Shown in pieces: positions 1-64,000 of a DNA stretch of 64,000 bases (position 1 is the stretch's first letter; each line of letters begins with the position of its first letter). The DNA is from Acidimicrobiaceae bacterium. GTDB taxonomy: Bacteria > Actinomycetota > Acidimicrobiia > Acidimicrobiales > JACDCH01. The stretch covers positions 32,185 through 96,184 of the forward strand of contig JBEEFW010000021.1 of assembly GCA_041166385.1 (NCBI GenBank), in the 5' to 3' direction. The translations under genes and the position numbers were made by a program. A model generated the notes under the pieces. That model worked only from the letters and a program-made list of their open reading frames with translations, was not told the origin of the DNA and made no database searches.

Positions 1-468
1 GATCCGGTCGAGCGCTTCTGGAAGTGGATCGAGCCGGGAGACCTCACGGACGACGACGTCTCCGGGATGGTCAGCATGGTCAACCATCTGCGCACGTTCT
101 GGGAGCAGCGCGACGACGACAACGTCGCGCTGTTCCACTACGCCGACATGAAGGCAGATCTCGATGGCGAGATGCGGCGGCTCGCGTCCGTGCTCGACGT
201 CGCCGTCGACGAGAGCACATGGGCCGGGCTCGTGAGTGCTGCGACCTTCGACCGCATGCGGGACCGCGCGGAGGAACTGGCGCCGCAGGTCACGCACGGC
301 TTCTGGAACGAGACCAGCCGATTCTTCAACAAGGGATCGAGCGGCCAGTGGCAGTCGTACTTCGGTCCCGGCGACGTCGCGCGCTACGAAGCGCGCCTCC
401 ATGAATTGGCCACCCCTGACCTCGCGGCATGGATGCACGGGGGCTGGAAGGGTGTCGGGAAGGCGTAG
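1..468 (+). CDS. sulfotransferase-family protein, C-terminal part (5' end outside window)
   Basis: The frame is open from base 1 to TAG 466-468. The translation ...RFFNKGSSGQWQSYF... resembles the conserved C-terminal region of PAPS-dependent sulfotransferases. Confidence 0.55.
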   Translation, partial: DPVERFWKWIEPGDLTDDDVSGMVSMVNHLRTFWEQRDDDNVALFHYADMKADLDGEMRRLASVLDVAVDESTWAGLVSAATFDRMRDRAEELAPQVTHGFWNETSRFFNKGSSGQWQSYFGPGDVARYEARLHELATPDLAAWMHGGWKGVGKA

Positions 469-489
469 ATCGTCGGGCAGGATGGTCGC

Positions 490-1389
490 ATGACGACCAC
501 CAGCCGCCATGAAGATCTCGCGGCTGGCGCCAAGGCGATGGTGTTCGGCGTCGCGGTGTTCTCGATGCACGACATGGTCGGCAAGCTCGTCGTCGAGCAC
601 TACCCCGTGCTGCAGATGCTGGCGCTGCGCTCGGGTTGCGCGCTGCTCATCCTGCTGGTGATCACGCTGGCGCGGGGCGGGATACCGCCGTTGCCGAGGG
701 CGGCCATCCCCGCGCACCTGGTGCGACTCGCGTCGATGCTCGGTGCGATCTTCCTGTTCTTCACCGCCCTCGAAGAGCTGCCGTTGGCCGACGCCACGGC
801 GATCGCGTTCGGCGCACCGTTCGTGATGCTGGCGCTGTCGGGCCCACTGCTGGGTGAGCGGGTGCCGCGTTCGGCGTGGGCCGCCGTTGCGGTCGGCTTC
901 GTCGGCGTGGTCATCATCGTGAAGCCCGGTGCCGACGTGCGCCCGGCTGCGCTCCTCGCGGTCGGCGCCAGCCTGTTGTACGCGCTCGGCATGTTGACCA
1001 CGCGCCGGCTGGGCCGGACCGAGTCAGTGCTCAGCCTGCTCTTCTGGATGATCGCCGGGCAGTTCGCGCTCGGGCTGATCGCGCTTCCGTTCGTGTGGCA
1101 CCCGGTCGAGGCGCGCCACTGGCCATTGATCGTCGGCCTCGCCGTGCTGAACCTGCTGGGTCAGCTCGGGCTCGTGCGGGCGTTTGCGATGGCGCCGCCG
1201 TCGGTGGTCGCGCCATTCGAGTACACGGCGTTGCTGTGGGCGGCCGCCCTCGGTTTCCTCGTGTTCGGCGATGTGCCGTCGGCGCGGCTGTGGGTCGGGG
1301 CGGCGATCATCATCGGCGCCGGGCTGTACGTGATGTTCCGCGGCCAGCGGGACCCCGATCCGGTGCCGGTGCCCGGCCAATCCGAGTGA
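490..1389 (+). CDS. DMT (EamA-type) family transporter
   Basis: 299 aa and almost entirely hydrophobic helices arranged in two similar halves. This is the typical EamA/DMT look. Confidence 0.8.
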   Translation: MTTTSRHEDLAAGAKAMVFGVAVFSMHDMVGKLVVEHYPVLQMLALRSGCALLILLVITLARGGIPPLPRAAIPAHLVRLASMLGAIFLFFTALEELPLADATAIAFGAPFVMLALSGPLLGERVPRSAWAAVAVGFVGVVIIVKPGADVRPAALLAVGASLLYALGMLTTRRLGRTESVLSLLFWMIAGQFALGLIALPFVWHPVEARHWPLIVGLAVLNLLGQLGLVRAFAMAPPSVVAPFEYTALLWAAALGFLVFGDVPSARLWVGAAIIIGAGLYVMFRGQRDPDPVPVPGQSE

Positions 1390-1393
1390 TGCG

Positions 1394-1795
1394 TCAGATG
1401 GCGGCGAGGCGCGGCGCTTGCCGCAGCGCGGCGGCCAACACAGTCGCGGTGATGGCGCCGGCCATCGCGAGGAACACCCCACTCTGCGGCTGAGCGGCCG
1501 CCTGCAGCACACGCGTGAAGTCGTAGAGCGCGACCCCGGCCGCCGCCGCGCAGACCACGACGCTCGCTGTCATCAACCCAGCGCGGGCGCCGCCCTCGAG
1601 CCGCCAACGAGCGAGCAGCGCGCCGGCGATGCCGCCGAGGAGGAGCGTGAGGTTCCCGTTGCCGTCTGTTCCGTTGACGCTGCCGAGCACCATCTGGGCC
1701 CACGGCAGGAACGACCCGAGCACGATCGCGCCGACGGCGATCGACATCGCCAACGAGAGATCGTTCGTGCGGACATCCGTCATTCCGGACACCAT
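1394..1795 (-). CDS. hypothetical membrane protein
   Basis: 133-aa ORF with 3-4 hydrophobic segments, convergent with the DMT gene. No recognisable family. Confidence 0.45.
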   Translation of the reverse strand: MVSGMTDVRTNDLSLAMSIAVGAIVLGSFLPWAQMVLGSVNGTDGNGNLTLLLGGIAGALLARWRLEGGARAGLMTASVVVCAAAAGVALYDFTRVLQAAAQPQSGVFLAMAGAITATVLAAALRQAPRLAAI

Positions 1796-1911
1796 CGCCT
1801 ATTTGCCACCAATTCGGAAGAATCATTCGAAAAACGACCCGATATGACTAGCCCTCGATCGGGCGGTCAGGATGACTCGCACGCCGACGGGCGAACGATC
1901 AGGGGGCTTCC

Positions 1912-3048
1912 ATGGCAGAGATCCAGGGCACGGTCGAACCGGGATTCGAGGGCGTGCGCGATGCGTTGGCCGCCAACCTCGACTCCGGAGCCGACGTCGG
2001 AGCCAGCGTCGCGGTGATGGTCGACGGCCGCAGCGTCGTCGACATCTGGGGTGGCCACACCGACGAGGCGAAGACGCAGCCGTGGCAGTCCGACACGATC
2101 ATCAACGTCTGGTCGACCACCAAGACGATGACGGCCCTGTGCGCGCTGATGCTCGCGGACCGCGGCGAGCTCGACCTGCACGCGCCCGTGGCGCGCTACT
2201 GGCCCGAGTTCAAGGAAGGCGGCAAGGAGGGCGTCGAGGTTGCCCACCTGATGAGCCACACGGCGGGCTTGTCCGGGTGGCAGGAGCCGATGCGGCCCGA
2301 AGATCTCTACGACTGGGAGAAGGCCACGTCGCTGCTCGCCGCGCAGGAGCCGTGGTGGGAGCCCGGAACCGCGTCGGGGTACCACGCGATCACGCAGGGC
2401 TATCTCGTCGGCGAGGTCATCCGGCGCATCACGGGCTCCAGCGTCGGCGCGTTCTTCGCTGACGAGGTCGCCGGCCAGCTCGGCGCCGACTTCCACATCG
2501 GTACCGGACCGGAGCACGACGCGCGAGTGGCGAAGGTGATCCCACCGCCGCCGCTCCCGCTCGAGGGCCTCGACCCCACGAGCATCGCGGTGCGCACGCT
2601 CGCGAACCCGCCGCTGTCCGCGGAGCAGTCGTGGGAGATCGACTGGCGGCGGGCCGAGATCCCCGCGGCCGGAGGTCACGGCAATGCTCGCTCCGTCGCG
2701 GCGATCCAAGGTGCGCTCGCGTTCGGCGGCGAGATCAACGGCGTCCGCCTGCTGTCGGAGGCCGGCTGCCAGGCGGCGCTCGAGGAGATGTCGTACACGC
2801 CCGACCTCGTGCTCGCTCTCCCGATTCGCTTCGGGATGGGCTACGGACTCAACTCGCCGGACACGCCGCTCGGACCGAACCCTCGGACGATCTTCTGGGG
2901 AGGTTGGGGCGGATCGCTTGTCATCATCGACATGGACGCGCGCGTCGTCATCACCTATGTGATGAACAAGATGGGCGAGGGCACCGTCGGCGACTTCCGC
3001 GGCGCAGCAATCGCGATGACCGCCTTCGCAGGACTCGCCAACCAGTAG
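1912..3048 (+). CDS. serine hydrolase (beta-lactamase-related / esterase family)
   Basis: 378 aa with an SxxK nucleophile motif (WSTTKTM). The overall layout is that of class-C-related beta-lactamase-fold hydrolases. Confidence 0.85.
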   Translation: MAEIQGTVEPGFEGVRDALAANLDSGADVGASVAVMVDGRSVVDIWGGHTDEAKTQPWQSDTIINVWSTTKTMTALCALMLADRGELDLHAPVARYWPEFKEGGKEGVEVAHLMSHTAGLSGWQEPMRPEDLYDWEKATSLLAAQEPWWEPGTASGYHAITQGYLVGEVIRRITGSSVGAFFADEVAGQLGADFHIGTGPEHDARVAKVIPPPPLPLEGLDPTSIAVRTLANPPLSAEQSWEIDWRRAEIPAAGGHGNARSVAAIQGALAFGGEINGVRLLSEAGCQAALEEMSYTPDLVLALPIRFGMGYGLNSPDTPLGPNPRTIFWGGWGGSLVIIDMDARVVITYVMNKMGEGTVGDFRGAAIAMTAFAGLANQ

Positions 3049-3062
3049 TCGCCAAAACGAAT

Positions 3063-3104
3063 TCCCATTCATACGTACACAAAACTGTGTACGTATGAAT
3101 GGGA
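3063..3104. repeat. palindromic intergenic element, copy 1 (18-bp arms, 6-nt loop)
   Basis: Sequence is TCCCATTCATACGTACAC-AAAACT-GTGTACGTATGAATGGGA. It lies between the convergent stops at 3048 (+) and 3114 (-). The adjacent tail TTTGGTGAG (3105-3113) is the reverse complement of the tail of copy 3. Confidence 0.85.
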
Positions 3105-3113
3105 TTTGGTGAG

Positions 3114-4028
3114 TTAGGGGGTGAGCTCGCCTCGTTCGAGGAGCTCGACGGGGTCCTGCATGCGCACCATCCCGAGGTAGCCGCCGCCCCGCGGAATGCT
3201 GTCGTGCACCGAGTAGCCGATCAGCTCCTGCGCCTGGCGGGGCAGCTTGGCCGCCATCGAGGGCGGGATCGACAGGTAGTTGTTCTCCTCGGTGCGCAGC
3301 CAGCCGAGGCAGTAGCTGAGGTGCGCGCCTCGTCGCGGGATGTCGGTGGTGTTCGACCCGCCGGCGTGGATGGTGCCGCCGAGGTATACGACGGCGGAGC
3401 CGGCCGGCATCTCGGCGTACGCGATCTGCTCGGGCGCCGGCTGTGGACCCGTTACCTGTTCCGCCGGCGTCAGCGCGCGATCGGGCCACAGATGGGAGCC
3501 CGGTACAACGCGGGTTGCGCCGTTCTCCCGCGTGAAGTCGACGAACGCGATCACGGTGGCGAGTTGCAGCTCCGGGCCAGGGCGGGGCATGTCACTCCAC
3601 ACCGCTTCGTCGCGGTGGAGCCATTGCTCGTCGGAGCCGGGACCGCGCTGCAACAAGTGGCCGAGGTTGAGCTGATACCGCGCGCACGACGGCAGCAGGA
3701 TGCGGTCTGCGAGCGCGAGCAACAGCGGATGGCACATCACGTCGACGGCGAACGTGGGGGAGAGTCCGGGGGCACCACTCACCTGGCGCGTGTGCGGGCC
3801 ATGGAACGCCTGCATCACGGGATTGAACATCGCGTCCTCGGGATCGGCCTGGTCGAGCGCGGCGCCCACCTCGTTGTTGACCCGCGCGACGACATCGGGC
3901 GAGAGCAGACCCTCGATGATCACGGCGCCGTCGCGCAGGATCGCCTCGTGGATCGTGTCCGGATCGGCGTCTGCATCGAACCGCTCGAGCGTCGCGCTGG
4001 TGGTCGTCGGTGTCGCCATGGCCGTCAT
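3114..4028 (-). CDS. phytanoyl-CoA dioxygenase (PhyH) family Fe(II)/2-oxoglutarate oxygenase
   Basis: The start is taken at the internal ATG (MTAMATPTTTSATLERFDAD...). This gives an ATGA overlap with the upstream stop at 4025-4028. PhyH-like sequence throughout (...HRDEAVW..., ...GTIHAGGSN...). Confidence 0.8.
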   Translation of the reverse strand: MTAMATPTTTSATLERFDADADPDTIHEAILRDGAVIIEGLLSPDVVARVNNEVGAALDQADPEDAMFNPVMQAFHGPHTRQVSGAPGLSPTFAVDVMCHPLLLALADRILLPSCARYQLNLGHLLQRGPGSDEQWLHRDEAVWSDMPRPGPELQLATVIAFVDFTRENGATRVVPGSHLWPDRALTPAEQVTGPQPAPEQIAYAEMPAGSAVVYLGGTIHAGGSNTTDIPRRGAHLSYCLGWLRTEENNYLSIPPSMAAKLPRQAQELIGYSVHDSIPRGGGYLGMVRMQDPVELLERGELTP

Positions 4029-5146
4029 CCTCCCAGGGCGGCGGCGATGGTGGCCACCGCGTCTCGCCCGTAGCTCATCGATTCCTCGTAGCCCTCGGTG
4101 AACGGCGACGGCAGGTAGCCATGCCACTCGGGCGCGAGGCCGGCGAGCAGCACATGGGCGTCGCCCTCGCGGGTCTCGATCGACCGCCCGAGCTCGTGAA
4201 ACGCCTCCCCGGGGACCGACACGAGCCGCACCGGGCCGATCGACCACTCGATGAGCTCGATCTGCAGGCGCTTGCCCTCGCGCCCTCCGGTGAGGACCGT
4301 CGAACCGAGCTCGATGTCGATCATGCGGTGCCGTTCCACCGTCGCGCCGCTCGCTTCCACCGGCTCGGCGTCGCGAAGTACGGCGTCGACGCCCTCGGCG
4401 ACGTCGCGTCCGAGTTGTTCGGCCTCCGCGAAACCGTCGTGCGTGCAGTCGTTGTGCTGCCGGTGCACGTGATGCGGATTGACGTCACCCAGCGCGCCCG
4501 ACAGCAGCACTGCTGTGCCGCCGGCCCGTTGCTGCAGTGCGTCGCGGAACGGGCCCACCCAGTCGCTCGACACCGCGAGGCATTCGGGGCCGAGTGCGAC
4601 GGGGTGAATGGCGATGTTGGCGAGCGTGCCGACGCGTGTGCCGTCGGGTGCGATCGCGTCGAGCACCGCGAACGTCGGGTGATACGGCAGCCCGCGCCGA
4701 TTGATGGAGAGTCCGTCGGGCAGGGGCCAGCGACCGGCGCGCAACGACGCTGGCGTCGCCGCCGCGGCCGCGGCGCGAGCGGCGGCCAGGCAGCGCTCGA
4801 TCAGCAGCTCGCGATAGCCCTCGGGCGTGACCCAACCGAGAGGATCGCTGCCTTCGATCGTGCTCGGTCCCGCATGCGTGTGCACGCACGAGGTGAGCAC
4901 CGCGCCCATTTCGAGGCCGAGCGCCTCCGCCACGGCCGCACGCACGGGTGTCGCGAACCCCCGCGACATCCCGAGCAGGTCGCACACGAGGAGGCACACC
5001 GCACCAGGCGAGCCGCGCAGGAACATGGCGCGCACTTCGAGGTCGTCGTGCACCTCGGTCGCCGGTTGATTCTCGATGAAGCCGGCGAGCTGCACCGGTG
5101 TTGGCGGCGTGATGACGGCCGAACCGAACCCCACCTCCAGCGTCAC
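4025..5146 (-). CDS. neutral/alkaline ceramidase N-terminal-domain-like hydrolase
   Basis: GTG start at 5146 (VTLEVGFGSAVITPP...), overlapping the upstream stop by 4 nt (GTGA). The motifs GxxxxxITPP and CVHTHAGP resemble the ceramidase N-terminal zinc-site region. At 373 aa it lacks the ceramidase C-terminal domain. Confidence 0.65.
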   Translation of the reverse strand: MTLEVGFGSAVITPPTPVQLAGFIENQPATEVHDDLEVRAMFLRGSPGAVCLLVCDLLGMSRGFATPVRAAVAEALGLEMGAVLTSCVHTHAGPSTIEGSDPLGWVTPEGYRELLIERCLAAARAAAAAATPASLRAGRWPLPDGLSINRRGLPYHPTFAVLDAIAPDGTRVGTLANIAIHPVALGPECLAVSSDWVGPFRDALQQRAGGTAVLLSGALGDVNPHHVHRQHNDCTHDGFAEAEQLGRDVAEGVDAVLRDAEPVEASGATVERHRMIDIELGSTVLTGGREGKRLQIELIEWSIGPVRLVSVPGEAFHELGRSIETREGDAHVLLAGLAPEWHGYLPSPFTEGYEESMSYGRDAVATIAAALGG

Positions 5147-6120
5147 CGCGGCGACACCACCCGGCCGTCGGCCGCCGATTGGTACGCGGCTTCCACGACG
5201 GCCACTGCGGCGCGCCCGTCGTGGGCAGTGACCGTTGGTGCGCGCTCGCCGCGCACGGCGGCGAGGAACTCGTCCAGTGGCGAGCTCGTCGCCTCCGGCA
5301 AAGCGACGCGCTCGCGGTCGCCGGCAACGGGTTGCAGGGTCAATGCGGTGCGGCCGTCGAGATGCAGCGTGCCCGTCGTCCCGAAGACGGTGAGCTGATG
5401 GTCCGGGCCCGGGCGAGCCGACCAGCTCGCGTGCACAGTGCCGATCGCCCCCCGGCCGAACCGGACGGCGAGCTGCGCGTCCATCTCGACGCCGCCGGGC
5501 TCGCCGTTCAGGAATGCGCCCACCTCGACGATGTCGTCCGCGGTGACGTACCGCGCGAGATCGATCACGTGCACGCCGAGGTCGATGAGGCAGCCGCCTC
5601 CGGCGAGCTCCTTGTCGAAGAACCATGTGGCGTTCGGCGCCCATGCTTGCGGGCCGGCGTGTCCGAAGGCGGCGCGCACGCCTGTGACCTCGCCGACGCG
5701 TCCTTCGGCGACGGCGTCGTGGGCCGCGACGAACGGGGCCATGAAGCGCGTGTTCTGGAATGGGACGAGCACGATTCCGTACTTGTCGGCCGCGGTGATC
5801 ATCTCGTCGGCTTCGGCCGTCGTGCGGGCCATCGGCTTGTCGACGAGCACGTGCTTACCCGCAGCCGCGGCCGCGATGGCGACGGTGTGATGCTGCGCGT
5901 TCGGGGTAGCGATCACCACGGCATCGATGTCGTCGCGCGTAACGACGTCCTCCCAACGATCGACAACCGTTCCGTTGCCCCACCCGTCGCGGGCGGCCTC
6001 CGCCGACGACCTCGATCGACTCGCGAACGCGGCGACGTCGACGCCCGCGGCGCGCAACAGCGGCAGGTGGATGTGCACCGCCGCGGTTCCGCAGCCGACC
6101 AGTGCGAAGCGCTCGTTCAC
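5143..6120 (-). CDS. Gfo/Idh/MocA family NAD(P)-dependent oxidoreductase
   Basis: GTG start at 6120 (VNERFALVGCGTAAVHIHLP...), with a GTGA overlap onto the DegT stop. Rossmann GxGxxA N-terminus and typical Gfo/Idh/MocA length (325 aa). Confidence 0.85.
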   Translation of the reverse strand: MNERFALVGCGTAAVHIHLPLLRAAGVDVAAFASRSRSSAEAARDGWGNGTVVDRWEDVVTRDDIDAVVIATPNAQHHTVAIAAAAAGKHVLVDKPMARTTAEADEMITAADKYGIVLVPFQNTRFMAPFVAAHDAVAEGRVGEVTGVRAAFGHAGPQAWAPNATWFFDKELAGGGCLIDLGVHVIDLARYVTADDIVEVGAFLNGEPGGVEMDAQLAVRFGRGAIGTVHASWSARPGPDHQLTVFGTTGTLHLDGRTALTLQPVAGDRERVALPEATSSPLDEFLAAVRGERAPTVTAHDGRAAVAVVEAAYQSAADGRVVSPR

Positions 6121-7337
6121 TGGCCGAGCAATTCGCCCGCCACCTTTCGCACCACCGTGGCCACCTCCTCGCAGTCCTGCTCCGTGTAGCCGACGCCGAT
6201 CGGGACGATCACCGAACGAGCGACCAGCGCTTCGGTGCGCGGGCACAGGCCCTCGCCGTAGGTGCGGTCGGTCGGGTGCTCCGCACACGCCCACGGACCG
6301 CCCTTGCCGGATGCGGTGCGCAGCGCGATCACCGACGGGCTCAGGTACACAGGCCGGCCTCGGTACATCTGCGCGCACGGCACGCCCTGCGCGCGGAGCG
6401 CGGACGCGAACTGCTTCGCCGTCGTCGCGTCGGGCAGGAACCACGTGATGCTCGAGGAACCGTCGCCTGCCGGATCGGGACGGCGGCGGCGCACGAGACC
6501 GGGCACGTCGCCGATCTCGTCGATGATCCGAGCCTTGTTCGCGCGCAGCGCCTCGAGGATCGAGGCCAACCGCGCGAGCTGTACACCGGCGACCGCGCCC
6601 GCGAGCTCGCCCATGCGCAGGTTCTCGCCGGCGAACGGCTGACTGAGCTCTTCACCGCGCGAGCTGGCATAACTCGTGACGAACTGACCGCCTTGATCCT
6701 GATACCGGGCGGCGCGCAGGTAGAGCGTCTCGTCGTTCGTGACGACGAGCCCGCCCTCGCCGGCGGTGATGTTCTTCTCCTGTTGCAACGAGAACGTCCC
6801 GAGCGCGCCGAACGTGCCGAGGGCGCGAGCGCGATACGTCGCGCCGAACGCCTGCGCCGTGTCCTCGATCACGGGAATGCCGTGACGGTCGGCGACGGCC
6901 AACAGCGCGTCGAGATCGCAGGCGACGTTCTCGAGGTGCACGGCGATGATGGCCGTGGTCTTGTCGGTGATCTGCGCCTCGAGGTCCGATGGGTCGAGCC
7001 CGAGGGTGTCGTCGACCTCGGCGAACACCGGAACCGCACCCGCGGCAACGACGGCGTTCACGGTGGCGATGAAGGTGAACGCGGGCATGATCACCTCGTC
7101 GCCGCACCCCACGCCGAGGGCGGCGAGCGCGCACCGCAACGCCGCCGTTCCGTTGGCCACCGCGACGGCATACGTGCAGCCGAGCACCTCGCATGCCGCT
7201 CGCTCGAAGTCGGCGACCGTTCCACCCTCGAGTTCGCCGCGGTAGCGGAACAACGACCGGCTGGCGAGCACCTTCGCGACCGCGTCGGCTTCCTCGGCTC
7301 CGAGCAACGCGGCGCCTTTGGAGAAGTCGAGCGGCAC
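6117..7337 (-). CDS. DegT/DnrJ/EryC1/StrS family PLP-dependent aminotransferase
   Basis: 406 aa with family-typical blocks ...AVANGTAALRCAL..., ...DEVIMPAFTFIATVNAV..., ...FSLQQEKNITAGEGG... Confidence 0.9.
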   Translation of the reverse strand: MPLDFSKGAALLGAEEADAVAKVLASRSLFRYRGELEGGTVADFERAACEVLGCTYAVAVANGTAALRCALAALGVGCGDEVIMPAFTFIATVNAVVAAGAVPVFAEVDDTLGLDPSDLEAQITDKTTAIIAVHLENVACDLDALLAVADRHGIPVIEDTAQAFGATYRARALGTFGALGTFSLQQEKNITAGEGGLVVTNDETLYLRAARYQDQGGQFVTSYASSRGEELSQPFAGENLRMGELAGAVAGVQLARLASILEALRANKARIIDEIGDVPGLVRRRRPDPAGDGSSSITWFLPDATTAKQFASALRAQGVPCAQMYRGRPVYLSPSVIALRTASGKGGPWACAEHPTDRTYGEGLCPRTEALVARSVIVPIGVGYTEQDCEEVATVVRKVAGELLGQ

Positions 7338-7422
7338 CGCCGGATCCTACGGCGCTCCAACTTGGGGTCGTTACGCCTGCCCTGACGAGCACAACGACCC
7401 CAAGTTGGAGAGGCGACGGGGG

Positions 7423-7986
7423 TCAGCTGCCGAAGCGCTTCACCAAGGCGTGGACCCGTTTGGTGAACGCGTCCTCGTAGCGGCCGTGGAACTCGTCCCA
7501 CGTGCAGAGCGTGCGCGTGTCGGTCACGCGGTCGATGAACAGCGTGCCGTGCAAGTGGTCGGTCTCGTGCTGGAACGTTCCGGCCGAGAGCCCGCGCACG
7601 ACGGTGTCGATCGGGTCGCCATTGCGGTTGAGCGCCTGCACCCGTACCTCCACGGCGCGGTCGACGATGCCGCGCAACCCGGGCACCGACAGGCAGCCCT
7701 CGTAGTTGGCGAACGTCTCGTCGGTGAGCACCTCGACCGTCGGATTGATCAGCACCGTCAACGGGATCTCGGGCTTGTACGGGTAGCGCGGGTTGCCGGG
7801 TCGCACCTCGATCACGCACACCTGCACCGGTTCGCCGATCTGGTTGGCCGCGAGTCCCGCGCCATTCGCAGCGCGCATGGTGTCGATCAAGTCGTCGACG
7901 AGGCGCTGCACGTCGGCCGGCGCGACCGGTTGCGCACCCTCACGCAACAACGGGTGTCCGATCTGGATGATCTCGCGCACGGTCAT
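7423..7986 (-). CDS. def: peptide deformylase family protein (all three catalytic motifs intact)
   Basis: 187 aa from the internal ATG (MTVREIIQIGHPLL...). Motifs GAGLAANQIG, EGCLSVPG and QHETDHLHG are present. ATGA overlap with the hutI stop (7983-7986). Confidence 0.9.
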   Translation of the reverse strand: MTVREIIQIGHPLLREGAQPVAPADVQRLVDDLIDTMRAANGAGLAANQIGEPVQVCVIEVRPGNPRYPYKPEIPLTVLINPTVEVLTDETFANYEGCLSVPGLRGIVDRAVEVRVQALNRNGDPIDTVVRGLSAGTFQHETDHLHGTLFIDRVTDTRTLCTWDEFHGRYEDAFTKRVHALVKRFGS

Positions 7987-9104
7987 CGCGGCACGCCCTT
8001 CCGGATGACCGTGTGCGCGTGATCCGTGCCGATCCAGTAGATGAGCTCGACCGGAGTCTTCACATCCCAGATCACGAGGTCCGCTTGGTCGGGCGGCAGC
8101 CCCAGCGCGCGGGCGGCATTGGTTGTCATACCGGCGATGGCCTCGTTGACGGTGAGGCCGAAGCGAGTGCACGCGAGGTGCATCGCGACGAACGGTGAGA
8201 GCAGCGGCGACGTCCCGGGATTGCAGTCGGTGGCGATGGCGATCGGGATCCCCGCAGCCCGTAGTGCATCGATCGGGGGCGTGGCCTCCTCTCGCAGCAC
8301 ATACGCCGCACCGGGAAGCAGCACGGCGACTGTTCCTGCGGCAGCCATCGCGGCGATGCCGTCGGGGGACACGTGCTCGAGATGATCGGCCGACAGGGCG
8401 TGGTGCTTCGCGGCGAGCGCGGCACCACCGCCATCCGAGAGCTGGTCGGCGTGCAGTTTCACGCGAAGTCCGAGCGCGGACGCGGTCGTGAAGACACGAT
8501 TGATCTGATCGCCGGTGAACGCGATCGATTCGCAGAACCCGTCCACCGCGTCGGCGAGACCTTCCTCGGCGACCCGGGGCAGCACCTCTCCGCACACAAG
8601 ATCGATGTAGCCGTCGGGGTCGCCTTCGAACTCGGGCGGGATCGTGTGCGCACCGAGATAGGTGGTGACCACGTCGATCGGCATGATCTCGGGCAATCGT
8701 CGGGCGACCCGCAGCATTCGCAGCTCGGTCTCGAGGTCGAGGCCGTACCCGGACTTGATCTCTACCGTCGTGACGCCCTTGAGCATCAACTGCGTCGCGC
8801 GCGCGGCTGCGCTCGTCAGCAGCTCGTCCTCGGTGGCAGCTCGCGTTGCCGCCACGGTTGATCGAATACCGCCGCCGGCGCGCGCGATCTCTTCGTACGA
8901 CCCTCCCGCCAGGCGTTGTTCCCACTCGTGTGATCGATCACCGGCGAAGACGAGGTGCGTGTGACAGTCGACGAGCCCGCGGGTGACGAGTCCTCCCTCG
9001 GCATCGAGCACCTTTCTCGCCGTTTCGTCTGGCGGAACGATCCGCCCATCGGCGATGCCGATGTCGACGCCGTCGGTGGTGTTCGTGATCAGGAGGTCGA
9101 GCAT
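7983..9104 (-). CDS. hutI: imidazolonepropionase
   Basis: 373 aa from the internal ATG ([10 protein letters not shown]...). Amidohydrolase HxH (DCHTHLVF), ...KLHADQL..., ...ATDCNPGTSP... The start overlaps the hutF stop by 1 nt (TGATG). Confidence 0.9.
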   Translation of the reverse strand: MLDLLITNTTDGVDIGIADGRIVPPDETARKVLDAEGGLVTRGLVDCHTHLVFAGDRSHEWEQRLAGGSYEEIARAGGGIRSTVAATRAATEDELLTSAAARATQLMLKGVTTVEIKSGYGLDLETELRMLRVARRLPEIMPIDVVTTYLGAHTIPPEFEGDPDGYIDLVCGEVLPRVAEEGLADAVDGFCESIAFTGDQINRVFTTASALGLRVKLHADQLSDGGGAALAAKHHALSADHLEHVSPDGIAAMAAAGTVAVLLPGAAYVLREEATPPIDALRAAGIPIAIATDCNPGTSPLLSPFVAMHLACTRFGLTVNEAIAGMTTNAARALGLPPDQADLVIWDVKTPVELIYWIGTDHAHTVIRKGVPR

Positions 9105-10216
9105 CAGCGCAACGCCGCGATCGACGCTCGCAACTCGGCGGCGACGTCGATCGAGACGTGCTGCCGGTCGCGAACGACCGTTCGACCCCCGACCTCGACC
9201 TCGACCACGTCGGCCGCGGTAGCCGCCGCGACGATCATGGGCACCGGGTCGTCTGGATCGAAGCCCGCGAGCCGCACGCTGTCGAGATCGATCGCGCACC
9301 GGTCGACGGTGCCCGTCGCGGTGGCCAGGAGGTCGTGTGGCTGGTGCAGGCCCCGCCGCCCGGTCACGAGTCGCTCGTCGAGCTCGATGGCGCGCGCCTC
9401 CTCGAACAGATCGACGACCGCATGCGAGTCCGTGCCGACGCGCAGCACGCAACCGGCGTCCGCCAATGCCGCCGCCGGTCCCACACCGTCGCCCAAGTCG
9501 CGCTCGGTCGTCGGGCACAAGCACACCGATGTGCCAGTCGTCCCCAACAAGGTGATGTCGTCTGCCGTGACGTGCGTGCAGTGCACCGCCGTCGTCGATT
9601 GCCCGAGCACGCCACACTCGTACGCAAGTTGCGTGGGCGTACGACCGGTGGCGGCCACGCATGCCTCGTTCTCGGCCGGCTGCTCGGAGAGATGGATGTG
9701 CAGCGGCACGCCTCGCCGCTGTGCCCATGTCGCGACGAACGCCATCGACGCGGCGTCGACGGCACGCACACTGTGGATGGCCGCACCGACGACGACGTCG
9801 GGGTTGGCGGCCGCCACCTTCTCGGCGCGCGCCGCCCAACGTTCAGCGTCGCCGTCCGAGAATCGCTGCTGCACAGGATCGAGGTCAGCGCCGTCGAACC
9901 CTGCCCGCAAGTAGCACGTGTCGAGCAGCACGAGCCGGATGCCCGCGCGTCGAGCGGCCTCGCAGATGGCGTCGTCCATCCCATCGGGCTGATGGAGGTA
10001 GTGGAACTCGTGCACGGTCGTGATGCCGGTGACCACCAACTCGGCGAACGAGGCCGTCGCCAGCGCGAGCAGCGAATCCGGATCGAGCCGCTCGACCAAC
10101 GAGTACATGCCGGTGCGCCACGCCCAGAAGTCGTCACCGGCGGCGCGGCCGCGCAGCGCTCGGTGAAAGGCGTGCGAATGGGTGTCGACGAGTCCCGGCA
10201 ACCAATGTGGATTCAT
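9104..10216 (-). CDS. hutF: formimidoylglutamate deiminase-like amidohydrolase (short N-terminus)
   Basis: 370 aa. It begins directly at the metal-binding segment [18 protein letters not shown] and continues collinear with HutF as I remember it (FWAWR..., HEFHYLH, HIHLSEQ, GTDSH). ATGA overlap with the hutU stop. Confidence 0.75.
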
Positions 10217-11868
10217 TGCTGCATGGGCAGGTGCATGCCGGTGTCGCGGGCGACGCGCAAGGCCTCCGGGTATCCCGCGTCCGCGTGGCGGGCCACGCCG
10301 CTGCCCGGATCGTTCGTGAGCACCCGCTCCAGCTTCTGCGCGGACAGCTCGGTGCCGTCGGCGACGACCACCATCCCGGCGTGGATGGAGCGACCGATGC
10401 CGACACCTCCGCCGTGATGGATCGACACCCAGCTCGCACCGCTCGACGTGCTCAGCAGTGCGTTGAGCAGCGGCCAGTCGGCGATGGCATCGGAGCCGTC
10501 GCGCATCGCTTCCGTCTCGCGGTATGGCGAGGCAACGGATCCGGAGTCGAGATGGTCGCGGCCAATGACGATCGGTGCCTGTACACGTCCGCTGGCGACG
10601 AGCTCGTTGAACCGCAGCCCCATCCGTTCGCGTTCGCCGTAGCCGAGCCAGCAGATGCGCGCCGGAAGTCCCTGAAACGCGACTCGGTCCGACGCGAGAC
10701 GGATCCAGCGGGCCAGCGGCTCGTTGTCGGGGAACTCCTCGAGCACGGCTTTGTCGGTGGCGCCGATGTCGGCCGGATCACCGGACAGCGCGGCCCACCG
10801 GAACGGTCCCTTGCCTTCGCAGAACAACGGGCGGATGTACGCGGGCAGGAACCCGGGATAGTCGAAGGCCCGCTCGAAGCCGCCGAGCTTGGCCTCGGGG
10901 CGCAGGCTGTTGCCGTAGTCGAAGACCTCGACGCCGCGATCGAGGAACGCCACCATGGCCTCGCAGTGCCGCGCCATCGACTCGCGCGCACGAGTGATGT
11001 ACGTGGCCGGGTCGCTCGTTCGCAGCGCCGCGGCCTCTTCCAAGGACAGCCCCGCCGGGACGTAGCTCAGGGGATCATGCGCCGAGGTCTGGTCGGTGAC
11101 GATGTCGATCGGCGCGTCGCGCGCGACGAGCGCGGGCAACACCTCCGCGGCGTTGCCGAGCAAACCGATCGACAGGGGGTGTCGGTCAGCGCGGGCTGCT
11201 TCGGCGCGGGCCAGCGCATCGTCGATGTCGTCGGCCACGACGTCGAGGTAGCGCGTCTCGACGCGGCGTTCGATCCGGTGCGGATCGACCTCCACCACGA
11301 TGGCGACACCGCCGTTCATCGTCACCGCCAGCGGCTGCGCGCCGCCCATGCCGCCGAGTCCGGCCGTGACGGTGACCGTGCCGGCCAGCGTTCCGCCGAA
11401 GCGCTTCTCGGCGATCGCCGCGAAACATTCGTACGTCCCCTGCAGGATTCCCTGTGACCCGATGTAGATCCACGACCCGGCGGTCATCTGGCCGTACATC
11501 GTGAGCCCGAGCGCTTCGAGCCGGCGGAACTCCTCCCAGTTCGCCCACTCGGGAACGAGGTTCGAGTTGGCGATGAGCACGCGTGGCGCCCACTCGTGGG
11601 TGCGGAACACGGCGACGGGTTTGCCGGATTGCACGAGCAGGGTCTCGTCGTCCTCCAAACCCCGCAGCGTCGCCACGATCGCGTCGAACGCCTCCCAGCT
11701 GCGCGCCGCTCGACCGGTCCCGCCGTAGACGACGAGGTCGTCGGGACGCTCGGCCACCTCAGGGTCGAGGTTGTTCATCAGCATGCGCAGCGCGGCCTCT
11801 TGCGCCCAGCCCTTGCAGGTGAGTTGCGACCCTCTTGGAGCCCGCACGACTCGCGCGCCGTCAGCCAA
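10213..11868 (-). CDS. hutU: urocanate hydratase
   Basis: ...[32 protein letters not shown]... and the rest are typical HutU. The start is uncertain: TTG at 11868 (8-nt overlap with the hutH stop) or GTG at 11847. Confidence 0.9.
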
Positions 11869-13318
11869 GTGCGCCGACCTCCTGCTCGACCGCGGCGAGG
11901 AGCGTGCCCGCGGCGACGAGCTGCGCCGCCGTTTCGAGCTCAGGCGACAGCATGCGGTCGGGCCCCGGACCGGGCACACCCCCGCTGCGCAGTGCCGCTA
12001 TGGCCATGCCGGTGCCCGCGGCGGGTTGCAGTGGCGCCCGCAGATCCACCCCTCGGGCCGCGGTGACGAGTTCGATGGCCAGCACCTTCGTGAGATGGTC
12101 CAGCGCGACGCGCAGCTTGCGCGCGGCCGCCCACCCCATCGACACGTGGTCTTCTTGCATCGCGGAGGTCGGGATGCTGTCCACGCTCGCGGGCGCAGCG
12201 ATGCGCTTGCACTTCGCCACCAGCGCGGCGGCGGTGTACTGGCCGATCATCAATCCGCTGTCGACGCCCGGCTCGTGCGCCAGGAATGGGGGCAGCCCTT
12301 GACTGCGCGACGCGTCGAGGAAGCGATCGATGCGGCGCTCGCTCATCGAGGCGACATCAGCGACGACGATCGCCAGCAAGTCGCAGGCATGCGCCAGTGG
12401 GGCACCGTGGAAGTTGCCGACCGACTCCACCCGTCCGTCGGGGAGCACAACGGGATTGTCGATCGCGGACGCCAGCTCGCGATCGGCGCAGGCCTCGGCG
12501 AACGCGAGGGCATCCCGCGCCGCGCCATGGACCTGCGGCGCGCAGCGCAACGAGTACGCGTCCTGCACCCGCGTGTCGCCGGTGCGGTGCGACGCGACGA
12601 TCGGTGATCCTTCGAGCAGCTTCCGCAGGTTCGCGGCCGATACCTGTTGACCCGGGTGCGGACGCAGCACGATGAGGTCAGCCGCAAAGGCGCGGTCGGT
12701 GCCGAGTAGCCCTTCCACGCTCATGGCCGCGGCGACGTCGGCGGTGCGTAGGAGCCTCGAGAGGTCGACGCATGCGAGCACCAACATGCCGAGCATGCCG
12801 TCGGTGCCGTTGATGAGCGCGAGCCCCTCCTTGGCCTCGAGCGGCAGATCGAGCGCGGCGGCCACGTGCGCCAGCGGCGCGAGATCGCCACTGCAACCGA
12901 GCGAGCCGAACTCCGGGACGTTGGGCAGCCGCTCGTCGTCGAGCAGTGACAGCAATGCCTTCGCCAGGTCGGGCCGCGCCCCGGTGACGCCGGTGGCCAT
13001 CGTGCGCGCCCGCAGCAGGATCATCGCGCGCACGACCTCCGGCTCGACCGGAGGGCCAAGACCGGCGGCGTGCGACGCGATCAGCGACTGCTGCAGTCGG
13101 GCGCGTTGTTCCGCGGGAATGTGGGTGGTGGCGAGCCCGCCGAAGCCGGTCGAGATGCCGTAAACGGGTTCGTCCGACGCCGCCATCGCGTCGACGTGGG
13201 CGCGTGTTGCGGAAATGGTGGCGATGGCTTCGTCGGACAGCACCACGTCGGCACCGTCACGCGCCACCGCCACCACGTCGTCCCGGGTCAACCCCTGAGG
13301 ACGCAGCACGACCGACAC
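11861..13318 (-). CDS. hutH: histidine ammonia-lyase
   Basis: 485 aa with a GTG start. The MIO-region motif reads [14 protein letters not shown], i.e. Cys-Ser-Gly instead of the textbook Ala-Ser-Gly. Confidence 0.9.
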
Positions 13319-13354
13319 GGTGGCGACCGTAGCCAGTCGTTGACCTCGATGTCG

Positions 13355-13648
13355 CTAGGTCTCGTCGCGCAGGACGTCGAGGTTGCGGAACAGCGGAGGC
13401 CCGTCGCAGATCTTCTGTAGCGAAGCGGCGAACTCGGCGGTCTCGGGCCGACTCGAGTTCTCCATCGCGGCCTCGTACGACGGGAACTCGACGATCTGGA
13501 GGTACGTGTTGGCGTTGTCCCGGTCTCGAGTCTGCATGCCGCGCGTGGTGGTGCGGGAGCCCTCGGTGCTCTTCAGGAATTCGTCGAGCGTCTTGTTGAA
13601 CCCGTCGATGTCCTGCGTCTTGAACTCGATGATCTGCACGAATTTCAT
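13355..13648 (-). CDS. small conserved protein, dimeric alpha/beta-barrel (ABM)-like
   Basis: 97 aa from MKFVQIIEFKT... A strong SD (GGAGGAG) lies 6 nt upstream of ATG 13648. Ends 36 nt before the hutH start. Confidence 0.7.
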   Translation of the reverse strand: MKFVQIIEFKTQDIDGFNKTLDEFLKSTEGSRTTTRGMQTRDRDNANTYLQIVEFPSYEAAMENSSRPETAEFAASLQKICDGPPLFRNLDVLRDET

Positions 13649-13688
13649 GGCCGCTCCTCCGTTGTCCACCGTTCTGGCCGCGGCCACC

Positions 13689-14387
13689 CTAGGACGATGT
13701 CGGCGTGGCTGACGGCGGGCGGAACGTCACCCCGCAGATCGTCACCTCGTGCTCGAAGTCGGTGAGCTCGACGACGGCGATGCCTTCATCGCTGGAATCG
13801 TCTGCCGGCTCGAAGCGGATGCCGTGCTCGTCGAGCGACGCGTCGAGGATGCCGGCCCACGCCCGAGCCGCGGCGTCGACGTCGACGACCCGAACGACGA
13901 GCCCGGCGAGCCGCGGCGTCGGGTGAAGGCCGGCGGGCGCGCCCTCGATCCATCGGGGTCCGGCCCAGCGCCATGACGCCGGGATGGCGGGCGTGTCGAA
14001 GGAGACGATCGCCCCGCGCACGTCGGCCGGATGCAGGTGGGTCCCCGAGATGTCCGGCAGGTCGGCCTGCCACACGACGCGCAGGCCCATTGCCGCGGCG
14101 CGTCGCCGCGTCCGCTCCGTGTCCGCGACCTGGAAGATCGCCATGTACCCGGCATCGCCGCCGCGCCGTTGGAGGTAGCGGCCGGCGGTGGTGCCGTCGA
14201 CCGCGGGCGACACCACTTCGAGGAACGTGTCGCCGATCTCGTAGACCGCGTTCGTCAGGCCGAACTCGGCGACGCCTGGGTCCACGAACGGATCGTGCAG
14301 GCCGAGCTCGTCCTCGATCCGCGCGCAGGCCGCCTCGAGATCGGCCGCCACCAGCGCGACCTGACGCAACCGCGGAAGCGCCATCAT
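13689..14387 (-). CDS. VOC (glyoxalase/bleomycin-resistance/dioxygenase) family protein
   Basis: 232 aa from MMALPRLRQVALVAADLEAA... Two-module VOC-like layout. The start overlaps the upstream lyase stop (ATGATG/TGA). Confidence 0.7.
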   Translation of the reverse strand: MMALPRLRQVALVAADLEAACARIEDELGLHDPFVDPGVAEFGLTNAVYEIGDTFLEVVSPAVDGTTAGRYLQRRGGDAGYMAIFQVADTERTRRRAAAMGLRVVWQADLPDISGTHLHPADVRGAIVSFDTPAIPASWRWAGPRWIEGAPAGLHPTPRLAGLVVRVVDVDAAARAWAGILDASLDEHGIRFEPADDSSDEGIAVVELTDFEHEVTICGVTFRPPSATPTSS

Positions 14388-15757
14388 GAGAGCGGCTCGA
14401 AGCGGGCGGTGAAGTGACGCAACGCCTTCGGTTGGTCGACGATGCGATAGCCGGGAAGGTCCTTGGCTCGCGCCGCCACGTCGATGCACACCTCGATCAC
14501 GTAGTCGATGTGGCTCTGCGTGTACGTGCGACGCGGGATGGCGAGCCGCACGAGATCGAGGTTCGCGGGGTGCTCGGTGCCATCGGGATGCAGGCCGAAC
14601 ATCACCGTCCCGATCTCGCACGCTCGAATGCCGCCGGCCTCGTACAACGCAACGGCGAGTGCTTGGCCGGGATAGTGCAGCGGCGGGATGTGCGGGAGCA
14701 GGGACCGAGCGTCGATGTACACCGCATGTCCGCCGATGGGCCGCACCACCGGTACACCCGCGGCGACGAGCGCGTCGCCGAGGTAGCCCGTCGAGCGGAT
14801 GCGATACCGCAGGTAGTCGTGGTCGACCACCTCGCGCAGACCCTGCGCGATCGCTTCGAGATCGCGGCCCGCGAGCCCGCCGTACGTCGGGAAGCCTTCA
14901 GTGAGGATGAGCAGGTTGCGGCAGCGCTCGGCGATGTCGTCGTCGTCCAGTGCGAGCCAGCCACCGATGTTCGCCAAGCCATCCTTCTTGGCACTCATCG
15001 TCATGCCGTCGGCCAGCGCCGCCATCTCTTGCACGATCTCGCGGACGCTGCGGTCGGCGTGGCCGGGCTCGCGCTCCTTGATGAACCACGCGTTCTCGGC
15101 GAACCGGCAGGCGTCGAGGAACAGCGGGATGTGGAACCGATCGCACAACGCACGCACGCCCCGCAGGTTTTCGAGCGAGACGGGCTGGCCGCCGCCGGAG
15201 TTGTTCGTGACCGTGACGAACACCACCGGGATGTCGGTGCTCCGAGCTGACAGCAACGCCTCGAGCGCGGACAGGTCCATGTTGCCCTTGAAGGGATGCA
15301 GCGCCGCAGGGTCGAGGCCCTCGGCGATCACCAGGTCGACGGCTTCGGCGCCCGTGGCTTCGACGTTCGCCCGCGTCGTGTCGAAGTGCGTGTTGTTCGG
15401 AACGATCTTCCCTGGCCCGCCGATCACGCCGAACAGGATCTTCTCGGCCGCACGACCCTGGTGTGTCGGGATCACGTGCCGGAACGGAAACAGCTCCTGC
15501 ACGCTGGCGAGGAAGCGGAACCACGACGGCGACCCGGCGTAGCTCTCGTCGCCGCGCTGGATGCCGGCCCACTGGTCGCGCGACATCGCTCCGGTGCCCG
15601 AGTCGGTGAGGAGATCGATCAGCACATCGTCCGAGTGGATGCTGAAGAGGTTGAAGCCGGCCTCGCGCAACGCGCGCTGCCGGTCCTCGATCGTCGTGAG
15701 CTTCAGCGGCTCCACGGAGTGGATCCGGAACGGCTCGATGATCGTGCGAAAGGCCAT
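14384..15757 (-). CDS. beta-eliminating lyase (tryptophanase / tyrosine phenol-lyase family)
   Basis: 457 aa from MAFRTIIEPFRIHSVEP... The PLP-lysine motif is MSAKKDGLANIGG. Collinear with the TnaA/TPL family. I cannot decide Trp versus Tyr specificity by eye. Confidence 0.9.
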   Translation of the reverse strand: MAFRTIIEPFRIHSVEPLKLTTIEDRQRALREAGFNLFSIHSDDVLIDLLTDSGTGAMSRDQWAGIQRGDESYAGSPSWFRFLASVQELFPFRHVIPTHQGRAAEKILFGVIGGPGKIVPNNTHFDTTRANVEATGAEAVDLVIAEGLDPAALHPFKGNMDLSALEALLSARSTDIPVVFVTVTNNSGGGQPVSLENLRGVRALCDRFHIPLFLDACRFAENAWFIKEREPGHADRSVREIVQEMAALADGMTMSAKKDGLANIGGWLALDDDDIAERCRNLLILTEGFPTYGGLAGRDLEAIAQGLREVVDHDYLRYRIRSTGYLGDALVAAGVPVVRPIGGHAVYIDARSLLPHIPPLHYPGQALAVALYEAGGIRACEIGTVMFGLHPDGTEHPANLDLVRLAIPRRTYTQSHIDYVIEVCIDVAARAKDLPGYRIVDQPKALRHFTARFEPLS

Positions 15758-15759
15758 CG

Positions 15760-16311
15760 CTAGCCGGGCGCGGCGGAGTTCGAGTCTTCGAACTGCTTGA
15801 GCACGCGCGCCATGTCGTACGGCTCCTCGGTCAACGTCGCCGGGTTCCACTGGCTGCGGGGTTGTTGCACGAAGTCGCCGCCGTACACGTGGAGCGCGCC
15901 GGTGTAGGAACGCAGGGGGTTCGTCACGGAGTGGATCGCGTCGTCGCCGAGCATGAGCACGTCGCGTTCACGTAGCTCCTTGCCGCCCGACTCCGCCACT
16001 GTTCCGCCGTCACGCCGGAAGAAGGCGTTGTCCTCCTGCCCGGCGTAGATCCCGATGGCCGCCCACATCCGGTGATCGTGAGGCTGGAGGCGCATGCCTG
16101 GGCCCCACACGACGTTGAGGACCGTGAGCTCGTCGGTGTTGTGGACCAGCGTGATGCCGGCGTGGTGGTGGTCGAGCGCATCAGCCACACTCGCGGCGTC
16201 CGCCACCGCTCTCGTCAGCACCTCCCGGATCGCTCGACGGGGCTCCGACTCAGTCAGCGCCTGCTGGCACTCGGTGACGAACTCTTCGACGACGAACACG
16301 GCGCCCATCAT
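15760..16311 (-). CDS. cupin-fold metalloprotein, cysteine-dioxygenase-like (COG5553-type)
   Basis: 183 aa. Motif VVWGPGMRLQPHDHRMWAAIGIYAGQEDN fits the cupin His motif of CDO-like proteins. The stop lies 2 nt before the lyase start. Confidence 0.65.
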   Translation of the reverse strand: MMGAVFVVEEFVTECQQALTESEPRRAIREVLTRAVADAASVADALDHHHAGITLVHNTDELTVLNVVWGPGMRLQPHDHRMWAAIGIYAGQEDNAFFRRDGGTVAESGGKELRERDVLMLGDDAIHSVTNPLRSYTGALHVYGGDFVQQPRSQWNPATLTEEPYDMARVLKQFEDSNSAAPG

Positions 16312-16356
16312 CGCGTCGAATGCCGGGCGCTCGCCTCCAGCCGACCGGACCAGTGG

Positions 16357-16941
16357 TCATCGGTGCTCCGCTACATGGCGCTCGAGGGCCGTGAGGTACC
16401 CCGCAATCGCGCGGCGTTGGAACTGGGTCACGACAGGAGCAGCGAGGCGCATCAGCAGGTTGCCCGGGCCCGCTTGCACGGTGATGGTCGCTCTCACCTC
16501 GCCATCTGGCCTGAGCTCGATGACGAAGCCCTCCTCGCCGCGCTCGGGATGGCCCGGCAGCGTGCCGTAGGCGAACCCGAAACGGTCACGCTCGTCCAGG
16601 ATCTGCACGACGCGATCCGGTGCGATCATCGTGAAGGGCCCGATCGGCAGTACGACCAGCACGGTGGCGCCCTGCTCGAGCGCGGCGTCAGACGGGTGGA
16701 TCTGCGCACCGATGCCACGTTGTGGCGCCCAGACGCGTAGCCCGGCAACAGCATGGGCGAAGTCCGCGTCGCCGTCGCCGACGCGTCGGTGCGCCGCCCA
16801 ACCCACGCCGCGCAATGTGATGCCGACATCGTCGTAGTTCACGGCCGCCTCGCGAGCAGCCAACAACGTGCGGTCGAGTTCGTCGCGCGAAGGACGGCCG
16901 ATCGAGACACCGAACGTCGTCAGGCGCAGCCATCCGCTCAC
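16357..16941 (-). CDS. DUF1990 domain protein
   Basis: ...FGFAYGTLPGHPERGEEGFVIE... is the characteristic DUF1990 core. The start is uncertain: GTG 16941, GTG 16908 or ATG 16968. Confidence 0.65.
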   Translation of the reverse strand: MSGWLRLTTFGVSIGRPSRDELDRTLLAAREAAVNYDDVGITLRGVGWAAHRRVGDGDADFAHAVAGLRVWAPQRGIGAQIHPSDAALEQGATVLVVLPIGPFTMIAPDRVVQILDERDRFGFAYGTLPGHPERGEEGFVIELRPDGEVRATITVQAGPGNLLMRLAAPVVTQFQRRAIAGYLTALERHVAEHR

Positions 16942-16943
16942 GA

Positions 16944-16983
16944 TTGATACGCTAACATTTGGTCTCATATTAGTCACTATGAC
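16944..16983 (+). promoter_or_regulatory. AT-rich divergent promoter/operator candidate (MerR gene / DUF1990 gene)
   Basis: This is the only AT-rich block in the neighbourhood. It contains TTGATA (16944-16949), then 16-18 nt, then CATATT/TATTAG. A small palindrome GTCA-CTA-TGAC lies at 16973-16983. Confidence 0.3.
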
Positions 16984-17023
16984 ATTCGCTACGGTGTCGC
17001 CGATGGACGAGGGCTCCACGGGT

Positions 17024-17743
17024 ATGCGCCTGGACGATCTCGCCCAGCGCTCCGGTGTGGCGTCCACGACCATTCGCCTCTACCAGACCCGCGGCTTGCT
17101 CCCGGGCCCAGCGCTCGTCGGGCGCACGGGCTACTACGACGACGGTCACCTCGTCCGGTTGCGCCTCATCAGTCGGCTGCAGGAGGACGGCTTCTCGCTG
17201 TCAGGGATCGCGCGGCTGCTCGAGAGCTGGGAGCAAGGGCTCGACCTGGCGGACGTCGTCGGCGTCGAGGAGCAACTCGACGCGTTGCTCAGGCGCCGCC
17301 ACGAAGTCGTGTTGACACCCGCCGAACTGGCCGCCCGCTTGCCGGCCGACGCAGTGAGCCCTGACATGCTGCAGCGCGCGAGCGCGCTCGGCGTGATTGC
17401 GCCGACCGACGACGGCCGCTTTCGGATTCCCGATCAGCGCTTCCTCGACATTGGCTCAGCGCTCGCCGACCTCGGCATTCCTTCCGATGTGATCCTCGAC
17501 GAGTGGGACGCGCTCGTGGCCACGACCGATGGCATCGCCGATCGCTTCATCGGGCTCTTCGAGCAGTACCTGTTGCCGTCGGACTGGCGTCGCGAACTCG
17601 ACGCCGATCGCGCCCGCGAGCTGGCCCGCACGTTGGCACGGCTGCATCAACTCGCGGCACAGGTGCTCACAACGGCACTCGACTCCTCGATCTCGAAGCT
17701 CGGTAGCCAGCGCATCGGCGAGTTGTTTCCCGAGCACGACTGA
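17024..17743 (+). CDS. MerR family transcriptional regulator
   Basis: MRLDDLAQRSGVASTTIRLYQTRGLLPGP...YYDDGHLVRLRLISRLQEDGFSLSGI is a classic MerR HTH. Alternative upstream ATGs at 16979 and 17003. Confidence 0.8.
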   Translation: MRLDDLAQRSGVASTTIRLYQTRGLLPGPALVGRTGYYDDGHLVRLRLISRLQEDGFSLSGIARLLESWEQGLDLADVVGVEEQLDALLRRRHEVVLTPAELAARLPADAVSPDMLQRASALGVIAPTDDGRFRIPDQRFLDIGSALADLGIPSDVILDEWDALVATTDGIADRFIGLFEQYLLPSDWRRELDADRARELARTLARLHQLAAQVLTTALDSSISKLGSQRIGELFPEHD

Positions 17744-18315
17744 TGCCGCAGCGCAACAGGGTCACGCCGTACGGGGACATCGTCGCGTCGCCGCTGAAGT
17801 GCGCGTGGATGGGCAACCGGGGCTGCCTTCACGAAGGCCACGACATCATGCGGCCGTGGAACGGGAAGCGTTGGATCACCTGCGCGCTCGAGTACAAGGG
17901 CTGGGTCGCGCCGAAGTGGGAGCCCGGGCGGTGGACGGCCCTGTTCTTCTACGACGAGGCCGTCGCGCTCGCCGCCGGACACCGACCGTGTGCGCTGTGC
18001 CGGCGGGCCGACTACGTGCGCTACGGCGCGGCGCTCGGGATGCGCGGCGCTGACGCCATCGACGCGCGGCTGCACGCCGATCGGCTCGACGGACGAGTCA
18101 AGCGGCTGCACAGGATGCCGTGGCGCGACCTCCCGGACGGTGCCTTCGTTGTCCAAGGCAACGCGCCCGCACTGGTGACGGCCGGCGGATTGCGACTCTG
18201 GTCCGCGGACCACGGCTACACCACGACGATCGAGCGCCCAGCCCGCGGTCACGCGGCGGTGATCACCCCGGCGACCAACGTCGCGGCGTTGCAGGCGGGT
18301 TACGTCGTCTCGTGA
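17743..18315 (+). CDS. conserved hypothetical Cys-containing protein
   Basis: 190 aa (MPQRNRVTPYGDIVA...GNRGCLH...AAGHRPCALCRR...). The ATG overlaps the MerR stop (TGATG), and its own stop overlaps the next gene's start. Confidence 0.6.
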   Translation: MPQRNRVTPYGDIVASPLKCAWMGNRGCLHEGHDIMRPWNGKRWITCALEYKGWVAPKWEPGRWTALFFYDEAVALAAGHRPCALCRRADYVRYGAALGMRGADAIDARLHADRLDGRVKRLHRMPWRDLPDGAFVVQGNAPALVTAGGLRLWSADHGYTTTIERPARGHAAVITPATNVAALQAGYVVS

Positions 18316-19145
18316 AGCGCGTGCGGGGTTGCATCCTGGCGACGTTGGCACTGACCTCGTGCAGCGGCGGACACCGGGGGGCCGCGGCCGCACCGACGGT
18401 CCCGACGTCGACGACAACCACCACGACGACCACGAGCACGACGACAACGACGTCCCCGGTCACGAGCACCACGCCCACGCCATCAGTCGCCGGCAAGGTC
18501 GTGGTGCTCGATCCCGGACACAACGAGAACAACTCGCGTCACGCATCGGACATCAATGAGTCGGTCGACATCGGGAACGGCAGCAAAGCCTGCGACACCA
18601 CCGGCACCGCGACAGACGGTGGCTACAGCGAGGCGTCGTTCACCACCGACGTGGCCAGCCGAGTTGCGGCCATCCTGCGCGACGCGGGCGTGACCGTTGT
18701 CCTCACCCGCGACGCGTCGACGCCGTGGGGTCCGTGCATCACGGAACGAGCGGCGATCGGGAACCAGGCTCACGCCGACGCGGCGATCTCGATCCACGCC
18801 GACGGGGGCCCGACCGGCGGCCGCGGGTTCCACGTCATCGAGCCCCTCTTGGTCGCGGGACACAACGACGCGAGCATCGAGCCGAGTCAGCGGCTGGCGC
18901 TCGACGTGCGCGACGAGTACCGCGCCGCGACCGGCCTCCCTTATTCCTCGTACGCCGGGCACAACGGGATCGATGCCCGCGATGACCTCGGCGGTTTGAA
19001 CCTGTCCACGGTTCCAAAGGTCTTCATCGAAACCGGCAACATGCGCAATGCCGCCGACGTCTCGCTGCTCGAAGCCCCCGACTTCCGTCAGCAGATCGCG
19101 GTCGGCATCGCCAACGGTGTCATGCGATTCGTGACCGGAGGGTAG
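18312..19145 (+). CDS. N-acetylmuramoyl-L-alanine amidase, probable lipoprotein
   Basis: GTG start with a GTGA overlap. Lipobox LALTSC, a Thr-rich linker, then Amidase_3-like motifs VVLDPGHNENN and ISIHADG. Confidence 0.85.
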   Translation: MKRVRGCILATLALTSCSGGHRGAAAAPTVPTSTTTTTTTTSTTTTTSPVTSTTPTPSVAGKVVVLDPGHNENNSRHASDINESVDIGNGSKACDTTGTATDGGYSEASFTTDVASRVAAILRDAGVTVVLTRDASTPWGPCITERAAIGNQAHADAAISIHADGGPTGGRGFHVIEPLLVAGHNDASIEPSQRLALDVRDEYRAATGLPYSSYAGHNGIDARDDLGGLNLSTVPKVFIETGNMRNAADVSLLEAPDFRQQIAVGIANGVMRFVTGG

Positions 19146-19746
19146 CGACGCCGTCGCCCTCGAGATCGTCGAGCGCGACGGCGCGTCCCGACATCGCCAT
19201 GATCAACGCCTCGGCCGGACCCCGCACGAGTTGGCCGTCACCGTGCGACCAGTCGACGTCGGTCGCTTCAAAGCGCAGCCCGGCGATTCGCTTCTTGTTC
19301 ACGTACCCCTTTGGGGCGCGGGCGAGGAAGTCGAGTACAGCGGTGGCGCGCTCCTTTGGCACGGGCACCGTTTGCCCCAGCGGCCTCCGAATGTCGGACG
19401 CGTGGACGACCAGATCGGTGAGCGGCGCTTGCGGTCCTAGGAACGGTGGCTTGAATCTGTGCTCGGCGTTGTCGCGCAGCGAGGCCGCGAGTTCCTTCGG
19501 TGTCAGCTTGGCGGCCCGCGCTTGCGACAGCTTTGTGTTGGCCTTGTCGAGGTTGAACCCGTTGGCGACGACCGCGGCCATCGCCTTCGGTCCGGGTGTG
19601 GTGAACGGCATCGACAGGTGGCCCGCCACATCCCGCACGGTCCATTGGCTGCACAGGCTCTGCGTCTGCCAAGCCTTCTCGTCGAGGGTGTCGAGATAGT
19701 CCGCGAGCTCCCGGCGTGCCGATGCGATCTCCTCGTACACGTCCAT
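19120..19746 (-). CDS. DinB/mycothiol-dependent maleylpyruvate-isomerase-N-terminal family protein
   Basis: 208 aa. The N-terminus ...ARRELADYLDTLDEKAWQTQSLCSQWTVRDVAGHL is typical of the TIGR03083-like family. Confidence 0.7.
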   Translation of the reverse strand: MDVYEEIASARRELADYLDTLDEKAWQTQSLCSQWTVRDVAGHLSMPFTTPGPKAMAAVVANGFNLDKANTKLSQARAAKLTPKELAASLRDNAEHRFKPPFLGPQAPLTDLVVHASDIRRPLGQTVPVPKERATAVLDFLARAPKGYVNKKRIAGLRFEATDVDWSHGDGQLVRGPAEALIMAMSGRAVALDDLEGDGVATLRSRIA

Positions 19747-19755
19747 CGTTCGACC

Positions 19756-20784
19756 CTAGAGTGCAGCCGCTCGGCGGGCGACGTCGCCGAACCGTTCGAA
19801 CGTACCGTCGTCCGTCTGCGCGCTCATGCCCGCGAGATACAGGACCGGCTGCACGTCGTGCACCGCGAGGGGCTTGCAGCGATCGGCGATGCGTTGCGGC
19901 AACTCGTCCCATGTGCCCTCGACCACGAAGTGGGCGAGCAGATCGTCGGAGATCACGGCGGTCATACTCGCCATGTCACCGGCCTTCTGTGCCGCCCGCA
20001 GCTTGTCGGTCGTCCCTTCGAAGCCGAGCTGATCGAAGATGAACGCGTAGTTGGGTGTCGAGCCGTAGAACCCGACCATCGAACGGCTGGCCTCGCGCCA
20101 CTTGGACTGCTCCTCGTCGGTGTCGCCGACCGCGGTGAACAGCGGCACGAACACTGCGAACGACGAGAGGTCGCGGCCCGGCGACGCGAGGTTCGGCAGC
20201 AACGTCTCGCGGTAGTACGTCGGCGTGTTCAGCGGATGTACGTGCACGCCGTCGGCGTGTTCGCCCGTCATGCGCAACATCCACGGATTCACCGCGGCGA
20301 CGTCGATCGGCGGATCCGGACAGCGCAGCTTGCCGGGCGACCACATCGCCGGCAGCAACGAGAACTTGTAGTACTTCCCATCGAACGCGAGTGGCTCCTC
20401 GCCGCGGAACGCTCGATAGATCGCCCGCAATGCCAGCACGTACTCGCGCATCCGCGGTCCCGGCGGATCGAAGTCGGTCGAGTAGCGCCGCTCGACGTGG
20501 GCTCGCACCTGCGGTCCGATGCCGAGCCGGAATCGACCACCGGTGGCGTCGGCCAGCTCCCACGCGACCGAGGCCGTGACCATCGGGCTGCGAGGAAAGG
20601 CGACGGCCACGCCTGTCGCGATGTCGAGGTCCGCGCCCGACAGCGCCGCCGCGGTGGACGCCAAGTAGGCGGTACGCCCGCTCTCGGTGATGACGAGACC
20701 CGCGAATCCGGCGTCCGCGCTGCGTCGGGAGAACTCCTGGAACTCCGGTAGCCGCGTCCCGCCGGTCATCACGTGAACCTTCAT
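19756..20784 (-). CDS. luciferase-like (LLM class) probable F420-dependent oxidoreductase
   Basis: 342 aa from MKVHVMTGG... LLM-type TIM-barrel sequence. ATGA overlap with the upstream kinase stop. Confidence 0.75.
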   Translation of the reverse strand: MKVHVMTGGTRLPEFQEFSRRSADAGFAGLVITESGRTAYLASTAAALSGADLDIATGVAVAFPRSPMVTASVAWELADATGGRFRLGIGPQVRAHVERRYSTDFDPPGPRMREYVLALRAIYRAFRGEEPLAFDGKYYKFSLLPAMWSPGKLRCPDPPIDVAAVNPWMLRMTGEHADGVHVHPLNTPTYYRETLLPNLASPGRDLSSFAVFVPLFTAVGDTDEEQSKWREASRSMVGFYGSTPNYAFIFDQLGFEGTTDKLRAAQKAGDMASMTAVISDDLLAHFVVEGTWDELPQRIADRCKPLAVHDVQPVLYLAGMSAQTDDGTFERFGDVARRAAAL

Positions 20785-21815
20785 CCGAGCAACTCTTGCA
20801 GCAGCCCGATCGAGTCGCAGTCCTCGACCGCCCGGGTGGCGCGCTCCATCGCCGCGATGGCCTTCTCCGACGGCTGCCATCGGCTGCCCACCGCCGCCGT
20901 CGACGTGAACGACACCCACGAGAAGACGGTGAACAAGCGGTACTGCTGGGCCGCGTGCGCCGGGTCGAGCGTGATGCCGTGGCCGGCGAGCGTGTGGCGA
21001 TAGTGCGACAACAACTCGCCTTCGATCTCGCGGCGCTGGTCGGTCGTGACGGAGTTCGTGAGGTGATACGCCACGTCGCGCATGCCCGGCGAGTGGCTGA
21101 ACATGGCCCAGTCGTAGAAGCCCGTGCGTCCGCAGTCACTGAACAAGTTGCCGCGATGCGGATCGCCGTGGATCAGCGTGCGTTCGCCTTCGTCCCACAG
21201 GTCGAGGATCTCGGCGGTGCGAGTGGCGTACAGCTCGCCGATTGCGCGGAAGACGGGCGGCATCTCGTGCGCGAACTGATCGAGGGCGCGGTGGATGAAG
21301 TGCCCCGCGGCCGCGGCCGCCTCGGGACCCTTGCCTCCCCCTTCACCGAATCCGGCGCGCTCCGGAACCCAGGCGAGATCGTCGTCGAAGCGGGGACTCT
21401 CCCAGTACGCCGCGTGCAGATGCGCGAGCTCCTCGATCGTCGAGCGCGGGTCGGAGTCGTAGGTGCAGCCCGATGCGTTCAGGTCCTCGAGCACCATCAC
21501 ATAGGCATGACCGTCGGTCGATGCGTACCAACAGCGCGGAAGCCGGACGGGCACCTCGGCGCCGAGCTCGGCATAGAACCGAGCTTCCATCACGCCGATG
21601 CCGGTGAAGTCGAGGAACACGCGCTGCTTCGGATCGAACGGCGCCAGCTTGCAGAACAACGTGTCGGGCACGTCGTCGGTCGACTCGAGTCGCACCTTGG
21701 CTCGGCCGGTCGTGCCTGAGTGCGAGTCGATCACTTCGACTCCGGTCACGTCGGCCCCGAGCACGTCGCTGAACCACGCCGGCGTCAGGTCGTCGACCTC
21801 GATCGGGATCGTCAC
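20781..21815 (-). CDS. phosphotransferase (APH/choline-kinase-like) family protein
   Basis: 344 aa. Catalytic loop LIHGDPHRGNLF followed by FYDWAM. Confidence 0.8.
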   Translation of the reverse strand: MTIPIEVDDLTPAWFSDVLGADVTGVEVIDSHSGTTGRAKVRLESTDDVPDTLFCKLAPFDPKQRVFLDFTGIGVMEARFYAELGAEVPVRLPRCWYASTDGHAYVMVLEDLNASGCTYDSDPRSTIEELAHLHAAYWESPRFDDDLAWVPERAGFGEGGGKGPEAAAAAGHFIHRALDQFAHEMPPVFRAIGELYATRTAEILDLWDEGERTLIHGDPHRGNLFSDCGRTGFYDWAMFSHSPGMRDVAYHLTNSVTTDQRREIEGELLSHYRHTLAGHGITLDPAHAAQQYRLFTVFSWVSFTSTAAVGSRWQPSEKAIAAMERATRAVEDCDSIGLLQELLG

Positions 21816-21824
21816 TCCCGCACC

Positions 21825-23795
21825 CTAGGTTTGGGCCGCGACCACCCGCTCGGCTCGCGAGATGAACCACTCCGGGAGACGGTCGACCGGCATCGGTCGG
21901 GCCATCAGGAAACCTTGTGCAATGTCGCACCCGGTGTGCCGCAGCATCGTGAGCGTCTCCTCGGTCTCGACGCCCTCGCCGACCACACTCAACGAGAGGT
22001 TGTGTCCGAGGTCGACGATCGAGCGCACGATCGCGGCGTGCGCGGCGTTGACGAGCATGTCGGTCACGAAGCTCTTGTCGATCTTCAGCTCATGGATCGG
22101 CAGCGCCGAGAGGTAACCGAGCGACGTCTGGCCGCTGCCGAAGTCGTCGAGGCTGATCCTCACGCCGAAATCGCTGAGCGTGGCGAGCGTGGTGGCGGCG
22201 CGGTCGGGATCGGCGAGCAACGACGTCTCCGTGATCTCGATGATGAGGCGGTCGGCGGCCATGTCGAGGCGGCGCAACGTTCGGATGACGACATCCGCGA
22301 AGTCAGGGCTCGAGAGGTTGCGGGCTGACACGTTGACCGCAACCGCAAGGGGGTCATCGTCCACCCGCAAGTGGTGTGTCTCGACCAGTGCCCGAGCGAG
22401 GACCCAGTCAGTGAGCTTGTCGATCAGGTCCGTCTGCTCGGCGAGGGGCAGGAAGCTGTCGGGGTAGAGGAGTCCGTGCGTCGGGTGTTGCCAACGAACG
22501 AGCGCCTCGATCGCCTCCACGCGCCCGTCGACCAGCGACTCCTTCGGCTGGTAGTGCAGCTCGAGCTGTCCGTCGTCGATCGCATGCCGGAGTTGCGCGA
22601 CGAGTTCGAGCTTCGACGCGTCGTAGTGATCGTGTTCGGAGTCGTAGCGCAGGATCCCGAGGTGCTTCGCCTTGGCCATGTACATGGCGACGTCGGCGTG
22701 CTGGAGCAACTCGTCGACCTCGACGCCGTCGAATGGCGCGACGACGTACCCGATGCTCGCTTCGAGGGACAGCGGCAGCCCGCTCACCTCGACCTCACGA
22801 TCGATCACGGCTCGCAGCGCGGCCAGCTCACGACTCGGGTCGCGCAGGTCGCGCAGGATCACACCGAACTCGTCGCCTCCCAAGCGGGCGATGGTGTCGC
22901 AACCGCGGGCCTCGGCGCCGAGCCGGCGGGCGAGCTCCGCCAGCACGTGGTCGCCGTTGTGGTGCCCGAGCGTGTCGTTGACCTCCTTGAACCGATCGAG
23001 GTCGATGATGGCGATCGTGACCGGCTCGCGGTTCAGCTCGGCGTCGCGCAACGCGGCTTCGGCGCGCCGGAGGAACAGCGTGCGGTTCGGGAGATCGGTC
23101 AATGTGTCGTGCTCGGCCATGAACCCATTGATCGCGACTTGGCGGCGCAGGCCGCGACTCACCGAGATCGAGATCACGAACAAGGCGACGTACAGCGCGG
23201 CCAACCCGAGCACGAGGTTGCGGTACAGGTTCGAGAGTGCGGCGTTGACGTCGTCGTTGATCGGTCCGTAGGGGAGGTACGACTCGAGCACGCCGATGAG
23301 CGCGCCGTCCGAGTTCTTGAGTGGGACGTACACCTCGATGGCCTGGACGCCCTTCGGGCCGGCATCGTCGGTGTCCGTGTTGATACGGGTGAGCAACGCG
23401 ACCGTCTCACCTTTCGCCGCGTCCATCGCCTCGTCGTCCGGTTCGCCCGAGAACCCGGAGCCATCGTCGGAGAACACGACCCTGCCGTCGAGGTCGCGCA
23501 AGCGCAGGCGTAGGACTTGGCCGTCCTTCGACGTGAGGTTCACGAGCTTGTGGAGGTTGGTGTCCTCTGTCGAGGTCAGCGGCTCGTCCAACGGCCGGCC
23601 GTCGAGCAGCGGCTCGATGCCCGCCTCGGCCAGCAGCAGCGCCTTCGAGCGGCCTTGGGCGAGGCCGCGATCCTGGGCCTCGGAGCGGTAGGTGAACGCC
23701 AGGGCCACCCCCAGCAGGATCACCGGCAGTAAGCACACGGCCGCGTGCACCGCGAACAGTCGCAACACGGACCGCGATGCCCGGGCACCCCTCAC
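21825..23795 (-). CDS. membrane sensor diguanylate cyclase/phosphodiesterase (GGDEF + EAL)
   Basis: Two N-terminal TM segments flank a ~190-aa extracytoplasmic region. RGCD I-site plus GGDEF (ARLGGDEFGVIL). EAL motifs EALVRW, DDFGSGQTSL, ELKIDKSF and GEGVET. Confidence 0.9.
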   Translation of the reverse strand: MRGARASRSVLRLFAVHAAVCLLPVILLGVALAFTYRSEAQDRGLAQGRSKALLLAEAGIEPLLDGRPLDEPLTSTEDTNLHKLVNLTSKDGQVLRLRLRDLDGRVVFSDDGSGFSGEPDDEAMDAAKGETVALLTRINTDTDDAGPKGVQAIEVYVPLKNSDGALIGVLESYLPYGPINDDVNAALSNLYRNLVLGLAALYVALFVISISVSRGLRRQVAINGFMAEHDTLTDLPNRTLFLRRAEAALRDAELNREPVTIAIIDLDRFKEVNDTLGHHNGDHVLAELARRLGAEARGCDTIARLGGDEFGVILRDLRDPSRELAALRAVIDREVEVSGLPLSLEASIGYVVAPFDGVEVDELLQHADVAMYMAKAKHLGILRYDSEHDHYDASKLELVAQLRHAIDDGQLELHYQPKESLVDGRVEAIEALVRWQHPTHGLLYPDSFLPLAEQTDLIDKLTDWVLARALVETHHLRVDDDPLAVAVNVSARNLSSPDFADVVIRTLRRLDMAADRLIIEITETSLLADPDRAATTLATLSDFGVRISLDDFGSGQTSLGYLSALPIHELKIDKSFVTDMLVNAAHAAIVRSIVDLGHNLSLSVVGEGVETEETLTMLRHTGCDIAQGFLMARPMPVDRLPEWFISRAERVVAAQT

Positions 23796-23970
23796 CCCCG
23801 AGTAATCGGCCGCCTCACCTCTGGACTACAGAAGTCGGCCCGAATTGCAACAATGGGAAGCTGACACCCGCCCCCACAGCCTCCGGCCGCTGTGGCTACG
23901 GTGCTGGTGGAAGCGGGTAGAGCCTCGCCGTCTCGCCTTTTTGGGGCGTGAGTTTCTAAGGTAGGTCCCT

Positions 23971-24249
23971 ATGGGTGCGCAGCGAACGACGTTTGACAAG
24001 CTCCAGCGCGACCGCGCCAAGAAGGCGAAGCAAGCCGCCAAGCGCGAACGCCGGCAGGAGAAATCCGCCGAAAACGGTGAAGAGACCGATGCCGACATCT
24101 CGCTCCCCGCGGGTGAAGGCGCACTCACCGCCGCCGAGCTCATGCAGCAGGTAGAGGCCATCACTCGACGCCTCGAGGCGGGCACGATCTCGCTCGAGGA
24201 CTTCGAGGACGCCAAAGCCGACCTGATGGAGCGTCTGCCCATCGACTGA
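23971..24249 (+). CDS. small charged protein with SHOCT-like C-terminus
   Basis: 92 aa. Lys/Arg-rich N-terminus. The C-terminal RRLEAGTISLEDFEDAKADLMERL resembles the SHOCT motif. The AAGGTAGG-type SD upstream is weak. Confidence 0.5.
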   Translation: MGAQRTTFDKLQRDRAKKAKQAAKRERRQEKSAENGEETDADISLPAGEGALTAAELMQQVEAITRRLEAGTISLEDFEDAKADLMERLPID

Positions 24250-24270
24250 CGCGCTGTTTCGGATGACCGC

Positions 24271-24304
24271 TTGACAACAGCTGAAAATGCATGAGAATGC
24301 ATGA
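24271..24304 (+). promoter_or_regulatory. sigma70-like promoter overlapped by a tandem palindrome-containing repeat
   Basis: Perfect TTGACA (24271-24276), 16 nt, then GAGAAT (24293-24298). AATGCATGA occurs twice with a 10-bp period (24286-24294 and 24296-24304), and each copy contains the palindrome ATGCAT. Confidence 0.35.
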
Positions 24305-24331
24305 AACACTCAGTTGGGGAAAGGTTGTCTC

Positions 24332-24610
24332 ATGGCAATGCGCGTACTCGCCGACCCGGTGGCCAAGGAACGGATCCTGCAGTTCCGCACCGTGCTCGAC
24401 AGCGGCTTCATCGAGTCGATCCAGCAACTGCTGACGGGAGGCGACGATCTCTCACAGCCGTGTTTCTGGGACGGCCCGAAGGCCAAGGAGTTCCAAGGGA
24501 TCTGGCCGGGCCTGCGCCAGTCACTGCTCGACGCCCACGCCGACCTGGCGGTGCTGGCGGGATCGATCGACTCGATCACCACCCAGATCATGACCGCCGG
24601 CGGCGGCTAG
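24332..24610 (+). CDS. WXG100 (ESAT-6-like) family small protein, candidate
   Basis: 92 aa from ATG 24332, with SD GGGGAAAGG 7 nt upstream. Central W-x-G (FWDGPKAKEFQGIW) between two helix-like halves. Confidence 0.55.
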   Translation: MAMRVLADPVAKERILQFRTVLDSGFIESIQQLLTGGDDLSQPCFWDGPKAKEFQGIWPGLRQSLLDAHADLAVLAGSIDSITTQIMTAGGG

Positions 24611-24617
24611 ATCGTTT

Positions 24618-24659
24618 TCCCACTCAGACGTACACATTTCTGTGTACGTCTGAGTGGGA
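24618..24659. repeat. palindromic intergenic element, copy 2
   Basis: Sequence is TCCCACTCAGACGTACAC-ATTTCT-GTGTACGTCTGAGTGGGA. It lies between the convergent stops at 24610 (+) and 24665 (-). Confidence 0.85.
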
Positions 24660-24664
24660 TTTCG

Positions 24665-25198
24665 TCATTCGCCGAAGTTCTCCATGAGGTTGAGCAGGTC
24701 GTCGGCGTGCTCCTCCTCGACGGCGAGGATCGTCTCGAGCATGCGCCGGGTGGTCACGTCGTTGTCGCCGAGCCAGCGGATGACTTCGCTGTAGGACTCG
24801 ATCGCGATGCGCTCGGCGACGAGGTCTTCCTTGAGCATCTCGGGGATCGTGTTGCTGGCGTCGTATTGCGCATGGCTGCGGGTCGTGAGGCCGTCGGGAT
24901 CGAAGTTCGGCTCGCCTTGGAGTTGGGTGATGCGGAGCGCGATCTGATCAGCGTGACCCTGTTCTTCGGTCGCGTGCTGCAGGAATTCGGCTGCGACGGC
25001 CTGTGAATGAATGCCACGCGCTGTGAAGTAGTGGCGCTTGTACCGCAGCACGCAGACGATCTCGGTCGCCAAGGCCTCGTTCAACACCTCGATCACTCGT
25101 TCGCGGTCGGCACCGTAGGCCGACGTGATCGGACCTTCCTCGATCTTCTGTCGCGCGCGGTCTCGGAGGGTCTGGATGTCTGTCAGGAATTCGGCCAC
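24665..25198 (-). CDS. bacterioferritin-like (ferritin-like di-iron) protein
   Basis: 177 aa with two ExxH motifs ([15 protein letters not shown]) plus matching Glu residues in a four-helix pattern. Confidence 0.8.
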
Positions 25199-25253
25199 GG
25201 GCGGAACCTACCCCTCTTCGGGGTTGTCACACCTCGGCGGTAGGGTGCCGTCG

Positions 25254-25814
25254 ATGGCCGACCAGGCGAAGTTTGCGGAGGAAGCAACGCCGTTCATGGA
25301 CTCGCTCTACGCCGCGGCCATGCGCATGACCCGCAACCCGTCCGATGCGGAAGACCTCGTACAGGAGACGTATCTCAAGGCCTATCGCGGCTTCGGGGGC
25401 TACGAGGAAGGCACGAACCTCAAGGCGTGGTTGTACCGGATCCTCACCAACACGTTCATCAACACGTACCGGGCGAAGAAGCGGCGGCCGATGGAGTCAG
25501 ACCTCGACGAAGTCGAAGACCTCTATCTGTACCGGCGATTGGGCGGGCTCGAGGCGGCGGCGGCCGGTCGTAGCGCCGAGGACGAGCTGCTCGACATCTA
25601 CACCGACGACGAGGTCAAGCGGGCCCTCGAAGAGCTCCCGGAGCAGTTCCGCATGGCCGTGATGCTGGCCGACGTCGAGGGTTTCAGCTACAAGGAGATC
25701 GCCGAGATCCTCGACATCCCGATCGGAACGGTGATGAGCAGATTGCACCGGGGAAGAAAAGGACTGCAGAAGAAGTTGTGGGAGTACGCCGTAGCTCGCG
25801 GCCTTGTGGCATAA
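25254..25814 (+). CDS. sigH: ECF sigma factor, SigH/SigR type
   Basis: 186 aa from MADQAKF... Long identical stretches to mycobacterial SigH as I remember it ([57 protein letters not shown]). Followed by a ZAS anti-sigma gene. Confidence 0.9.
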
Positions 25815-25823
25815 CGGTGATCG

Positions 25824-26075
25824 ATGGCTGACGGAAACTGCGACGACGCTCTGCACGAGTTGTACGGCTACCTCGATGGTGAGCTGACGGTCGAGCGGCG
25901 CATCACGATCCAGCACCACCTCGACGACTGCCCTCCCTGTTACGAGGCGTTCGACTTCGAGGCCGAGCTGCGGGTCGTGATCGCCCGGAAGTGCACCGAG
26001 ACGGTCCCCGAGTCGCTGAAAGAGCGCATCGCCGAGGCCATCCGTCAGGAAGCCACGCCCGAATCCTCCAGCTGA
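25824..26075 (+). CDS. rshA: zinc-associated anti-sigma factor (RsrA/RshA type)
   Basis: 83 aa with the HxxxCxxC motif (HHLDDCPPC) plus an N-terminal Cys. Lies immediately downstream of sigH. Confidence 0.85.
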   Translation: MADGNCDDALHELYGYLDGELTVERRITIQHHLDDCPPCYEAFDFEAELRVVIARKCTETVPESLKERIAEAIRQEATPESSS

Positions 26076-26115
26076 TTTCGCGTCACGCCGTCGGCTCCCT
26101 CTACGATCCCGGCCG

Positions 26116-26244
26116 ATGCATCTCGCCGTCATCTGGCATTTCTGGATCGGGCTCGTGTTCTTCGTGCTCTCGCTGGTCGTCGTGGCCGCGGTGATCGTCG
26201 GGTACCTCGTGCGAGTGCAGTCGCTGAAGTACCCCAAGCGGTAG
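26116..26244 (+). CDS. candidate 42-aa single-pass membrane micro-protein (below the ORF-track cutoff)
   Basis: ATG 26116 to TAG 26242-26244 encodes MHLAVIWHFWIGLVFFVLSLVVVAAVIVGYLVRVQSLKYPKR. 39 of 42 codons end in G or C, as in real genes here. No clear SD. Confidence 0.35.
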   Translation: MHLAVIWHFWIGLVFFVLSLVVVAAVIVGYLVRVQSLKYPKR

Positions 26245-26260
26245 CGATAGCTTCAGGGCC

Positions 26261-27334
26261 ATGCCAGCGCCCGTCGATTGGGATCTCGCCGAGCGGATCG
26301 CGGTGCGAGTCGGGGGACGGGAGCCTTTCGCCGAGTCGTACCACTATGCCTCGCTGCTGCCCGACTTCGAGGAGCTGACGGCCGAGGCCGAGGAGCTCGT
26401 CTTTGCTGCGACCGGCCTGCGATCACTGTCAGGACCGGCCCGCGCTCGGGTCACGGATCGCGCTGGATGGGTGCGGGCCAACATCGCGTCGTTCTCGCGA
26501 TTGCTCCGGCCCCTCACCGACAAGCTCGGTGAGCGCATGGGCGACGGCAAGCTCACGCCGGTCGCGCGCCGAGCCACCGGCGCGGAGCTCGGCTTGCTGC
26601 TCGGATGGATGAGCACGCGGGTCCTTGGTCAGTACGACTTGCTGATCGTCGAAGACGAGAACCCGGAAGACCAGGACATCGTCTACTACGTGGGTCCGAA
26701 CGTCATTGCGCTCGAGAAGCGCTTCGCATTCCCCCCGCGCGAGTTCCGGTTGTGGCTGGCCCTGCACGAGGTCACGCACCGGGCGCAGTTCACTGGCGTG
26801 CCCTGGTTGCGCGGCCACTTCCTGTCGCTGGTCGAGCGCAGCCTCGACACCGTCGAGCCGGATCCCAAACGCTTCATGGTCGCCTTGCGCCGAGTGATCG
26901 AGAGCTCGCGCGAAGGTCGCAGTGCCCTGGAGGACGGCGGGCTCGTCGCGTTGCTCGCCACACCGGAACAGGGTGAATTGCTCCAGCAGATCGGCGGGAT
27001 GATGAGCCTGCTGGAAGGGCATGGCGACGTCACCATGGATCGCGCCGGCGCCGGGCTCATCCCGAGCGCCGAGCGCTTCAGCCGAGTGCTGCGGCAACGC
27101 CGGCAACAAGGCAGCGCCATGGCGAAGATCGTGCAGCGGCTGCTCGGCTTCGAGGCGAAGCTCAATCAGTACGAGCAGGGCGAGAAGTTCATCGCGGCAG
27201 TGGAGGCCGTAGGCGGGCCCGAGCTGCTCAACCGCGCGTTTGCCGCTCCGGAGTTGCTCCCGAGCCTGGCTGAGATCCGGGATCCGCAGTCGTGGATCGG
27301 GCGGGTCGCTGTCGCGCGCGCGGCCGCGGTATAG
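26261..27334 (+). CDS. zinc-dependent metalloprotease, DUF2342 family
   Basis: 357 aa with an HExxH motif (LHEVTHRAQF). Occupies the conserved actinobacterial position upstream of tilS. Confidence 0.85.
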   Translation: MPAPVDWDLAERIAVRVGGREPFAESYHYASLLPDFEELTAEAEELVFAATGLRSLSGPARARVTDRAGWVRANIASFSRLLRPLTDKLGERMGDGKLTPVARRATGAELGLLLGWMSTRVLGQYDLLIVEDENPEDQDIVYYVGPNVIALEKRFAFPPREFRLWLALHEVTHRAQFTGVPWLRGHFLSLVERSLDTVEPDPKRFMVALRRVIESSREGRSALEDGGLVALLATPEQGELLQQIGGMMSLLEGHGDVTMDRAGAGLIPSAERFSRVLRQRRQQGSAMAKIVQRLLGFEAKLNQYEQGEKFIAAVEAVGGPELLNRAFAAPELLPSLAEIRDPQSWIGRVAVARAAAV

Positions 27335-27343
27335 GCCCGGCGC

Positions 27344-28099
27344 ATGGCCACGATCCTGATCGTCGACGACGAGCCGGATATCCGGCTGCTCACCAAGCTC
27401 AATCTCGAGCGCGACGGTCACCGCATCGTCACTGCGAGCAACGGGGCCGAGGCGCTGGCCGCGGTACAAGAGGCGCCGCCCGACCTGATCCTGCTCGACG
27501 TGATGATGCCGGAAGTCGACGGCTGGGCCGTGCTCGACCAGCTGAAGGCGCACCTCGGCAAGCCGATCAGCGACATCCCGGTGATCCTGCTCACCGCGCT
27601 CGGCAGCCCCCTCGATCGGGTCAAGGGCGGTATCGAGGGCGCGGTCCGCTACATGACGAAGCCCATCGACCTCGACGAGCTCCGCAACGCGGTGACCGAG
27701 GCGTTGAACGCGCCGGAGAACACGCAGCGCCGGAAGGCGCAAGGCAAGGCTCTCGAGATGCTGGCCCGCATCGAGAGCAACGTGTCGCCGACCGCGGCCG
27801 ACACCGCGCCGCGCCCGCGACTCAGCGGGCTCGAGCGCGGCCCGGAGCCGCCGCGGCCGAGCGCGCCGACCGCTGGACAGCAAGCGGCCGCCAACCTCGA
27901 TCAACTCACCGTGAAGCAACGCGAGCTGCTCGAGGCGGTGTGGCGGGCGCCAACGGTGATGGAAGCGGCGGCATCGCTGCACATGAGCCGCTCCAACGTC
28001 TACTCGAGCCTGCGCCGTATCAGTCGCAAGCTCGGCACGAAGTCGGTGCGCGAGTTGCTGCACCTCGTGCGCCACGGCGACCTGTTCCCGAAGGAATGA
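27344..28099 (+). CDS. response regulator (receiver domain + LuxR/GerE-like HTH)
   Basis: DDEPD..., phospho-acceptor LILLDVMMP and YMTKP form the REC domain. A Pro/Ala linker follows. The C-terminal LTVKQRELLEAV...SLHMSRSNVYSSLRRISRKLG is HTH-like. Confidence 0.85.
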   Translation: MATILIVDDEPDIRLLTKLNLERDGHRIVTASNGAEALAAVQEAPPDLILLDVMMPEVDGWAVLDQLKAHLGKPISDIPVILLTALGSPLDRVKGGIEGAVRYMTKPIDLDELRNAVTEALNAPENTQRRKAQGKALEMLARIESNVSPTAADTAPRPRLSGLERGPEPPRPSAPTAGQQAAANLDQLTVKQRELLEAVWRAPTVMEAAASLHMSRSNVYSSLRRISRKLGTKSVRELLHLVRHGDLFPKE

Positions 28100-28971
28100 C
28101 CGACGCGGCGGTCGATTCGCTGCTCGCCCGCTGCCGGTTTCCCGCACCTGAGTCGGCGGCGGCCTGCGCGGTGTCGGGCGGCGCGGACTCGCTCGCGCTG
28201 CTCGTGCTCGCGTGCGCGGCAGGCTGTGCCGTGACTGCTGTGCACGTCGACCATGGTCTGCGCGATGGCTCCGATCGTGAGGCGGATGTGGTCGCGGCGG
28301 CGGCGCAACGATTCGGAGCGAGGTTCGAGGCGTGCACGGTCGAGGTCGCCGCCGGGCCGAACGTGGAGGCGCGGGCGCGCGCCGCTCGCTATCGCGTGCT
28401 GCCGCCCGACGTGCTCACCGGCCACACGGCCGACGATCAAGCGGAGACGGTGTTGCTCAACCTGATGCGAGGCGCCGCGCTCGACGGCCTGCGCGGTATG
28501 CCCGCCGAGCGGCGTCCGTTGATTGGGATTCGCAGGGCCGACACGCATGCGTTGTGCGCGGCGCTCGGGCTCGAACCGGTGAACGATCTGAGCAACGACG
28601 ATCGATCGCTGCGCCGCAATCGAGTGCGGCACGAGCTGTTGCCACTGCTCGACTCGATCGCGGCGCGAGATGTGGCCCCGGTGATCGGCCGTCAGGCTGA
28701 GCTGCTCGGCGACGACGCCGCGCTGCTCGACGCGTTGAGCGAGACGATCGAGCCCACCGACGTGAAGTCGTTGCAGGCGGCGCCTCCACCCCTCGCGCGT
28801 CGGGCTGTGCGGGCGTGGCTGCGCGGCGGCTCCGATGCCGAACACCATCCGCCTGACGCCGCGACGGTCGAGCGGGTGCTGGCGGTCGCGCGCGGCGAGT
28901 CGAAGGCTTCGGACATCGGCGGCGGACGACGTGTCGTGCGCTCGCACGGACGGCTTACGATCACGCCGTGA
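28096..28971 (+). CDS. tilS: tRNA(Ile)-lysidine synthase (short form)
   Basis: ATGA overlap with the response-regulator stop. PP-loop SGGADS. 291 aa. Confidence 0.85.
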
Positions 28972-28978
28972 TCGATTC

Positions 28979-29497
28979 ATGACGGTTGGCGATGTCGTTG
29001 TCGGCGAGGACGAGCTCAAGGGACGCATCGCTGAGCTGGGCAAGGAGATCACGGCCGACTACGACGGACGGGCCCCCCTGCTCGTCGGTGTCCTCAAGGG
29101 CGCCTTCGTCTTCATGAGCGACCTCGCTCGCCAGATCGATCTGCCGCTCGAGGTCGACTTCATGGCCGTCTCGTCGTACGGGAGCTCGACCAAGACCAGC
29201 GGGATCGTGCGGATCGTCAAGGATCTCGATCTCGACCTCGTCGATCGACACGTGATCATCGTCGAGGACATCGTGGACTCGGGGCTGACGCTGCGGTGGT
29301 TGCGCCGGAACCTCGCTTCGCGCAACCCGACCAGCGTCGAGGTCTGCGCCCTGCTCGTGAAGGACGGCCTGCAGCGCGACGACCCCGACCTCAAGTACGT
29401 CGGCTTCCACATCCCGCCCGATTTCGTGGTCGGCTACGGACTCGATGTGAACCAGCGCCATCGCAATCTCCCGTCGATTCGCCGCTGGGTCGAGTGA
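28979..29497 (+). CDS. hpt: hypoxanthine phosphoribosyltransferase
   Basis: 172 aa from [17 protein letters not shown]... PRPP motif [13 protein letters not shown]. Confidence 0.9.
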
Positions 29498-29549
29498 CCT
29501 TCGAGCGGAAAGGAAACCCGGCGCGGACGGCCGGTAGCCTCTCGGGGCC

Positions 29550-31517
29550 GTGAAGAAGCGCCTTTCCCGCCCGCTCGTCCTGTATCTCGCCATTGCCGTG
29601 CTGGCATTGGTCGTCGGCACGACATGGCTGCGCAGCGGCGACGGGCCGAAGAAGCTCTCGCTCGACGAGTTCGAAACCCAGCTGGCCGACGGCGGTGTGG
29701 CTGACGCCACCGTCAAGGACCAGGACCATCGCGTCACGGGCAAGCTGCGCGACGGCACCTCGTACACCGTGTCGTACCCGGAGCAGTACGCCGATGAGCT
29801 CACGACCGAGATCACCGGTGCCCACGTCAAGATCGATGTCGACCAGCAGAAGGAGTCCTTGTGGCTCTCGCTGTTGTTCACGATCCTGCCGATCCTGCTC
29901 CTGGTCGGGTTCTTCTTCCTGATCATGAATTCGATGCAGGGCGGCGGTCGCGTGCTGCAGTTCGGCAAAGCGCGGGCGAAACAGCACGGCGACGCCAACG
30001 TGCAGGTCACCTTCGCCGACGTCGCCGGGTGCGACGAAGCCGTGGAGGAGCTGCAAGAGATCAAGGAGTTCCTCGAGAACCCGGCCCGGTTCCAGGCGAT
30101 GGGCGCCAAGATCCCGAAGGGCGTGCTGCTGTACGGGCCGCCGGGGACGGGCAAGACGTTGCTCGCCCGCGCGGTCGCCGGTGAAGCCGGCGTGCCGTTC
30201 TTCTCCATCTCCGGCTCCGACTTCGTCGAGATGTTCGTCGGCGTCGGTGCCAGCCGTGTGCGCGACCTCTTCGACCAAGCCAAGCAAACGGCTCCGGCGA
30301 TCGTGTTCGTCGACGAGATCGACGCCGTCGGCCGCCACCGCGGGGCCGGGCTCGGCGGTGGTCACGACGAGCGGGAGCAGACGCTCAACCAGTTGCTCGT
30401 CGAGATGGATGGTTTCGACCCGCGAGCGGGGGTCATCCTCATCGCGGCCACGAACCGTCCCGACATCCTCGACCCCGCGCTGCTGCGCCCCGGTCGCTTC
30501 GACCGCCAGATCGTCGTCGACAAACCCGACATCGTGGGGCGCACCGACATCCTCGAGGTGCACGCCAAGGGCAAGCCGTTGGCCGAGGGTGTGAACCTCC
30601 TGACGCTCGCCAAGCGCACGCCCGGTTTCACGGGCGCCGATCTCGCGAATCTCCTGAACGAAGCCGCGCTGCTGTCGGCCCGTCGCGAGCTCTCGCAGAT
30701 CGGCATGATGCAGCTCGAGGAAGCCATCGACCGCGTACTCGCCGGACCCGAGCGCCGGTCCCGCGTGATGAGCGAGGCGGAGAAGCGCGTCATCGCGTAC
30801 CACGAGGCCGGCCATGCGCTCGTCGCGCACGTCATGCCCGAGGGCGACAACGTGCACAAGGTGTCGATCGTGTCGCGCGGTCGGGCGCTCGGTCTCACGT
30901 GGTTCCTGCCCGAGGATCGCTACACCCACAGCCGGGCGCAACTACGCGCCCAGATGGCGTCCGCGCTCGGCGGTCGCTCGGCTGAGGAGCTGGTGTTCGG
31001 TGAGATCACCACCGGCGCGGCCAACGACATCGAGAAGTGCACCGAGATCGCCAAGGCGATGGTCACGCAGTACGGCATGAGTGCGGTACTCGGGCCGCGC
31101 AAGTTCGGTCAGCCCGATGGCGAGGTGTTCATGGGGCGCGATCAGGGCAACCAGCGCGACTATTCCGACGATGTGGCCAGCCAGATCGACACCGAAGTCA
31201 ACATGCTCATCGAGCAGGCGCACGACGAAGCGCACGCGATCCTCATTGCGCACCGGGCCACGCTCGACGCGCTGGCCGGTGCGCTCATCGAGCGCGAGAC
31301 GGTCGACGATGCTGAGCTTGCAGAGCTGTTCAAAGACATGGAGAAGTGGGAAGGTCCGCCGTCGGCGGCGCCGGCGCCATCACCTCCGCCCGCTCCTCCG
31401 GAGACCGTGATCCCGGTGCCCGTGGCCGAGCCCGTGCCCGCGCAGGTTGTTCCCGTGTCCGCGCTGCAGCGCATCGGCCGCGCATGGCGTCGAGCACCGC
31501 GACCGAGTGCGCCGTGA
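29550..31517 (+). CDS. ftsH: ATP-dependent zinc metalloprotease FtsH
   Basis: GTG start. Two N-terminal TM segments, Walker A GPPGTGKT, and the zinc site HEAGHAL. Confidence 0.95.
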
Positions 31518-32122
31518 GCGAAGCGGAACGCGTCTCGCGGTTGCCCTTGCCGGCGGCGGTCGACAAGCCCCGCATTGAGCGCGCCGTACGCGAGATCCTC
31601 GAAGCGATCGGTGAGGACCCAGAGCGCGAAGGTCTGATCGACACGCCCGCGCGTGTTGCGCGCATGTACGAAGAGATCTTCGAAGGCATGCGCGTCGATC
31701 CTTCGGAGTACCTGCAGACGCAGTTCGAAACCGATCACGACGAGATGGTGATGGTTCGCGACATCCCGATGTACTCGGCCTGTGAGCATCATCTGCTGCC
31801 GTGGATCGGCAAGGCGCACGTGGCCTACATCCCGAGCGACGACGGCCGAGTCACCGGGCTGTCGAAGCTGGCCCGCCTGGTCGATGCCTACGCCAAACGT
31901 CCGCAAGTGCAGGAACGGCTCACCTCACAGATCGCCGACGAGCTCGATCGCAGCCTGCAACCCAAGGGCGTGATGGTCGTGATCGAGGCCGAGCACCTGT
32001 GCATGACCATGCGCGGCATCCGCAAGCCGGGCGCCAGCACGGTGACGTCGGCCGTGCGCGGTCTCTTCCGCCAGAACGTGGCGACGCGAGAAGAAGCGAT
32101 GCGCTTCATCCAAGGCCGGTAG
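31514..32122 (+). CDS. folE: GTP cyclohydrolase I
   Basis: CEHHLLP motif. The preferred start is GTG 31514 (GTGA overlap with the ftsH stop). The alternative is ATG 31484. Confidence 0.9.
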
Positions 32123-32143
32123 GTCGATCTGACGGTTCCGCTT

Positions 32144-32923
32144 GTGATGGGGGTCATCAACGTGACCCCGGATTCGTTCTCCGACGGTGGGCTCTTCCTC
32201 GATCACGAGGCGGCCATCGTGCGCGGCCATGCGTTGATCGCCGAGGGGGCCGACGTGATCGACATCGGCGGAGAGTCGACCCGTCCCGGCGCCGAAGGCG
32301 TGCCCGTCGGCGTGGAGCTCGAGCGGGTGCTTCCCGTGGTCGAGGCGCTCGCGCCGCACGTGCGGGTGTCGATCGACACGCGCAAGGCGAAGGTGGCCGA
32401 GGCGGCGATCGCCGCGGGCGCCACGTTGCTCAACGACGTGTCCGCGTCGCTGCACGAGGTCGCGGCCGCGGCCGGACCGTCCGTCGGCTTCGTCGCCATG
32501 CACATGCTCGGGGACCCGCGCACGATGCAGGCGAACCCCACCTACGACGACGTCGTCGCGGAGGTCTGCGAGTTCCTCGTGGCGAGGGCCGAGGCGGCCG
32601 TTGCCGCGGGCGTCGAAGAGGTGTGGATCGACCCAGGGATCGGATTTGGGAAGACGGCGGCGCACAACCTCTCGCTGCTGCACCGTCTCGATGTCCTGGT
32701 TTCGACCGGATTTCCGGTGGCCATCGGTACGAGCCGCAAGCGATTTCTGGGAGCGCTCCTGGCCGAGGCCGATCGCCCAAAACCGTTGGAACCAGTGGCA
32801 CCGGAGGATCGTGTTGAGGGCTCCGTGGCCACCGCCGTGTGGGCGATGGTCCAAGGCGTTCGCATGGTTCGGGTGCATGATGTCCGGGCCACGGTCCACG
32901 CCGCACGGGTGGTAGCCGGGTGA
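32144..32923 (+). CDS. folP: dihydropteroate synthase
   Basis: MGVINVTPDSFSDGG N-terminus, ...DIGGESTRPG... Confidence 0.9.
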   Translation: MMGVINVTPDSFSDGGLFLDHEAAIVRGHALIAEGADVIDIGGESTRPGAEGVPVGVELERVLPVVEALAPHVRVSIDTRKAKVAEAAIAAGATLLNDVSASLHEVAAAAGPSVGFVAMHMLGDPRTMQANPTYDDVVAEVCEFLVARAEAAVAAGVEEVWIDPGIGFGKTAAHNLSLLHRLDVLVSTGFPVAIGTSRKRFLGALLAEADRPKPLEPVAPEDRVEGSVATAVWAMVQGVRMVRVHDVRATVHAARVVAG

Positions 32924-32948
32924 ACGTCACTGAGCAGGGAGCGCAGTT

Positions 32949-33464
32949 GTGCCGGGCATGAAGGGCAAATGGGCCCAGGGCATCCAGCCGAGAAACTTCT
33001 CGTGGGTGGTCAAAGACAAGTTGGCGGTCTGTGAGCGGCCCGGCGGGTACGGGGCCAACCACCGACGCGTCCGGCGTCAGGAAGAGATCATCTGGATCCG
33101 CGAGCAGGGCTTCGCCTGCGTTGTGTCGCTCATCCCGTCACCGCACAACCTGCACAACTACGACGAGCTCGGCGTCACGTGGCGGCACCGTCCGTTCACG
33201 CAGGGCGACGACGCGCAGCGCTTTGTGGCCACGTTCTTCCCCGAGTTGCGCACGATGCTCTCCGAAGGACAGAAGGTGCTGGTCCACCAGGACGAGTTGG
33301 GCGACCGAGTGTCCGGGTTGATGGCCGGGTTCCTGTTGTGGTCGGGCATGGTCGAATCGGGTCCGCAGGCCATCTCGATCACGGAGCAGCTCGTGCATCG
33401 CCAACTCGGCCCGATGGCACGCGGGTTGGTGACGATCGCCGCGGAGCTTCCGCCGCCCGTCTGA
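32949..33464 (+). CDS. dual-specificity-phosphatase-like protein with Gln in place of the catalytic Cys
   Basis: 171 aa with a DSP-like layout. The P-loop reads KVLVHQDELGDRVSGLMAGFLLW, against the canonical VHCxxGxxRS/T. The Gln114 codon is CAG at 33288-33290. Confidence 0.6.
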   Translation: MPGMKGKWAQGIQPRNFSWVVKDKLAVCERPGGYGANHRRVRRQEEIIWIREQGFACVVSLIPSPHNLHNYDELGVTWRHRPFTQGDDAQRFVATFFPELRTMLSEGQKVLVHQDELGDRVSGLMAGFLLWSGMVESGPQAISITEQLVHRQLGPMARGLVTIAAELPPPV

Positions 33465-33469
33465 GTCGT

Positions 33470-33826
33470 ATGGACGAGATACAACTTCGTGGGCTCGTGG
33501 CATCGGGCTACTGCGGCGCGCTGCCAGAAGAGCAGGAGCGGATGCAGCCGCTCGAAGTCGATCTCGACGTTGGTCTCGATCTCCGCCCCGCTGGCGAGTC
33601 CGACGCGCTGGACGACACCGTCGACTACGGCGTGTTGTGCGCGATGGTCGAGCGGATCATCACGACAGAGCGGTTCACGCTGCTCGAGCGGCTGGCCGTC
33701 CGCATCGCCGAGGTCGCGCTGGCCGACGAGCGCGTCGAATCCGTGACGGTTGCCGTGCGCAAGCTCAGGCCTCCTGTGCCGCAACAACTCACCACGTCAG
33801 GTGTGCGCATCACGAGGACGCGCTGA
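33470..33826 (+). CDS. folB: dihydroneopterin aldolase
   Basis: 118 aa: MDEIQLRGLVASGYCGALPEEQERMQPLEVDLDV...DTVDYG... Confidence 0.85.
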   Translation: MDEIQLRGLVASGYCGALPEEQERMQPLEVDLDVGLDLRPAGESDALDDTVDYGVLCAMVERIITTERFTLLERLAVRIAEVALADERVESVTVAVRKLRPPVPQQLTTSGVRITRTR

Positions 33827-34281
33827 TGTCCCGCCGGGTGTTGCTCGGTCTCGGGTCGAACCTCGGCGATCGGCGGCGCCTGCTGCGAGACGCGATCGAT
33901 TCGCTGCCGGGAGTGACGAAGGTGTCGGGTCTGTACGAGACCGATCCGATCGGCGGTCCCGCGGAGCAGCAGAAGTACTTGAACCTCGTCGCGGCGATCG
34001 ACTCCGTCGCGACCCCGCGTCAGCTGTTGGGCATGTGCCATCGCCTCGAGTCGGCTGCGGGGCGAGTCCGCGGTGAGCGTTGGGGACCGCGCCAGCTCGA
34101 CATCGACATCCTCTGGATCGACGGCGAGACGGTCGAGGAGGAAGATCTGCAGGTGCCGCACCCGCGGATGTGGGATCGCCGATTCGTGCTCGTACCGCTC
34201 GCTGACGTTGCGCCCGAGCTCCTCCCGGACGGCTGGGAGGACCGCGTCGACGGCTGGGTGACTCCGGTCGAGCCACTGTGA
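33826..34281 (+). CDS. folK: 2-amino-4-hydroxy-6-hydroxymethyldihydropteridine diphosphokinase
   Basis: 151 aa: LGLGSNLGDR..., RWGPRQLDIDIL, PHPRMWDRRFVLVPL. 1-nt overlap with the folB stop. Confidence 0.9.
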   Translation: MSRRVLLGLGSNLGDRRRLLRDAIDSLPGVTKVSGLYETDPIGGPAEQQKYLNLVAAIDSVATPRQLLGMCHRLESAAGRVRGERWGPRQLDIDILWIDGETVEEEDLQVPHPRMWDRRFVLVPLADVAPELLPDGWEDRVDGWVTPVEPL

Positions 34282-34994
34282 CGTCGACGATTCGCGTCAT
34301 CGGGCGGGGGCGTGCGGGACGTTCGCTCTCGATCGCTCTTGGGCGCGCGGGATGGGGTCTCGGTGGGGTGCTCGGGCGCGAGGACGACGTGTCCGAAGCG
34401 GCGCAGGGCGTCGATCTGCTCGTGATCGCCGTGCCGGACGACTCGGTGGCATCGGTGGCCGCGTCGGTCACTCCGGTGCCGACCACGGTGATCGCTCACC
34501 TGGCGGGCTCGCTCGGCCTCGACGTGCTCGAGCCGCACGTGCGCCGGGGCGCGTTGCACCCGTTGGCGTCGTTGCCGTCCCCGGAAGTCGGCGCCGAGCG
34601 GTTACGGGGCGCGTGGTTCGCGATCGCGGGCGATCCGCTCGTGGCAGCGGTGGTGGCAGCCCTCGAGGGCCGCTCGTTCGAGGTGTCCGACAAGCGGCGA
34701 GCGGCGTACCACGCGGCCGCGGCGATCGCGTCGAACCACCTGGTGGCGCTGCTCGCACAAGTCGAGCGAGTCGCCGAAGGCGCTGCCGTTCCGTTCGACG
34801 CGTACCTCGACCTCGTGCGCGCCACCGTCGAGAACGTCGCGGCGCTTGGCCCGGTCGAAGCCCTCACCGGTCCGGCCGCACGAGGCGACGAGGCCACGAT
34901 CGCTCGGCACCTCGCCGCTTTGCCCGACGGCGAACGCGAGTTGTACGAGGTGCTGGCCGAAGCGTGCCGGAAGTTGGCCGCGTGCAAGTCCTGA
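34278..34994 (+). CDS. Rossmann-like DUF2520 protein (possible PanG-type ketopantoate reductase)
   Basis: GTG start with a GTGA overlap onto folK. N-terminal IGRGRAG dinucleotide-binding motif. Sits directly upstream of panC, as in other actinobacteria. Confidence 0.65.
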   Translation: MTSTIRVIGRGRAGRSLSIALGRAGWGLGGVLGREDDVSEAAQGVDLLVIAVPDDSVASVAASVTPVPTTVIAHLAGSLGLDVLEPHVRRGALHPLASLPSPEVGAERLRGAWFAIAGDPLVAAVVAALEGRSFEVSDKRRAAYHAAAAIASNHLVALLAQVERVAEGAAVPFDAYLDLVRATVENVAALGPVEALTGPAARGDEATIARHLAALPDGERELYEVLAEACRKLAACKS

Positions 34995-35845
34995 CGACGA
35001 TCGCCGAGACGCGATCGTTGCTCGACAAGGCGCGCGCTGCCGGCCGTAGCGTCGGCCTGGTCCCCACGATGGGCTACCTGCACGCCGGCCATCGCACGCT
35101 GATGGATCGATCGGTGGCGTCGCGGGACGTCACGCTGGCCACCGTTTTCGTGAACCCGCTGCAGTTCGGCGCGAGCGAGGATCTGTCGACCTACCCGCGT
35201 GACTTCGACCGCGACGCGGCGATGTGTGAAGCCGCGGGCGTGGATGTCGTGCTGCATCCGAGTGTGGAGGAGATGTATCCGCTGGGCACGCCCACGCTCA
35301 CCTCGGTGTCGGTGGCGGAGATCTCGGCACGGATGGAGGGGGCGTCGCGCCCGACGCACTTCGCCGGTGTGGCCACGGTGGTGTCGAAGCTGTTCAACAT
35401 CGCCGGGCCGTGTCACGCGTACTTCGGCGAGAAGGACTGGCAGCAGTTGGCGGTGATTCGCCGCATGGCCGCCGACCTGTCGTTTCCTGTGGACGTGGTG
35501 GGCTGCCCAACGGTGCGCGAGGCGGATGGTCTCGCGCTGTCGAGTCGCAACGCCTATCTCACCGTCGAGGAGCGGGTGGCCGCCCCAGTGCTGCACTGGG
35601 CGCTGGTCGCGGGAGCCGCGGCGATTGCGGCAGGGGAGCGCGACCCGGCCCGGGTGCGTGCGCTGGTGGCGGAGCTGATTCGTGCTGAGCCGCTGGCCCA
35701 CCTCGACTACGCCGACGTGGTCGACGCGGAGACCTTGCAGGAGGTCGACCCCTTGGCGGGGAAATTGCGTCTACTTGCGGCAGCCAGGTTCGGCCGTGCC
35801 AGACTTCTAGACAACGAGGGGGCGACCGCAGCGGCGCCCACCTGA
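34982..35845 (+). CDS. panC: pantoate--beta-alanine ligase
   Basis: GTG 34982 (VQVLTTIAE...). PTMGYLHAGH motif. 13-nt overlap with the upstream gene. Confidence 0.9.
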   Translation: MQVLTTIAETRSLLDKARAAGRSVGLVPTMGYLHAGHRTLMDRSVASRDVTLATVFVNPLQFGASEDLSTYPRDFDRDAAMCEAAGVDVVLHPSVEEMYPLGTPTLTSVSVAEISARMEGASRPTHFAGVATVVSKLFNIAGPCHAYFGEKDWQQLAVIRRMAADLSFPVDVVGCPTVREADGLALSSRNAYLTVEERVAAPVLHWALVAGAAAIAAGERDPARVRALVAELIRAEPLAHLDYADVVDAETLQEVDPLAGKLRLLAAARFGRARLLDNEGATAAAPT

Positions 35846-35857
35846 GGAGGAATCCCG

Positions 35858-36274
35858 ATGCGACGTCGCATGATGAAGTCGAAGATCCATCGCGCCACCG
35901 TCACCGACGCCAACCTCCACTACGTGGGCTCGATCACCGTCGATCGAGAGCTGATGCAGCAAGCGGACCTCTACGAGTACGAGCAGGTCGCCGTGGTCGA
36001 CATCGACAACGGGGCCCGCCTCGAGACGTACGTGATCGAAGGCGAGCCAGGGTCGGGGGCGATCTGCCTCAACGGCGCCGCCGCCCACCTGATCCACCCG
36101 GGCGACAAGGTGATCATCATCAGCTACGCCGAGTACGACGACGCCGAACTGCAGGCCGGCGGCGGCCACACTCCGACAATCGTCCACGTCGACACGGCCA
36201 ACCGCCCGATCCCCGAAGACCTCGCCCGCCAACTCGTCGGCGACCGCATCTACACCGAGGTCTCCGCCAACTAA
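35858..36274 (+). CDS. panD: aspartate 1-decarboxylase
   Basis: [24 protein letters not shown] (processing site G-S). Confidence 0.9.
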
Positions 36275-36289
36275 TCGCGCTCGCTCACC

Positions 36290-36337
36290 AAATCCCACTC
36301 AGGCGTACACGCTTTTGTGTACGCCTGAGTGGGATTT
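36290..36337. repeat. palindromic intergenic element, copy 3 (21-bp arms including an A3/T3 extension)
   Basis: Sequence is AAATCCCACTCAGGCGTACAC-GCTTTT-GTGTACGCCTGAGTGGGATTT. Preceded by CTCACC (36284-36289). Lies between the panD stop (36274) and the nadB start (36356). Confidence 0.85.
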
Positions 36338-36355
36338 CGGAAATAGCGTGCCGGG

Positions 36356-37870
36356 GTGGACCTCGACTTGCTCGTGCTGGGGTCCGGCGTCGCGGGACTG
36401 TCGGCCGCGGTGCGGGCATCCGAGCAGCACGGCATGCGGGTCGGCGTGCTCACGAAGGCCGAGCTGCACCAGGCCACGACGCGCTGGGCGCAGGGCGGTG
36501 TCGCCGCCGTGCTGGGTCGCGACGATCCCGACTCGACCGATCTCCACTTGGCCGACACGCTGGCGGCCGGCGCGGGGCTGTGCGACCCCGACGCCGTGCG
36601 CGTGCTCGTCGACGAAGGGCCCGGGCGCGTCAACGAGCTGATCGCGCTCGGCGCGATCTTCGATGTCGACGACCAGGGCCGCCTCGAGCTGGCGCGTGAA
36701 GGTGGCCACAGTCACGCGCGCGTCGTCCACGCCGGTGGCGCGGCGACCGGCGCAGAGATCGAGCGCGCCCTCGTCGAAGCGGTGAGGGCCACTGCGGCCG
36801 CAATTCACGAGACCTGGTTCGCGCTCGACTTCATCGTCGAGGGCGACGAGTGCCGCGGGGTCGTCGCGCTCGACGAGCACGGCGTCCGCACCGAAGTGCG
36901 GGCCGCCAACGTGCTGGTCGCAACCGGCGGCGCCGGCCAGCTCTATGCCGTCACCACCAACCCGGCGGAATCGACCGGCGACGGCGTCGCGATGGCGCTG
37001 CGAGCGGGAGTCGCGGTTGCCGACGTCGAGTTCGTGCAGTTCCATCCAACGGCGCTGCATCACCCGGCGATGCCGCGTCCGCTGCTGTCGGAAGCGCTAC
37101 GAGGTCACGGAGCCTTGCTGCGTGACGCCAAGGGGGAGCAGTTCGTCGACGAGCTGTTGCCCCGCGACCGAGTGTCGAAGGCGATGACGGCCCGAATGCT
37201 CGAGCAAGGCATCGACCACCTGTGGCTCGACGCGACGAACCTGGCCGACTTCGACGCTCGTTTCCCGACGATCGCCGCCGCGCTGCATTCCGTCGGTCTC
37301 AACCCCACGACCGACTGGCTGCCGATCGCACCCGCGGCGCACTACTTCTGCGGCGGAATCGTTGCCGACCTCGACGGCGCATCGTCACTCCCCGGGCTGT
37401 GGGCCGCAGGGGAGGCGGCGTGCAACGGCGTGCACGGCGCCAACCGCCTCGCATCGAACTCGCTGCTCGACGGCATGGTGTTCGCACCGCGTGTCGTCGA
37501 GGCGATCGAACGCGGGAAGCGCAAGCCCGAGCCCACCGGGGCGATGCGCGCGGTGTTGGGCGGCGACGGCATCGGTGGACGCCGCATCGAGCTCGACCTC
37601 GAGTGGACGGACGGCGAGCCCGCGTCGCGCGACGAGCTGCAGGCGGCGATGACGCGGTTGGCGGGCGTCCTGCGGTCGGCGGAGTCGCTCGCCGGTGCGC
37701 GCGAGGTCGTGCAACGCGCACACCACGGCGACGCCGAGCTCCACAACCTCGCGACCGTCGCGCAGGCGGTGATCGCCGCCGCGCTCGCTCGGGAGGAAAG
37801 TCGCGGGTCACACACCCGCATCGACTTCCGGGAGACCCGCGAGGACCTGCGCCTCCGATTCGTGTTCTAG
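36356..37870 (+). CDS. nadB: L-aspartate oxidase
   Basis: GTG start. FAD motif VLGSGVAGLSAA. Collinear with the NadB/succinate dehydrogenase flavoprotein family. 504 aa. Confidence 0.9.
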   Translation: MDLDLLVLGSGVAGLSAAVRASEQHGMRVGVLTKAELHQATTRWAQGGVAAVLGRDDPDSTDLHLADTLAAGAGLCDPDAVRVLVDEGPGRVNELIALGAIFDVDDQGRLELAREGGHSHARVVHAGGAATGAEIERALVEAVRATAAAIHETWFALDFIVEGDECRGVVALDEHGVRTEVRAANVLVATGGAGQLYAVTTNPAESTGDGVAMALRAGVAVADVEFVQFHPTALHHPAMPRPLLSEALRGHGALLRDAKGEQFVDELLPRDRVSKAMTARMLEQGIDHLWLDATNLADFDARFPTIAAALHSVGLNPTTDWLPIAPAAHYFCGGIVADLDGASSLPGLWAAGEAACNGVHGANRLASNSLLDGMVFAPRVVEAIERGKRKPEPTGAMRAVLGGDGIGGRRIELDLEWTDGEPASRDELQAAMTRLAGVLRSAESLAGAREVVQRAHHGDAELHNLATVAQAVIAAALAREESRGSHTRIDFRETREDLRLRFVF

Positions 37871-37899
37871 GGTCACGCTGAATCGAGTCGGATGAGATC

Positions 37900-38745
37900 G
37901 TGGAGGGTGCACCAGTGAGCGACAGCGGTACGACTGCACCCGACTGGTATCCCGATCCGTACGGTCGCCATGAGCTGCGCTACCACGACGGCGGCCAATG
38001 GACGGAGCACGTGTCGAGCCACGGGAAGCAGTCGGTGGATCAGCCGGGCGGTACGAGCCACGTACCGGTCGTCGAGCGCAAGACGGAGAAGGTGCAGCGC
38101 GACATGGCGAAGGTCGGCGTCCAGCCGGGCACCATGCAAGGCGGCGGCACGATCTTCACGGAGCCCGTGCTCGTCGTGAACCAGAAGGCCAAGCTGATCG
38201 AGATCAACAACGAGTACGCCATCTACGACCAGAACGGCACGCAGATCGGCGCGGTGCGCCAGGTCGGTCAGAGCAAGGCCAAGAAGCTCATCCGGCTCGT
38301 GTCAGACGTCGACCAGTTCCTGACGCACAAGTTCCAGATCGTCGACATGCAGGGCAACGTGCAGCTCGCGATCACTCGCCCGGCGAAGCTGATGAAGTCG
38401 AAGGTGCTCGTGCAGGACGGCACCGGCAAAGAGCTCGGCTCGATCGTGCAACAGAACATGATCGGCAAGATCCATTTCGGACTGGAGTCCGGCGGCAACA
38501 CCTACGGGTCGATCAACGCCGAGAACTGGCGGGCGTGGAACTTCAACATCCAGGACCACGCCGGCAACGAAGTCGCCCGCATCACCAAGACGTGGGAAGG
38601 CCTGGCGAAGACGATGTTCACGACCGCCGACAACTACGTCGTGCAGATCCACCGTCCGCTCGAGGAGCCGCTGCGCAGTCTCGTGGTCGCGGCCGGACTC
38701 GCCGTCGACACCGCGCTCAAACAGGATTCGCGCGGGCTCAACTAG
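37900..38745 (+). CDS. DUF2510 + scramblase/LOR (tubby-like) family protein
   Basis: The N-terminal PDWYPDPYGRHELRYHDGGQWTEHV is a DUF2510-type motif. The remainder resembles the phospholipid-scramblase-related family. Start is GTG 37900 or GTG 37915. Confidence 0.65.
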   Translation: MEGAPVSDSGTTAPDWYPDPYGRHELRYHDGGQWTEHVSSHGKQSVDQPGGTSHVPVVERKTEKVQRDMAKVGVQPGTMQGGGTIFTEPVLVVNQKAKLIEINNEYAIYDQNGTQIGAVRQVGQSKAKKLIRLVSDVDQFLTHKFQIVDMQGNVQLAITRPAKLMKSKVLVQDGTGKELGSIVQQNMIGKIHFGLESGGNTYGSINAENWRAWNFNIQDHAGNEVARITKTWEGLAKTMFTTADNYVVQIHRPLEEPLRSLVVAAGLAVDTALKQDSRGLN

Positions 38746-39166
38746 CGCTGCGCTGGTCGGGCTCGGCGTACAACAGCGCGTCTGCCTCTTCAACCGGCTC
38801 GAGCGGACGCGTCGCGAGGTCGATGGCCGCCCACACTGCCTTGGCGAACGGGTAGGTGATCACCGGCAGCACGATCGCGGTGGCGAATCCGACGAGGAGC
38901 GCCGGCCCGTAGCTCGCGTCGCCCTCCTGCGCGTTGGCGTAGACGACGTAGACGAACAACTCGAAGACGATCACCACCGCGATGAACGAGTAGTTCACGA
39001 GGTACACCCCCGTGAAGAAGCCCTCCTCGCGCTCGTAGCGATACCCGCACGTCGGGCAGCGTTCCTTCAGTTTGAGCCACGACGAGAAGATGCCTTTGCC
39101 CCCACACCTGGGACACCGTCGCCGGACAGCCCTCCAGAGCAGCGTGCTTGTGGAGACGCGACTCAT
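38738..39166 (-). CDS. DUF983 zinc-ribbon membrane protein
   Basis: 142 aa from MSRVSTSTLLWRAVRRRCPRCGGKGIF...CPTCGY..., followed by two TM helices. Confidence 0.65.
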   Translation of the reverse strand: MSRVSTSTLLWRAVRRRCPRCGGKGIFSSWLKLKERCPTCGYRYEREEGFFTGVYLVNYSFIAVVIVFELFVYVVYANAQEGDASYGPALLVGFATAIVLPVITYPFAKAVWAAIDLATRPLEPVEEADALLYAEPDQRSAS

Positions 39167-39184
39167 CTCTGGCAGGCTGACCCA

Positions 39185-40045
39185 ATGCGCGCAAGCGTGC
39201 AACCCCCGATTGGCGCCGTTCGAACGGCGGTCGCGCGCGCCCTCGAGGAAGATCTGACCCCGCTGGGCGACATCACGTCGGGGCTCCTACCCGCAGGGAT
39301 CATCGGCAATGCGGATTTCGTGGTGCGGACGCCTGGCGTGATCGCGGGAGTGGCCTGCGCGACCGAGACCTTCGCCCAGATCGACCCGACGGTCGTGGTC
39401 GATTGGGCGGTCGACGATGGCGAGGACGTCGACGCCAAGCAGGCCATCGGCCATGTCACCGGTCCATTGGCGTCCATCCTCACTGCGGAGCGCACGGCGT
39501 TGAACTTCCTCGGACATCTGTCTGGTATCGCCACGCTCACCCACGAGCTCGTCGCCGCGACCGGGGGCGGCGCCCGCATCTGGGACACCCGCAAGACCAC
39601 GCCGGGCCTGCGCGCGCTCGAGAAGGCCGCGGTACGCGCCGGCGGCGGTGCGAACCACCGGGGCAACCTGTCCGACTGGGTCTTGTTGAAGGACAACCAC
39701 CTCACGGTCCTGGGCATCGACGAGGCGGTGCGACTCGCGCGCGAACGCTGGCCGGCGCGGACAGTGCACGTCGAGTGTGACTCGCTCGATCAGGTCGCCC
39801 AGGCTCTGCGCGCCGGCGCCGATGCGTTGCTGCTCGACAACATGACGCCCGATGAGGTGCGCAGCTGCGTCGAGCTGGCGAACGACACAGGAGACCCGCG
39901 CCCGCTGCTCGAGGTGAGCGGCGGCATCACTCGTGAAACGGCAGGGGCCTTCGCTCGCGCCGGCGTCGACTGCATCTCGGTCGGCGCTATCACCAACAGC
40001 GCGCCCGTATTGGACATCGGACTGGACATCGAGGTCGACTCCTAG
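39185..40045 (+). CDS. nadC: nicotinate-nucleotide diphosphorylase (carboxylating)
   Basis: 286 aa. ERTALNFL, TRKTTPGLR and HRGNLSD motifs. Confidence 0.9.
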   Translation: MRASVQPPIGAVRTAVARALEEDLTPLGDITSGLLPAGIIGNADFVVRTPGVIAGVACATETFAQIDPTVVVDWAVDDGEDVDAKQAIGHVTGPLASILTAERTALNFLGHLSGIATLTHELVAATGGGARIWDTRKTTPGLRALEKAAVRAGGGANHRGNLSDWVLLKDNHLTVLGIDEAVRLARERWPARTVHVECDSLDQVAQALRAGADALLLDNMTPDEVRSCVELANDTGDPRPLLEVSGGITRETAGAFARAGVDCISVGAITNSAPVLDIGLDIEVDS

Positions 40046-40848
40046 TGCTACTCGCAATCGACGTTGGCAACACCCAGACCGTCATCGGTCTGTACGGCAA
40101 GGACGATGGCAACGCGACCGGCACGGGCGCCGAGCGCGATCTCATGGACCACTGGCGTATCGCCACGTCAGCCGAGCGCACCTCCGACGAGCTCGCGCTG
40201 CTCGTGCAGGAGTTCCTCGGCTTCCACGGCTTCAGCTTCGATGAGGACGTCGACGGCGTCGCGCTCTGCTCGTCGGTGCCGAGCATCACCGCGGCCGTCC
40301 GCGAGATGACCGACCGCTACTTCGGCTTCCCCGCGATCGTCGTCGAGCCTGGCGTGAAGACCGGGATGCCGATCCTCTACGACAACCCCAAGCAGGTCGG
40401 CCCCGATCGCATCGCCGACGCGCTCGCGGCGTACGACCTCTACGGCGGTCCCACGATCGTGATCGACTTCGGAACGGCCACCACACTCGAGGCCATATCC
40501 GCGAAGGGCGAGTACCTCGGTGGCGCGATCCTGCCGGGCGTCGAGATCAGCATGGACGCGTTGTACGGCCGCGCGGCAGCGTTGTTTCGTGTCGAGATGG
40601 TTGAGCCCCGCAGCGTGATCGGCAAGAACACCACCGAGTCGATGCAGTCCGGCGCGCTGTATGGCTTCGCCGCGCAAGTCGACGGCATCTGCGCGCGGAT
40701 GATGAAGGAGCTCGGCGAGTGCACGGTGGTGGCGACGGGCGGCCTGGCCGCGTTGATCGCGCCGTTCTCCGACGCCATCCAGTACCACGAGCCGTGGCTG
40801 ACGCTCCACGGCCTTCGCCTGATCTTCGAGAAGAACTCGCCCGCTTGA
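40045..40848 (+). CDS. coaX: type III pantothenate kinase
   Basis: GTG start overlapping the nadC stop by 1 nt. [17 protein letters not shown]-terminus. Confidence 0.9.
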
Positions 40849-42251
40849 ATCAGATTCCGTATCGCTTCGACCCCGACGCCACGGCCGCCGAGCTGCAGGC
40901 CGAGTACGCCGCGCTCGAACCCGGATCGGAGACGGATCGGCGCGTGACGGTGGCCGGTCGGCTGATGCTGCGTCGTGTGCAGGGCAAGCTCGCGTTCGGC
41001 ACCCTGCAGGACGGCACCGGTCGCATCCAACTCTTTGCGCCGGTGCAGACCACCCCTCGTTTCGACGAGTTCACGTCGCTGTCGCTGGGGGACTGGATCG
41101 GCGTGTCGGGCGTGATCATGACCACCCGGCGCGGTGAGCTGTCGGTGAAGGTCGACGACTGGACGTTGCTCGCCGAGGCCAAGCGCCAGTTCCCCGACAA
41201 GTGGCACGGCATCAACGATCCCGACACGCGCTATCGCCAGCGGTACGTCGACCTGTGGGTCACCGACGAGGCCCGGCACACGCTGCTGCTGCGCAGCAAG
41301 GTTGTGTCGTTGATCCGGCGGTGGCTCGAGGAACGCGGTTTCATCGAGGTCGAGACGCCGATCTTCCACCCGATCCCTGGTGGCGCGACCGCGAAGCCGT
41401 TCATCACGCACCACAACGCGCTCGACATGGACGTGTACCTACGCATCGCGCCCGAGCTGTATCTCAAGCGCCTGGTCGTCGGTGGGTTCGAGAAGGTCTT
41501 CGAGATCGGTCGTGTGTTTCGCAACGAAGGACTCGGCTATCGCTGGAACCCCGAGTTCACGATGCTCGAGCTCTACCAGGCGTACGCCGATTACACCGAC
41601 ATGATGAAGCTCACCGAGGAACTTGTCGCCCATCTCGCGACTGAACTGTGCGGGACGACATCGCTGCCGTACCTCGGCAAGACCATCGAGCTCGCGCCGC
41701 CATGGCGGCGAGCCACGATGAGCGAGCTGATCGAGGAGCAGATCGGTAGGTACGTCGATCTGCGGACGCCGATCGACGAACTGCACGCGCTGTGCAACGA
41801 GTACGGCGTGCCCTACGACGAGAACGACGGGCCGGGCAAGCTCATCCTCGAGTTGTATGAGAAGACGACGGAAGCGGAACTGTGGGGTCCGGTGTTCGTC
41901 ACCGACTACCCCCAAGAGGTCTCGCCACTCGCGCGGCCGCACCGCGAGAAGGAGGGCTACGTCGAGCGGTTCGAACCGATCATCGCCGGCCGCGAGATCG
42001 GCAACGCGTTCTCGGAGTTGATCGACCCGGAGGTGCAGCGCGCCAACTTCGACGCGCAGGCGGCGCGCAAGGCCGCCGGGGACGAAGAGGCGCAGCCGGT
42101 CGATCACGACTACCTACGAGCGCTCGAATACGGATTGCCCCCCACAGGCGGGCTCGGCATCGGCATCGACCGGTTGGTGATGTTGCTGGCCGACGTGCCC
42201 ACGATCCGCGACGTCATCCTGTTCCCCACCTTGAGGCCCGAACAACTGTGA
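40845..42251 (+). CDS. lysS: lysine--tRNA ligase (class II)
   Basis: TTG 40845 (4-nt overlap with the coaX stop). OB-fold region [30 protein letters not shown] and class II motifs (...FRNEG..., ...[13 protein letters not shown]...). Confidence 0.9.
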
Positions 42252-43213
42252 GAGTGCTGGTCACCGGGATGGGTGCCGAGATCGGCACGCGTGTCACCAA
42301 CCTGCTGGAGGCGGACGAACGGGTCGACGACATCCTCGGCGTCGACATCGACCCGCCGCGGCGTCGTCTGCATCGTGCGGAGTTTCGCCGGGTTGATCCG
42401 CGCGACCGACGCAAGCTCGTGAAGATCGTTCGCGACTTCGACCCCACCGCGGTCGTGCACCTCGGCGTCTACGAGCCCAACGCGCGGTGTGGTCCGGCGC
42501 TCGCCCGCGAACTGACGCATCACATGACGGTGACCGCTCTCGGCGCCGCGGCCGAGAGCGAGAGTCTCGACCGCATCGTCGTTCGCTCTGGCATCGAGGT
42601 CTACGGGCGCGGCCGCGGCGCGGCCACCCGCCCCGACGAATCGATCGCGCCGGCTCCCACCTCACCGTTCGGCCGGTCGATGCTCGAGGTCGAGAACGCC
42701 GCACGCGAGATCGGTCTGGTCGCGAGTGCCGCGGTGACCGCCGTGCGGTGCGCGCCGATCGTCGGACCGCACATGGCCAGCCCACTCGGGCGGTTGTTAC
42801 GACTTCCCATCGTGCCGGTGGGTGCGTTGTCGGACCTGCCGTTCTCGTTGCTGCACGAACGGGATGCCGCGCTTGCGTTCGCCCGCGCGCTCGAGTGCGG
42901 CTTCGACGGTCCGGTGAACGTCGTCGCTCCCGGAGCGGTCACGCCGATGCAGGCGGCGCGCATCGGCGGACGCGGCATCCTTCCTGCGCTCGGGCCCTCG
43001 TGGCTCGCGGCCCGCCTGCTCACCGAATTGCTCGGCGCGCCGTTGCCGGCGCACGTGCGCGAGCTGCTCGTGCGGGGCCGCACCGCTGACGGATCGCTCG
43101 CCGAGAAGGCGATCGGCGTCAAACCAGAGATCACCACGCCAGACGTGATCAAGGACCTGTTCGAGTGGGCCACGGTCACCTACTTGCGGCCGACATCCGA
43201 GGAAGCAGCGTGA
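42248..43213 (+). CDS. NAD-dependent epimerase/dehydratase family protein
   Basis: GTG 42248 (GTGA overlap with the lysS stop). [11 protein letters not shown] Rossmann start. 321 aa. Confidence 0.7.
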
Positions 43214-43845
43214 CGGAAGCATCGTTGCTTCGTCGACGCTTCGACGGCTCGTACACGGTCGACGAGTGGGGTCTCGACACCGACCTCGTGCAGCTCGTGT
43301 CGCCCGCGCTCGCCGTTCGCTGGCAGGTGACCGTCGAAGGCGCCGAGGCGCTGCCCACTAACGGTCCTGCGTTGTTGGTCTTCAACCGTCGGTTCGGTTT
43401 CTCCGAGCCGTTCATCGTGTCGCGCGGCATCCGTCAGGCCACGAGTCGCTACCTGCGCGTGACCGGTGCGCCCGACATCGCGCCGGTCGGACCCGCGCTG
43501 CGGCGCCTCGGCGCGGTGCTCGCCCGACCTGATGAGGTTGCCGGGTTGCTGCGCGCCGATCACCTCGTGGCGGTGGCGCTCGCGACTTCCGCCCGCCACC
43601 AGCAGCTCGCCGGTACCGCGCCGGCCGAATTGCTGGCGCCCGCGCTCGCGACCGGTGCACAGGTCTTCCCGGTCGCGGTCACCGGCCGCGAACTCGGGCG
43701 CCGCTGGCGCCTGGTGATCGGCCCGGCGGTCGAGCACCCGACCAGCCGTGGCCCGCTCGCGGCCGAAGAGCTCGGCGATCGGGTGCGGTCCGGCGTGCAA
43801 GCGCTGCTCGACGATGCCTTCCCACCAGGACTGTTCCGGAGCTAG
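43210..43845 (+). CDS. PlsC-like acyltransferase homologue with degenerate HX4D motif
   Basis: GTG 43210 (GTGA overlap). LLVFNRRFGFSEP occupies the position of the NHxSxxD block, with His replaced by Arg. Confidence 0.5.
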   Translation: MTEASLLRRRFDGSYTVDEWGLDTDLVQLVSPALAVRWQVTVEGAEALPTNGPALLVFNRRFGFSEPFIVSRGIRQATSRYLRVTGAPDIAPVGPALRRLGAVLARPDEVAGLLRADHLVAVALATSARHQQLAGTAPAELLAPALATGAQVFPVAVTGRELGRRWRLVIGPAVEHPTSRGPLAAEELGDRVRSGVQALLDDAFPPGLFRS

Positions 43846-43851
43846 ACGACC

Positions 43852-44676
43852 ATGCCCTACGCGCTGTCAGACGACGGCATCCGCCTCCACTACGACACCT
43901 TCGGCCGCCGGAACGGCGAACCGGTGCTGCTCATCCAAGGTCTCGGCGCCGATTCGCGCGGTTGGCTCCTGCAACGTGGCGCGATCGGGCGGCACTATCG
44001 CGGCATCGTCTTCGACAACCGAGGCGTCGGTCGTAGCGACAAGCCCGTTGGCTCCTACGACCTCGAACAGATGGCGGCCGACGCAGTCGCAGTGCTCGAT
44101 GCGGCCGGGGTGGACTCTGCCCACGTCGTCGGCGCATCGATGGGCGGGGTTCTCGCGCAGATCATGGCGGTGCGACATCCCGAGCGCGTGCGGTCGCTCG
44201 TGCTTGCGTGCACGGCGTGCCGCCATCTTGGGTGGCGTCGCGAGTTGCTGGAGGACTGGGCCGCGCTCGCGCAGGCGCAGGGCATGCGGGCGTTCGCCTC
44301 GGAGAACATGCGGTGGTTGGTCGGGCCTCGCGCGCTGCGACGGTTCTGGCCGGCGTTCGGTGCGCTGACCCCGCTGGCGATCAGTGCGCCGGCGCACTCA
44401 TTCGTCTCACAAGTGAACGCGATCCTCGACATGGACGACTCGGTGCGTGAGTTGTTGCACACGGTCACGGCGCCGACGCTCGTGCTCGTCGGGAGCCAGG
44501 ACATCCTCACGCCGCAAGCGGATTCAGAAGAGATCGCCGAGCTCATCCCCGACGCTGAGCTCGCGGTCGTACAAGGCGGCGCCCACGGCTTCATGGTCGA
44601 AGCCTTCGGCGCCTTCAACAAGCTCGTGCTGCAGTTCCTCGAACGTGTGACGGCGGAGCAGGCGACCGCCGCCTGA
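43852..44676 (+). CDS. alpha/beta hydrolase
   Basis: 274 aa. HG-type oxyanion region (LLIQGLGAD), nucleophile elbow GASMGG, and C-terminal GGAHGF. Confidence 0.85.
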   Translation: MPYALSDDGIRLHYDTFGRRNGEPVLLIQGLGADSRGWLLQRGAIGRHYRGIVFDNRGVGRSDKPVGSYDLEQMAADAVAVLDAAGVDSAHVVGASMGGVLAQIMAVRHPERVRSLVLACTACRHLGWRRELLEDWAALAQAQGMRAFASENMRWLVGPRALRRFWPAFGALTPLAISAPAHSFVSQVNAILDMDDSVRELLHTVTAPTLVLVGSQDILTPQADSEEIAELIPDAELAVVQGGAHGFMVEAFGAFNKLVLQFLERVTAEQATAA

Positions 44677-45345
44677 TCACTCCGGGCTGATCGGCGGCTT
44701 CTCGTCCGACAGCAGCAGATAGGCCTGCACACGCACGTTCTGCCGGAACACTTTCACGATGAAGTCACGGTTGCTGTCCGACCACGTGCCCGTGAACAGC
44801 ACCTGGAAGAACCCGATGAACAGAAAAACCGATGCTGCGATGCCGTAGAGCCACAGCACGATGAAGTGCGGGATGGCCAGAATCCATTTGTAGAGCGGGC
44901 CCCAGCGTGTGAGGTGCTGCGCTCGCGGGATCGACAAGCGGGCGGGATCGTCGCCAGGGTCGTACTCGGTGCCGACCAGCGCGTACTTCGGACTGTCGTT
45001 GCGCATGAACTCCGCGTACGTCGTGACGCGCCACGAGTAACGCAGGAACTTGACGATGAACTGATGCGTGCCCTCGCTGATCTGCTCGGTGAACAACACC
45101 TGGAAGAACGCGATGATGAAGTAGACGTACGCCGCGATGCCGTAGATGAACAGCATGAAGAAGTGCGGGATGGCGAGCAGCCACGAGACCAGCGGGCGCC
45201 AGTTCTGGACCTCGAGCGGGCCGTTGAAGCTGACCTCGATCCCGCCCGACGGAGCCGCGTAGGCCGGTGCCGCGTCGCCCTGCGGTGGATACCAGTTGCC
45301 GTCGGAGGCTTGCCACCAGCCGGGACCTTGCGGTTGTGCGCTCAT
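44677..45345 (-). CDS. DUF4389-like membrane protein (internally duplicated)
   Basis: 222 aa. Two homologous halves, each W(R/G)PL..W(L/I)LAIPHF...YGIAA...FFQVLFT. Confidence 0.65.
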   Translation of the reverse strand: MSAQPQGPGWWQASDGNWYPPQGDAAPAYAAPSGGIEVSFNGPLEVQNWRPLVSWLLAIPHFFMLFIYGIAAYVYFIIAFFQVLFTEQISEGTHQFIVKFLRYSWRVTTYAEFMRNDSPKYALVGTEYDPGDDPARLSIPRAQHLTRWGPLYKWILAIPHFIVLWLYGIAASVFLFIGFFQVLFTGTWSDSNRDFIVKVFRQNVRVQAYLLLSDEKPPISPE

Positions 45346-45384
45346 GGTCCGATCCTTTCACGCATCGAACGGGCGCACCCGGGA

Positions 45385-46332
45385 TCACGATGTGGGCGCG
45401 ACAGCCTCCACGCGTGCGAACAACTCGTCGACCGCGCCGCGGAGCCATGAGGCTCCGTCACTGTCTCGGAATGAGTCGAGTGAGCTGATCGCGCCTGCGG
45501 CGTAGTCACGAGCCGTGCCGAGCGCGCCTGCGACCGCGCCATCCGAGCGGACGGCCGACAACGCGGCGTCGAGCTCCGCCCCTTCTATCGGCGCGCCGAG
45601 CCGTTCGCGCAAGCCGTCGCCGCTGGACAGTGCCCGGAGCACGGGCAGTGTGTAGACGCCTTCGACGAGGTCGTGTCCGGCGGGCTTGCCCAACTCGGCC
45701 TCGGTGGCGGTCACGTCGAGCACGTCGTCGACGATCTGGAACGCCATGCCGTACGCCAGCCCGAACTCCGTGAGCGCGTCGATCTGCTCGCGAGGCAATC
45801 CGCCGACGATGGCCCCGATGCGGCAGGCGGTGGCGAACAGGGAGGCCGTCTTGCCTTCGATCGCCGAGAAGTACGCCGCCTCGGTCCGGTCGACGTTGTA
45901 CGCGGTGCGCAGCTCGCCGACCTCGCCTTCGCACAGCCGGCCGATGGTGGCGGCCAGGAGGGCCGCGACCTCGGTGCCCAGCGATGCCGCGATCTCCGAC
46001 GCCCGAGCGAGCAGGAAGTCGCCGGCCAGGATCGCCGTGAGGTTGCCCCACCGGGCGTTGACGCTCTCGACCGTGCGCCGGGTCGGGGCCTCGTCGATGA
46101 CGTCGTCGTGATACAGCGAGCCGAGGTGCACGAGCTCGACGGCCACGCCGCCCCGCACCACATCGTCGCTCACCTCGGCGCCGGCGGCCGAGGCCGCGGC
46201 GATGGCGAACAGCGGCCGAACCCGCTTCCCACCAGCGAGGATGAGATGGCTGGCGATCTCCGTGAGGTACGCGTCCTCGCTGCGTACGGCGTCGCGCAGG
46301 GTGTCTTCGACCCGCGAGCGCCAAGCGTCCAT
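45385..46332 (-). CDS. polyprenyl diphosphate synthase (trans-IPPS)
   Basis: 315 aa from MDAWRSRVED... First DDxxD motif at LYHDDVIDE, second at QIVDDVLD. Confidence 0.9.
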   Translation of the reverse strand: MDAWRSRVEDTLRDAVRSEDAYLTEIASHLILAGGKRVRPLFAIAAASAAGAEVSDDVVRGGVAVELVHLGSLYHDDVIDEAPTRRTVESVNARWGNLTAILAGDFLLARASEIAASLGTEVAALLAATIGRLCEGEVGELRTAYNVDRTEAAYFSAIEGKTASLFATACRIGAIVGGLPREQIDALTEFGLAYGMAFQIVDDVLDVTATEAELGKPAGHDLVEGVYTLPVLRALSSGDGLRERLGAPIEGAELDAALSAVRSDGAVAGALGTARDYAAGAISSLDSFRDSDGASWLRGAVDELFARVEAVAPTS

Positions 46333-46461
46333 GGCAGGCGAGGCTAGACAACGTCCCAGTTGAGCGACCAACCCGGATTTCTTGCCTCAGTTGCCTACAT
46401 GGCAGGCCGATAGGTCACGGGTAGACTCACGCCACTACGAACCCCGCCAGGGGAGGCGATC

Positions 46462-48993
<2,532 letters not shown>

Positions 48994-49005
48994 TCGAGCA
49001 ACAAC

Positions 49006-52000
49006 TCAGCGCACGATGGCGAGCCGTTCGGCCGTCGTCGGTTCCGCCAACGGGACCGTTGGCGTCCGTACGACGCCGAGCCCTTCGAAGAGGGCGGCCG
49101 CCTCATCTGCGAACTCCCCCGCGCGGTCGAGACCGAGCAGGTGGCCGACCGCGCCGAGCGCCTGCAGCGTGAGCGCGGACTCGTAGTCGGCGGCGGCCTC
49201 ACGGCTGCGCACGAGGCTGTAGCCGAGCCGCGACCAACCCGTGAGGGGGTCGCCTGCTTGCGCGTAGGCGTAGCCCAGCACGCGCTCCACGAGCATCGAC
49301 ACATACGGCGACGCGTTCATGCGCTTGGCGCGCGCGTCCACGTCGTTGGCCAGTTCGATCGCCGCCGCCGGATAGCCGGCGAGCACGAACCGTTCGGCGT
49401 CGCGGGCATCTGCTTCGAGCAGCATCCCCTCACCGCCGATCCGTCGGAGCACGGCGCGCGCTTGCGCGTACCACGCTGCCGCGTCCTCGAAGCGGCCCTC
49501 GCGCGCCGCGACGCGTCCGAGGTTGCCGAGCGCCATGCCCGTCATCGCGTGCCCCGACGCCCGCCAGATCGCCAGCGCCTCGTGGAACAGCGCGTCGGCT
49601 TCGATCGTGTGTCCCTGGTCCGAGCTGATCTCGGCGATGTTGTTGAGGATGAGCGCCTCCATCGCCAGTGCGCCCGCGGCGCGGGCCGCCTCGAGGCTGT
49701 CGCGGTACCAACTGGCCGCGTCGTCCCACCGGCCCTCGTAGTACGCGGCGATGCCCATGTTGTTGAGGGCGTTGGTGCGACCGACCTCGTCGCCGAGCTC
49801 GTCGTAGATCGCGAGCGACAGTTCGCTGTACGGCACCTCGGGCTCGAGCCGCAGCTCGATGTGGATCCAGTCGAGTAGGCGATAGGCGTGGGCGAGCACC
49901 GCCCGCACCTCGGCCGGCCGGGCGGCTTCGGCGAGTCGCACCCCTTCCTCGAGGATCGGCCGCGCCTTGAGATGGCGTCCTTGGCGGAGTTGCGCGGCGC
50001 CTTGGCTGACGGTGAGCTCGGCGCGGAGACGTAGGGACTCGTGATTCATCACCGTCGTCGCCAGGGCGGCGGTGCGGTCGAGCTCTGCGAACCCTCGCTT
50101 GTACGACCGGAGCGCATCGGAGAACCGTCCCTCGCGCTCCCACACGATGCCTGCCTTGCGGAACAGGGCGGCCACCGCGTGCGGATCGCCGGCAACGAAG
50201 CGGCGCGCCTGGCGATACGCCGCCATGGCTTCCACGTAGCGGCCGCTCAGCTCGGCGGCGTCCCCGAGCCGCTCGGCGACCGCGGCTCGGGCCGGCGACG
50301 TGATCTCGGGAAGATGGCGGGCGGCCTCGAGGGCGCGGCCGTAGAACGCGGTGGCCTCGACAGGTGCTCCCGCCTGTTGCGACCGTTCGCCCGCGAGACA
50401 CGAGTACTCCCATGCCTTCGTGTAATGGCGGGCCGCGTGGAAGTGGATCGACAGCAGCTCGGCCACCTCGTCGGGGCGGTCACCGGCATCGGCCTCGAGG
50501 ATCTCTCCGGCGCGGCCGTGCAACGTGTGGCGCGCCTTGAACGAAAGTCCCTCGTACGCGACATCGCGCAGGAGCACATGACGGAAGCGGACCATGCCTC
50601 GTGTGCCACCCGCGGCGGTGTTGTCGGGTCCGAGGAAGTGTCCCAGCCGACGCAGGCGAGGGGCGAGGGCCGCGGGCGTGACGTCGAGCATCTGCGCGAG
50701 CACGGGAACAGGGAACCGGCTCCCGAGCACCGCCGCCCGCCGCAAGAGCGATCGCTCGTCGCCTGGCAGCGTGTCGATCGTCGCGGCGATGACCGCCTCG
50801 ACGGTGTCGGGCAGCTCGGTCATCGAGCCATCGGTGGCGGCGCGCACGAGCTCCTGGAGGAACAGCGGGTTGCCACCGCTGCGGCTGGCAAGGTCGGCGA
50901 GCACCTGCGGCTGGAGGCGAGCGCCGTCGCCATCGGCGGTGAGCGACGTCGCCAAGGCGGACGCCGCGGCGTCGCCGAGCGGCTCGAGGGCGATGCGTGT
51001 CGGGTTCGCGCTCTCCGCCAACGACAGTCCGCCGAGTGTCGGGCGGCGGGTGACGATGATCGCCCACGGCCGACGGGCCACGTCGTTCAGCAGTTCGTGT
51101 AGGAGATCGCTCGACGCCGCATCGAGCCAGTGCGCGTCCTCCACGGTGATCAGCGCGGGCCCGGAGAGGACCCCGATCATCAACCGGGCGACCGCGTTCT
51201 GCACGCGAGCCGGGCGAAACGCGGGGTCGAGGCGCGCCATCTCCGGCGTGTCCGCGATCTCCAGCCCGAGCGGCACGCCCAGCAACGGCAGCCAGGGCAG
51301 GAGGTCTGGCGCGACATCCGCAACCGTGCGCCGCAGCGCGGCCTCGACCTCGTCCCTGTCACTGTCGACGCCGACACCGATCGCCTGCCGCAGTGGCCGG
51401 CGGAGCGGGTAGTACGGCGTCGCGAGGCTGTAGCGCCCAGCCTCCATCGAGAACACCGGCAGGCCATGCGGCAACGAGAGCACGGCGGCGAGCAGCTTCG
51501 ATTTGCCGATGCCCGGCTCGCCCACCAGTTCGACCACCACGCCGCTGCCCTCGTGTGCATCGGCGAGTGCCGATCGGACGATCCCGAGCTCGCGGTCGCG
51601 ACCGACGAGCGGGACGTCGCCCTCGTCCGACTCCATCCCCTCGAAGGTGTCTTGGACGTCGCCGATCACCGACGCGTGTACCGGCTGCGACTTGCCCTTC
51701 ACCGCGAACGGCTCGAGCGACGTGCGAGCGAACGACGTGCGTACGCGATCGACGAGCTCGTCGGTGGCGAGCACCTGCCCCCAGTCCGCGCGGCCCATCA
51801 CGCGGGCCGCGAGGTTCACGGCGTCGCCGATCACGGTGAAGGCGCGCCGCTCGCGGCTGCCGAGATCAACGGCAAAGACGCGGCCACGGCTGGCTCCGGC
51901 GCGCAGCGGCAAGCGGCCTCCAGCGTCCACGATCCGCCGCAGTGTGTGCACGAGGCAATCCGCGTCGTCGGGTGAGGCCGCCGGCACGCCCGCCGCGATG

Positions 52001-53013
52001 ATCAGCTTGAGCGCGCCCTTGTCGACATCGGTCGCGAGAAATGTTGTGCCGTGCTCGACACACGCGTCCTGCGCGTGGGAGATCACGTCGTGCAGCGCCT
52101 CGGCCAGCGCGGCCGGACCCGCGCCGGCGAGCAACGTGTCGGTCCCGCCGATCTGCACGAAGCCGATGGCCGCCAAGCGGTGCTCGCCGTCGTCCTCGCT
52201 CGTGCGGAGATGCGTCGCCAACGCGCCAGGCAGGCCGGGCGCGTGATCGTCGACCTCAGGCGCACGCGGCACCTCGACGTCCCCGATGGGTGGCGGGCGT
52301 CGCAACAGACGCCCTTCGCCGACGTCCGCTCCGAACGTGGCCCCGTCGAGCAGCGTCGCAGTGGAACGACCGACAACGACCTGACCGCTCGCCGCGGCGG
52401 CTTCCATCGCGAGAGTCGTGGTGGCCACCGGGCCTGTCACCAACAACTCGAGATGAGATGCCCCCGTGAGGAACAGGTGGCACTCGCCGGAGCACACGCC
52501 GACGGACATCCCGAGCCGGGCGATCCCCGCTTCGGTCTCGAGCCGGCGGTATGGCCTCAGCGCGGCGAGCATCTCCGTGGCGGCGGCACTCGCTCGGACG
52601 GCATGGCCATCGCCGCTGAACAACAGGAGGACGGCGTCGCCGCCGAACTTCAGGCAGTCGCCGCCGCGAGCCCCAGCGATGGCGAGGAGATCACCGAAGA
52701 CCGCGTTGAGGATCTCGGTGAGGTGCTCGGCACCGACCTTGCCAAGTCGCGCGAGCCGCTCGGTCAGCGGCGTGAAGCCGGAGACGTCGGCGAACACGAA
52801 CGTGCCGTCGATGGCGCGCCATGCCGGTGCCGCCCCGTGGCCGAGCCACTCCGCGTGCTGTACGGAGAGGTACGCACCGAGCTGTCGTCCGTCCGCTGTT
52901 GCTGCTCGCGTCATCGCCACTACGTCTTCCGCCCGGCTGGATCCGCCTCCTGTCCAACTGTTGCAGATTCGCCTGACCGAATCGCCCCTTTGTGCCGAGA
53001 TGAGGCTGCCCAT
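49006..53013 (-). CDS. tandem class III cyclase-homology domains + STAND P-loop NTPase + TPR protein
   Basis: CHD1 spans ~aa 68-225 (FVFADVSGFT, KFGGDAV). CHD2 spans ~aa 278-445 (IGDAVNLAARV). Walker A is GEPGIGKS and Walker B ITVEDAHWLD, followed by ~600 aa of TPR-like repeats. No C-terminal HTH seen. Alternative start ATG 52914. Confidence 0.85.
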   Translation of the reverse strand: MGSLISAQRGDSVRRICNSWTGGGSSRAEDVVAMTRAATADGRQLGAYLSVQHAEWLGHGAAPAWRAIDGTFVFADVSGFTPLTERLARLGKVGAEHLTEILNAVFGDLLAIAGARGGDCLKFGGDAVLLLFSGDGHAVRASAAATEMLAALRPYRRLETEAGIARLGMSVGVCSGECHLFLTGASHLELLVTGPVATTTLAMEAAAASGQVVVGRSTATLLDGATFGADVGEGRLLRRPPPIGDVEVPRAPEVDDHAPGLPGALATHLRTSEDDGEHRLAAIGFVQIGGTDTLLAGAGPAALAEALHDVISHAQDACVEHGTTFLATDVDKGALKLIIAAGVPAASPDDADCLVHTLRRIVDAGGRLPLRAGASRGRVFAVDLGSRERRAFTVIGDAVNLAARVMGRADWGQVLATDELVDRVRTSFARTSLEPFAVKGKSQPVHASVIGDVQDTFEGMESDEGDVPLVGRDRELGIVRSALADAHEGSGVVVELVGEPGIGKSKLLAAVLSLPHGLPVFSMEAGRYSLATPYYPLRRPLRQAIGVGVDSDRDEVEAALRRTVADVAPDLLPWLPLLGVPLGLEIADTPEMARLDPAFRPARVQNAVARLMIGVLSGPALITVEDAHWLDAASSDLLHELLNDVARRPWAIIVTRRPTLGGLSLAESANPTRIALEPLGDAAASALATSLTADGDGARLQPQVLADLASRSGGNPLFLQELVRAATDGSMTELPDTVEAVIAATIDTLPGDERSLLRRAAVLGSRFPVPVLAQMLDVTPAALAPRLRRLGHFLGPDNTAAGGTRGMVRFRHVLLRDVAYEGLSFKARHTLHGRAGEILEADAGDRPDEVAELLSIHFHAARHYTKAWEYSCLAGERSQQAGAPVEATAFYGRALEAARHLPEITSPARAAVAERLGDAAELSGRYVEAMAAYRQARRFVAGDPHAVAALFRKAGIVWEREGRFSDALRSYKRGFAELDRTAALATTVMNHESLRLRAELTVSQGAAQLRQGRHLKARPILEEGVRLAEAARPAEVRAVLAHAYRLLDWIHIELRLEPEVPYSELSLAIYDELGDEVGRTNALNNMGIAAYYEGRWDDAASWYRDSLEAARAAGALAMEALILNNIAEISSDQGHTIEADALFHEALAIWRASGHAMTGMALGNLGRVAAREGRFEDAAAWYAQARAVLRRIGGEGMLLEADARDAERFVLAGYPAAAIELANDVDARAKRMNASPYVSMLVERVLGYAYAQAGDPLTGWSRLGYSLVRSREAAADYESALTLQALGAVGHLLGLDRAGEFADEAAALFEGLGVVRTPTVPLAEPTTAERLAIVR

Positions 53014-53054
53014 CCCGCCGAAGCGTCAGGGAAGTCGCACGCTCCGGCGGGACT

Positions 53055-53099
53055 GTGACGCAGTCACGCCTGGGGTTAGGCCTTTGTGACTAGTTAGGC
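53055..53099. promoter_or_regulatory. operator-like motif cluster in the divergent intergenic region
   Basis: Palindrome GTGAC-GCA-GTCAC at 53055-53067. Direct repeat TTAGGC at 53076-53081 and 53094-53099. A third GTGAC at 53086-53090. Confidence 0.25.
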
Positions 53100-53164
53100 A
53101 ACCCCCGTCCTTCGCACACTGGCGAGCAACGGACGAGACCAGGCGAACTGGGCGAGGGCACAAC

Positions 53165-56100
53165 ATGACGAAGAACTGGGTTCGGCGCGGCGTGGCGATG
53201 GCCATCTCGGTGGCCGTGATGGCGGGACTCCTTGCGGTGACGGAATCGACGGCGTCGGCCGCGACGCCACCGGCTGGCTCTGCCGGCGCGCTCGACAGCG
53301 GTTTCGGTACGGGCGGCGTCACGTCGACGTCTGACCCGACGCTGACCCTCACGGCGGCCAGCAAGGTGCTCGTGCAGCCTGACGGCAAGATCGTCGTCGC
53401 CGGCATTCAACCCGGGAGCGCTGGCAACGTCGTCGTCACCCGGTTCACCGCGACCGGAGCGAAGGACACCACGTTCGGCGCGCCCCTCGGGTACACGAAG
53501 CCAGGGCTGGGCAGCGCCTCTTCGCAAGACGGCGTGCAGATCGCGCTGCAGCCCGACGGCAAGATCCTCGTCGCCGGCTCGAAGGTGGTCAGCTCGCAAG
53601 CGAGGATCGCACTCGCCCGCCTGAACTCCAACGGCTCGCTCGACACCACCTTCGCCAGCGGCGGCACTGCGACGCTCGCCTTCGGTTCTTCCATGCCGCA
53701 ACAGCACGGCTCGGGTGTGTTGGTGCTGCCGAGCGGCCAGATCCTGATGAGCATCTGGATCGGACCGGGGCACGACGCGTTCAAAGTCGTCCGGTACTCG
53801 TCCACCGGCGTGTTCGACACCAGCTTCGGCAGCAGCGGCCTCGCGATCTCGCGCCCGATCACCGGTCAACCGGCGCAGGCCGCTGACCTCGCGTTGACAT
53901 CCGACAACAAGATCGTCGTCGTCGGGTCGGTCAACACCACCCACAACAGCATCGCCCAGACCGACACCGCCGTCGTGCGCTTCACCGCGTCCGGACAGCC
54001 GGACACGACGTTTCCCGCGCCGTCCGGCAACTCGCAAGGTGCGGCCATCCTCGACCGGAACAGCTCGAAGAACGATGCCGCCAACGCGGTGCTGATCGAC
54101 GCGTCCGGTCGCATCAACCTCTCTGGCACCATCGCGTCGACGCCGTCAGCGGCCTACGTGATGCGACTCACGTCGACTGGTGTGGCCGACTCGACGTTCG
54201 GTACCGGCGGCGTGCTGCAAGGCACCTTCGGCGGCGCGGCCGCGACGGGCGGCGGCGCGGCCTTCGACGCCAACGGGCGGCTGCTCGTCGCCGGCGGCGA
54301 CGGGGCATCGACCACGAACGCGCTCGGCATCGAGCGTCTGTTGTCGAGCGGCGCGACGCCGTACGACGGCACCTTCGGTCTGACGAGCACGCCGGGACGC
54401 GAGAGCGTCGTGTGCTCACCGGCGAACTCCGGCGCGGGGTACTCGGTCGCGGTGCAGCCCGATCAGCGCATCGTGCTCGCCGGTGTGTGCAACGGAGCCA
54501 TCACCGTCGCGCGCCTGAATGTCGGCAACCTCAGCAACCTCACGATGACGACCTCGACGCCCAACGCGCCGGCGGGTCACGGCACGATCCCGCTGTCGAG
54601 CGTTCCGGGCGGCGCGCTGCTGTCGACCACGAACAGCCTCATGAGCTCACCTGGATTCGGAACGCCCGGCTTTGGCACCCCGGGATTCGGTTCACCCGGA
54701 TTCGGTAGTCCCGGCTTCGGCACCCCCGGTTTCGGCACCCCCGGTTTCGGCACGCCGGGATTCGGCACGCCGGGATTCGGCACGCCGGTCGACCAGTCGC
54801 CGTTGACCGATCCGTTCCTCGGCCCGATTCCGCTGTCGGCGATCGCGATCTCTCCGTCGGCGCTCGATCCAACGGCGCCGTCGACGTGGGACCAGGTGCT
54901 CGCGGGCACGGTGTATGCCGGACTGCCCACGCAGAGCATCACGATCCAACAGCTGTTCGCGCTCAACCCGGTTCCTGCCGCGTTGCACAAGGTGACCATC
55001 GGTCAGCTCGACGTCAGCGCGACGGGTCTGCGGAAGGCCAGCGTCGGCGCGTACCTGCTGGGGCGCACACCCACGTCGGCGCTCCCGGCTCCGGCCGGCG
55101 GCTTCTGCAACTACCTGACGGGCCAACCTGCCAACTGCTCGAACACCAACGTTGCAACCGCGAGCTTGTTGGGTCTCGAGTTGCAGGGTGATTCGTTCCA
55201 GTCGTACTTCTCGTCGACGCCGATCAATCTCGTCGGTCTCGCGCTGACGGGCTCGCCGCTCAGCACGACGCTGCTCAACAACATCGACGTCGCGCAGACC
55301 ACGCTCGGCGCGGTCCGAGCCACTGCGCTCACGACACCGTCGACGTTCCTGAAGTGCACGCCGTCGTCCACCGCCGGCCCGTGCTACACGCTCGCCGACG
55401 CGCTGGCGTCCGGCAACATCCAGACGACAGCGGGTGCAACCCTCGGCGCGTTGCTCGCGAATTCGCCGAGCGCCGTCGGACAGCTCTACCTCTCGAACCT
55501 GCTGCTCGGTCTCATGTCGCGCCAGAGCCTTCCGATCGAGAACCTGGCCGCCACGACCGACATCGTGGCGAACTCGCCCCTGCCCACCAGCGGCGCGGCG
55601 TACACGATCGGTTTCGACATGGGCTGCGGCGCGGCCAGCTCGCTCGTGGTCACGCCCGCACTCCCGGCAGGGTTCCGGCTCATCCCGAGCACGGTGAACA
55701 TGACCGTCGGCAGCAGCTCGGTGAACACGACGGTCGGCGCCGACGGCACGATCAGGCCCTCTGGGTCCTTCTCGTGCTCGCAGACGCAGCACGTGACCGT
55801 GAATCTGCAGGCAGAGCCATCATCGGTTCTCGGGGGTCCCGTCACCGCGGGCACGACGGTCGCGGTGTCGACCGACTCGTTGTCGCTCAGCAACCAGGCA
55901 CCCGTGACGACCGTCGACAACTTCGAGCCCGACGACGTGACCGCCGGCAACCCAGGGAACAGCAAGCCCTTCGGCTCGCTGTACCTCGGTCACATCTCCG
56001 GTCCTGGCGACATCGACTATTTCGTGCTCCAGCCGCCGCCGTCAGGTTCGACGGTGACGGTGACGCTGAGCAACCTCCCGATCGACGCCGACCTCATGAT

Positions 56101-59100
56101 GTACGGCGCGGCCTCGCCGCTGCTTCGAGCCTCACCCGGTTTCGGCACGCCCGGCTTCGGGACTCCTGGGTTCGGGTCGCCTGGCTTCGGGACTCCTGGG
56201 TTCGGGTCGCCTGGCTTCGGGTCGCCCGGCTTCGGTTCACCTGGTTTCGGGACGCCTGGCTTCGGCTCGCCCGGCTTCGGGAGCGACGCGGCCGACAAGG
56301 CCACCCCGCCGCAACTCACTGATGACGTGCCACGGCTCAACCTTCCCGTCCGTGGCTTCTCGGCGCAGCGCAATCTCGTCGGAGAGTCGATCACCACGAA
56401 GGTCACCGACGCCGACACCTCGCCGCTGCTGATCCAAGTGTCCGGGTACAACGGCGCCTCCAGCCCGCAGCCGTACACGCTGCGGATCTCGGCGACGCCC
56501 GCGCCCGGTGCGATCCCGTGTCAGGCGCGATCGTTCCCGACCCGCGGTACTGCCGGCACGCTGCCGTCGACGCCGCTGCCGGGCAACACGCAGACGCTGA
56601 TCCTCACCAACCAGAAGCGCCTCGGTGACGTGTACGGAAACGTCGCATTGCCTGGTGGCTTCAACGGCGACGCGGGCGTGGGCATGACTGCCCGCCTCCA
56701 GTCGCTCGCCGGCCAGTCGTACGTCAACGGCGTCGTGGTGCCTGTCGAAGGCGACGCGGCCGTGGCGAACGCGTATGCCGCGTGGGACGCGTCACCATGC
56801 AACGTCGCGCTTGCGAACGACGTGGTCGCGAAGGTCAATGCCCTCGTCGACCGGCTGCGCTCGGGTCTCAACGACCTGCGCTACATCGTGATCGCCGGCT
56901 CGGACGAGATCATCCCGATGGGCCGCGTGCCGGACAAGACCGCGTTCTACAACGAGGCCGGGTTCTCGGCCGGCATCTTCGGTGGGGCCGACAACGCGCA
57001 GTCGAGCGCGGCCAAGAAGGGCTTCATCCTCTCCGACAACCCGTTCGGTGACTTCGCGCCGACCGCCATGCTCGATACGCAACTGTTCGTGCCGCAGATC
57101 GCGGTCGGTCGACTCGTCGAGACGCCCGCCGAGATGGCCGCGAGCGTCGACGGCTGCGTCACCGCCGGCTGCCGAACGACTCCGAGTGCCTCGTTCGTGA
57201 CCGGATACGCACCGATGGACAAGGGTGCGCAGGAGATCAACTCGATCCTGGCGCAGCGGGGCGTGGCCACAAGCTCACAGATCAACAACACGTGGACCCG
57301 CAACGACGCGAAGAACGGTCTCGCCAGTGCCGCGAACGGCTACGGCGCGATCAACGCGCACTACGACTACTCGCGGGCGCTTCCCGCGCAGGAGTTCACG
57401 AACGGCACCGAGTCGGATCCGCTGTCGACGGCCGATCTTCCGAGCTCGCTCGCGGGGGGCGTGCAATGGACGATCGGATGTCACTCCGGTCTCAACATCC
57501 CCGACATCTACATCGCGTCACCGACCCAAGCCGAGCAGGCGAAGACGCTCGACTGGTCACAGGCGATGCTGCACAACGGTGCTGCCGGCTTCGTCGGACA
57601 GACCGGCTACGGCCTCGGAGACACCGATGCTCTCGCGTACTCCGAGCGTCTGTCGGTCGCGTTCGCGAAGAACCTCGACGGCACGATGACGATCGGACAG
57701 GCGCTTGCCTTCGCGAAGCAACAGTTCCTCGCCACGGGCGCGCCGAGCGTCTACGACGTGAAATCGGTTCAAGAGGCCACGTTCTACGGCTTGCCGATGT
57801 GGAGGATCGGACCGAGTGGTACGAGCGCACAGGCGACGTTGCCTCCGCCTCCGCCGTCACCGCCGTCGACCGTGACGCTCGCGAGCACGTCGAAGCAGTT
57901 CGACTCGGCCGTGACGCCGTTCAGCAACCCGCCCCGCACGTCGAACAACGGACGCGGGCAGTACTACACGGTTGGCAACGAAGCGCCGCAGGTGACGCCG
58001 AACCAGCCGATCGAGCCGCGCACCGAGATCCAGCTGGATCCGCGCAGTGACGGTCTCGTTGCGCACGGAGCAGTCATCGAGACGCTCAGCTCGCAGGACA
58101 CCCCCGGGTTCAACCCCATCTACGCGACTGCGATCGCGGACGTCGGTACGTTCAATCCGGAGCCCAAGGTCAGCACCGCGTACTTCCCGTCGGCGTTGCA
58201 GTCGGTCTCGGGCATCGTCACGCCGAACGGCCGTCGCGACTCCGTCGTGCTCGTGCCGGGCCAGTTCTTCAGCGACGGCAGCGGTACCGGCACCGGAACG
58301 CAACGGCTGTACACGAAGGTCGGCCTCACCGTCCTGTCGTCGAACTCCCTCGACTCCACCGCGCCGCGCATCGCGACGGTGAACGGCGGCATCCAGGGCA
58401 TCACCGCGTCCTTCACGGTCACCACGCCGGCCACCGACGTCCAGCGAGCCGTCTTCCTGGTGCTCGTGAATCCCTCACAGGGCTGGAAGCACGTCGAAGC
58501 GGTCAACGCGGGCGGAGGCAAGTGGGTCGGCACGATGACGGTGCCGTCGGGCACGCCGTCGATCGGTCAGTACTTCGTGCAGCTCGCTGACACGAGCGGC
58601 AACGTCGGCATCGACTCGAACAAGGGCCAGGACTGGTCGGCTGGCGGCATCCCTGGCTTCTCCTTCAGCGCCAACCCCGGAGCGGACCCCAACACCGGCC
58701 TCTACCCGGACGGCACCACGGTCAGCATCACCCCGCCCACCGGTGTCTCATTCACGTACAGCCTCGACGGAGGACCCAACCAGTCCTACACGGGCCCGAT
58801 CACGATCACCGGCGACAAGGGTCACACCCTGACCGCCACTGCATCGAACGGCGTGACTGCATCGCTCGGCATCCCGATCGACGCGCATGATCCGACGGCG
58901 ACGATCACCTCACCGGCCAACGGTGGCAACTACAACCGCGGTCAGGTGGTGACGCCTGCGTACTCGTGCTCGAGCGCGGTCACGATCCGATCGTGCACCG
59001 GTCCGACGACGGTCGACACGTCGTCGCCGGGGTCGAAGACCTACACCGTGACTGCCACCGACGTGTTCGGGCGCACCGGTACCGGGTCGTCGACGTACAA

Positions 59101-59692
59101 CGTCGTCAATCGGGTGCCCGCCATCGTGTTCACGACGAAGCCGTCGAACCCGACGCACCCGGCCGATCCGGCCTACGGGAAGTTCGTGTACGCCTTGTCG
59201 GATCCTGACGACCCGGTGTCGTCGCTGTCGGTCACGTGCAAGCTCGATGGTGCGAGCGTGCCGTGCGGCAACGACCTGGCCACGGTCACGCCGGCGCCAC
59301 GGTCGGCGAGTCACACGTTCGTGGCGACGGTGACGGATCCGTTCGGCGGCACCGGTTCGGCGTCGTACACCTGGAACGTGTACTTCGACACGGTGCTCAC
59401 CGCGAACGGGGTGGTGGCCAGCATCCCGCGCTTCGATGCGGACCTGAAGACGACCGGCGGTGCGTCGGTGGGCGCGGGCAAGACCGTCCACTTCTTCGCC
59501 GGTCAGAACCAGAACCCGAGCGACGGCACGGGCGCACTGTGCTCCGCCGTGACCGATGCAAGTGGCCACGCGACGTGTGGCGACGCGGCGACCACGCTGG
59601 CTGCGCTGGGCGCAGGAGGCATCACGGTCGTGTTCTTCGGCACGGTCGACTACTGGAAGGCCGCCCCGAAGAACGCGGCGGTCGTCGGCTAG
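53165..59692 (+). CDS. giant secreted multidomain protein (propeller repeats, PGFG[ST] arrays, PPC-like, gingipain/C25-like, Ig-like modules)
   Basis: Uninterrupted 2,175-codon ORF. Signal-like N-terminus MTKNWVRRGVAMAISVAVMAGLLAVTESTASA. Domain reading is given in the findings. Confidence 0.85.
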   Translation: MTKNWVRRGVAMAISVAVMAGLLAVTESTASAATPPAGSAGALDSGFGTGGVTSTSDPTLTLTAASKVLVQPDGKIVVAGIQPGSAGNVVVTRFTATGAKDTTFGAPLGYTKPGLGSASSQDGVQIALQPDGKILVAGSKVVSSQARIALARLNSNGSLDTTFASGGTATLAFGSSMPQQHGSGVLVLPSGQILMSIWIGPGHDAFKVVRYSSTGVFDTSFGSSGLAISRPITGQPAQAADLALTSDNKIVVVGSVNTTHNSIAQTDTAVVRFTASGQPDTTFPAPSGNSQGAAILDRNSSKNDAANAVLIDASGRINLSGTIASTPSAAYVMRLTSTGVADSTFGTGGVLQGTFGGAAATGGGAAFDANGRLLVAGGDGASTTNALGIERLLSSGATPYDGTFGLTSTPGRESVVCSPANSGAGYSVAVQPDQRIVLAGVCNGAITVARLNVGNLSNLTMTTSTPNAPAGHGTIPLSSVPGGALLSTTNSLMSSPGFGTPGFGTPGFGSPGFGSPGFGTPGFGTPGFGTPGFGTPGFGTPVDQSPLTDPFLGPIPLSAIAISPSALDPTAPSTWDQVLAGTVYAGLPTQSITIQQLFALNPVPAALHKVTIGQLDVSATGLRKASVGAYLLGRTPTSALPAPAGGFCNYLTGQPANCSNTNVATASLLGLELQGDSFQSYFSSTPINLVGLALTGSPLSTTLLNNIDVAQTTLGAVRATALTTPSTFLKCTPSSTAGPCYTLADALASGNIQTTAGATLGALLANSPSAVGQLYLSNLLLGLMSRQSLPIENLAATTDIVANSPLPTSGAAYTIGFDMGCGAASSLVVTPALPAGFRLIPSTVNMTVGSSSVNTTVGADGTIRPSGSFSCSQTQHVTVNLQAEPSSVLGGPVTAGTTVAVSTDSLSLSNQAPVTTVDNFEPDDVTAGNPGNSKPFGSLYLGHISGPGDIDYFVLQPPPSGSTVTVTLSNLPIDADLMMYGAASPLLRASPGFGTPGFGTPGFGSPGFGTPGFGSPGFGSPGFGSPGFGTPGFGSPGFGSDAADKATPPQLTDDVPRLNLPVRGFSAQRNLVGESITTKVTDADTSPLLIQVSGYNGASSPQPYTLRISATPAPGAIPCQARSFPTRGTAGTLPSTPLPGNTQTLILTNQKRLGDVYGNVALPGGFNGDAGVGMTARLQSLAGQSYVNGVVVPVEGDAAVANAYAAWDASPCNVALANDVVAKVNALVDRLRSGLNDLRYIVIAGSDEIIPMGRVPDKTAFYNEAGFSAGIFGGADNAQSSAAKKGFILSDNPFGDFAPTAMLDTQLFVPQIAVGRLVETPAEMAASVDGCVTAGCRTTPSASFVTGYAPMDKGAQEINSILAQRGVATSSQINNTWTRNDAKNGLASAANGYGAINAHYDYSRALPAQEFTNGTESDPLSTADLPSSLAGGVQWTIGCHSGLNIPDIYIASPTQAEQAKTLDWSQAMLHNGAAGFVGQTGYGLGDTDALAYSERLSVAFAKNLDGTMTIGQALAFAKQQFLATGAPSVYDVKSVQEATFYGLPMWRIGPSGTSAQATLPPPPPSPPSTVTLASTSKQFDSAVTPFSNPPRTSNNGRGQYYTVGNEAPQVTPNQPIEPRTEIQLDPRSDGLVAHGAVIETLSSQDTPGFNPIYATAIADVGTFNPEPKVSTAYFPSALQSVSGIVTPNGRRDSVVLVPGQFFSDGSGTGTGTQRLYTKVGLTVLSSNSLDSTAPRIATVNGGIQGITASFTVTTPATDVQRAVFLVLVNPSQGWKHVEAVNAGGGKWVGTMTVPSGTPSIGQYFVQLADTSGNVGIDSNKGQDWSAGGIPGFSFSANPGADPNTGLYPDGTTVSITPPTGVSFTYSLDGGPNQSYTGPITITGDKGHTLTATASNGVTASLGIPIDAHDPTATITSPANGGNYNRGQVVTPAYSCSSAVTIRSCTGPTTVDTSSPGSKTYTVTATDVFGRTGTGSSTYNVVNRVPAIVFTTKPSNPTHPADPAYGKFVYALSDPDDPVSSLSVTCKLDGASVPCGNDLATVTPAPRSASHTFVATVTDPFGGTGSASYTWNVYFDTVLTANGVVASIPRFDADLKTTGGASVGAGKTVHFFAGQNQNPSDGTGALCSAVTDASGHATCGDAATTLAALGAGGITVVFFGTVDYWKAAPKNAAVVG
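54650..54784 (+). repeat. in-frame 15-bp tandem array 1 (9 units, PGFG[ST])
   Basis: Covers aa 496-540 of the giant ORF. Units 8 and 9 are nucleotide-identical. The others differ mostly at synonymous sites. Confidence 0.95.
56135..56284 (+). repeat. in-frame 15-bp tandem array 2 (10 units, PGFG[ST])
   Basis: Covers aa 991-1040. Contains an exact 30-bp tandem duplication (56153-56182 = 56183-56212). Confidence 0.95.
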
Positions 59693-59696
59693 CGCG

Positions 59697-59724
59697 ATCC
59701 GGGGCGGGTTCACCCGCCCCGGAT
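59697..59724 (+). terminator. GC-rich perfect hairpin after the giant gene
   Basis: Sequence is ATCCGGGGCGGG-TTCA-CCCGCCCCGGAT (12-bp stem), starting 5 nt after the TAG at 59690-59692. No clear T-tract follows. Confidence 0.55.
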
Positions 59725-59746
59725 GTGCGCAGTAGGGTCCGGCGTC

Positions 59747-60121
59747 GTGTACCGGAAGATCCTCGTCGGCACCGATGGATCGACGACCGCGGCCAAGGCC
59801 GTCGATCGTGCCGTCGACGTCGCCAAGGCCGCGGGTGCGACCCTCACGATCTTCACGGCCGCGCCACCGAGCAAGGGCGACAAGATCGTTGCCGCCGAAT
59901 CGCAGCGCCACGCCAACTCCGGGGTCGCCATCGACACCCGTGTTTCCGACGCCGAGCCGGTCGGTGCGCTCATCGACACTGCTCGCTCGGGTGGGTACGA
60001 CCTCGTGGTGATCGGCAACCGCGGCATGACCGGCGTGACCCGCTTCCTGCGGCTCGGGTCGGTGCCGAACAAGGTGAGCCACCATCTGCCGTGCAGCCTG
60101 CTCATCGTCAAGACAACCTGA
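59747..60121 (+). CDS. universal stress protein (UspA family)
   Basis: GTG 59747 (VYRKILVGTDGS...). C-terminal ...VVIGNRGMTGVTRFLRLGSVPNKVSHHLPCSLLIV. Confidence 0.8.
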   Translation: MYRKILVGTDGSTTAAKAVDRAVDVAKAAGATLTIFTAAPPSKGDKIVAAESQRHANSGVAIDTRVSDAEPVGALIDTARSGGYDLVVIGNRGMTGVTRFLRLGSVPNKVSHHLPCSLLIVKTT

Positions 60122-60123
60122 CC

Positions 60124-60918
60124 GTGCGGCGAACGCCGCGTTTCAGGCTCGTCCTTCTCGTCGCGCTTGTCGTGCTCTGCTCCGGAGCGTGCAGAGTGCG
60201 GACCGATATCGGTATCGAGGTGAAGGAGAACGGCAGCGGCACCGTGACCGTCAAGATCGGTCTCGACGACGACGCGATGAAAAAGGCGCCGAACTTCCAG
60301 CAGGCGTTGAAGGTCGACGATCTGACCGCCCACGGTTGGACCGTGACCGGACCGGTCAAGGAGACCGACGGCTTCACGTATTTCTCGACGGCGAAGCCGT
60401 TCGCGAATCCCGACGAAGCGAAGCAGATCTTCGCGGAGATCTCCGGCGAGAAGGGCCCGTTCCGCGACTTCTCGATCGGTCGCACGCGCTCGTTCGCTCA
60501 CACCAAGTTCCACTTCTCGGGCACGGTCGACTTCACCGGCGGGATCGAGTCGTTCAGCGACAGCGAGCTCGCGCAGCAGCTTGACGGCAAGCCGATCGGA
60601 GAGGACGTCAAAGCGATCGAGCAACGCATCGGCGAGTCGCTCGACAACGTGTTCGAGATCCGTATCGCGGTGCGGCTGCCCGGCGATGTCACGTCGAACG
60701 CTCCCGGTCAGGCGGCGAACGGCGCAGTCTGGCAACCCAAGTTGTCCCAGCCGGCGGCGATCACGCTGGAAGCGTCGAGCGAGAGCACGCGGTGGTTCAC
60801 GATCGTGGGGACGGCCGTCGCCATCGCGGCCGGACCGGTTTTGCTTCCGATCGTTGTCACCCTGGCGCTGTTCCGTCGACGGCGACGGCGACTCGCCGCC
60901 CCGAAGCTCCCCGCCTGA
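60124..60918 (+). CDS. LppM/DUF3153-like exported protein with C-terminal TM anchor
   Basis: GTG 60124. Signal with a possible lipobox (LVVLCSGAC), a ~200-aa soluble region, then a hydrophobic helix plus an RRRRRR stop-transfer tail. Confidence 0.55.
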   Translation: MRRTPRFRLVLLVALVVLCSGACRVRTDIGIEVKENGSGTVTVKIGLDDDAMKKAPNFQQALKVDDLTAHGWTVTGPVKETDGFTYFSTAKPFANPDEAKQIFAEISGEKGPFRDFSIGRTRSFAHTKFHFSGTVDFTGGIESFSDSELAQQLDGKPIGEDVKAIEQRIGESLDNVFEIRIAVRLPGDVTSNAPGQAANGAVWQPKLSQPAAITLEASSESTRWFTIVGTAVAIAAGPVLLPIVVTLALFRRRRRRLAAPKLPA

Positions 60919-60947
60919 CTGTCACAGCCCCTTCGTAGGGTTCGCCC

Positions 60948-62303
60948 ATGGCGAAACAGCGGATCGAGTACCGGTGTGACGAGTGCGGGGCGTCTGCGCC
61001 GCAGTGGGCGGGGAAGTGTGCGGCCTGCGGAGCGTGGAACTCCCTCCAAGAGGGGCGGGCGCTGACCGCGTCGCCCGCGCTGGTGGGGGTAGCGCTGCTC
61101 CAGCCGGCGGTGCCGGTGGTCGAGGTCGACATGACCGAGTGGGAAGCGCGCTCGACCGGTATCGGCGAACTCGACCGCGTGCTGGCGGGCGGGCTGGTGC
61201 CCGGGTCGGTCACGCTGGTCGGAGGCGAGCCGGGCGTCGGCAAGTCGACACTGCTCACGCAGGCCGCCGCGGCGATGGCGCACGCCGGTGGACGCGTGCT
61301 CTACGTGACCGCGGAAGAGTCGAGTCAGCAAGTGCGGCTGCGCGCCGAACGCCTCGGCGCGCTCGCGCCGCGCCTGCTGCTGGCCGCCGAGACGAACCTT
61401 TCCAACATCGTGAGCCATCTCGACGCCGTGCGACCAGACGTCGTGATCGTCGACTCGATCCAGACGGTGCACGATCCCGACATCGGTTCCGCGCCGGGTT
61501 CGGTCGTGCAGGTGCGCGAGTGCGCGCACCGTCTCGTCCGCGAAGCCAAGGAGCGCGGCGTCGCGATCGTCCTCGTGGGCCACGTGACCAAAGACGGCGC
61601 ACTCGCCGGCCCTCGCGTGCTCGAGCACGTGGTCGACACCGTGCTGGCGTTCGAGGGTGAGCACCACCACGCATTGCGTCTCGTGCGGGCGGTGAAGCAC
61701 CGCTTCGGATCCACCAATGAGGTCGGCCTCTTCGAGATGAGCGACAGCGGCTTGATCCCGGTGCCCGACGCGAGCGCGCTGTTCCTGGCCGACCGCCGGC
61801 CGGGCGTGCCTGGCTCGGCCGTGGTGCCCGCGCTCGACGGCCACCGCCCGCTCCTCGTCGAGGTGCAAGCGCTCACCATCGACAACAACGCACCGATGGC
61901 GCGGCGCTCGGCGCAAGGTCTCGATGCGGGCCGGCTCGCCTTCCTGCTCGCGGTGCTCGAACGACACGCGGAGCTCGCCATCGTCAAGCACGACGTGTTC
62001 GCGCTGGCAGTCGGCGGTGCTCGCGTCGTCGAGCCCGGCGCCGACCTCGCCATCGCGCTCGCGGTTGCGTCGTCGCACGCGAACCTGCCCCTTGCCGACG
62101 ACGTGGTCGCCTGCGCCGAGCTCGGTCTCGGAGGCGAACTGCGTCAGGTGAGCCAGACGCCGCGCCGCCTGGCCGAGGCCGCGCGGCTCGGATTTCGGCG
62201 CGTGTTCTTGCCACACTCCGCGCCGGAGCCGCCACCGGGGCTGACCGCAGTGCGCGCGGCGACCATCGGCGAAGCGATCACGCTGGCGGGCCTCCGCTCG
62301 TAG
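60948..62303 (+). CDS. radA: DNA repair protein RadA/Sms
   Basis: Zinc finger CDECGASAPQWAGKCAACGAWNS, Walker A GEPGVGKST, KHRFG motif and a Lon-like C-terminus. Confidence 0.95.
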   Translation: MAKQRIEYRCDECGASAPQWAGKCAACGAWNSLQEGRALTASPALVGVALLQPAVPVVEVDMTEWEARSTGIGELDRVLAGGLVPGSVTLVGGEPGVGKSTLLTQAAAAMAHAGGRVLYVTAEESSQQVRLRAERLGALAPRLLLAAETNLSNIVSHLDAVRPDVVIVDSIQTVHDPDIGSAPGSVVQVRECAHRLVREAKERGVAIVLVGHVTKDGALAGPRVLEHVVDTVLAFEGEHHHALRLVRAVKHRFGSTNEVGLFEMSDSGLIPVPDASALFLADRRPGVPGSAVVPALDGHRPLLVEVQALTIDNNAPMARRSAQGLDAGRLAFLLAVLERHAELAIVKHDVFALAVGGARVVEPGADLAIALAVASSHANLPLADDVVACAELGLGGELRQVSQTPRRLAEAARLGFRRVFLPHSAPEPPPGLTAVRAATIGEAITLAGLRS

Positions 62304-62313
62304 ACTGCCGCGG

Positions 62314-63459
62314 ATGACGAAGCCTGGAGGGCCGAAACGGGCGCGTACGCCCGACGTCCTTTCGGCGGTCGGTGGCTACTCCCACAACGTGGGTCCGCGA
62401 CGGAGCATCGCGCTCCTCGATGCGCTGGCCGCCGTCGCTCCCGGGCGTCCACTCCGGGAAGGCCTCGATCGCATTCTGCAAGCGGGGATGGGCGCGCTGA
62501 TCGTCGTGGGTGACGAACCTCGGGTCCTGAACATCTGCTCCGGCGGCTTCCTGTTGGACGCGGCATTCAGTCCGCAGAGACTCTCGGAGCTGGCGAAGAT
62601 GGACGGTGCCATCATTCTCGCCGGCGACGCCAGCCGCATTGCGCGCGCCAACGTGCATCTCGTGCCCGATCCGAATGTGCCGACGTCGGAGACCGGCACG
62701 CGGCACCGCACTGCCGAGCGAGTGGCGCGTTCGATCGATGTGCCCGTGATCTCCGTCTCGGAAGACATGCAGGTGATCGCTGTCTACGTCGATGACGAGA
62801 AGTATCCGCTCGAGCCCATCCCTCGGCTCTTGAACAAGGCCAATCAGGCACTGTCGACGTTGGAGCGGTACAAGAGCCGGCTCGACGGCGTGTCGGGCGC
62901 GCTGTCCGCTCTCGAGGTGGAGGATCTCGTCACGCTGCGCGATGTCGTGACGGTGCTGCAGCGGACCGAGATGGTGCGGCGCATCGCCGAGGAGATCGAG
63001 AGCCACATCGTCGAGCTCGGCGTCGATGGTCGCCTCGTTCGTCTCCAGCTCGAAGAGCTGATGGGCGGGGTCGAGGACGACCGACGGCTCGTGATCCTCG
63101 ACTACTTCCACGAGGAGTCCGACTGGCACGTCGGCGACGCGCTCGAGGCGCTCGCCGATCTCGACACCGACGACCTGCTCGACCTCAAGATCGTGTCCTC
63201 CATGCTGCACCTGTCGGGCTCGATCGACCTCGACGTCAGCCTGCAGCCGCGTGGGTACCGTCTGCTGGCCAAGATCCCGCGGCTCCCCGATGGCGTGATC
63301 GACAAGATCGTCGAGCGCTTCGGCAACTTGCAGAAGATCATGCGCGCGACCATCGACGACCTCGACGACGTCGAAGGCGTCGGTGAAGCGAGGGCCCGCG
63401 CCATCAAGGAAGGACTGTCTCGCCTCGCCGAGTCGAGCATTCTCGATCGCTACAACTGA
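62314..63459 (+). CDS. disA: DNA integrity scanning protein DisA (diadenylate cyclase)
   Basis: DAC-domain motifs ...GALIVVGD..., DGAIIL, TGTRHRTAERV. C-terminal HhH region. Confidence 0.95.
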   Translation: MTKPGGPKRARTPDVLSAVGGYSHNVGPRRSIALLDALAAVAPGRPLREGLDRILQAGMGALIVVGDEPRVLNICSGGFLLDAAFSPQRLSELAKMDGAIILAGDASRIARANVHLVPDPNVPTSETGTRHRTAERVARSIDVPVISVSEDMQVIAVYVDDEKYPLEPIPRLLNKANQALSTLERYKSRLDGVSGALSALEVEDLVTLRDVVTVLQRTEMVRRIAEEIESHIVELGVDGRLVRLQLEELMGGVEDDRRLVILDYFHEESDWHVGDALEALADLDTDDLLDLKIVSSMLHLSGSIDLDVSLQPRGYRLLAKIPRLPDGVIDKIVERFGNLQKIMRATIDDLDDVEGVGEARARAIKEGLSRLAESSILDRYN

Positions 63460-63468
63460 GCCTCTGCC

Positions 63469-64000
63469 GTGACCGTCCCGCTGATGACGGATGGGATGCG
63501 AGCGCGCATCGAAGCCTGTAGCCAGGCGTTCCACACCCGCTGGCTCGAGTTGCTGCGCGATCAACCCGGTAACCCGAGCGGTGTCGAGATCAAGCGGTTC
63601 GGTGACGACGTGATCGGCACCGCGGCGAGCAACTGTGCCGACACGCAATGGATGCAGCACGTCACAGGGCTGGGGCCAGCCGACGCGGCTGTCGTGCCGA
63701 AGGTTGCCGCCTGGTACCACGCGAAGATGCTCCGGCCGCGGTTCGAGATCACGCCCTGTTCGGATTTCGAGCCGTTGGCGGCTGCGCTCGTCGACGTCGG
63801 TGCGCGTCAGACCGGATTCATCGATGTGTTGTGGTCACGGACGACGCCTCAGGACGAGGCACCCGCCGCCGTGTCCGTCCGGGTCATCGACCCGGGGGGT
63901 GACGATGCGCAACGCTTCGCCCGCGTGCTGCTCGGCGGACACGGCGTACCCGACGACGCCTTCACCCAGCATTGGGCGGCCGTGGCGCAGTGTCCGGCCG
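63469..64000 (+). CDS. hypothetical protein, N-terminal part (3' end outside window)
   Basis: GTG 63469. The frame stays open to the window end, with G/C-rich third positions. Not in the ORF track because no stop is reached. No family recognised. Confidence 0.4.
   Translation, partial: MTVPLMTDGMRARIEACSQAFHTRWLELLRDQPGNPSGVEIKRFGDDVIGTAASNCADTQWMQHVTGLGPADAAVVPKVAAWYHAKMLRPRFEITPCSDFEPLAAALVDVGARQTGFIDVLWSRTTPQDEAPAAVSVRVIDPGGDDAQRFARVLLGGHGVPDDAFTQHWAAVAQCPA

What the first reader, a model, noticed from the sequence alone, without database searches (positions are those of the whole stretch)
53165..59692. 2,175-aa secreted protein with a domain combination I cannot assign to any characterised family
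This is by far the largest ORF in the window. Read directly from the translation:
- (i) A signal-like N-terminus (RR, hydrophobic core, ASA).
- (ii) aa ~40-455: six to seven degenerate ~55-60-aa units. Each has an xxFGxxG turn and a PDGK(I/L)(V/L)VAG / DNKIVVVG / NGRLLVAG / DQRIVLAG strand. I associate this signature with delta-60-type beta-propeller repeats.
- (iii) PGFG[ST] array 1.
- (iv) ~380 aa of Leu/Ser/Thr-rich sequence of unknown type.
- (v) A PPC-like beta-sandwich split by PGFG[ST] array 2.
- (vi) A gingipain/C25-like region.
- (vii) ~600 aa of Ig-like modules (FTYSLDGGPNQSYTGPITITG, TYTVTATDVFGRTG).
No LPXTG, lipobox or C-terminal TM is present. The gene is divergently paired with the cyclase-STAND-TPR gene and ends in a strong hairpin.
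Basis: partly seen in the sequence, partly recalled or inferred. Interest (0 to 1): 0.7.

Follow-up and report, generated by a model that had tools for sequence, protein, structure and literature searches.

The report
Gingipain-like exoprotein with private pentapeptide arrays
The 2,175-residue gene is real and encodes an exported, gingipain-type cysteine protease; it belongs to a large unstudied family that carries tandem five-residue peptide arrays with a lineage-specific sequence and almost always sits next to a cytoplasmic cAMP-cyclase/STAND/TPR sensor gene, which points to an undescribed two-gene system in soil Actinomycetota and Chloroflexota.

Summary
The ORF at 53165-59692 is intact, and contigs from an independent soil sample bridge both arrays without indels.

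**Domain calls that hold**
- Signal-peptide-like N-terminus.
- Delta-60 propeller (TIGR02608, 188 bits).
- PPC sandwich split by array 2 (Z 10-11.6).
- Gingipain fold (RgpB Z 29.9) with invariant His1399 and Cys1439.
- Ig-like modules.

**New findings**
- The "Leu/Ser/Thr-rich" part is a solenoid with a period of five residues, followed by a pilin-like sandwich.
- The conserved core (aa ~550-1950) defines a family of more than 2,000 representatives. The N-terminal modules vary.
- About 60 different pentapeptide units occur across the family. All arrays within one protein use the same unit (97 of 102 proteins). Codons differ freely between units while residues do not, so the peptide itself is under selection.
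- A cyclase-STAND-TPR gene is adjacent in 54 of 64 long loci, in every orientation. No third gene is conserved. The genome's second paralogue has its own unit (PFGQS) and its own partner.

**Best reading**
This is a self-processing secreted protease coupled to a cAMP-producing sensor. Whether the excised pentapeptides are the signal is unproven. No characterised homologue exists.

The parts
53165..59692 (+). Gene for the 2,175-aa exported modular protein (P0001)
   Evidence: ORF listing and translation. Independent contigs cover it. Orthologues share the same architecture.
53165..53260 (+). Signal-peptide-like N-terminus (aa 1-32; A-S-A at 30-32)
   Evidence: Read directly from the sequence. 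It is the only strongly hydrophobic 19-mer in the protein. 80 of 118 relatives show the same pattern. These tools cannot tell Sec from Tat export.
53282..54574 (+). Delta-60 / DUF5122 beta-propeller repeats (aa ~40-470); this is the variable module of the family
   Evidence: TIGR02608 at 187.7 bits with 6 stretches; PF17164 at E 6e-31. Only about 20% of relatives align to this part.
54650..54784 (+). Pentapeptide array 1: 9 x PGFG[ST] (aa 496-540)
   Evidence: pLDDT is below 50 in the AF2 model. Bridged by contigs from three runs.
54785..55594 (+).
   Evidence: AF2 pLDDT is mostly above 90. Lag-5 hydrophobic autocorrelation is 0.29, reached by 0 of 5000 shuffles, with lags 10, 15 and 20 also raised. 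The median is 0.285 across 66 relatives, and the signal is absent from the other domains.
55595..55915 (+). Pilin/CnaB/DUF11-like beta-sandwich (aa 811-917)
   Evidence: VIA-align: SpaD 4hsq, Z 10.6, rmsd 2.6 over 107 aa. DUF11 is hit by 2 of 66 relatives.
55919..56497 (+). PPC (pre-peptidase C-terminal / collagen-binding-domain) sandwich, aa 919-1111, interrupted by array 2
   Evidence: ColH CBD 3jqw, Z 11.6, rmsd 2.4 over 109 aa. B. anthracis PPC 5sv5, Z 10.1. PF04151 is hit by 9 of 66 relatives.
56135..56284 (+). Pentapeptide array 2: 10 x PGFG[ST] (aa 991-1040), inserted in a loop of the PPC domain
   Evidence: pLDDT is below 50. Bridged without indels by a contig from independent run X2.
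56579..57817 (+). Gingipain-type (C25, clan CD) catalytic domain, aa ~1139-1551. His1399 is encoded at 57359-57361 and Cys1439 at 57479-57481.
   Evidence: AF2 pLDDT 92.4. RgpB Z 29.9 and Kgp Z 25.1, with the next family at Z 16. Foldseek E 8e-11. His and Cys are invariant in 91 sequences. PF01364 is hit by 73 of 91 relatives.
57818..58144 (+). Conserved extended segment after the catalytic domain (aa 1552-1660)
   Evidence: Conserved motifs appear in alignment A1. It is modelled with pLDDT ~70-90 but almost no regular secondary structure. Its role is unknown.
58145..59134 (+). Conserved Ig-like modules (aa 1661-1990)
   Evidence: More than 88% of relatives align up to aa ~1950. Big_13 is hit by 11 of 72 relatives, best E 8e-7.
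59135..59689 (+). Variable C-terminal tail (aa 1991-2175), with paired cysteines and no anchor motif
   Evidence: Fewer than 25% of relatives align here. No hydrophobic segment reaches the level of the N-terminus.
59699..59722 (+). Perfect 11-bp G+C-rich hairpin 7 nt after the stop codon (no T tract)
   Evidence: Read directly from the sequence. The consensus terminator scan does not call it because it lacks a T run.
49006..53013 (-). Partner gene: a 1,335-aa cytoplasmic protein with two class III cyclase domains, an AAA_16/STAND NTPase and TPRs
   Evidence: Pfam hits. No TM segment or signal peptide. Motifs D76, K122, D126, N400, R404 and the P-loop at 498-505. A full-length orthologue is adjacent in 54 of 64 loci.
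53054..53068 (.). Palindrome TGTGACGCAGTCACG in the 151-nt divergent intergenic region. It is one base shorter than the CRP-like TGTGA-N6-TCACG found in the closest relatives.
   Evidence: An extra T behind 53063 is present in runs X2, X3 and X4.

Best explanation
The gene encodes an exported, multi-domain, gingipain-type (C25) cysteine protease. Together with the adjacent cytoplasmic cyclase-STAND-TPR gene it forms a conserved two-gene module.

**Anatomy of the mature protein**
- A lineage-variable target-binding head, here a delta-60 propeller.
- Exposed array 1.
- A period-5 solenoid.
- A pilin-like sandwich.
- A PPC sandwich whose loop carries exposed array 2.
- The protease domain with an intact His/Cys dyad.
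- Ig-like modules.

**Proposed mechanism**
1. After export, the protease cuts its own protein, in cis or between molecules, within the two predicted-disordered arrays of identical PGFG[ST] units.
2. Cutting frees the head and the pro-region-like N-terminal half. It also releases up to 19 copies of one short peptide whose sequence is private to the lineage.
3. The activity state of the module is coupled to the partner, whose TPR/STAND part switches two cyclase domains that form one pseudo-heterodimeric active site. The output is cAMP.

**Shown**
- The anatomy, the fold and the conserved dyad.
- Peptide-level selection on the units.
- Sameness of the unit in all arrays of one protein.
- The conserved gene pairing, and one partner for each paralogue.

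**Inferred**
- Export and catalytic activity.
- Cleavage inside the arrays (my estimate ~0.45).
- The released peptide, or another product of the protease, being what the partner senses (~0.2).
- Feedback on transcription through cAMP and CRP (weak).
For: **Fold and dyad**
- RgpB Z 29.9 (rmsd 2.6 over 306 aa) and Kgp Z 25.1, against Z 16 for the next family.
- His1399 and Cys1439 are invariant in 91 sequences.
- 73 of 91 relatives hit Peptidase_C25.

**Export**
- Signal-peptide-like N-terminus in the query and in 80 of 118 relatives, and cysteines that occur in pairs.

**Arrays**
- Both arrays have pLDDT below 50, while their flanks are above 90.
- Among the 19 units, positions 1-4 show 374 synonymous and 0 non-synonymous pairwise codon differences. 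Unit DNA identity is only 74-80% within and between arrays.
- The same pattern holds across the family, for example 1122 synonymous against 0 non-synonymous differences in L045.
- In 97 of 102 proteins with several arrays, every array uses one unit. With one protein per unit type, 37 of 38 are concordant, against a maximum of 6 in 10,000 shuffles.
- About 60 unit types exist.
- In this genome the PGFG tandem pattern occurs only in this gene, and the PFGQS pattern only in the paralogue.

**Pairing**
- A full-length partner is adjacent in 54 of 64 loci longer than 12 kb, in all four arrangements, and no third gene is conserved.
- In a phylum sample, all 5 genomes with the protease have the partner next to it on the same contig.
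- The second paralogue on contig C68 has its own partner directly downstream.
- Identities of the protease and the partner co-vary (r 0.66; Mantel 0 of 2000).

**Partner**
- Its cyclase and P-loop motifs are intact.

**Precedent**
- Tandemly duplicated pheromone propeptides are cut by extracellular proteases and read by TPR receptors (PMC11343458).
Against: - No tool showed cleavage, and no residue-level map of the S1 pocket could be made.
- No acidic column of the C25 domain tracks the presence of Arg or Lys in the unit. At best about 4-5 of 11 independent pairs agree, across 123 columns tested.
- Clan CD proteases usually have a strict P1 preference. The units range from PLRGS to PGFGT to PLSSI while the domain stays about 40% identical.
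- The units share the period and the hydrophobic register of the neighbouring solenoid (P, hydrophobic, x, x, small or beta-branched). Array-1 copy number is held near 9. Both points fit a structural role.
- The partner's TPR region is no more diverged between loci with different units than between loci with the same unit.
- A clade of partner orthologues lives without the protease.
- No peptide importer is conserved in the locus.
Confidence: 0.4

Rival explanations
1. Structural reading. The arrays are perfect-repeat extensions of the period-5 solenoid, or calibrated and possibly O-glycosylated or elastic spacers. They present a strictly regular surface or a fixed length and are not cut. The protease acts on external substrates bound by the variable head. 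The partner only sets the gene's expression level through cAMP and a CRP-type regulator.
For: - Period-5 hydrophobic pattern in aa 541-810 and in 66 relatives.
- The family-wide unit formula is P, hydrophobic (45 of 48 types), x, x, then I/S/T/V/G. This matches the inward and outward register of pentapeptide-repeat helices.
- In distant members the arrays lie inside the solenoid region, and a few hit Pfam Pentapeptide models.
- Array-1 copy number peaks at 9 across lineages with different units.
- A CRP-like TGTGA-N6-TCACG site sits about 105 nt upstream in the two closest orthologous loci.
- Such sites are modestly enriched upstream of family members: 10 observed against 5.0 +/- 2.2 in shuffles.
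Against: - The degenerate solenoid next door shows that this fold does not need identical units. A fold alone does not explain zero non-synonymous change at the variable, presumably outward-facing positions 3 and 4, nor the sameness of arrays about 450 residues apart.
- AF2 models both arrays as disordered while modelling the solenoid at pLDDT above 90.
- PGFG[ST] does not fit the usual register, because its hydrophobic residue is at position 3.
- The CRP-like site is absent from L095, L004, L005 and L009.
Confidence: 0.3
2. Conflict or recognition system. The partner is an NLR-like STAND sensor with a nucleotide-cyclase effector. The giant protein is a polymorphic surface or extracellular component used for kin, competitor or phage recognition. 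The private repeat unit and the swappable head reflect diversifying selection.
For: - The layout is a constant core plus a rapidly swapped N-terminal module.
- There are about 60 private units.
- The taxa (Actinomycetota, Chloroflexota) are those where STAND-based conflict systems are reported to be enriched (PMC7159879).
- The cyclase domains resemble Pycsar cyclases at low scores.
Against: - PADLOC finds no defence-system model for either protein beyond generic cyclase and TPR hits.
- The giant protein is exported while the sensor is cytoplasmic.
- There is no shared short motif between partner and giant of the kind used in amyloid-type NLR signalling: 0 exact cognate units, and 4-of-5 matches equal to shuffles.
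- The module sits in a housekeeping context (clpC ... radA, disA), not in a defence island.
Confidence: 0.1
3. Ordinary secreted nutritional protease or adhesin. The repeats are low-complexity linkers and the neighbour is unrelated in function.
For: PPC, Ig-like and propeller modules are common in secreted hydrolases. The family is found mostly in soil metagenomes.
Against: - Adjacency holds in 54 of 64 loci, in changing genomic contexts and orientations, and each paralogue has its own partner.
- Linkers do not normally show hundreds of synonymous and no non-synonymous differences.
Confidence: 0.05

Closest known systems
Gingipains RgpB and Kgp of Porphyromonas gingivalis (MEROPS family C25, clan CD)
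   Same: The two-subdomain catalytic fold matches (Z 29.9 and 25.1). The His...Cys order is the same and both residues are conserved. Both are secreted multi-domain proteins with Ig-like domains after the catalytic domain and an N-terminal region that could act as a pro-region.
   Different: Sequence identity is about 10-14%. The query falls just under the Pfam cut-off, and a family profile finds no PDB sequence. The hosts are Actinomycetota and Chloroflexota, with no type IX secretion C-terminal domain. The propeller head, period-5 solenoid, PPC domain, pentapeptide arrays and conserved cyclase partner have no counterpart in gingipains.
RRNPPA quorum sensing (Rap-Phr and relatives), including tandemly duplicated pheromone propeptides (PMC11343458)
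   Same: Both are two-gene cassettes made of a cytoplasmic TPR-containing protein and a gene for an exported protein that carries repeated short, lineage-specific peptides of about five residues. In both, extracellular proteolysis is the proposed maturation step.
   Different: Here the 'precursor' is a 2,175-aa enzyme that carries its own protease. The TPR protein is a STAND NTPase with cyclase output, not a phosphatase or an HTH regulator. Peptide binding is untested, the phyla differ and there is no sequence relationship. This is an analogy of logic, not membership.
Pentapeptide-repeat proteins (Rfr/MfpA/Qnr type right-handed quadrilateral beta-helix; Pfam PF00805 clan)
   Same: The period is five, with a hydrophobic centre and a small or beta-branched residue two positions before it. 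A 20-residue super-period is seen in aa 541-810.
   Different: Pro occupies the position that is usually Asp or Asn. The query does not hit any Pentapeptide model. The perfect arrays are modelled as disordered. The fold of the solenoid was not compared with Rfr structures on its own.
Multi-domain cyclase-NTPase-TPR proteins: the TOMM system kinase/cyclase fusion protein (TIGR03903), and mycobacterial Rv0386-type cyclases (the latter from my own knowledge)
   Same: The partner shares the layout of cyclase, then P-loop NTPase, then TPR. It aligns to TIGR03903 over aa 366-895 (167.5 bits). That family is named for its link to peptide natural-product loci.
   Different: The score is far below the family cut-off of 705.75. 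The partner has no kinase and no HTH domain, and it has two cyclase domains in tandem. Its association is with a C25 protease gene.
PPC-bearing secreted proteases and collagenase collagen-binding domains (ColG, ColH)
   Same: The PPC sandwich fold matches (Z 10-11.6).
   Different: Here the domain lies N-terminal to the peptidase and carries a 50-residue repeat array in one loop.

Membership tests
Peptidase family C25 (gingipain family, clan CD) | Match to Pfam PF01364 at or above the gathering score | tested here: inconclusive
   The query scores 22.4 bits on the segment and 17.2 on the whole protein, against a cut-off of 23. 73 of 91 relatives match at E<=0.01, best 5.2e-14.
Peptidase family C25 (gingipain family, clan CD) | Gingipain catalytic-domain fold as the best structural match | tested here: met
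   AF2 model with pLDDT 92.4. RgpB 4ief_B Z 29.9, rmsd 2.6 over 306 aa; 1cvr Z 28.7; Kgp Z 25.1; next is separase at Z 16. Foldseek E 8e-11.
Peptidase family C25 (gingipain family, clan CD) | Catalytic His followed by catalytic Cys, each after a beta-strand | tested here: met
   His1399 and Cys1439 are invariant in 91 sequences and follow strands 269-272 and 309-311 of the model. Residue-by-residue equivalence to the RgpB dyad could not be printed by the tools, so that step is inferred.
Peptidase family C25 (gingipain family, clan CD) | Proteolytic activity and P1 specificity | not testable with these tools
   Needs an enzyme assay. The covariation test between unit and pocket was negative or inconclusive.
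Delta-60 repeat / DUF5122 beta-propeller | Repeated ~55-60-aa units matching TIGR02608 or PF17164 above the cut-off | tested here: met
   TIGR02608 at 187.7 bits (cut-off 76.5) with 6 stretches. PF17164 at 106.8 bits (cut-off 27).
PPC (bacterial pre-peptidase C-terminal domain, PF04151) | PPC / collagen-binding-domain beta-sandwich | tested here: met
   3jqw Z 11.6, 5iku Z 10.7 and 5sv5 Z 10.1, each over ~105 aligned residues spanning model 440-632 across the array. PF04151 is hit by 9 of 66 relatives, not by the query.
Pentapeptide-repeat proteins (PF00805 clan) | Period-5 repeats with the A[D/N]LXX-type register recognised by the Pfam models | tested here: inconclusive
   Period-5 signal in aa 541-810 (0 of 5000 shuffles). 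The query has no Pfam Pentapeptide hit, and 4 of 66 relatives have a weak one. The fold of the solenoid was not searched on its own.
Pentapeptide-repeat proteins (PF00805 clan) | Repeats fold into a quadrilateral beta-helix | tested here: inconclusive
   Arrays have pLDDT below 50. The solenoid is confident, but the PDB searches were filled by the sandwich domains.
RRNPPA peptide quorum sensing | Small exported propeptide gene next to a TPR receptor with an HTH or phosphatase output | tested here: not met
   The exported protein has 2,175 aa. The TPR protein has cyclase and STAND domains and no HTH. Only the two-gene logic is alike.
RRNPPA peptide quorum sensing | Mature peptide binds the TPR domain | not testable with these tools
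   Needs a binding assay with the synthetic pentapeptide. See Tried and rejected for the complex prediction.
NLR-type STAND systems with amyloid-like signalling motifs shared between sensor and effector | The same short motif is present in both adjacent proteins | tested here: not met
   There are 0 exact cognate units in 33 partners. 4-of-5 matches number 25 against 21.2 +/- 5.7 in shuffled pairings.
Known anti-phage defence systems (PADLOC-DB) | Match to a system-specific model | tested here: not met
   The partner gives only generic PycC-cyclase and TPR hits (E 1e-6 to 4e-11). The giant protein gives none.
TOMM system kinase/cyclase fusion protein (TIGR03903) | Score at or above the equivalog cut-off | tested here: not met
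   167.5 bits against a cut-off of 705.75. Only aa 366-895 align, and there is no kinase domain.

The most novel reading that the evidence does not exclude
The module is a new kind of peptide signalling device. An exported protease carries its own multi-copy 'pheromone' as arrays of identical, lineage-private pentapeptides. It excises them, perhaps when its variable head binds a target. The cognate cytoplasmic TPR-STAND-cyclase converts the re-imported peptide into cAMP. Paralogous pairs in one genome (PGFG[ST] and PFGQS here) would then act as separate, non-cross-talking channels.
Probability: 0.2. Interest if true: 0.9.

Novelty: new variant of a known kind. Interest (0 to 1): 0.72.

Why it matters
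- **A new setting for C25 proteases.** They are known almost only from Bacteroidota, as gingipains and PorU. Here a deep, structurally clear C25 branch with more than 2,000 representatives appears in soil Actinomycetota and Chloroflexota, with a fixed 1,400-residue core and swappable heads.
- **An unusual repeat signature.** Perfect pentapeptide repeats are kept at the protein level while their codons are scrambled. All arrays of one protein are identical, yet about 60 versions exist across lineages. This pattern is expected of multi-copy peptide precursors or multivalent recognition elements. It gives a direct experimental handle, because the peptides can be synthesised.
- **A concrete hypothesis from the pairing.** The near-obligate pairing with a cyclase-STAND-TPR protein offers a testable link between an extracellular protease and cAMP signalling, in phyla where the inputs of the many large cyclase/STAND proteins are largely unknown.
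- **Practical value even on the structural reading.** The family would still supply a natural library of regular pentapeptide arrays and a marker for annotating hundreds of 'hypothetical' 2,000-residue proteins.

Tried and rejected
- **Sequence search of PDB.** Neither the protein nor the C25 family profile found anything. Only structure comparison linked it to gingipains.
- **ESM Atlas look-alike search** for the solenoid gave no usable hit. An earlier call failed on length.
- **Complex prediction** of the partner's TPR region (aa 840-1335) with array 1 (aa 488-547) gave no verdict, with score 0.01. This is not evidence either way.
- **RNA evidence.** No RNA holder was listed among the sequencing runs, so nothing can be said about expression.
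Raw associations exist between acidic columns and Arg/Lys-containing units. They dissolve in phylogenetically independent pairs, where the best is ~4.8 same against 1.1 opposite of 11, with 123 columns tested.
- **Domain-wise residual identity** for pairs with the same unit against pairs with different units. The solenoid and C25 domains show only +0.04, which is too weak and not independent.
TPR identity to the window's partner is the same for PGFGT loci (0.43) and PLRGS loci (0.41-0.43).
- **Shared-motif (amyloid-signalling-like) idea** was rejected.
- **Third conserved gene** (transporter, modifying enzyme). None was found in 64 loci.
- **CRP-like sites.** The first 4-fold enrichment fell to 2-fold against dinucleotide shuffles (p ~0.017). 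I keep it only as a weak lead.
- **Consensus promoter and terminator scan** found nothing in this G+C-rich region.
- **Literature.** Searches for C25 with delta-60, gingipain with STAND/cyclase/TPR, gingipain-like proteins in Actinobacteria, and TIGR03903 found no description of this family. The eLife 2020 survey of STAND conflict systems mentions neither gingipain nor C25.
- **Fold of the solenoid.** Both PDB searches of the 656-residue model were filled by the two sandwich domains, so the solenoid remains untested against known folds.

Full report
**1. The observation**

The ORF at 53165-59692 (+) is real: ATG to TAG, 2,175 codons, in a 66-69% G+C stretch. It is not an assembly artefact.
- Unitigs of the probable source soil run tile the gene without a single difference.
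- Contigs of an independent soil run (about 97% identical) bridge array 1 (54431-54815) and array 2 (56048-56672) with substitutions only and no indels.
- The strain differences listed inside array 1 fall on third codon positions, or exchange Thr for Ser.
- A 90%-identical orthologue from a different metagenome has the same domain order and the same 9 and 10 repeat copies.

**2. Anatomy, from N to C**

- *aa 1-32.* Basic residues, a 17-residue hydrophobic core and A-S-A. This is the only strongly hydrophobic segment of the protein. 80 of 118 relatives look the same. Most cysteines come in close pairs, as expected for an extracytoplasmic protein. These tools cannot separate Sec from Tat export.
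- *aa ~40-470.* Delta-60 repeats: TIGR02608 at 187.7 bits against a cut-off of 76.5, with six stretches; DUF5122 at E 6e-31.
- *aa 496-540.* Array 1, nine PGFG[ST] units.
AlphaFold2 models it at pLDDT mostly above 90, as a solenoid of very short strands and turns.
  - Its hydrophobic residues recur every five positions. The lag-5 autocorrelation is 0.29, reached by 0 of 5000 shuffles, and lags 10, 15 and 20 are also raised.
  - The propeller, sandwich, C25 and Ig parts do not show this signal. The median across 66 relatives is 0.285.
  - It is therefore a degenerate solenoid of pentapeptide period.
- *aa 811-917.* A pilin/CnaB-like sandwich (SpaD Z 10.6).
- *aa 919-1111.* A PPC / collagen-binding-domain sandwich: ColH 3jqw Z 11.6, rmsd 2.4 over 109 residues; B. 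anthracis PPC 5sv5 Z 10.1. PF04151 is hit by 9 of 66 relatives. One of its loops carries array 2 (aa 991-1040, ten units).
- *aa ~1139-1551.* The gingipain catalytic domain.
  - The model has pLDDT 92.4.
  - It superposes on RgpB with Z 29.9 (rmsd 2.6 over 306 residues) and on Kgp with Z 25.1. The next family, separase, reaches Z 16.
  - His1399 and Cys1439 are invariant in 91 diverse sequences.
  - 73 of 91 relatives hit Pfam Peptidase_C25 (best 5e-14). The query itself stays 0.6 bits under the cut-off.
- *aa 1552-1660.* A conserved extended segment.
- *aa 1661-1990.* Conserved Ig-like modules (Big_13 in 11 of 72 relatives).
- *aa 1991-2175.* A variable tail without any anchor signal.
- A perfect 11-bp hairpin follows the stop codon.

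**3. The family**

- The conserved core is aa ~550-1950. Only about 20% of relatives align to the propeller and fewer than 25% to the tail.
- Other members replace the head with Vgb/SMP-30-type, PD40/TolB-type or NHL propellers, lectins, DUF642, right-handed beta-helices, or calcium-binding and pentapeptide modules (precomputed Pfam column).
- A profile of the C25 segment finds 2,163 cluster representatives at E<=1e-30 among 1.84 billion proteins, typically 1,800-2,700 residues long.
- At least 535 loci occur in species-representative genomes. Nearly all are MAGs of Acidimicrobiia, Thermoleophilia, Actinomycetes and Chloroflexota classes.
- Sources that name these proteins at all call them 'delta-60 repeat protein', 'PxKF domain-containing', 'Vgb family' or, once, 'C25 family cysteine peptidase'.
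- I found no paper on them.

**4. The arrays**

- Nearly every member has tandem pentapeptide arrays at equivalent places, but the unit differs by lineage: PGFGT, PGFNT, GSFGG, PFGHG, PFGQS, PFRAS, PLRGS, PLRAT, PLKNT, PLSSI, QLSSI, PLGAI, PLGGI and more. About 60 types occur in about 200 proteins.
- The common formula is P, hydrophobic (45 of 48 types), x, x, then I/S/T/V/G.
- Within a protein, all arrays use the same unit. This holds in 97 of 102 proteins with two or more separate arrays. The five exceptions include single-residue variants such as the S/T alternation in this protein.
- With one protein per unit type, 37 of 38 are concordant, against at most 6 in 10,000 shuffles.
- The sameness is not a by-product of recent DNA homogenisation.
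  - In this gene the 19 units are only 74-80% identical at the DNA level, within arrays as much as between them.
  - They use three Pro and four Gly codons. Positions 1-4 show 374 synonymous and 0 non-synonymous pairwise codon differences. Position 5 toggles only between Ser and Thr.
  - The same holds across the family, for example 1122 against 0 in L045 and 585 against 0 in L074.
- Selection therefore keeps each unit identical at the peptide level, keeps all arrays of a protein the same, and yet allows wholesale replacement of the unit between lineages.
- Array-1 copy number is held near nine, with a range of 6-11. Array 2 has 3-4 copies in the PLR and PFG clades and 5-10 in the PGF clade.
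- AlphaFold2 gives both arrays pLDDT below 50, while their flanks are confident.
- In this genome the PGFG tandem pattern occurs nowhere else.

**5. The partner**

- The divergent gene at 49006-53013 (-) encodes a soluble 1,335-residue protein. It has two class III cyclase domains, an AAA_16/STAND NTPase and TPRs.
- The first cyclase domain keeps the two metal-binding Asp residues and the Lys (D76, K122, D126). The second keeps the Asn and Arg (N400, R404). The P-loop and Walker B motifs are intact. From established knowledge of class III cyclases, this pattern indicates one pseudo-heterodimeric active site.
- The neighbourhood is not local chance.
  - In three first loci with unrelated surroundings, the same kind of gene was adjacent: once divergent, once 8 nt downstream on the same strand, once divergent.
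  - Among 64 loci longer than 12 kb, 54 carry a full-length orthologue (31-50% identity), upstream or downstream and on either strand.
  - An all-against-all clustering of the flanking ORFs found no third conserved gene. The next real cluster covers 6 closely related loci.
- In a 200-genome sample of the phylum, the protease occurs in 5 genomes, and in each at least one copy lies on the same contig, close to a partner.
- The window's own genome has a second, partial paralogue on contig C68 with the unit PFGQS. A second cyclase-STAND-TPR paralogue (54% identical, cut by the contig end) lies directly downstream of it. The other ten STAND-TPR matches in the genome lack the cyclase part.
- Identities of the protease and the partner co-vary across 43 pairs (r 0.66; Mantel 0 of 2000).
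- The dependence is asymmetric. Partner orthologues also occur in roughly 25 further genomes of the sample without the protease, and 14 such loci have no relative of it within 8 kb. On the partner tree these rows form essentially one nested clade, needing two changes against 12.7 in shuffles. The pairing therefore looks ancestral and was lost in one lineage.
- The count of 34 of 201 genomes includes one unpublished genome (G120, a weak match). No other claim rests on it.

**6. What reads the arrays?**

I tested three candidate readers and none gave a clear answer.
- *The C25 pocket.* No acidic column follows the presence of Arg or Lys in the unit once phylogenetically independent pairs are used.
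- *The TPR region.* It is no more diverged for loci with different units, and a complex prediction gave no verdict.
- *A motif shared with the partner.* There is none.

Pairs of proteins with the same unit are slightly more alike than expected in the solenoid and C25 domains (+0.04). This is weak and not independent.

**7. Interpretation**

I hold the following with high confidence, about 0.8. This is an exported, catalytically competent-looking gingipain-type protease of a large uncharacterised family. It is functionally tied to a cAMP-producing STAND/TPR protein. Its repeats are peptide-level functional elements, not junk linkers.

The mechanism I think most likely is that the protease cuts its own exposed arrays, which separates the head and the pro-region-like half and releases identical short peptides. 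The grounds are:
- Clan CD enzymes are sequence-specific endopeptidases that commonly mature by cleavage in exposed linkers.
- Array 2 sits just upstream of the catalytic domain, inside a domain type known from pre-peptidase regions.
- Identical units at two distant sites fit recognition by one common reader.

The more daring extension is that these peptides are the input of the TPR partner, by analogy with Rap-Phr systems that use tandem propeptides (PMC11343458). This extension fits four observations:
- the two-gene logic;
- one partner per paralogue;
- the private units;
- the partner's partial likeness to the TOMM-associated kinase/cyclase family.

It has no direct support and some counter-indications, listed in the Against line.

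The main rival is structural. The units share the period and register of the neighbouring solenoid, array 1 abuts it, and copy number is conserved. On that reading the arrays may be perfectly regular extensions or spacers, and the partner may simply regulate expression. A CRP-like TGTGA-N6-TCACG site sits about 105 nt upstream in the two closest orthologous loci. The window's own copy has a spacer one base shorter, while three other soil runs carry the extra T.

**8. Novelty**

The protease fold is known. The following are not described in anything I could find:
- the architecture;
- the period-5 solenoid with perfect arrays whose unit is private to the lineage and uniform within the protein;
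- the near-obligate cyclase-STAND-TPR partner.

I class it as a new variant of a known kind. There is a 0.2 chance that it is a new type of peptide-to-cAMP signalling device.

Noticed in passing
own genome contig C68 (outside the window): L002 = C68:2462-6427, L087 = C68:1-3606: A second, partial paralogue of the giant protein (P0013, 50% identical in the C25 part, unit PFGQS) has its own cyclase-STAND-TPR paralogue (54% identical) directly downstream on the same strand. Both genes are cut by the contig ends.
   Followed up: partly
window 53054-53068; L003:9892; L094:5900: The intergenic palindrome TGTGACGCAGTCACG has a 5-nt spacer in the window. The two closest orthologous loci have TGTGA-N6-TCACG (CRP/GlxR-like spacing), and soil runs X2, X3 and X4 carry an extra T behind 53063. 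Either there is a real one-base difference between strains in a putative regulator site, or an error shared by the source assembly.
   Followed up: partly
L096-L109 (partner-only loci from 14 genomes of the phylum sample): A clade of full-length cyclase-STAND-TPR orthologues (38-42% identical) has no giant-protein gene within 8 kb, and no C25 match in those genomes at E<=1e-30. Seven of these loci share other syntenic neighbours whose identity I did not determine.
   Followed up: partly
window 46462-48993 (+), 59723-60121 (+), 60948-62303 (+), 62314-63459 (+): The two-gene module sits between clpC and a Usp gene followed by radA and disA, which is a housekeeping stretch. The same context holds in L003 and L094. 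More distant family members lie in unrelated contexts, so the module appears to move as a unit.
   Followed up: partly
L094 (locus of P0004): clpC, the partner, the giant gene and radA are each split into pieces on this contig. Frameshift errors of a long-read assembly are the likely cause, so the 1,633-aa 'protein' P0004 is probably a truncated call.
   Followed up: no
P0001 aa 985-990, and the equivalent positions in P0003 and P0005-P0014: In the clade whose units have lost Arg (PGFGT, PGFNT, GSFGG, PFGHG, PFGQS), array 2 is still immediately preceded by an L-R-[AGS]-[AST] motif. It looks like a retained first unit of the ancestral PLRxS type and could be a conserved Arg cleavage site.
   Followed up: no
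P0001 aa 1552-1660 (window 57818-58144): A strongly conserved segment after the catalytic domain is modelled with fair confidence but almost no secondary structure. It may wrap around the catalytic domain, and whether it occupies the active-site cleft could not be checked.
   Followed up: no
L013 (Pirellulales MAG) and L072 (Rhodobacteraceae MAG): Two family members are on contigs binned to phyla outside Actinomycetota and Chloroflexota. L072 also carries the partner. This is either horizontal transfer or mis-binning.
   Followed up: no
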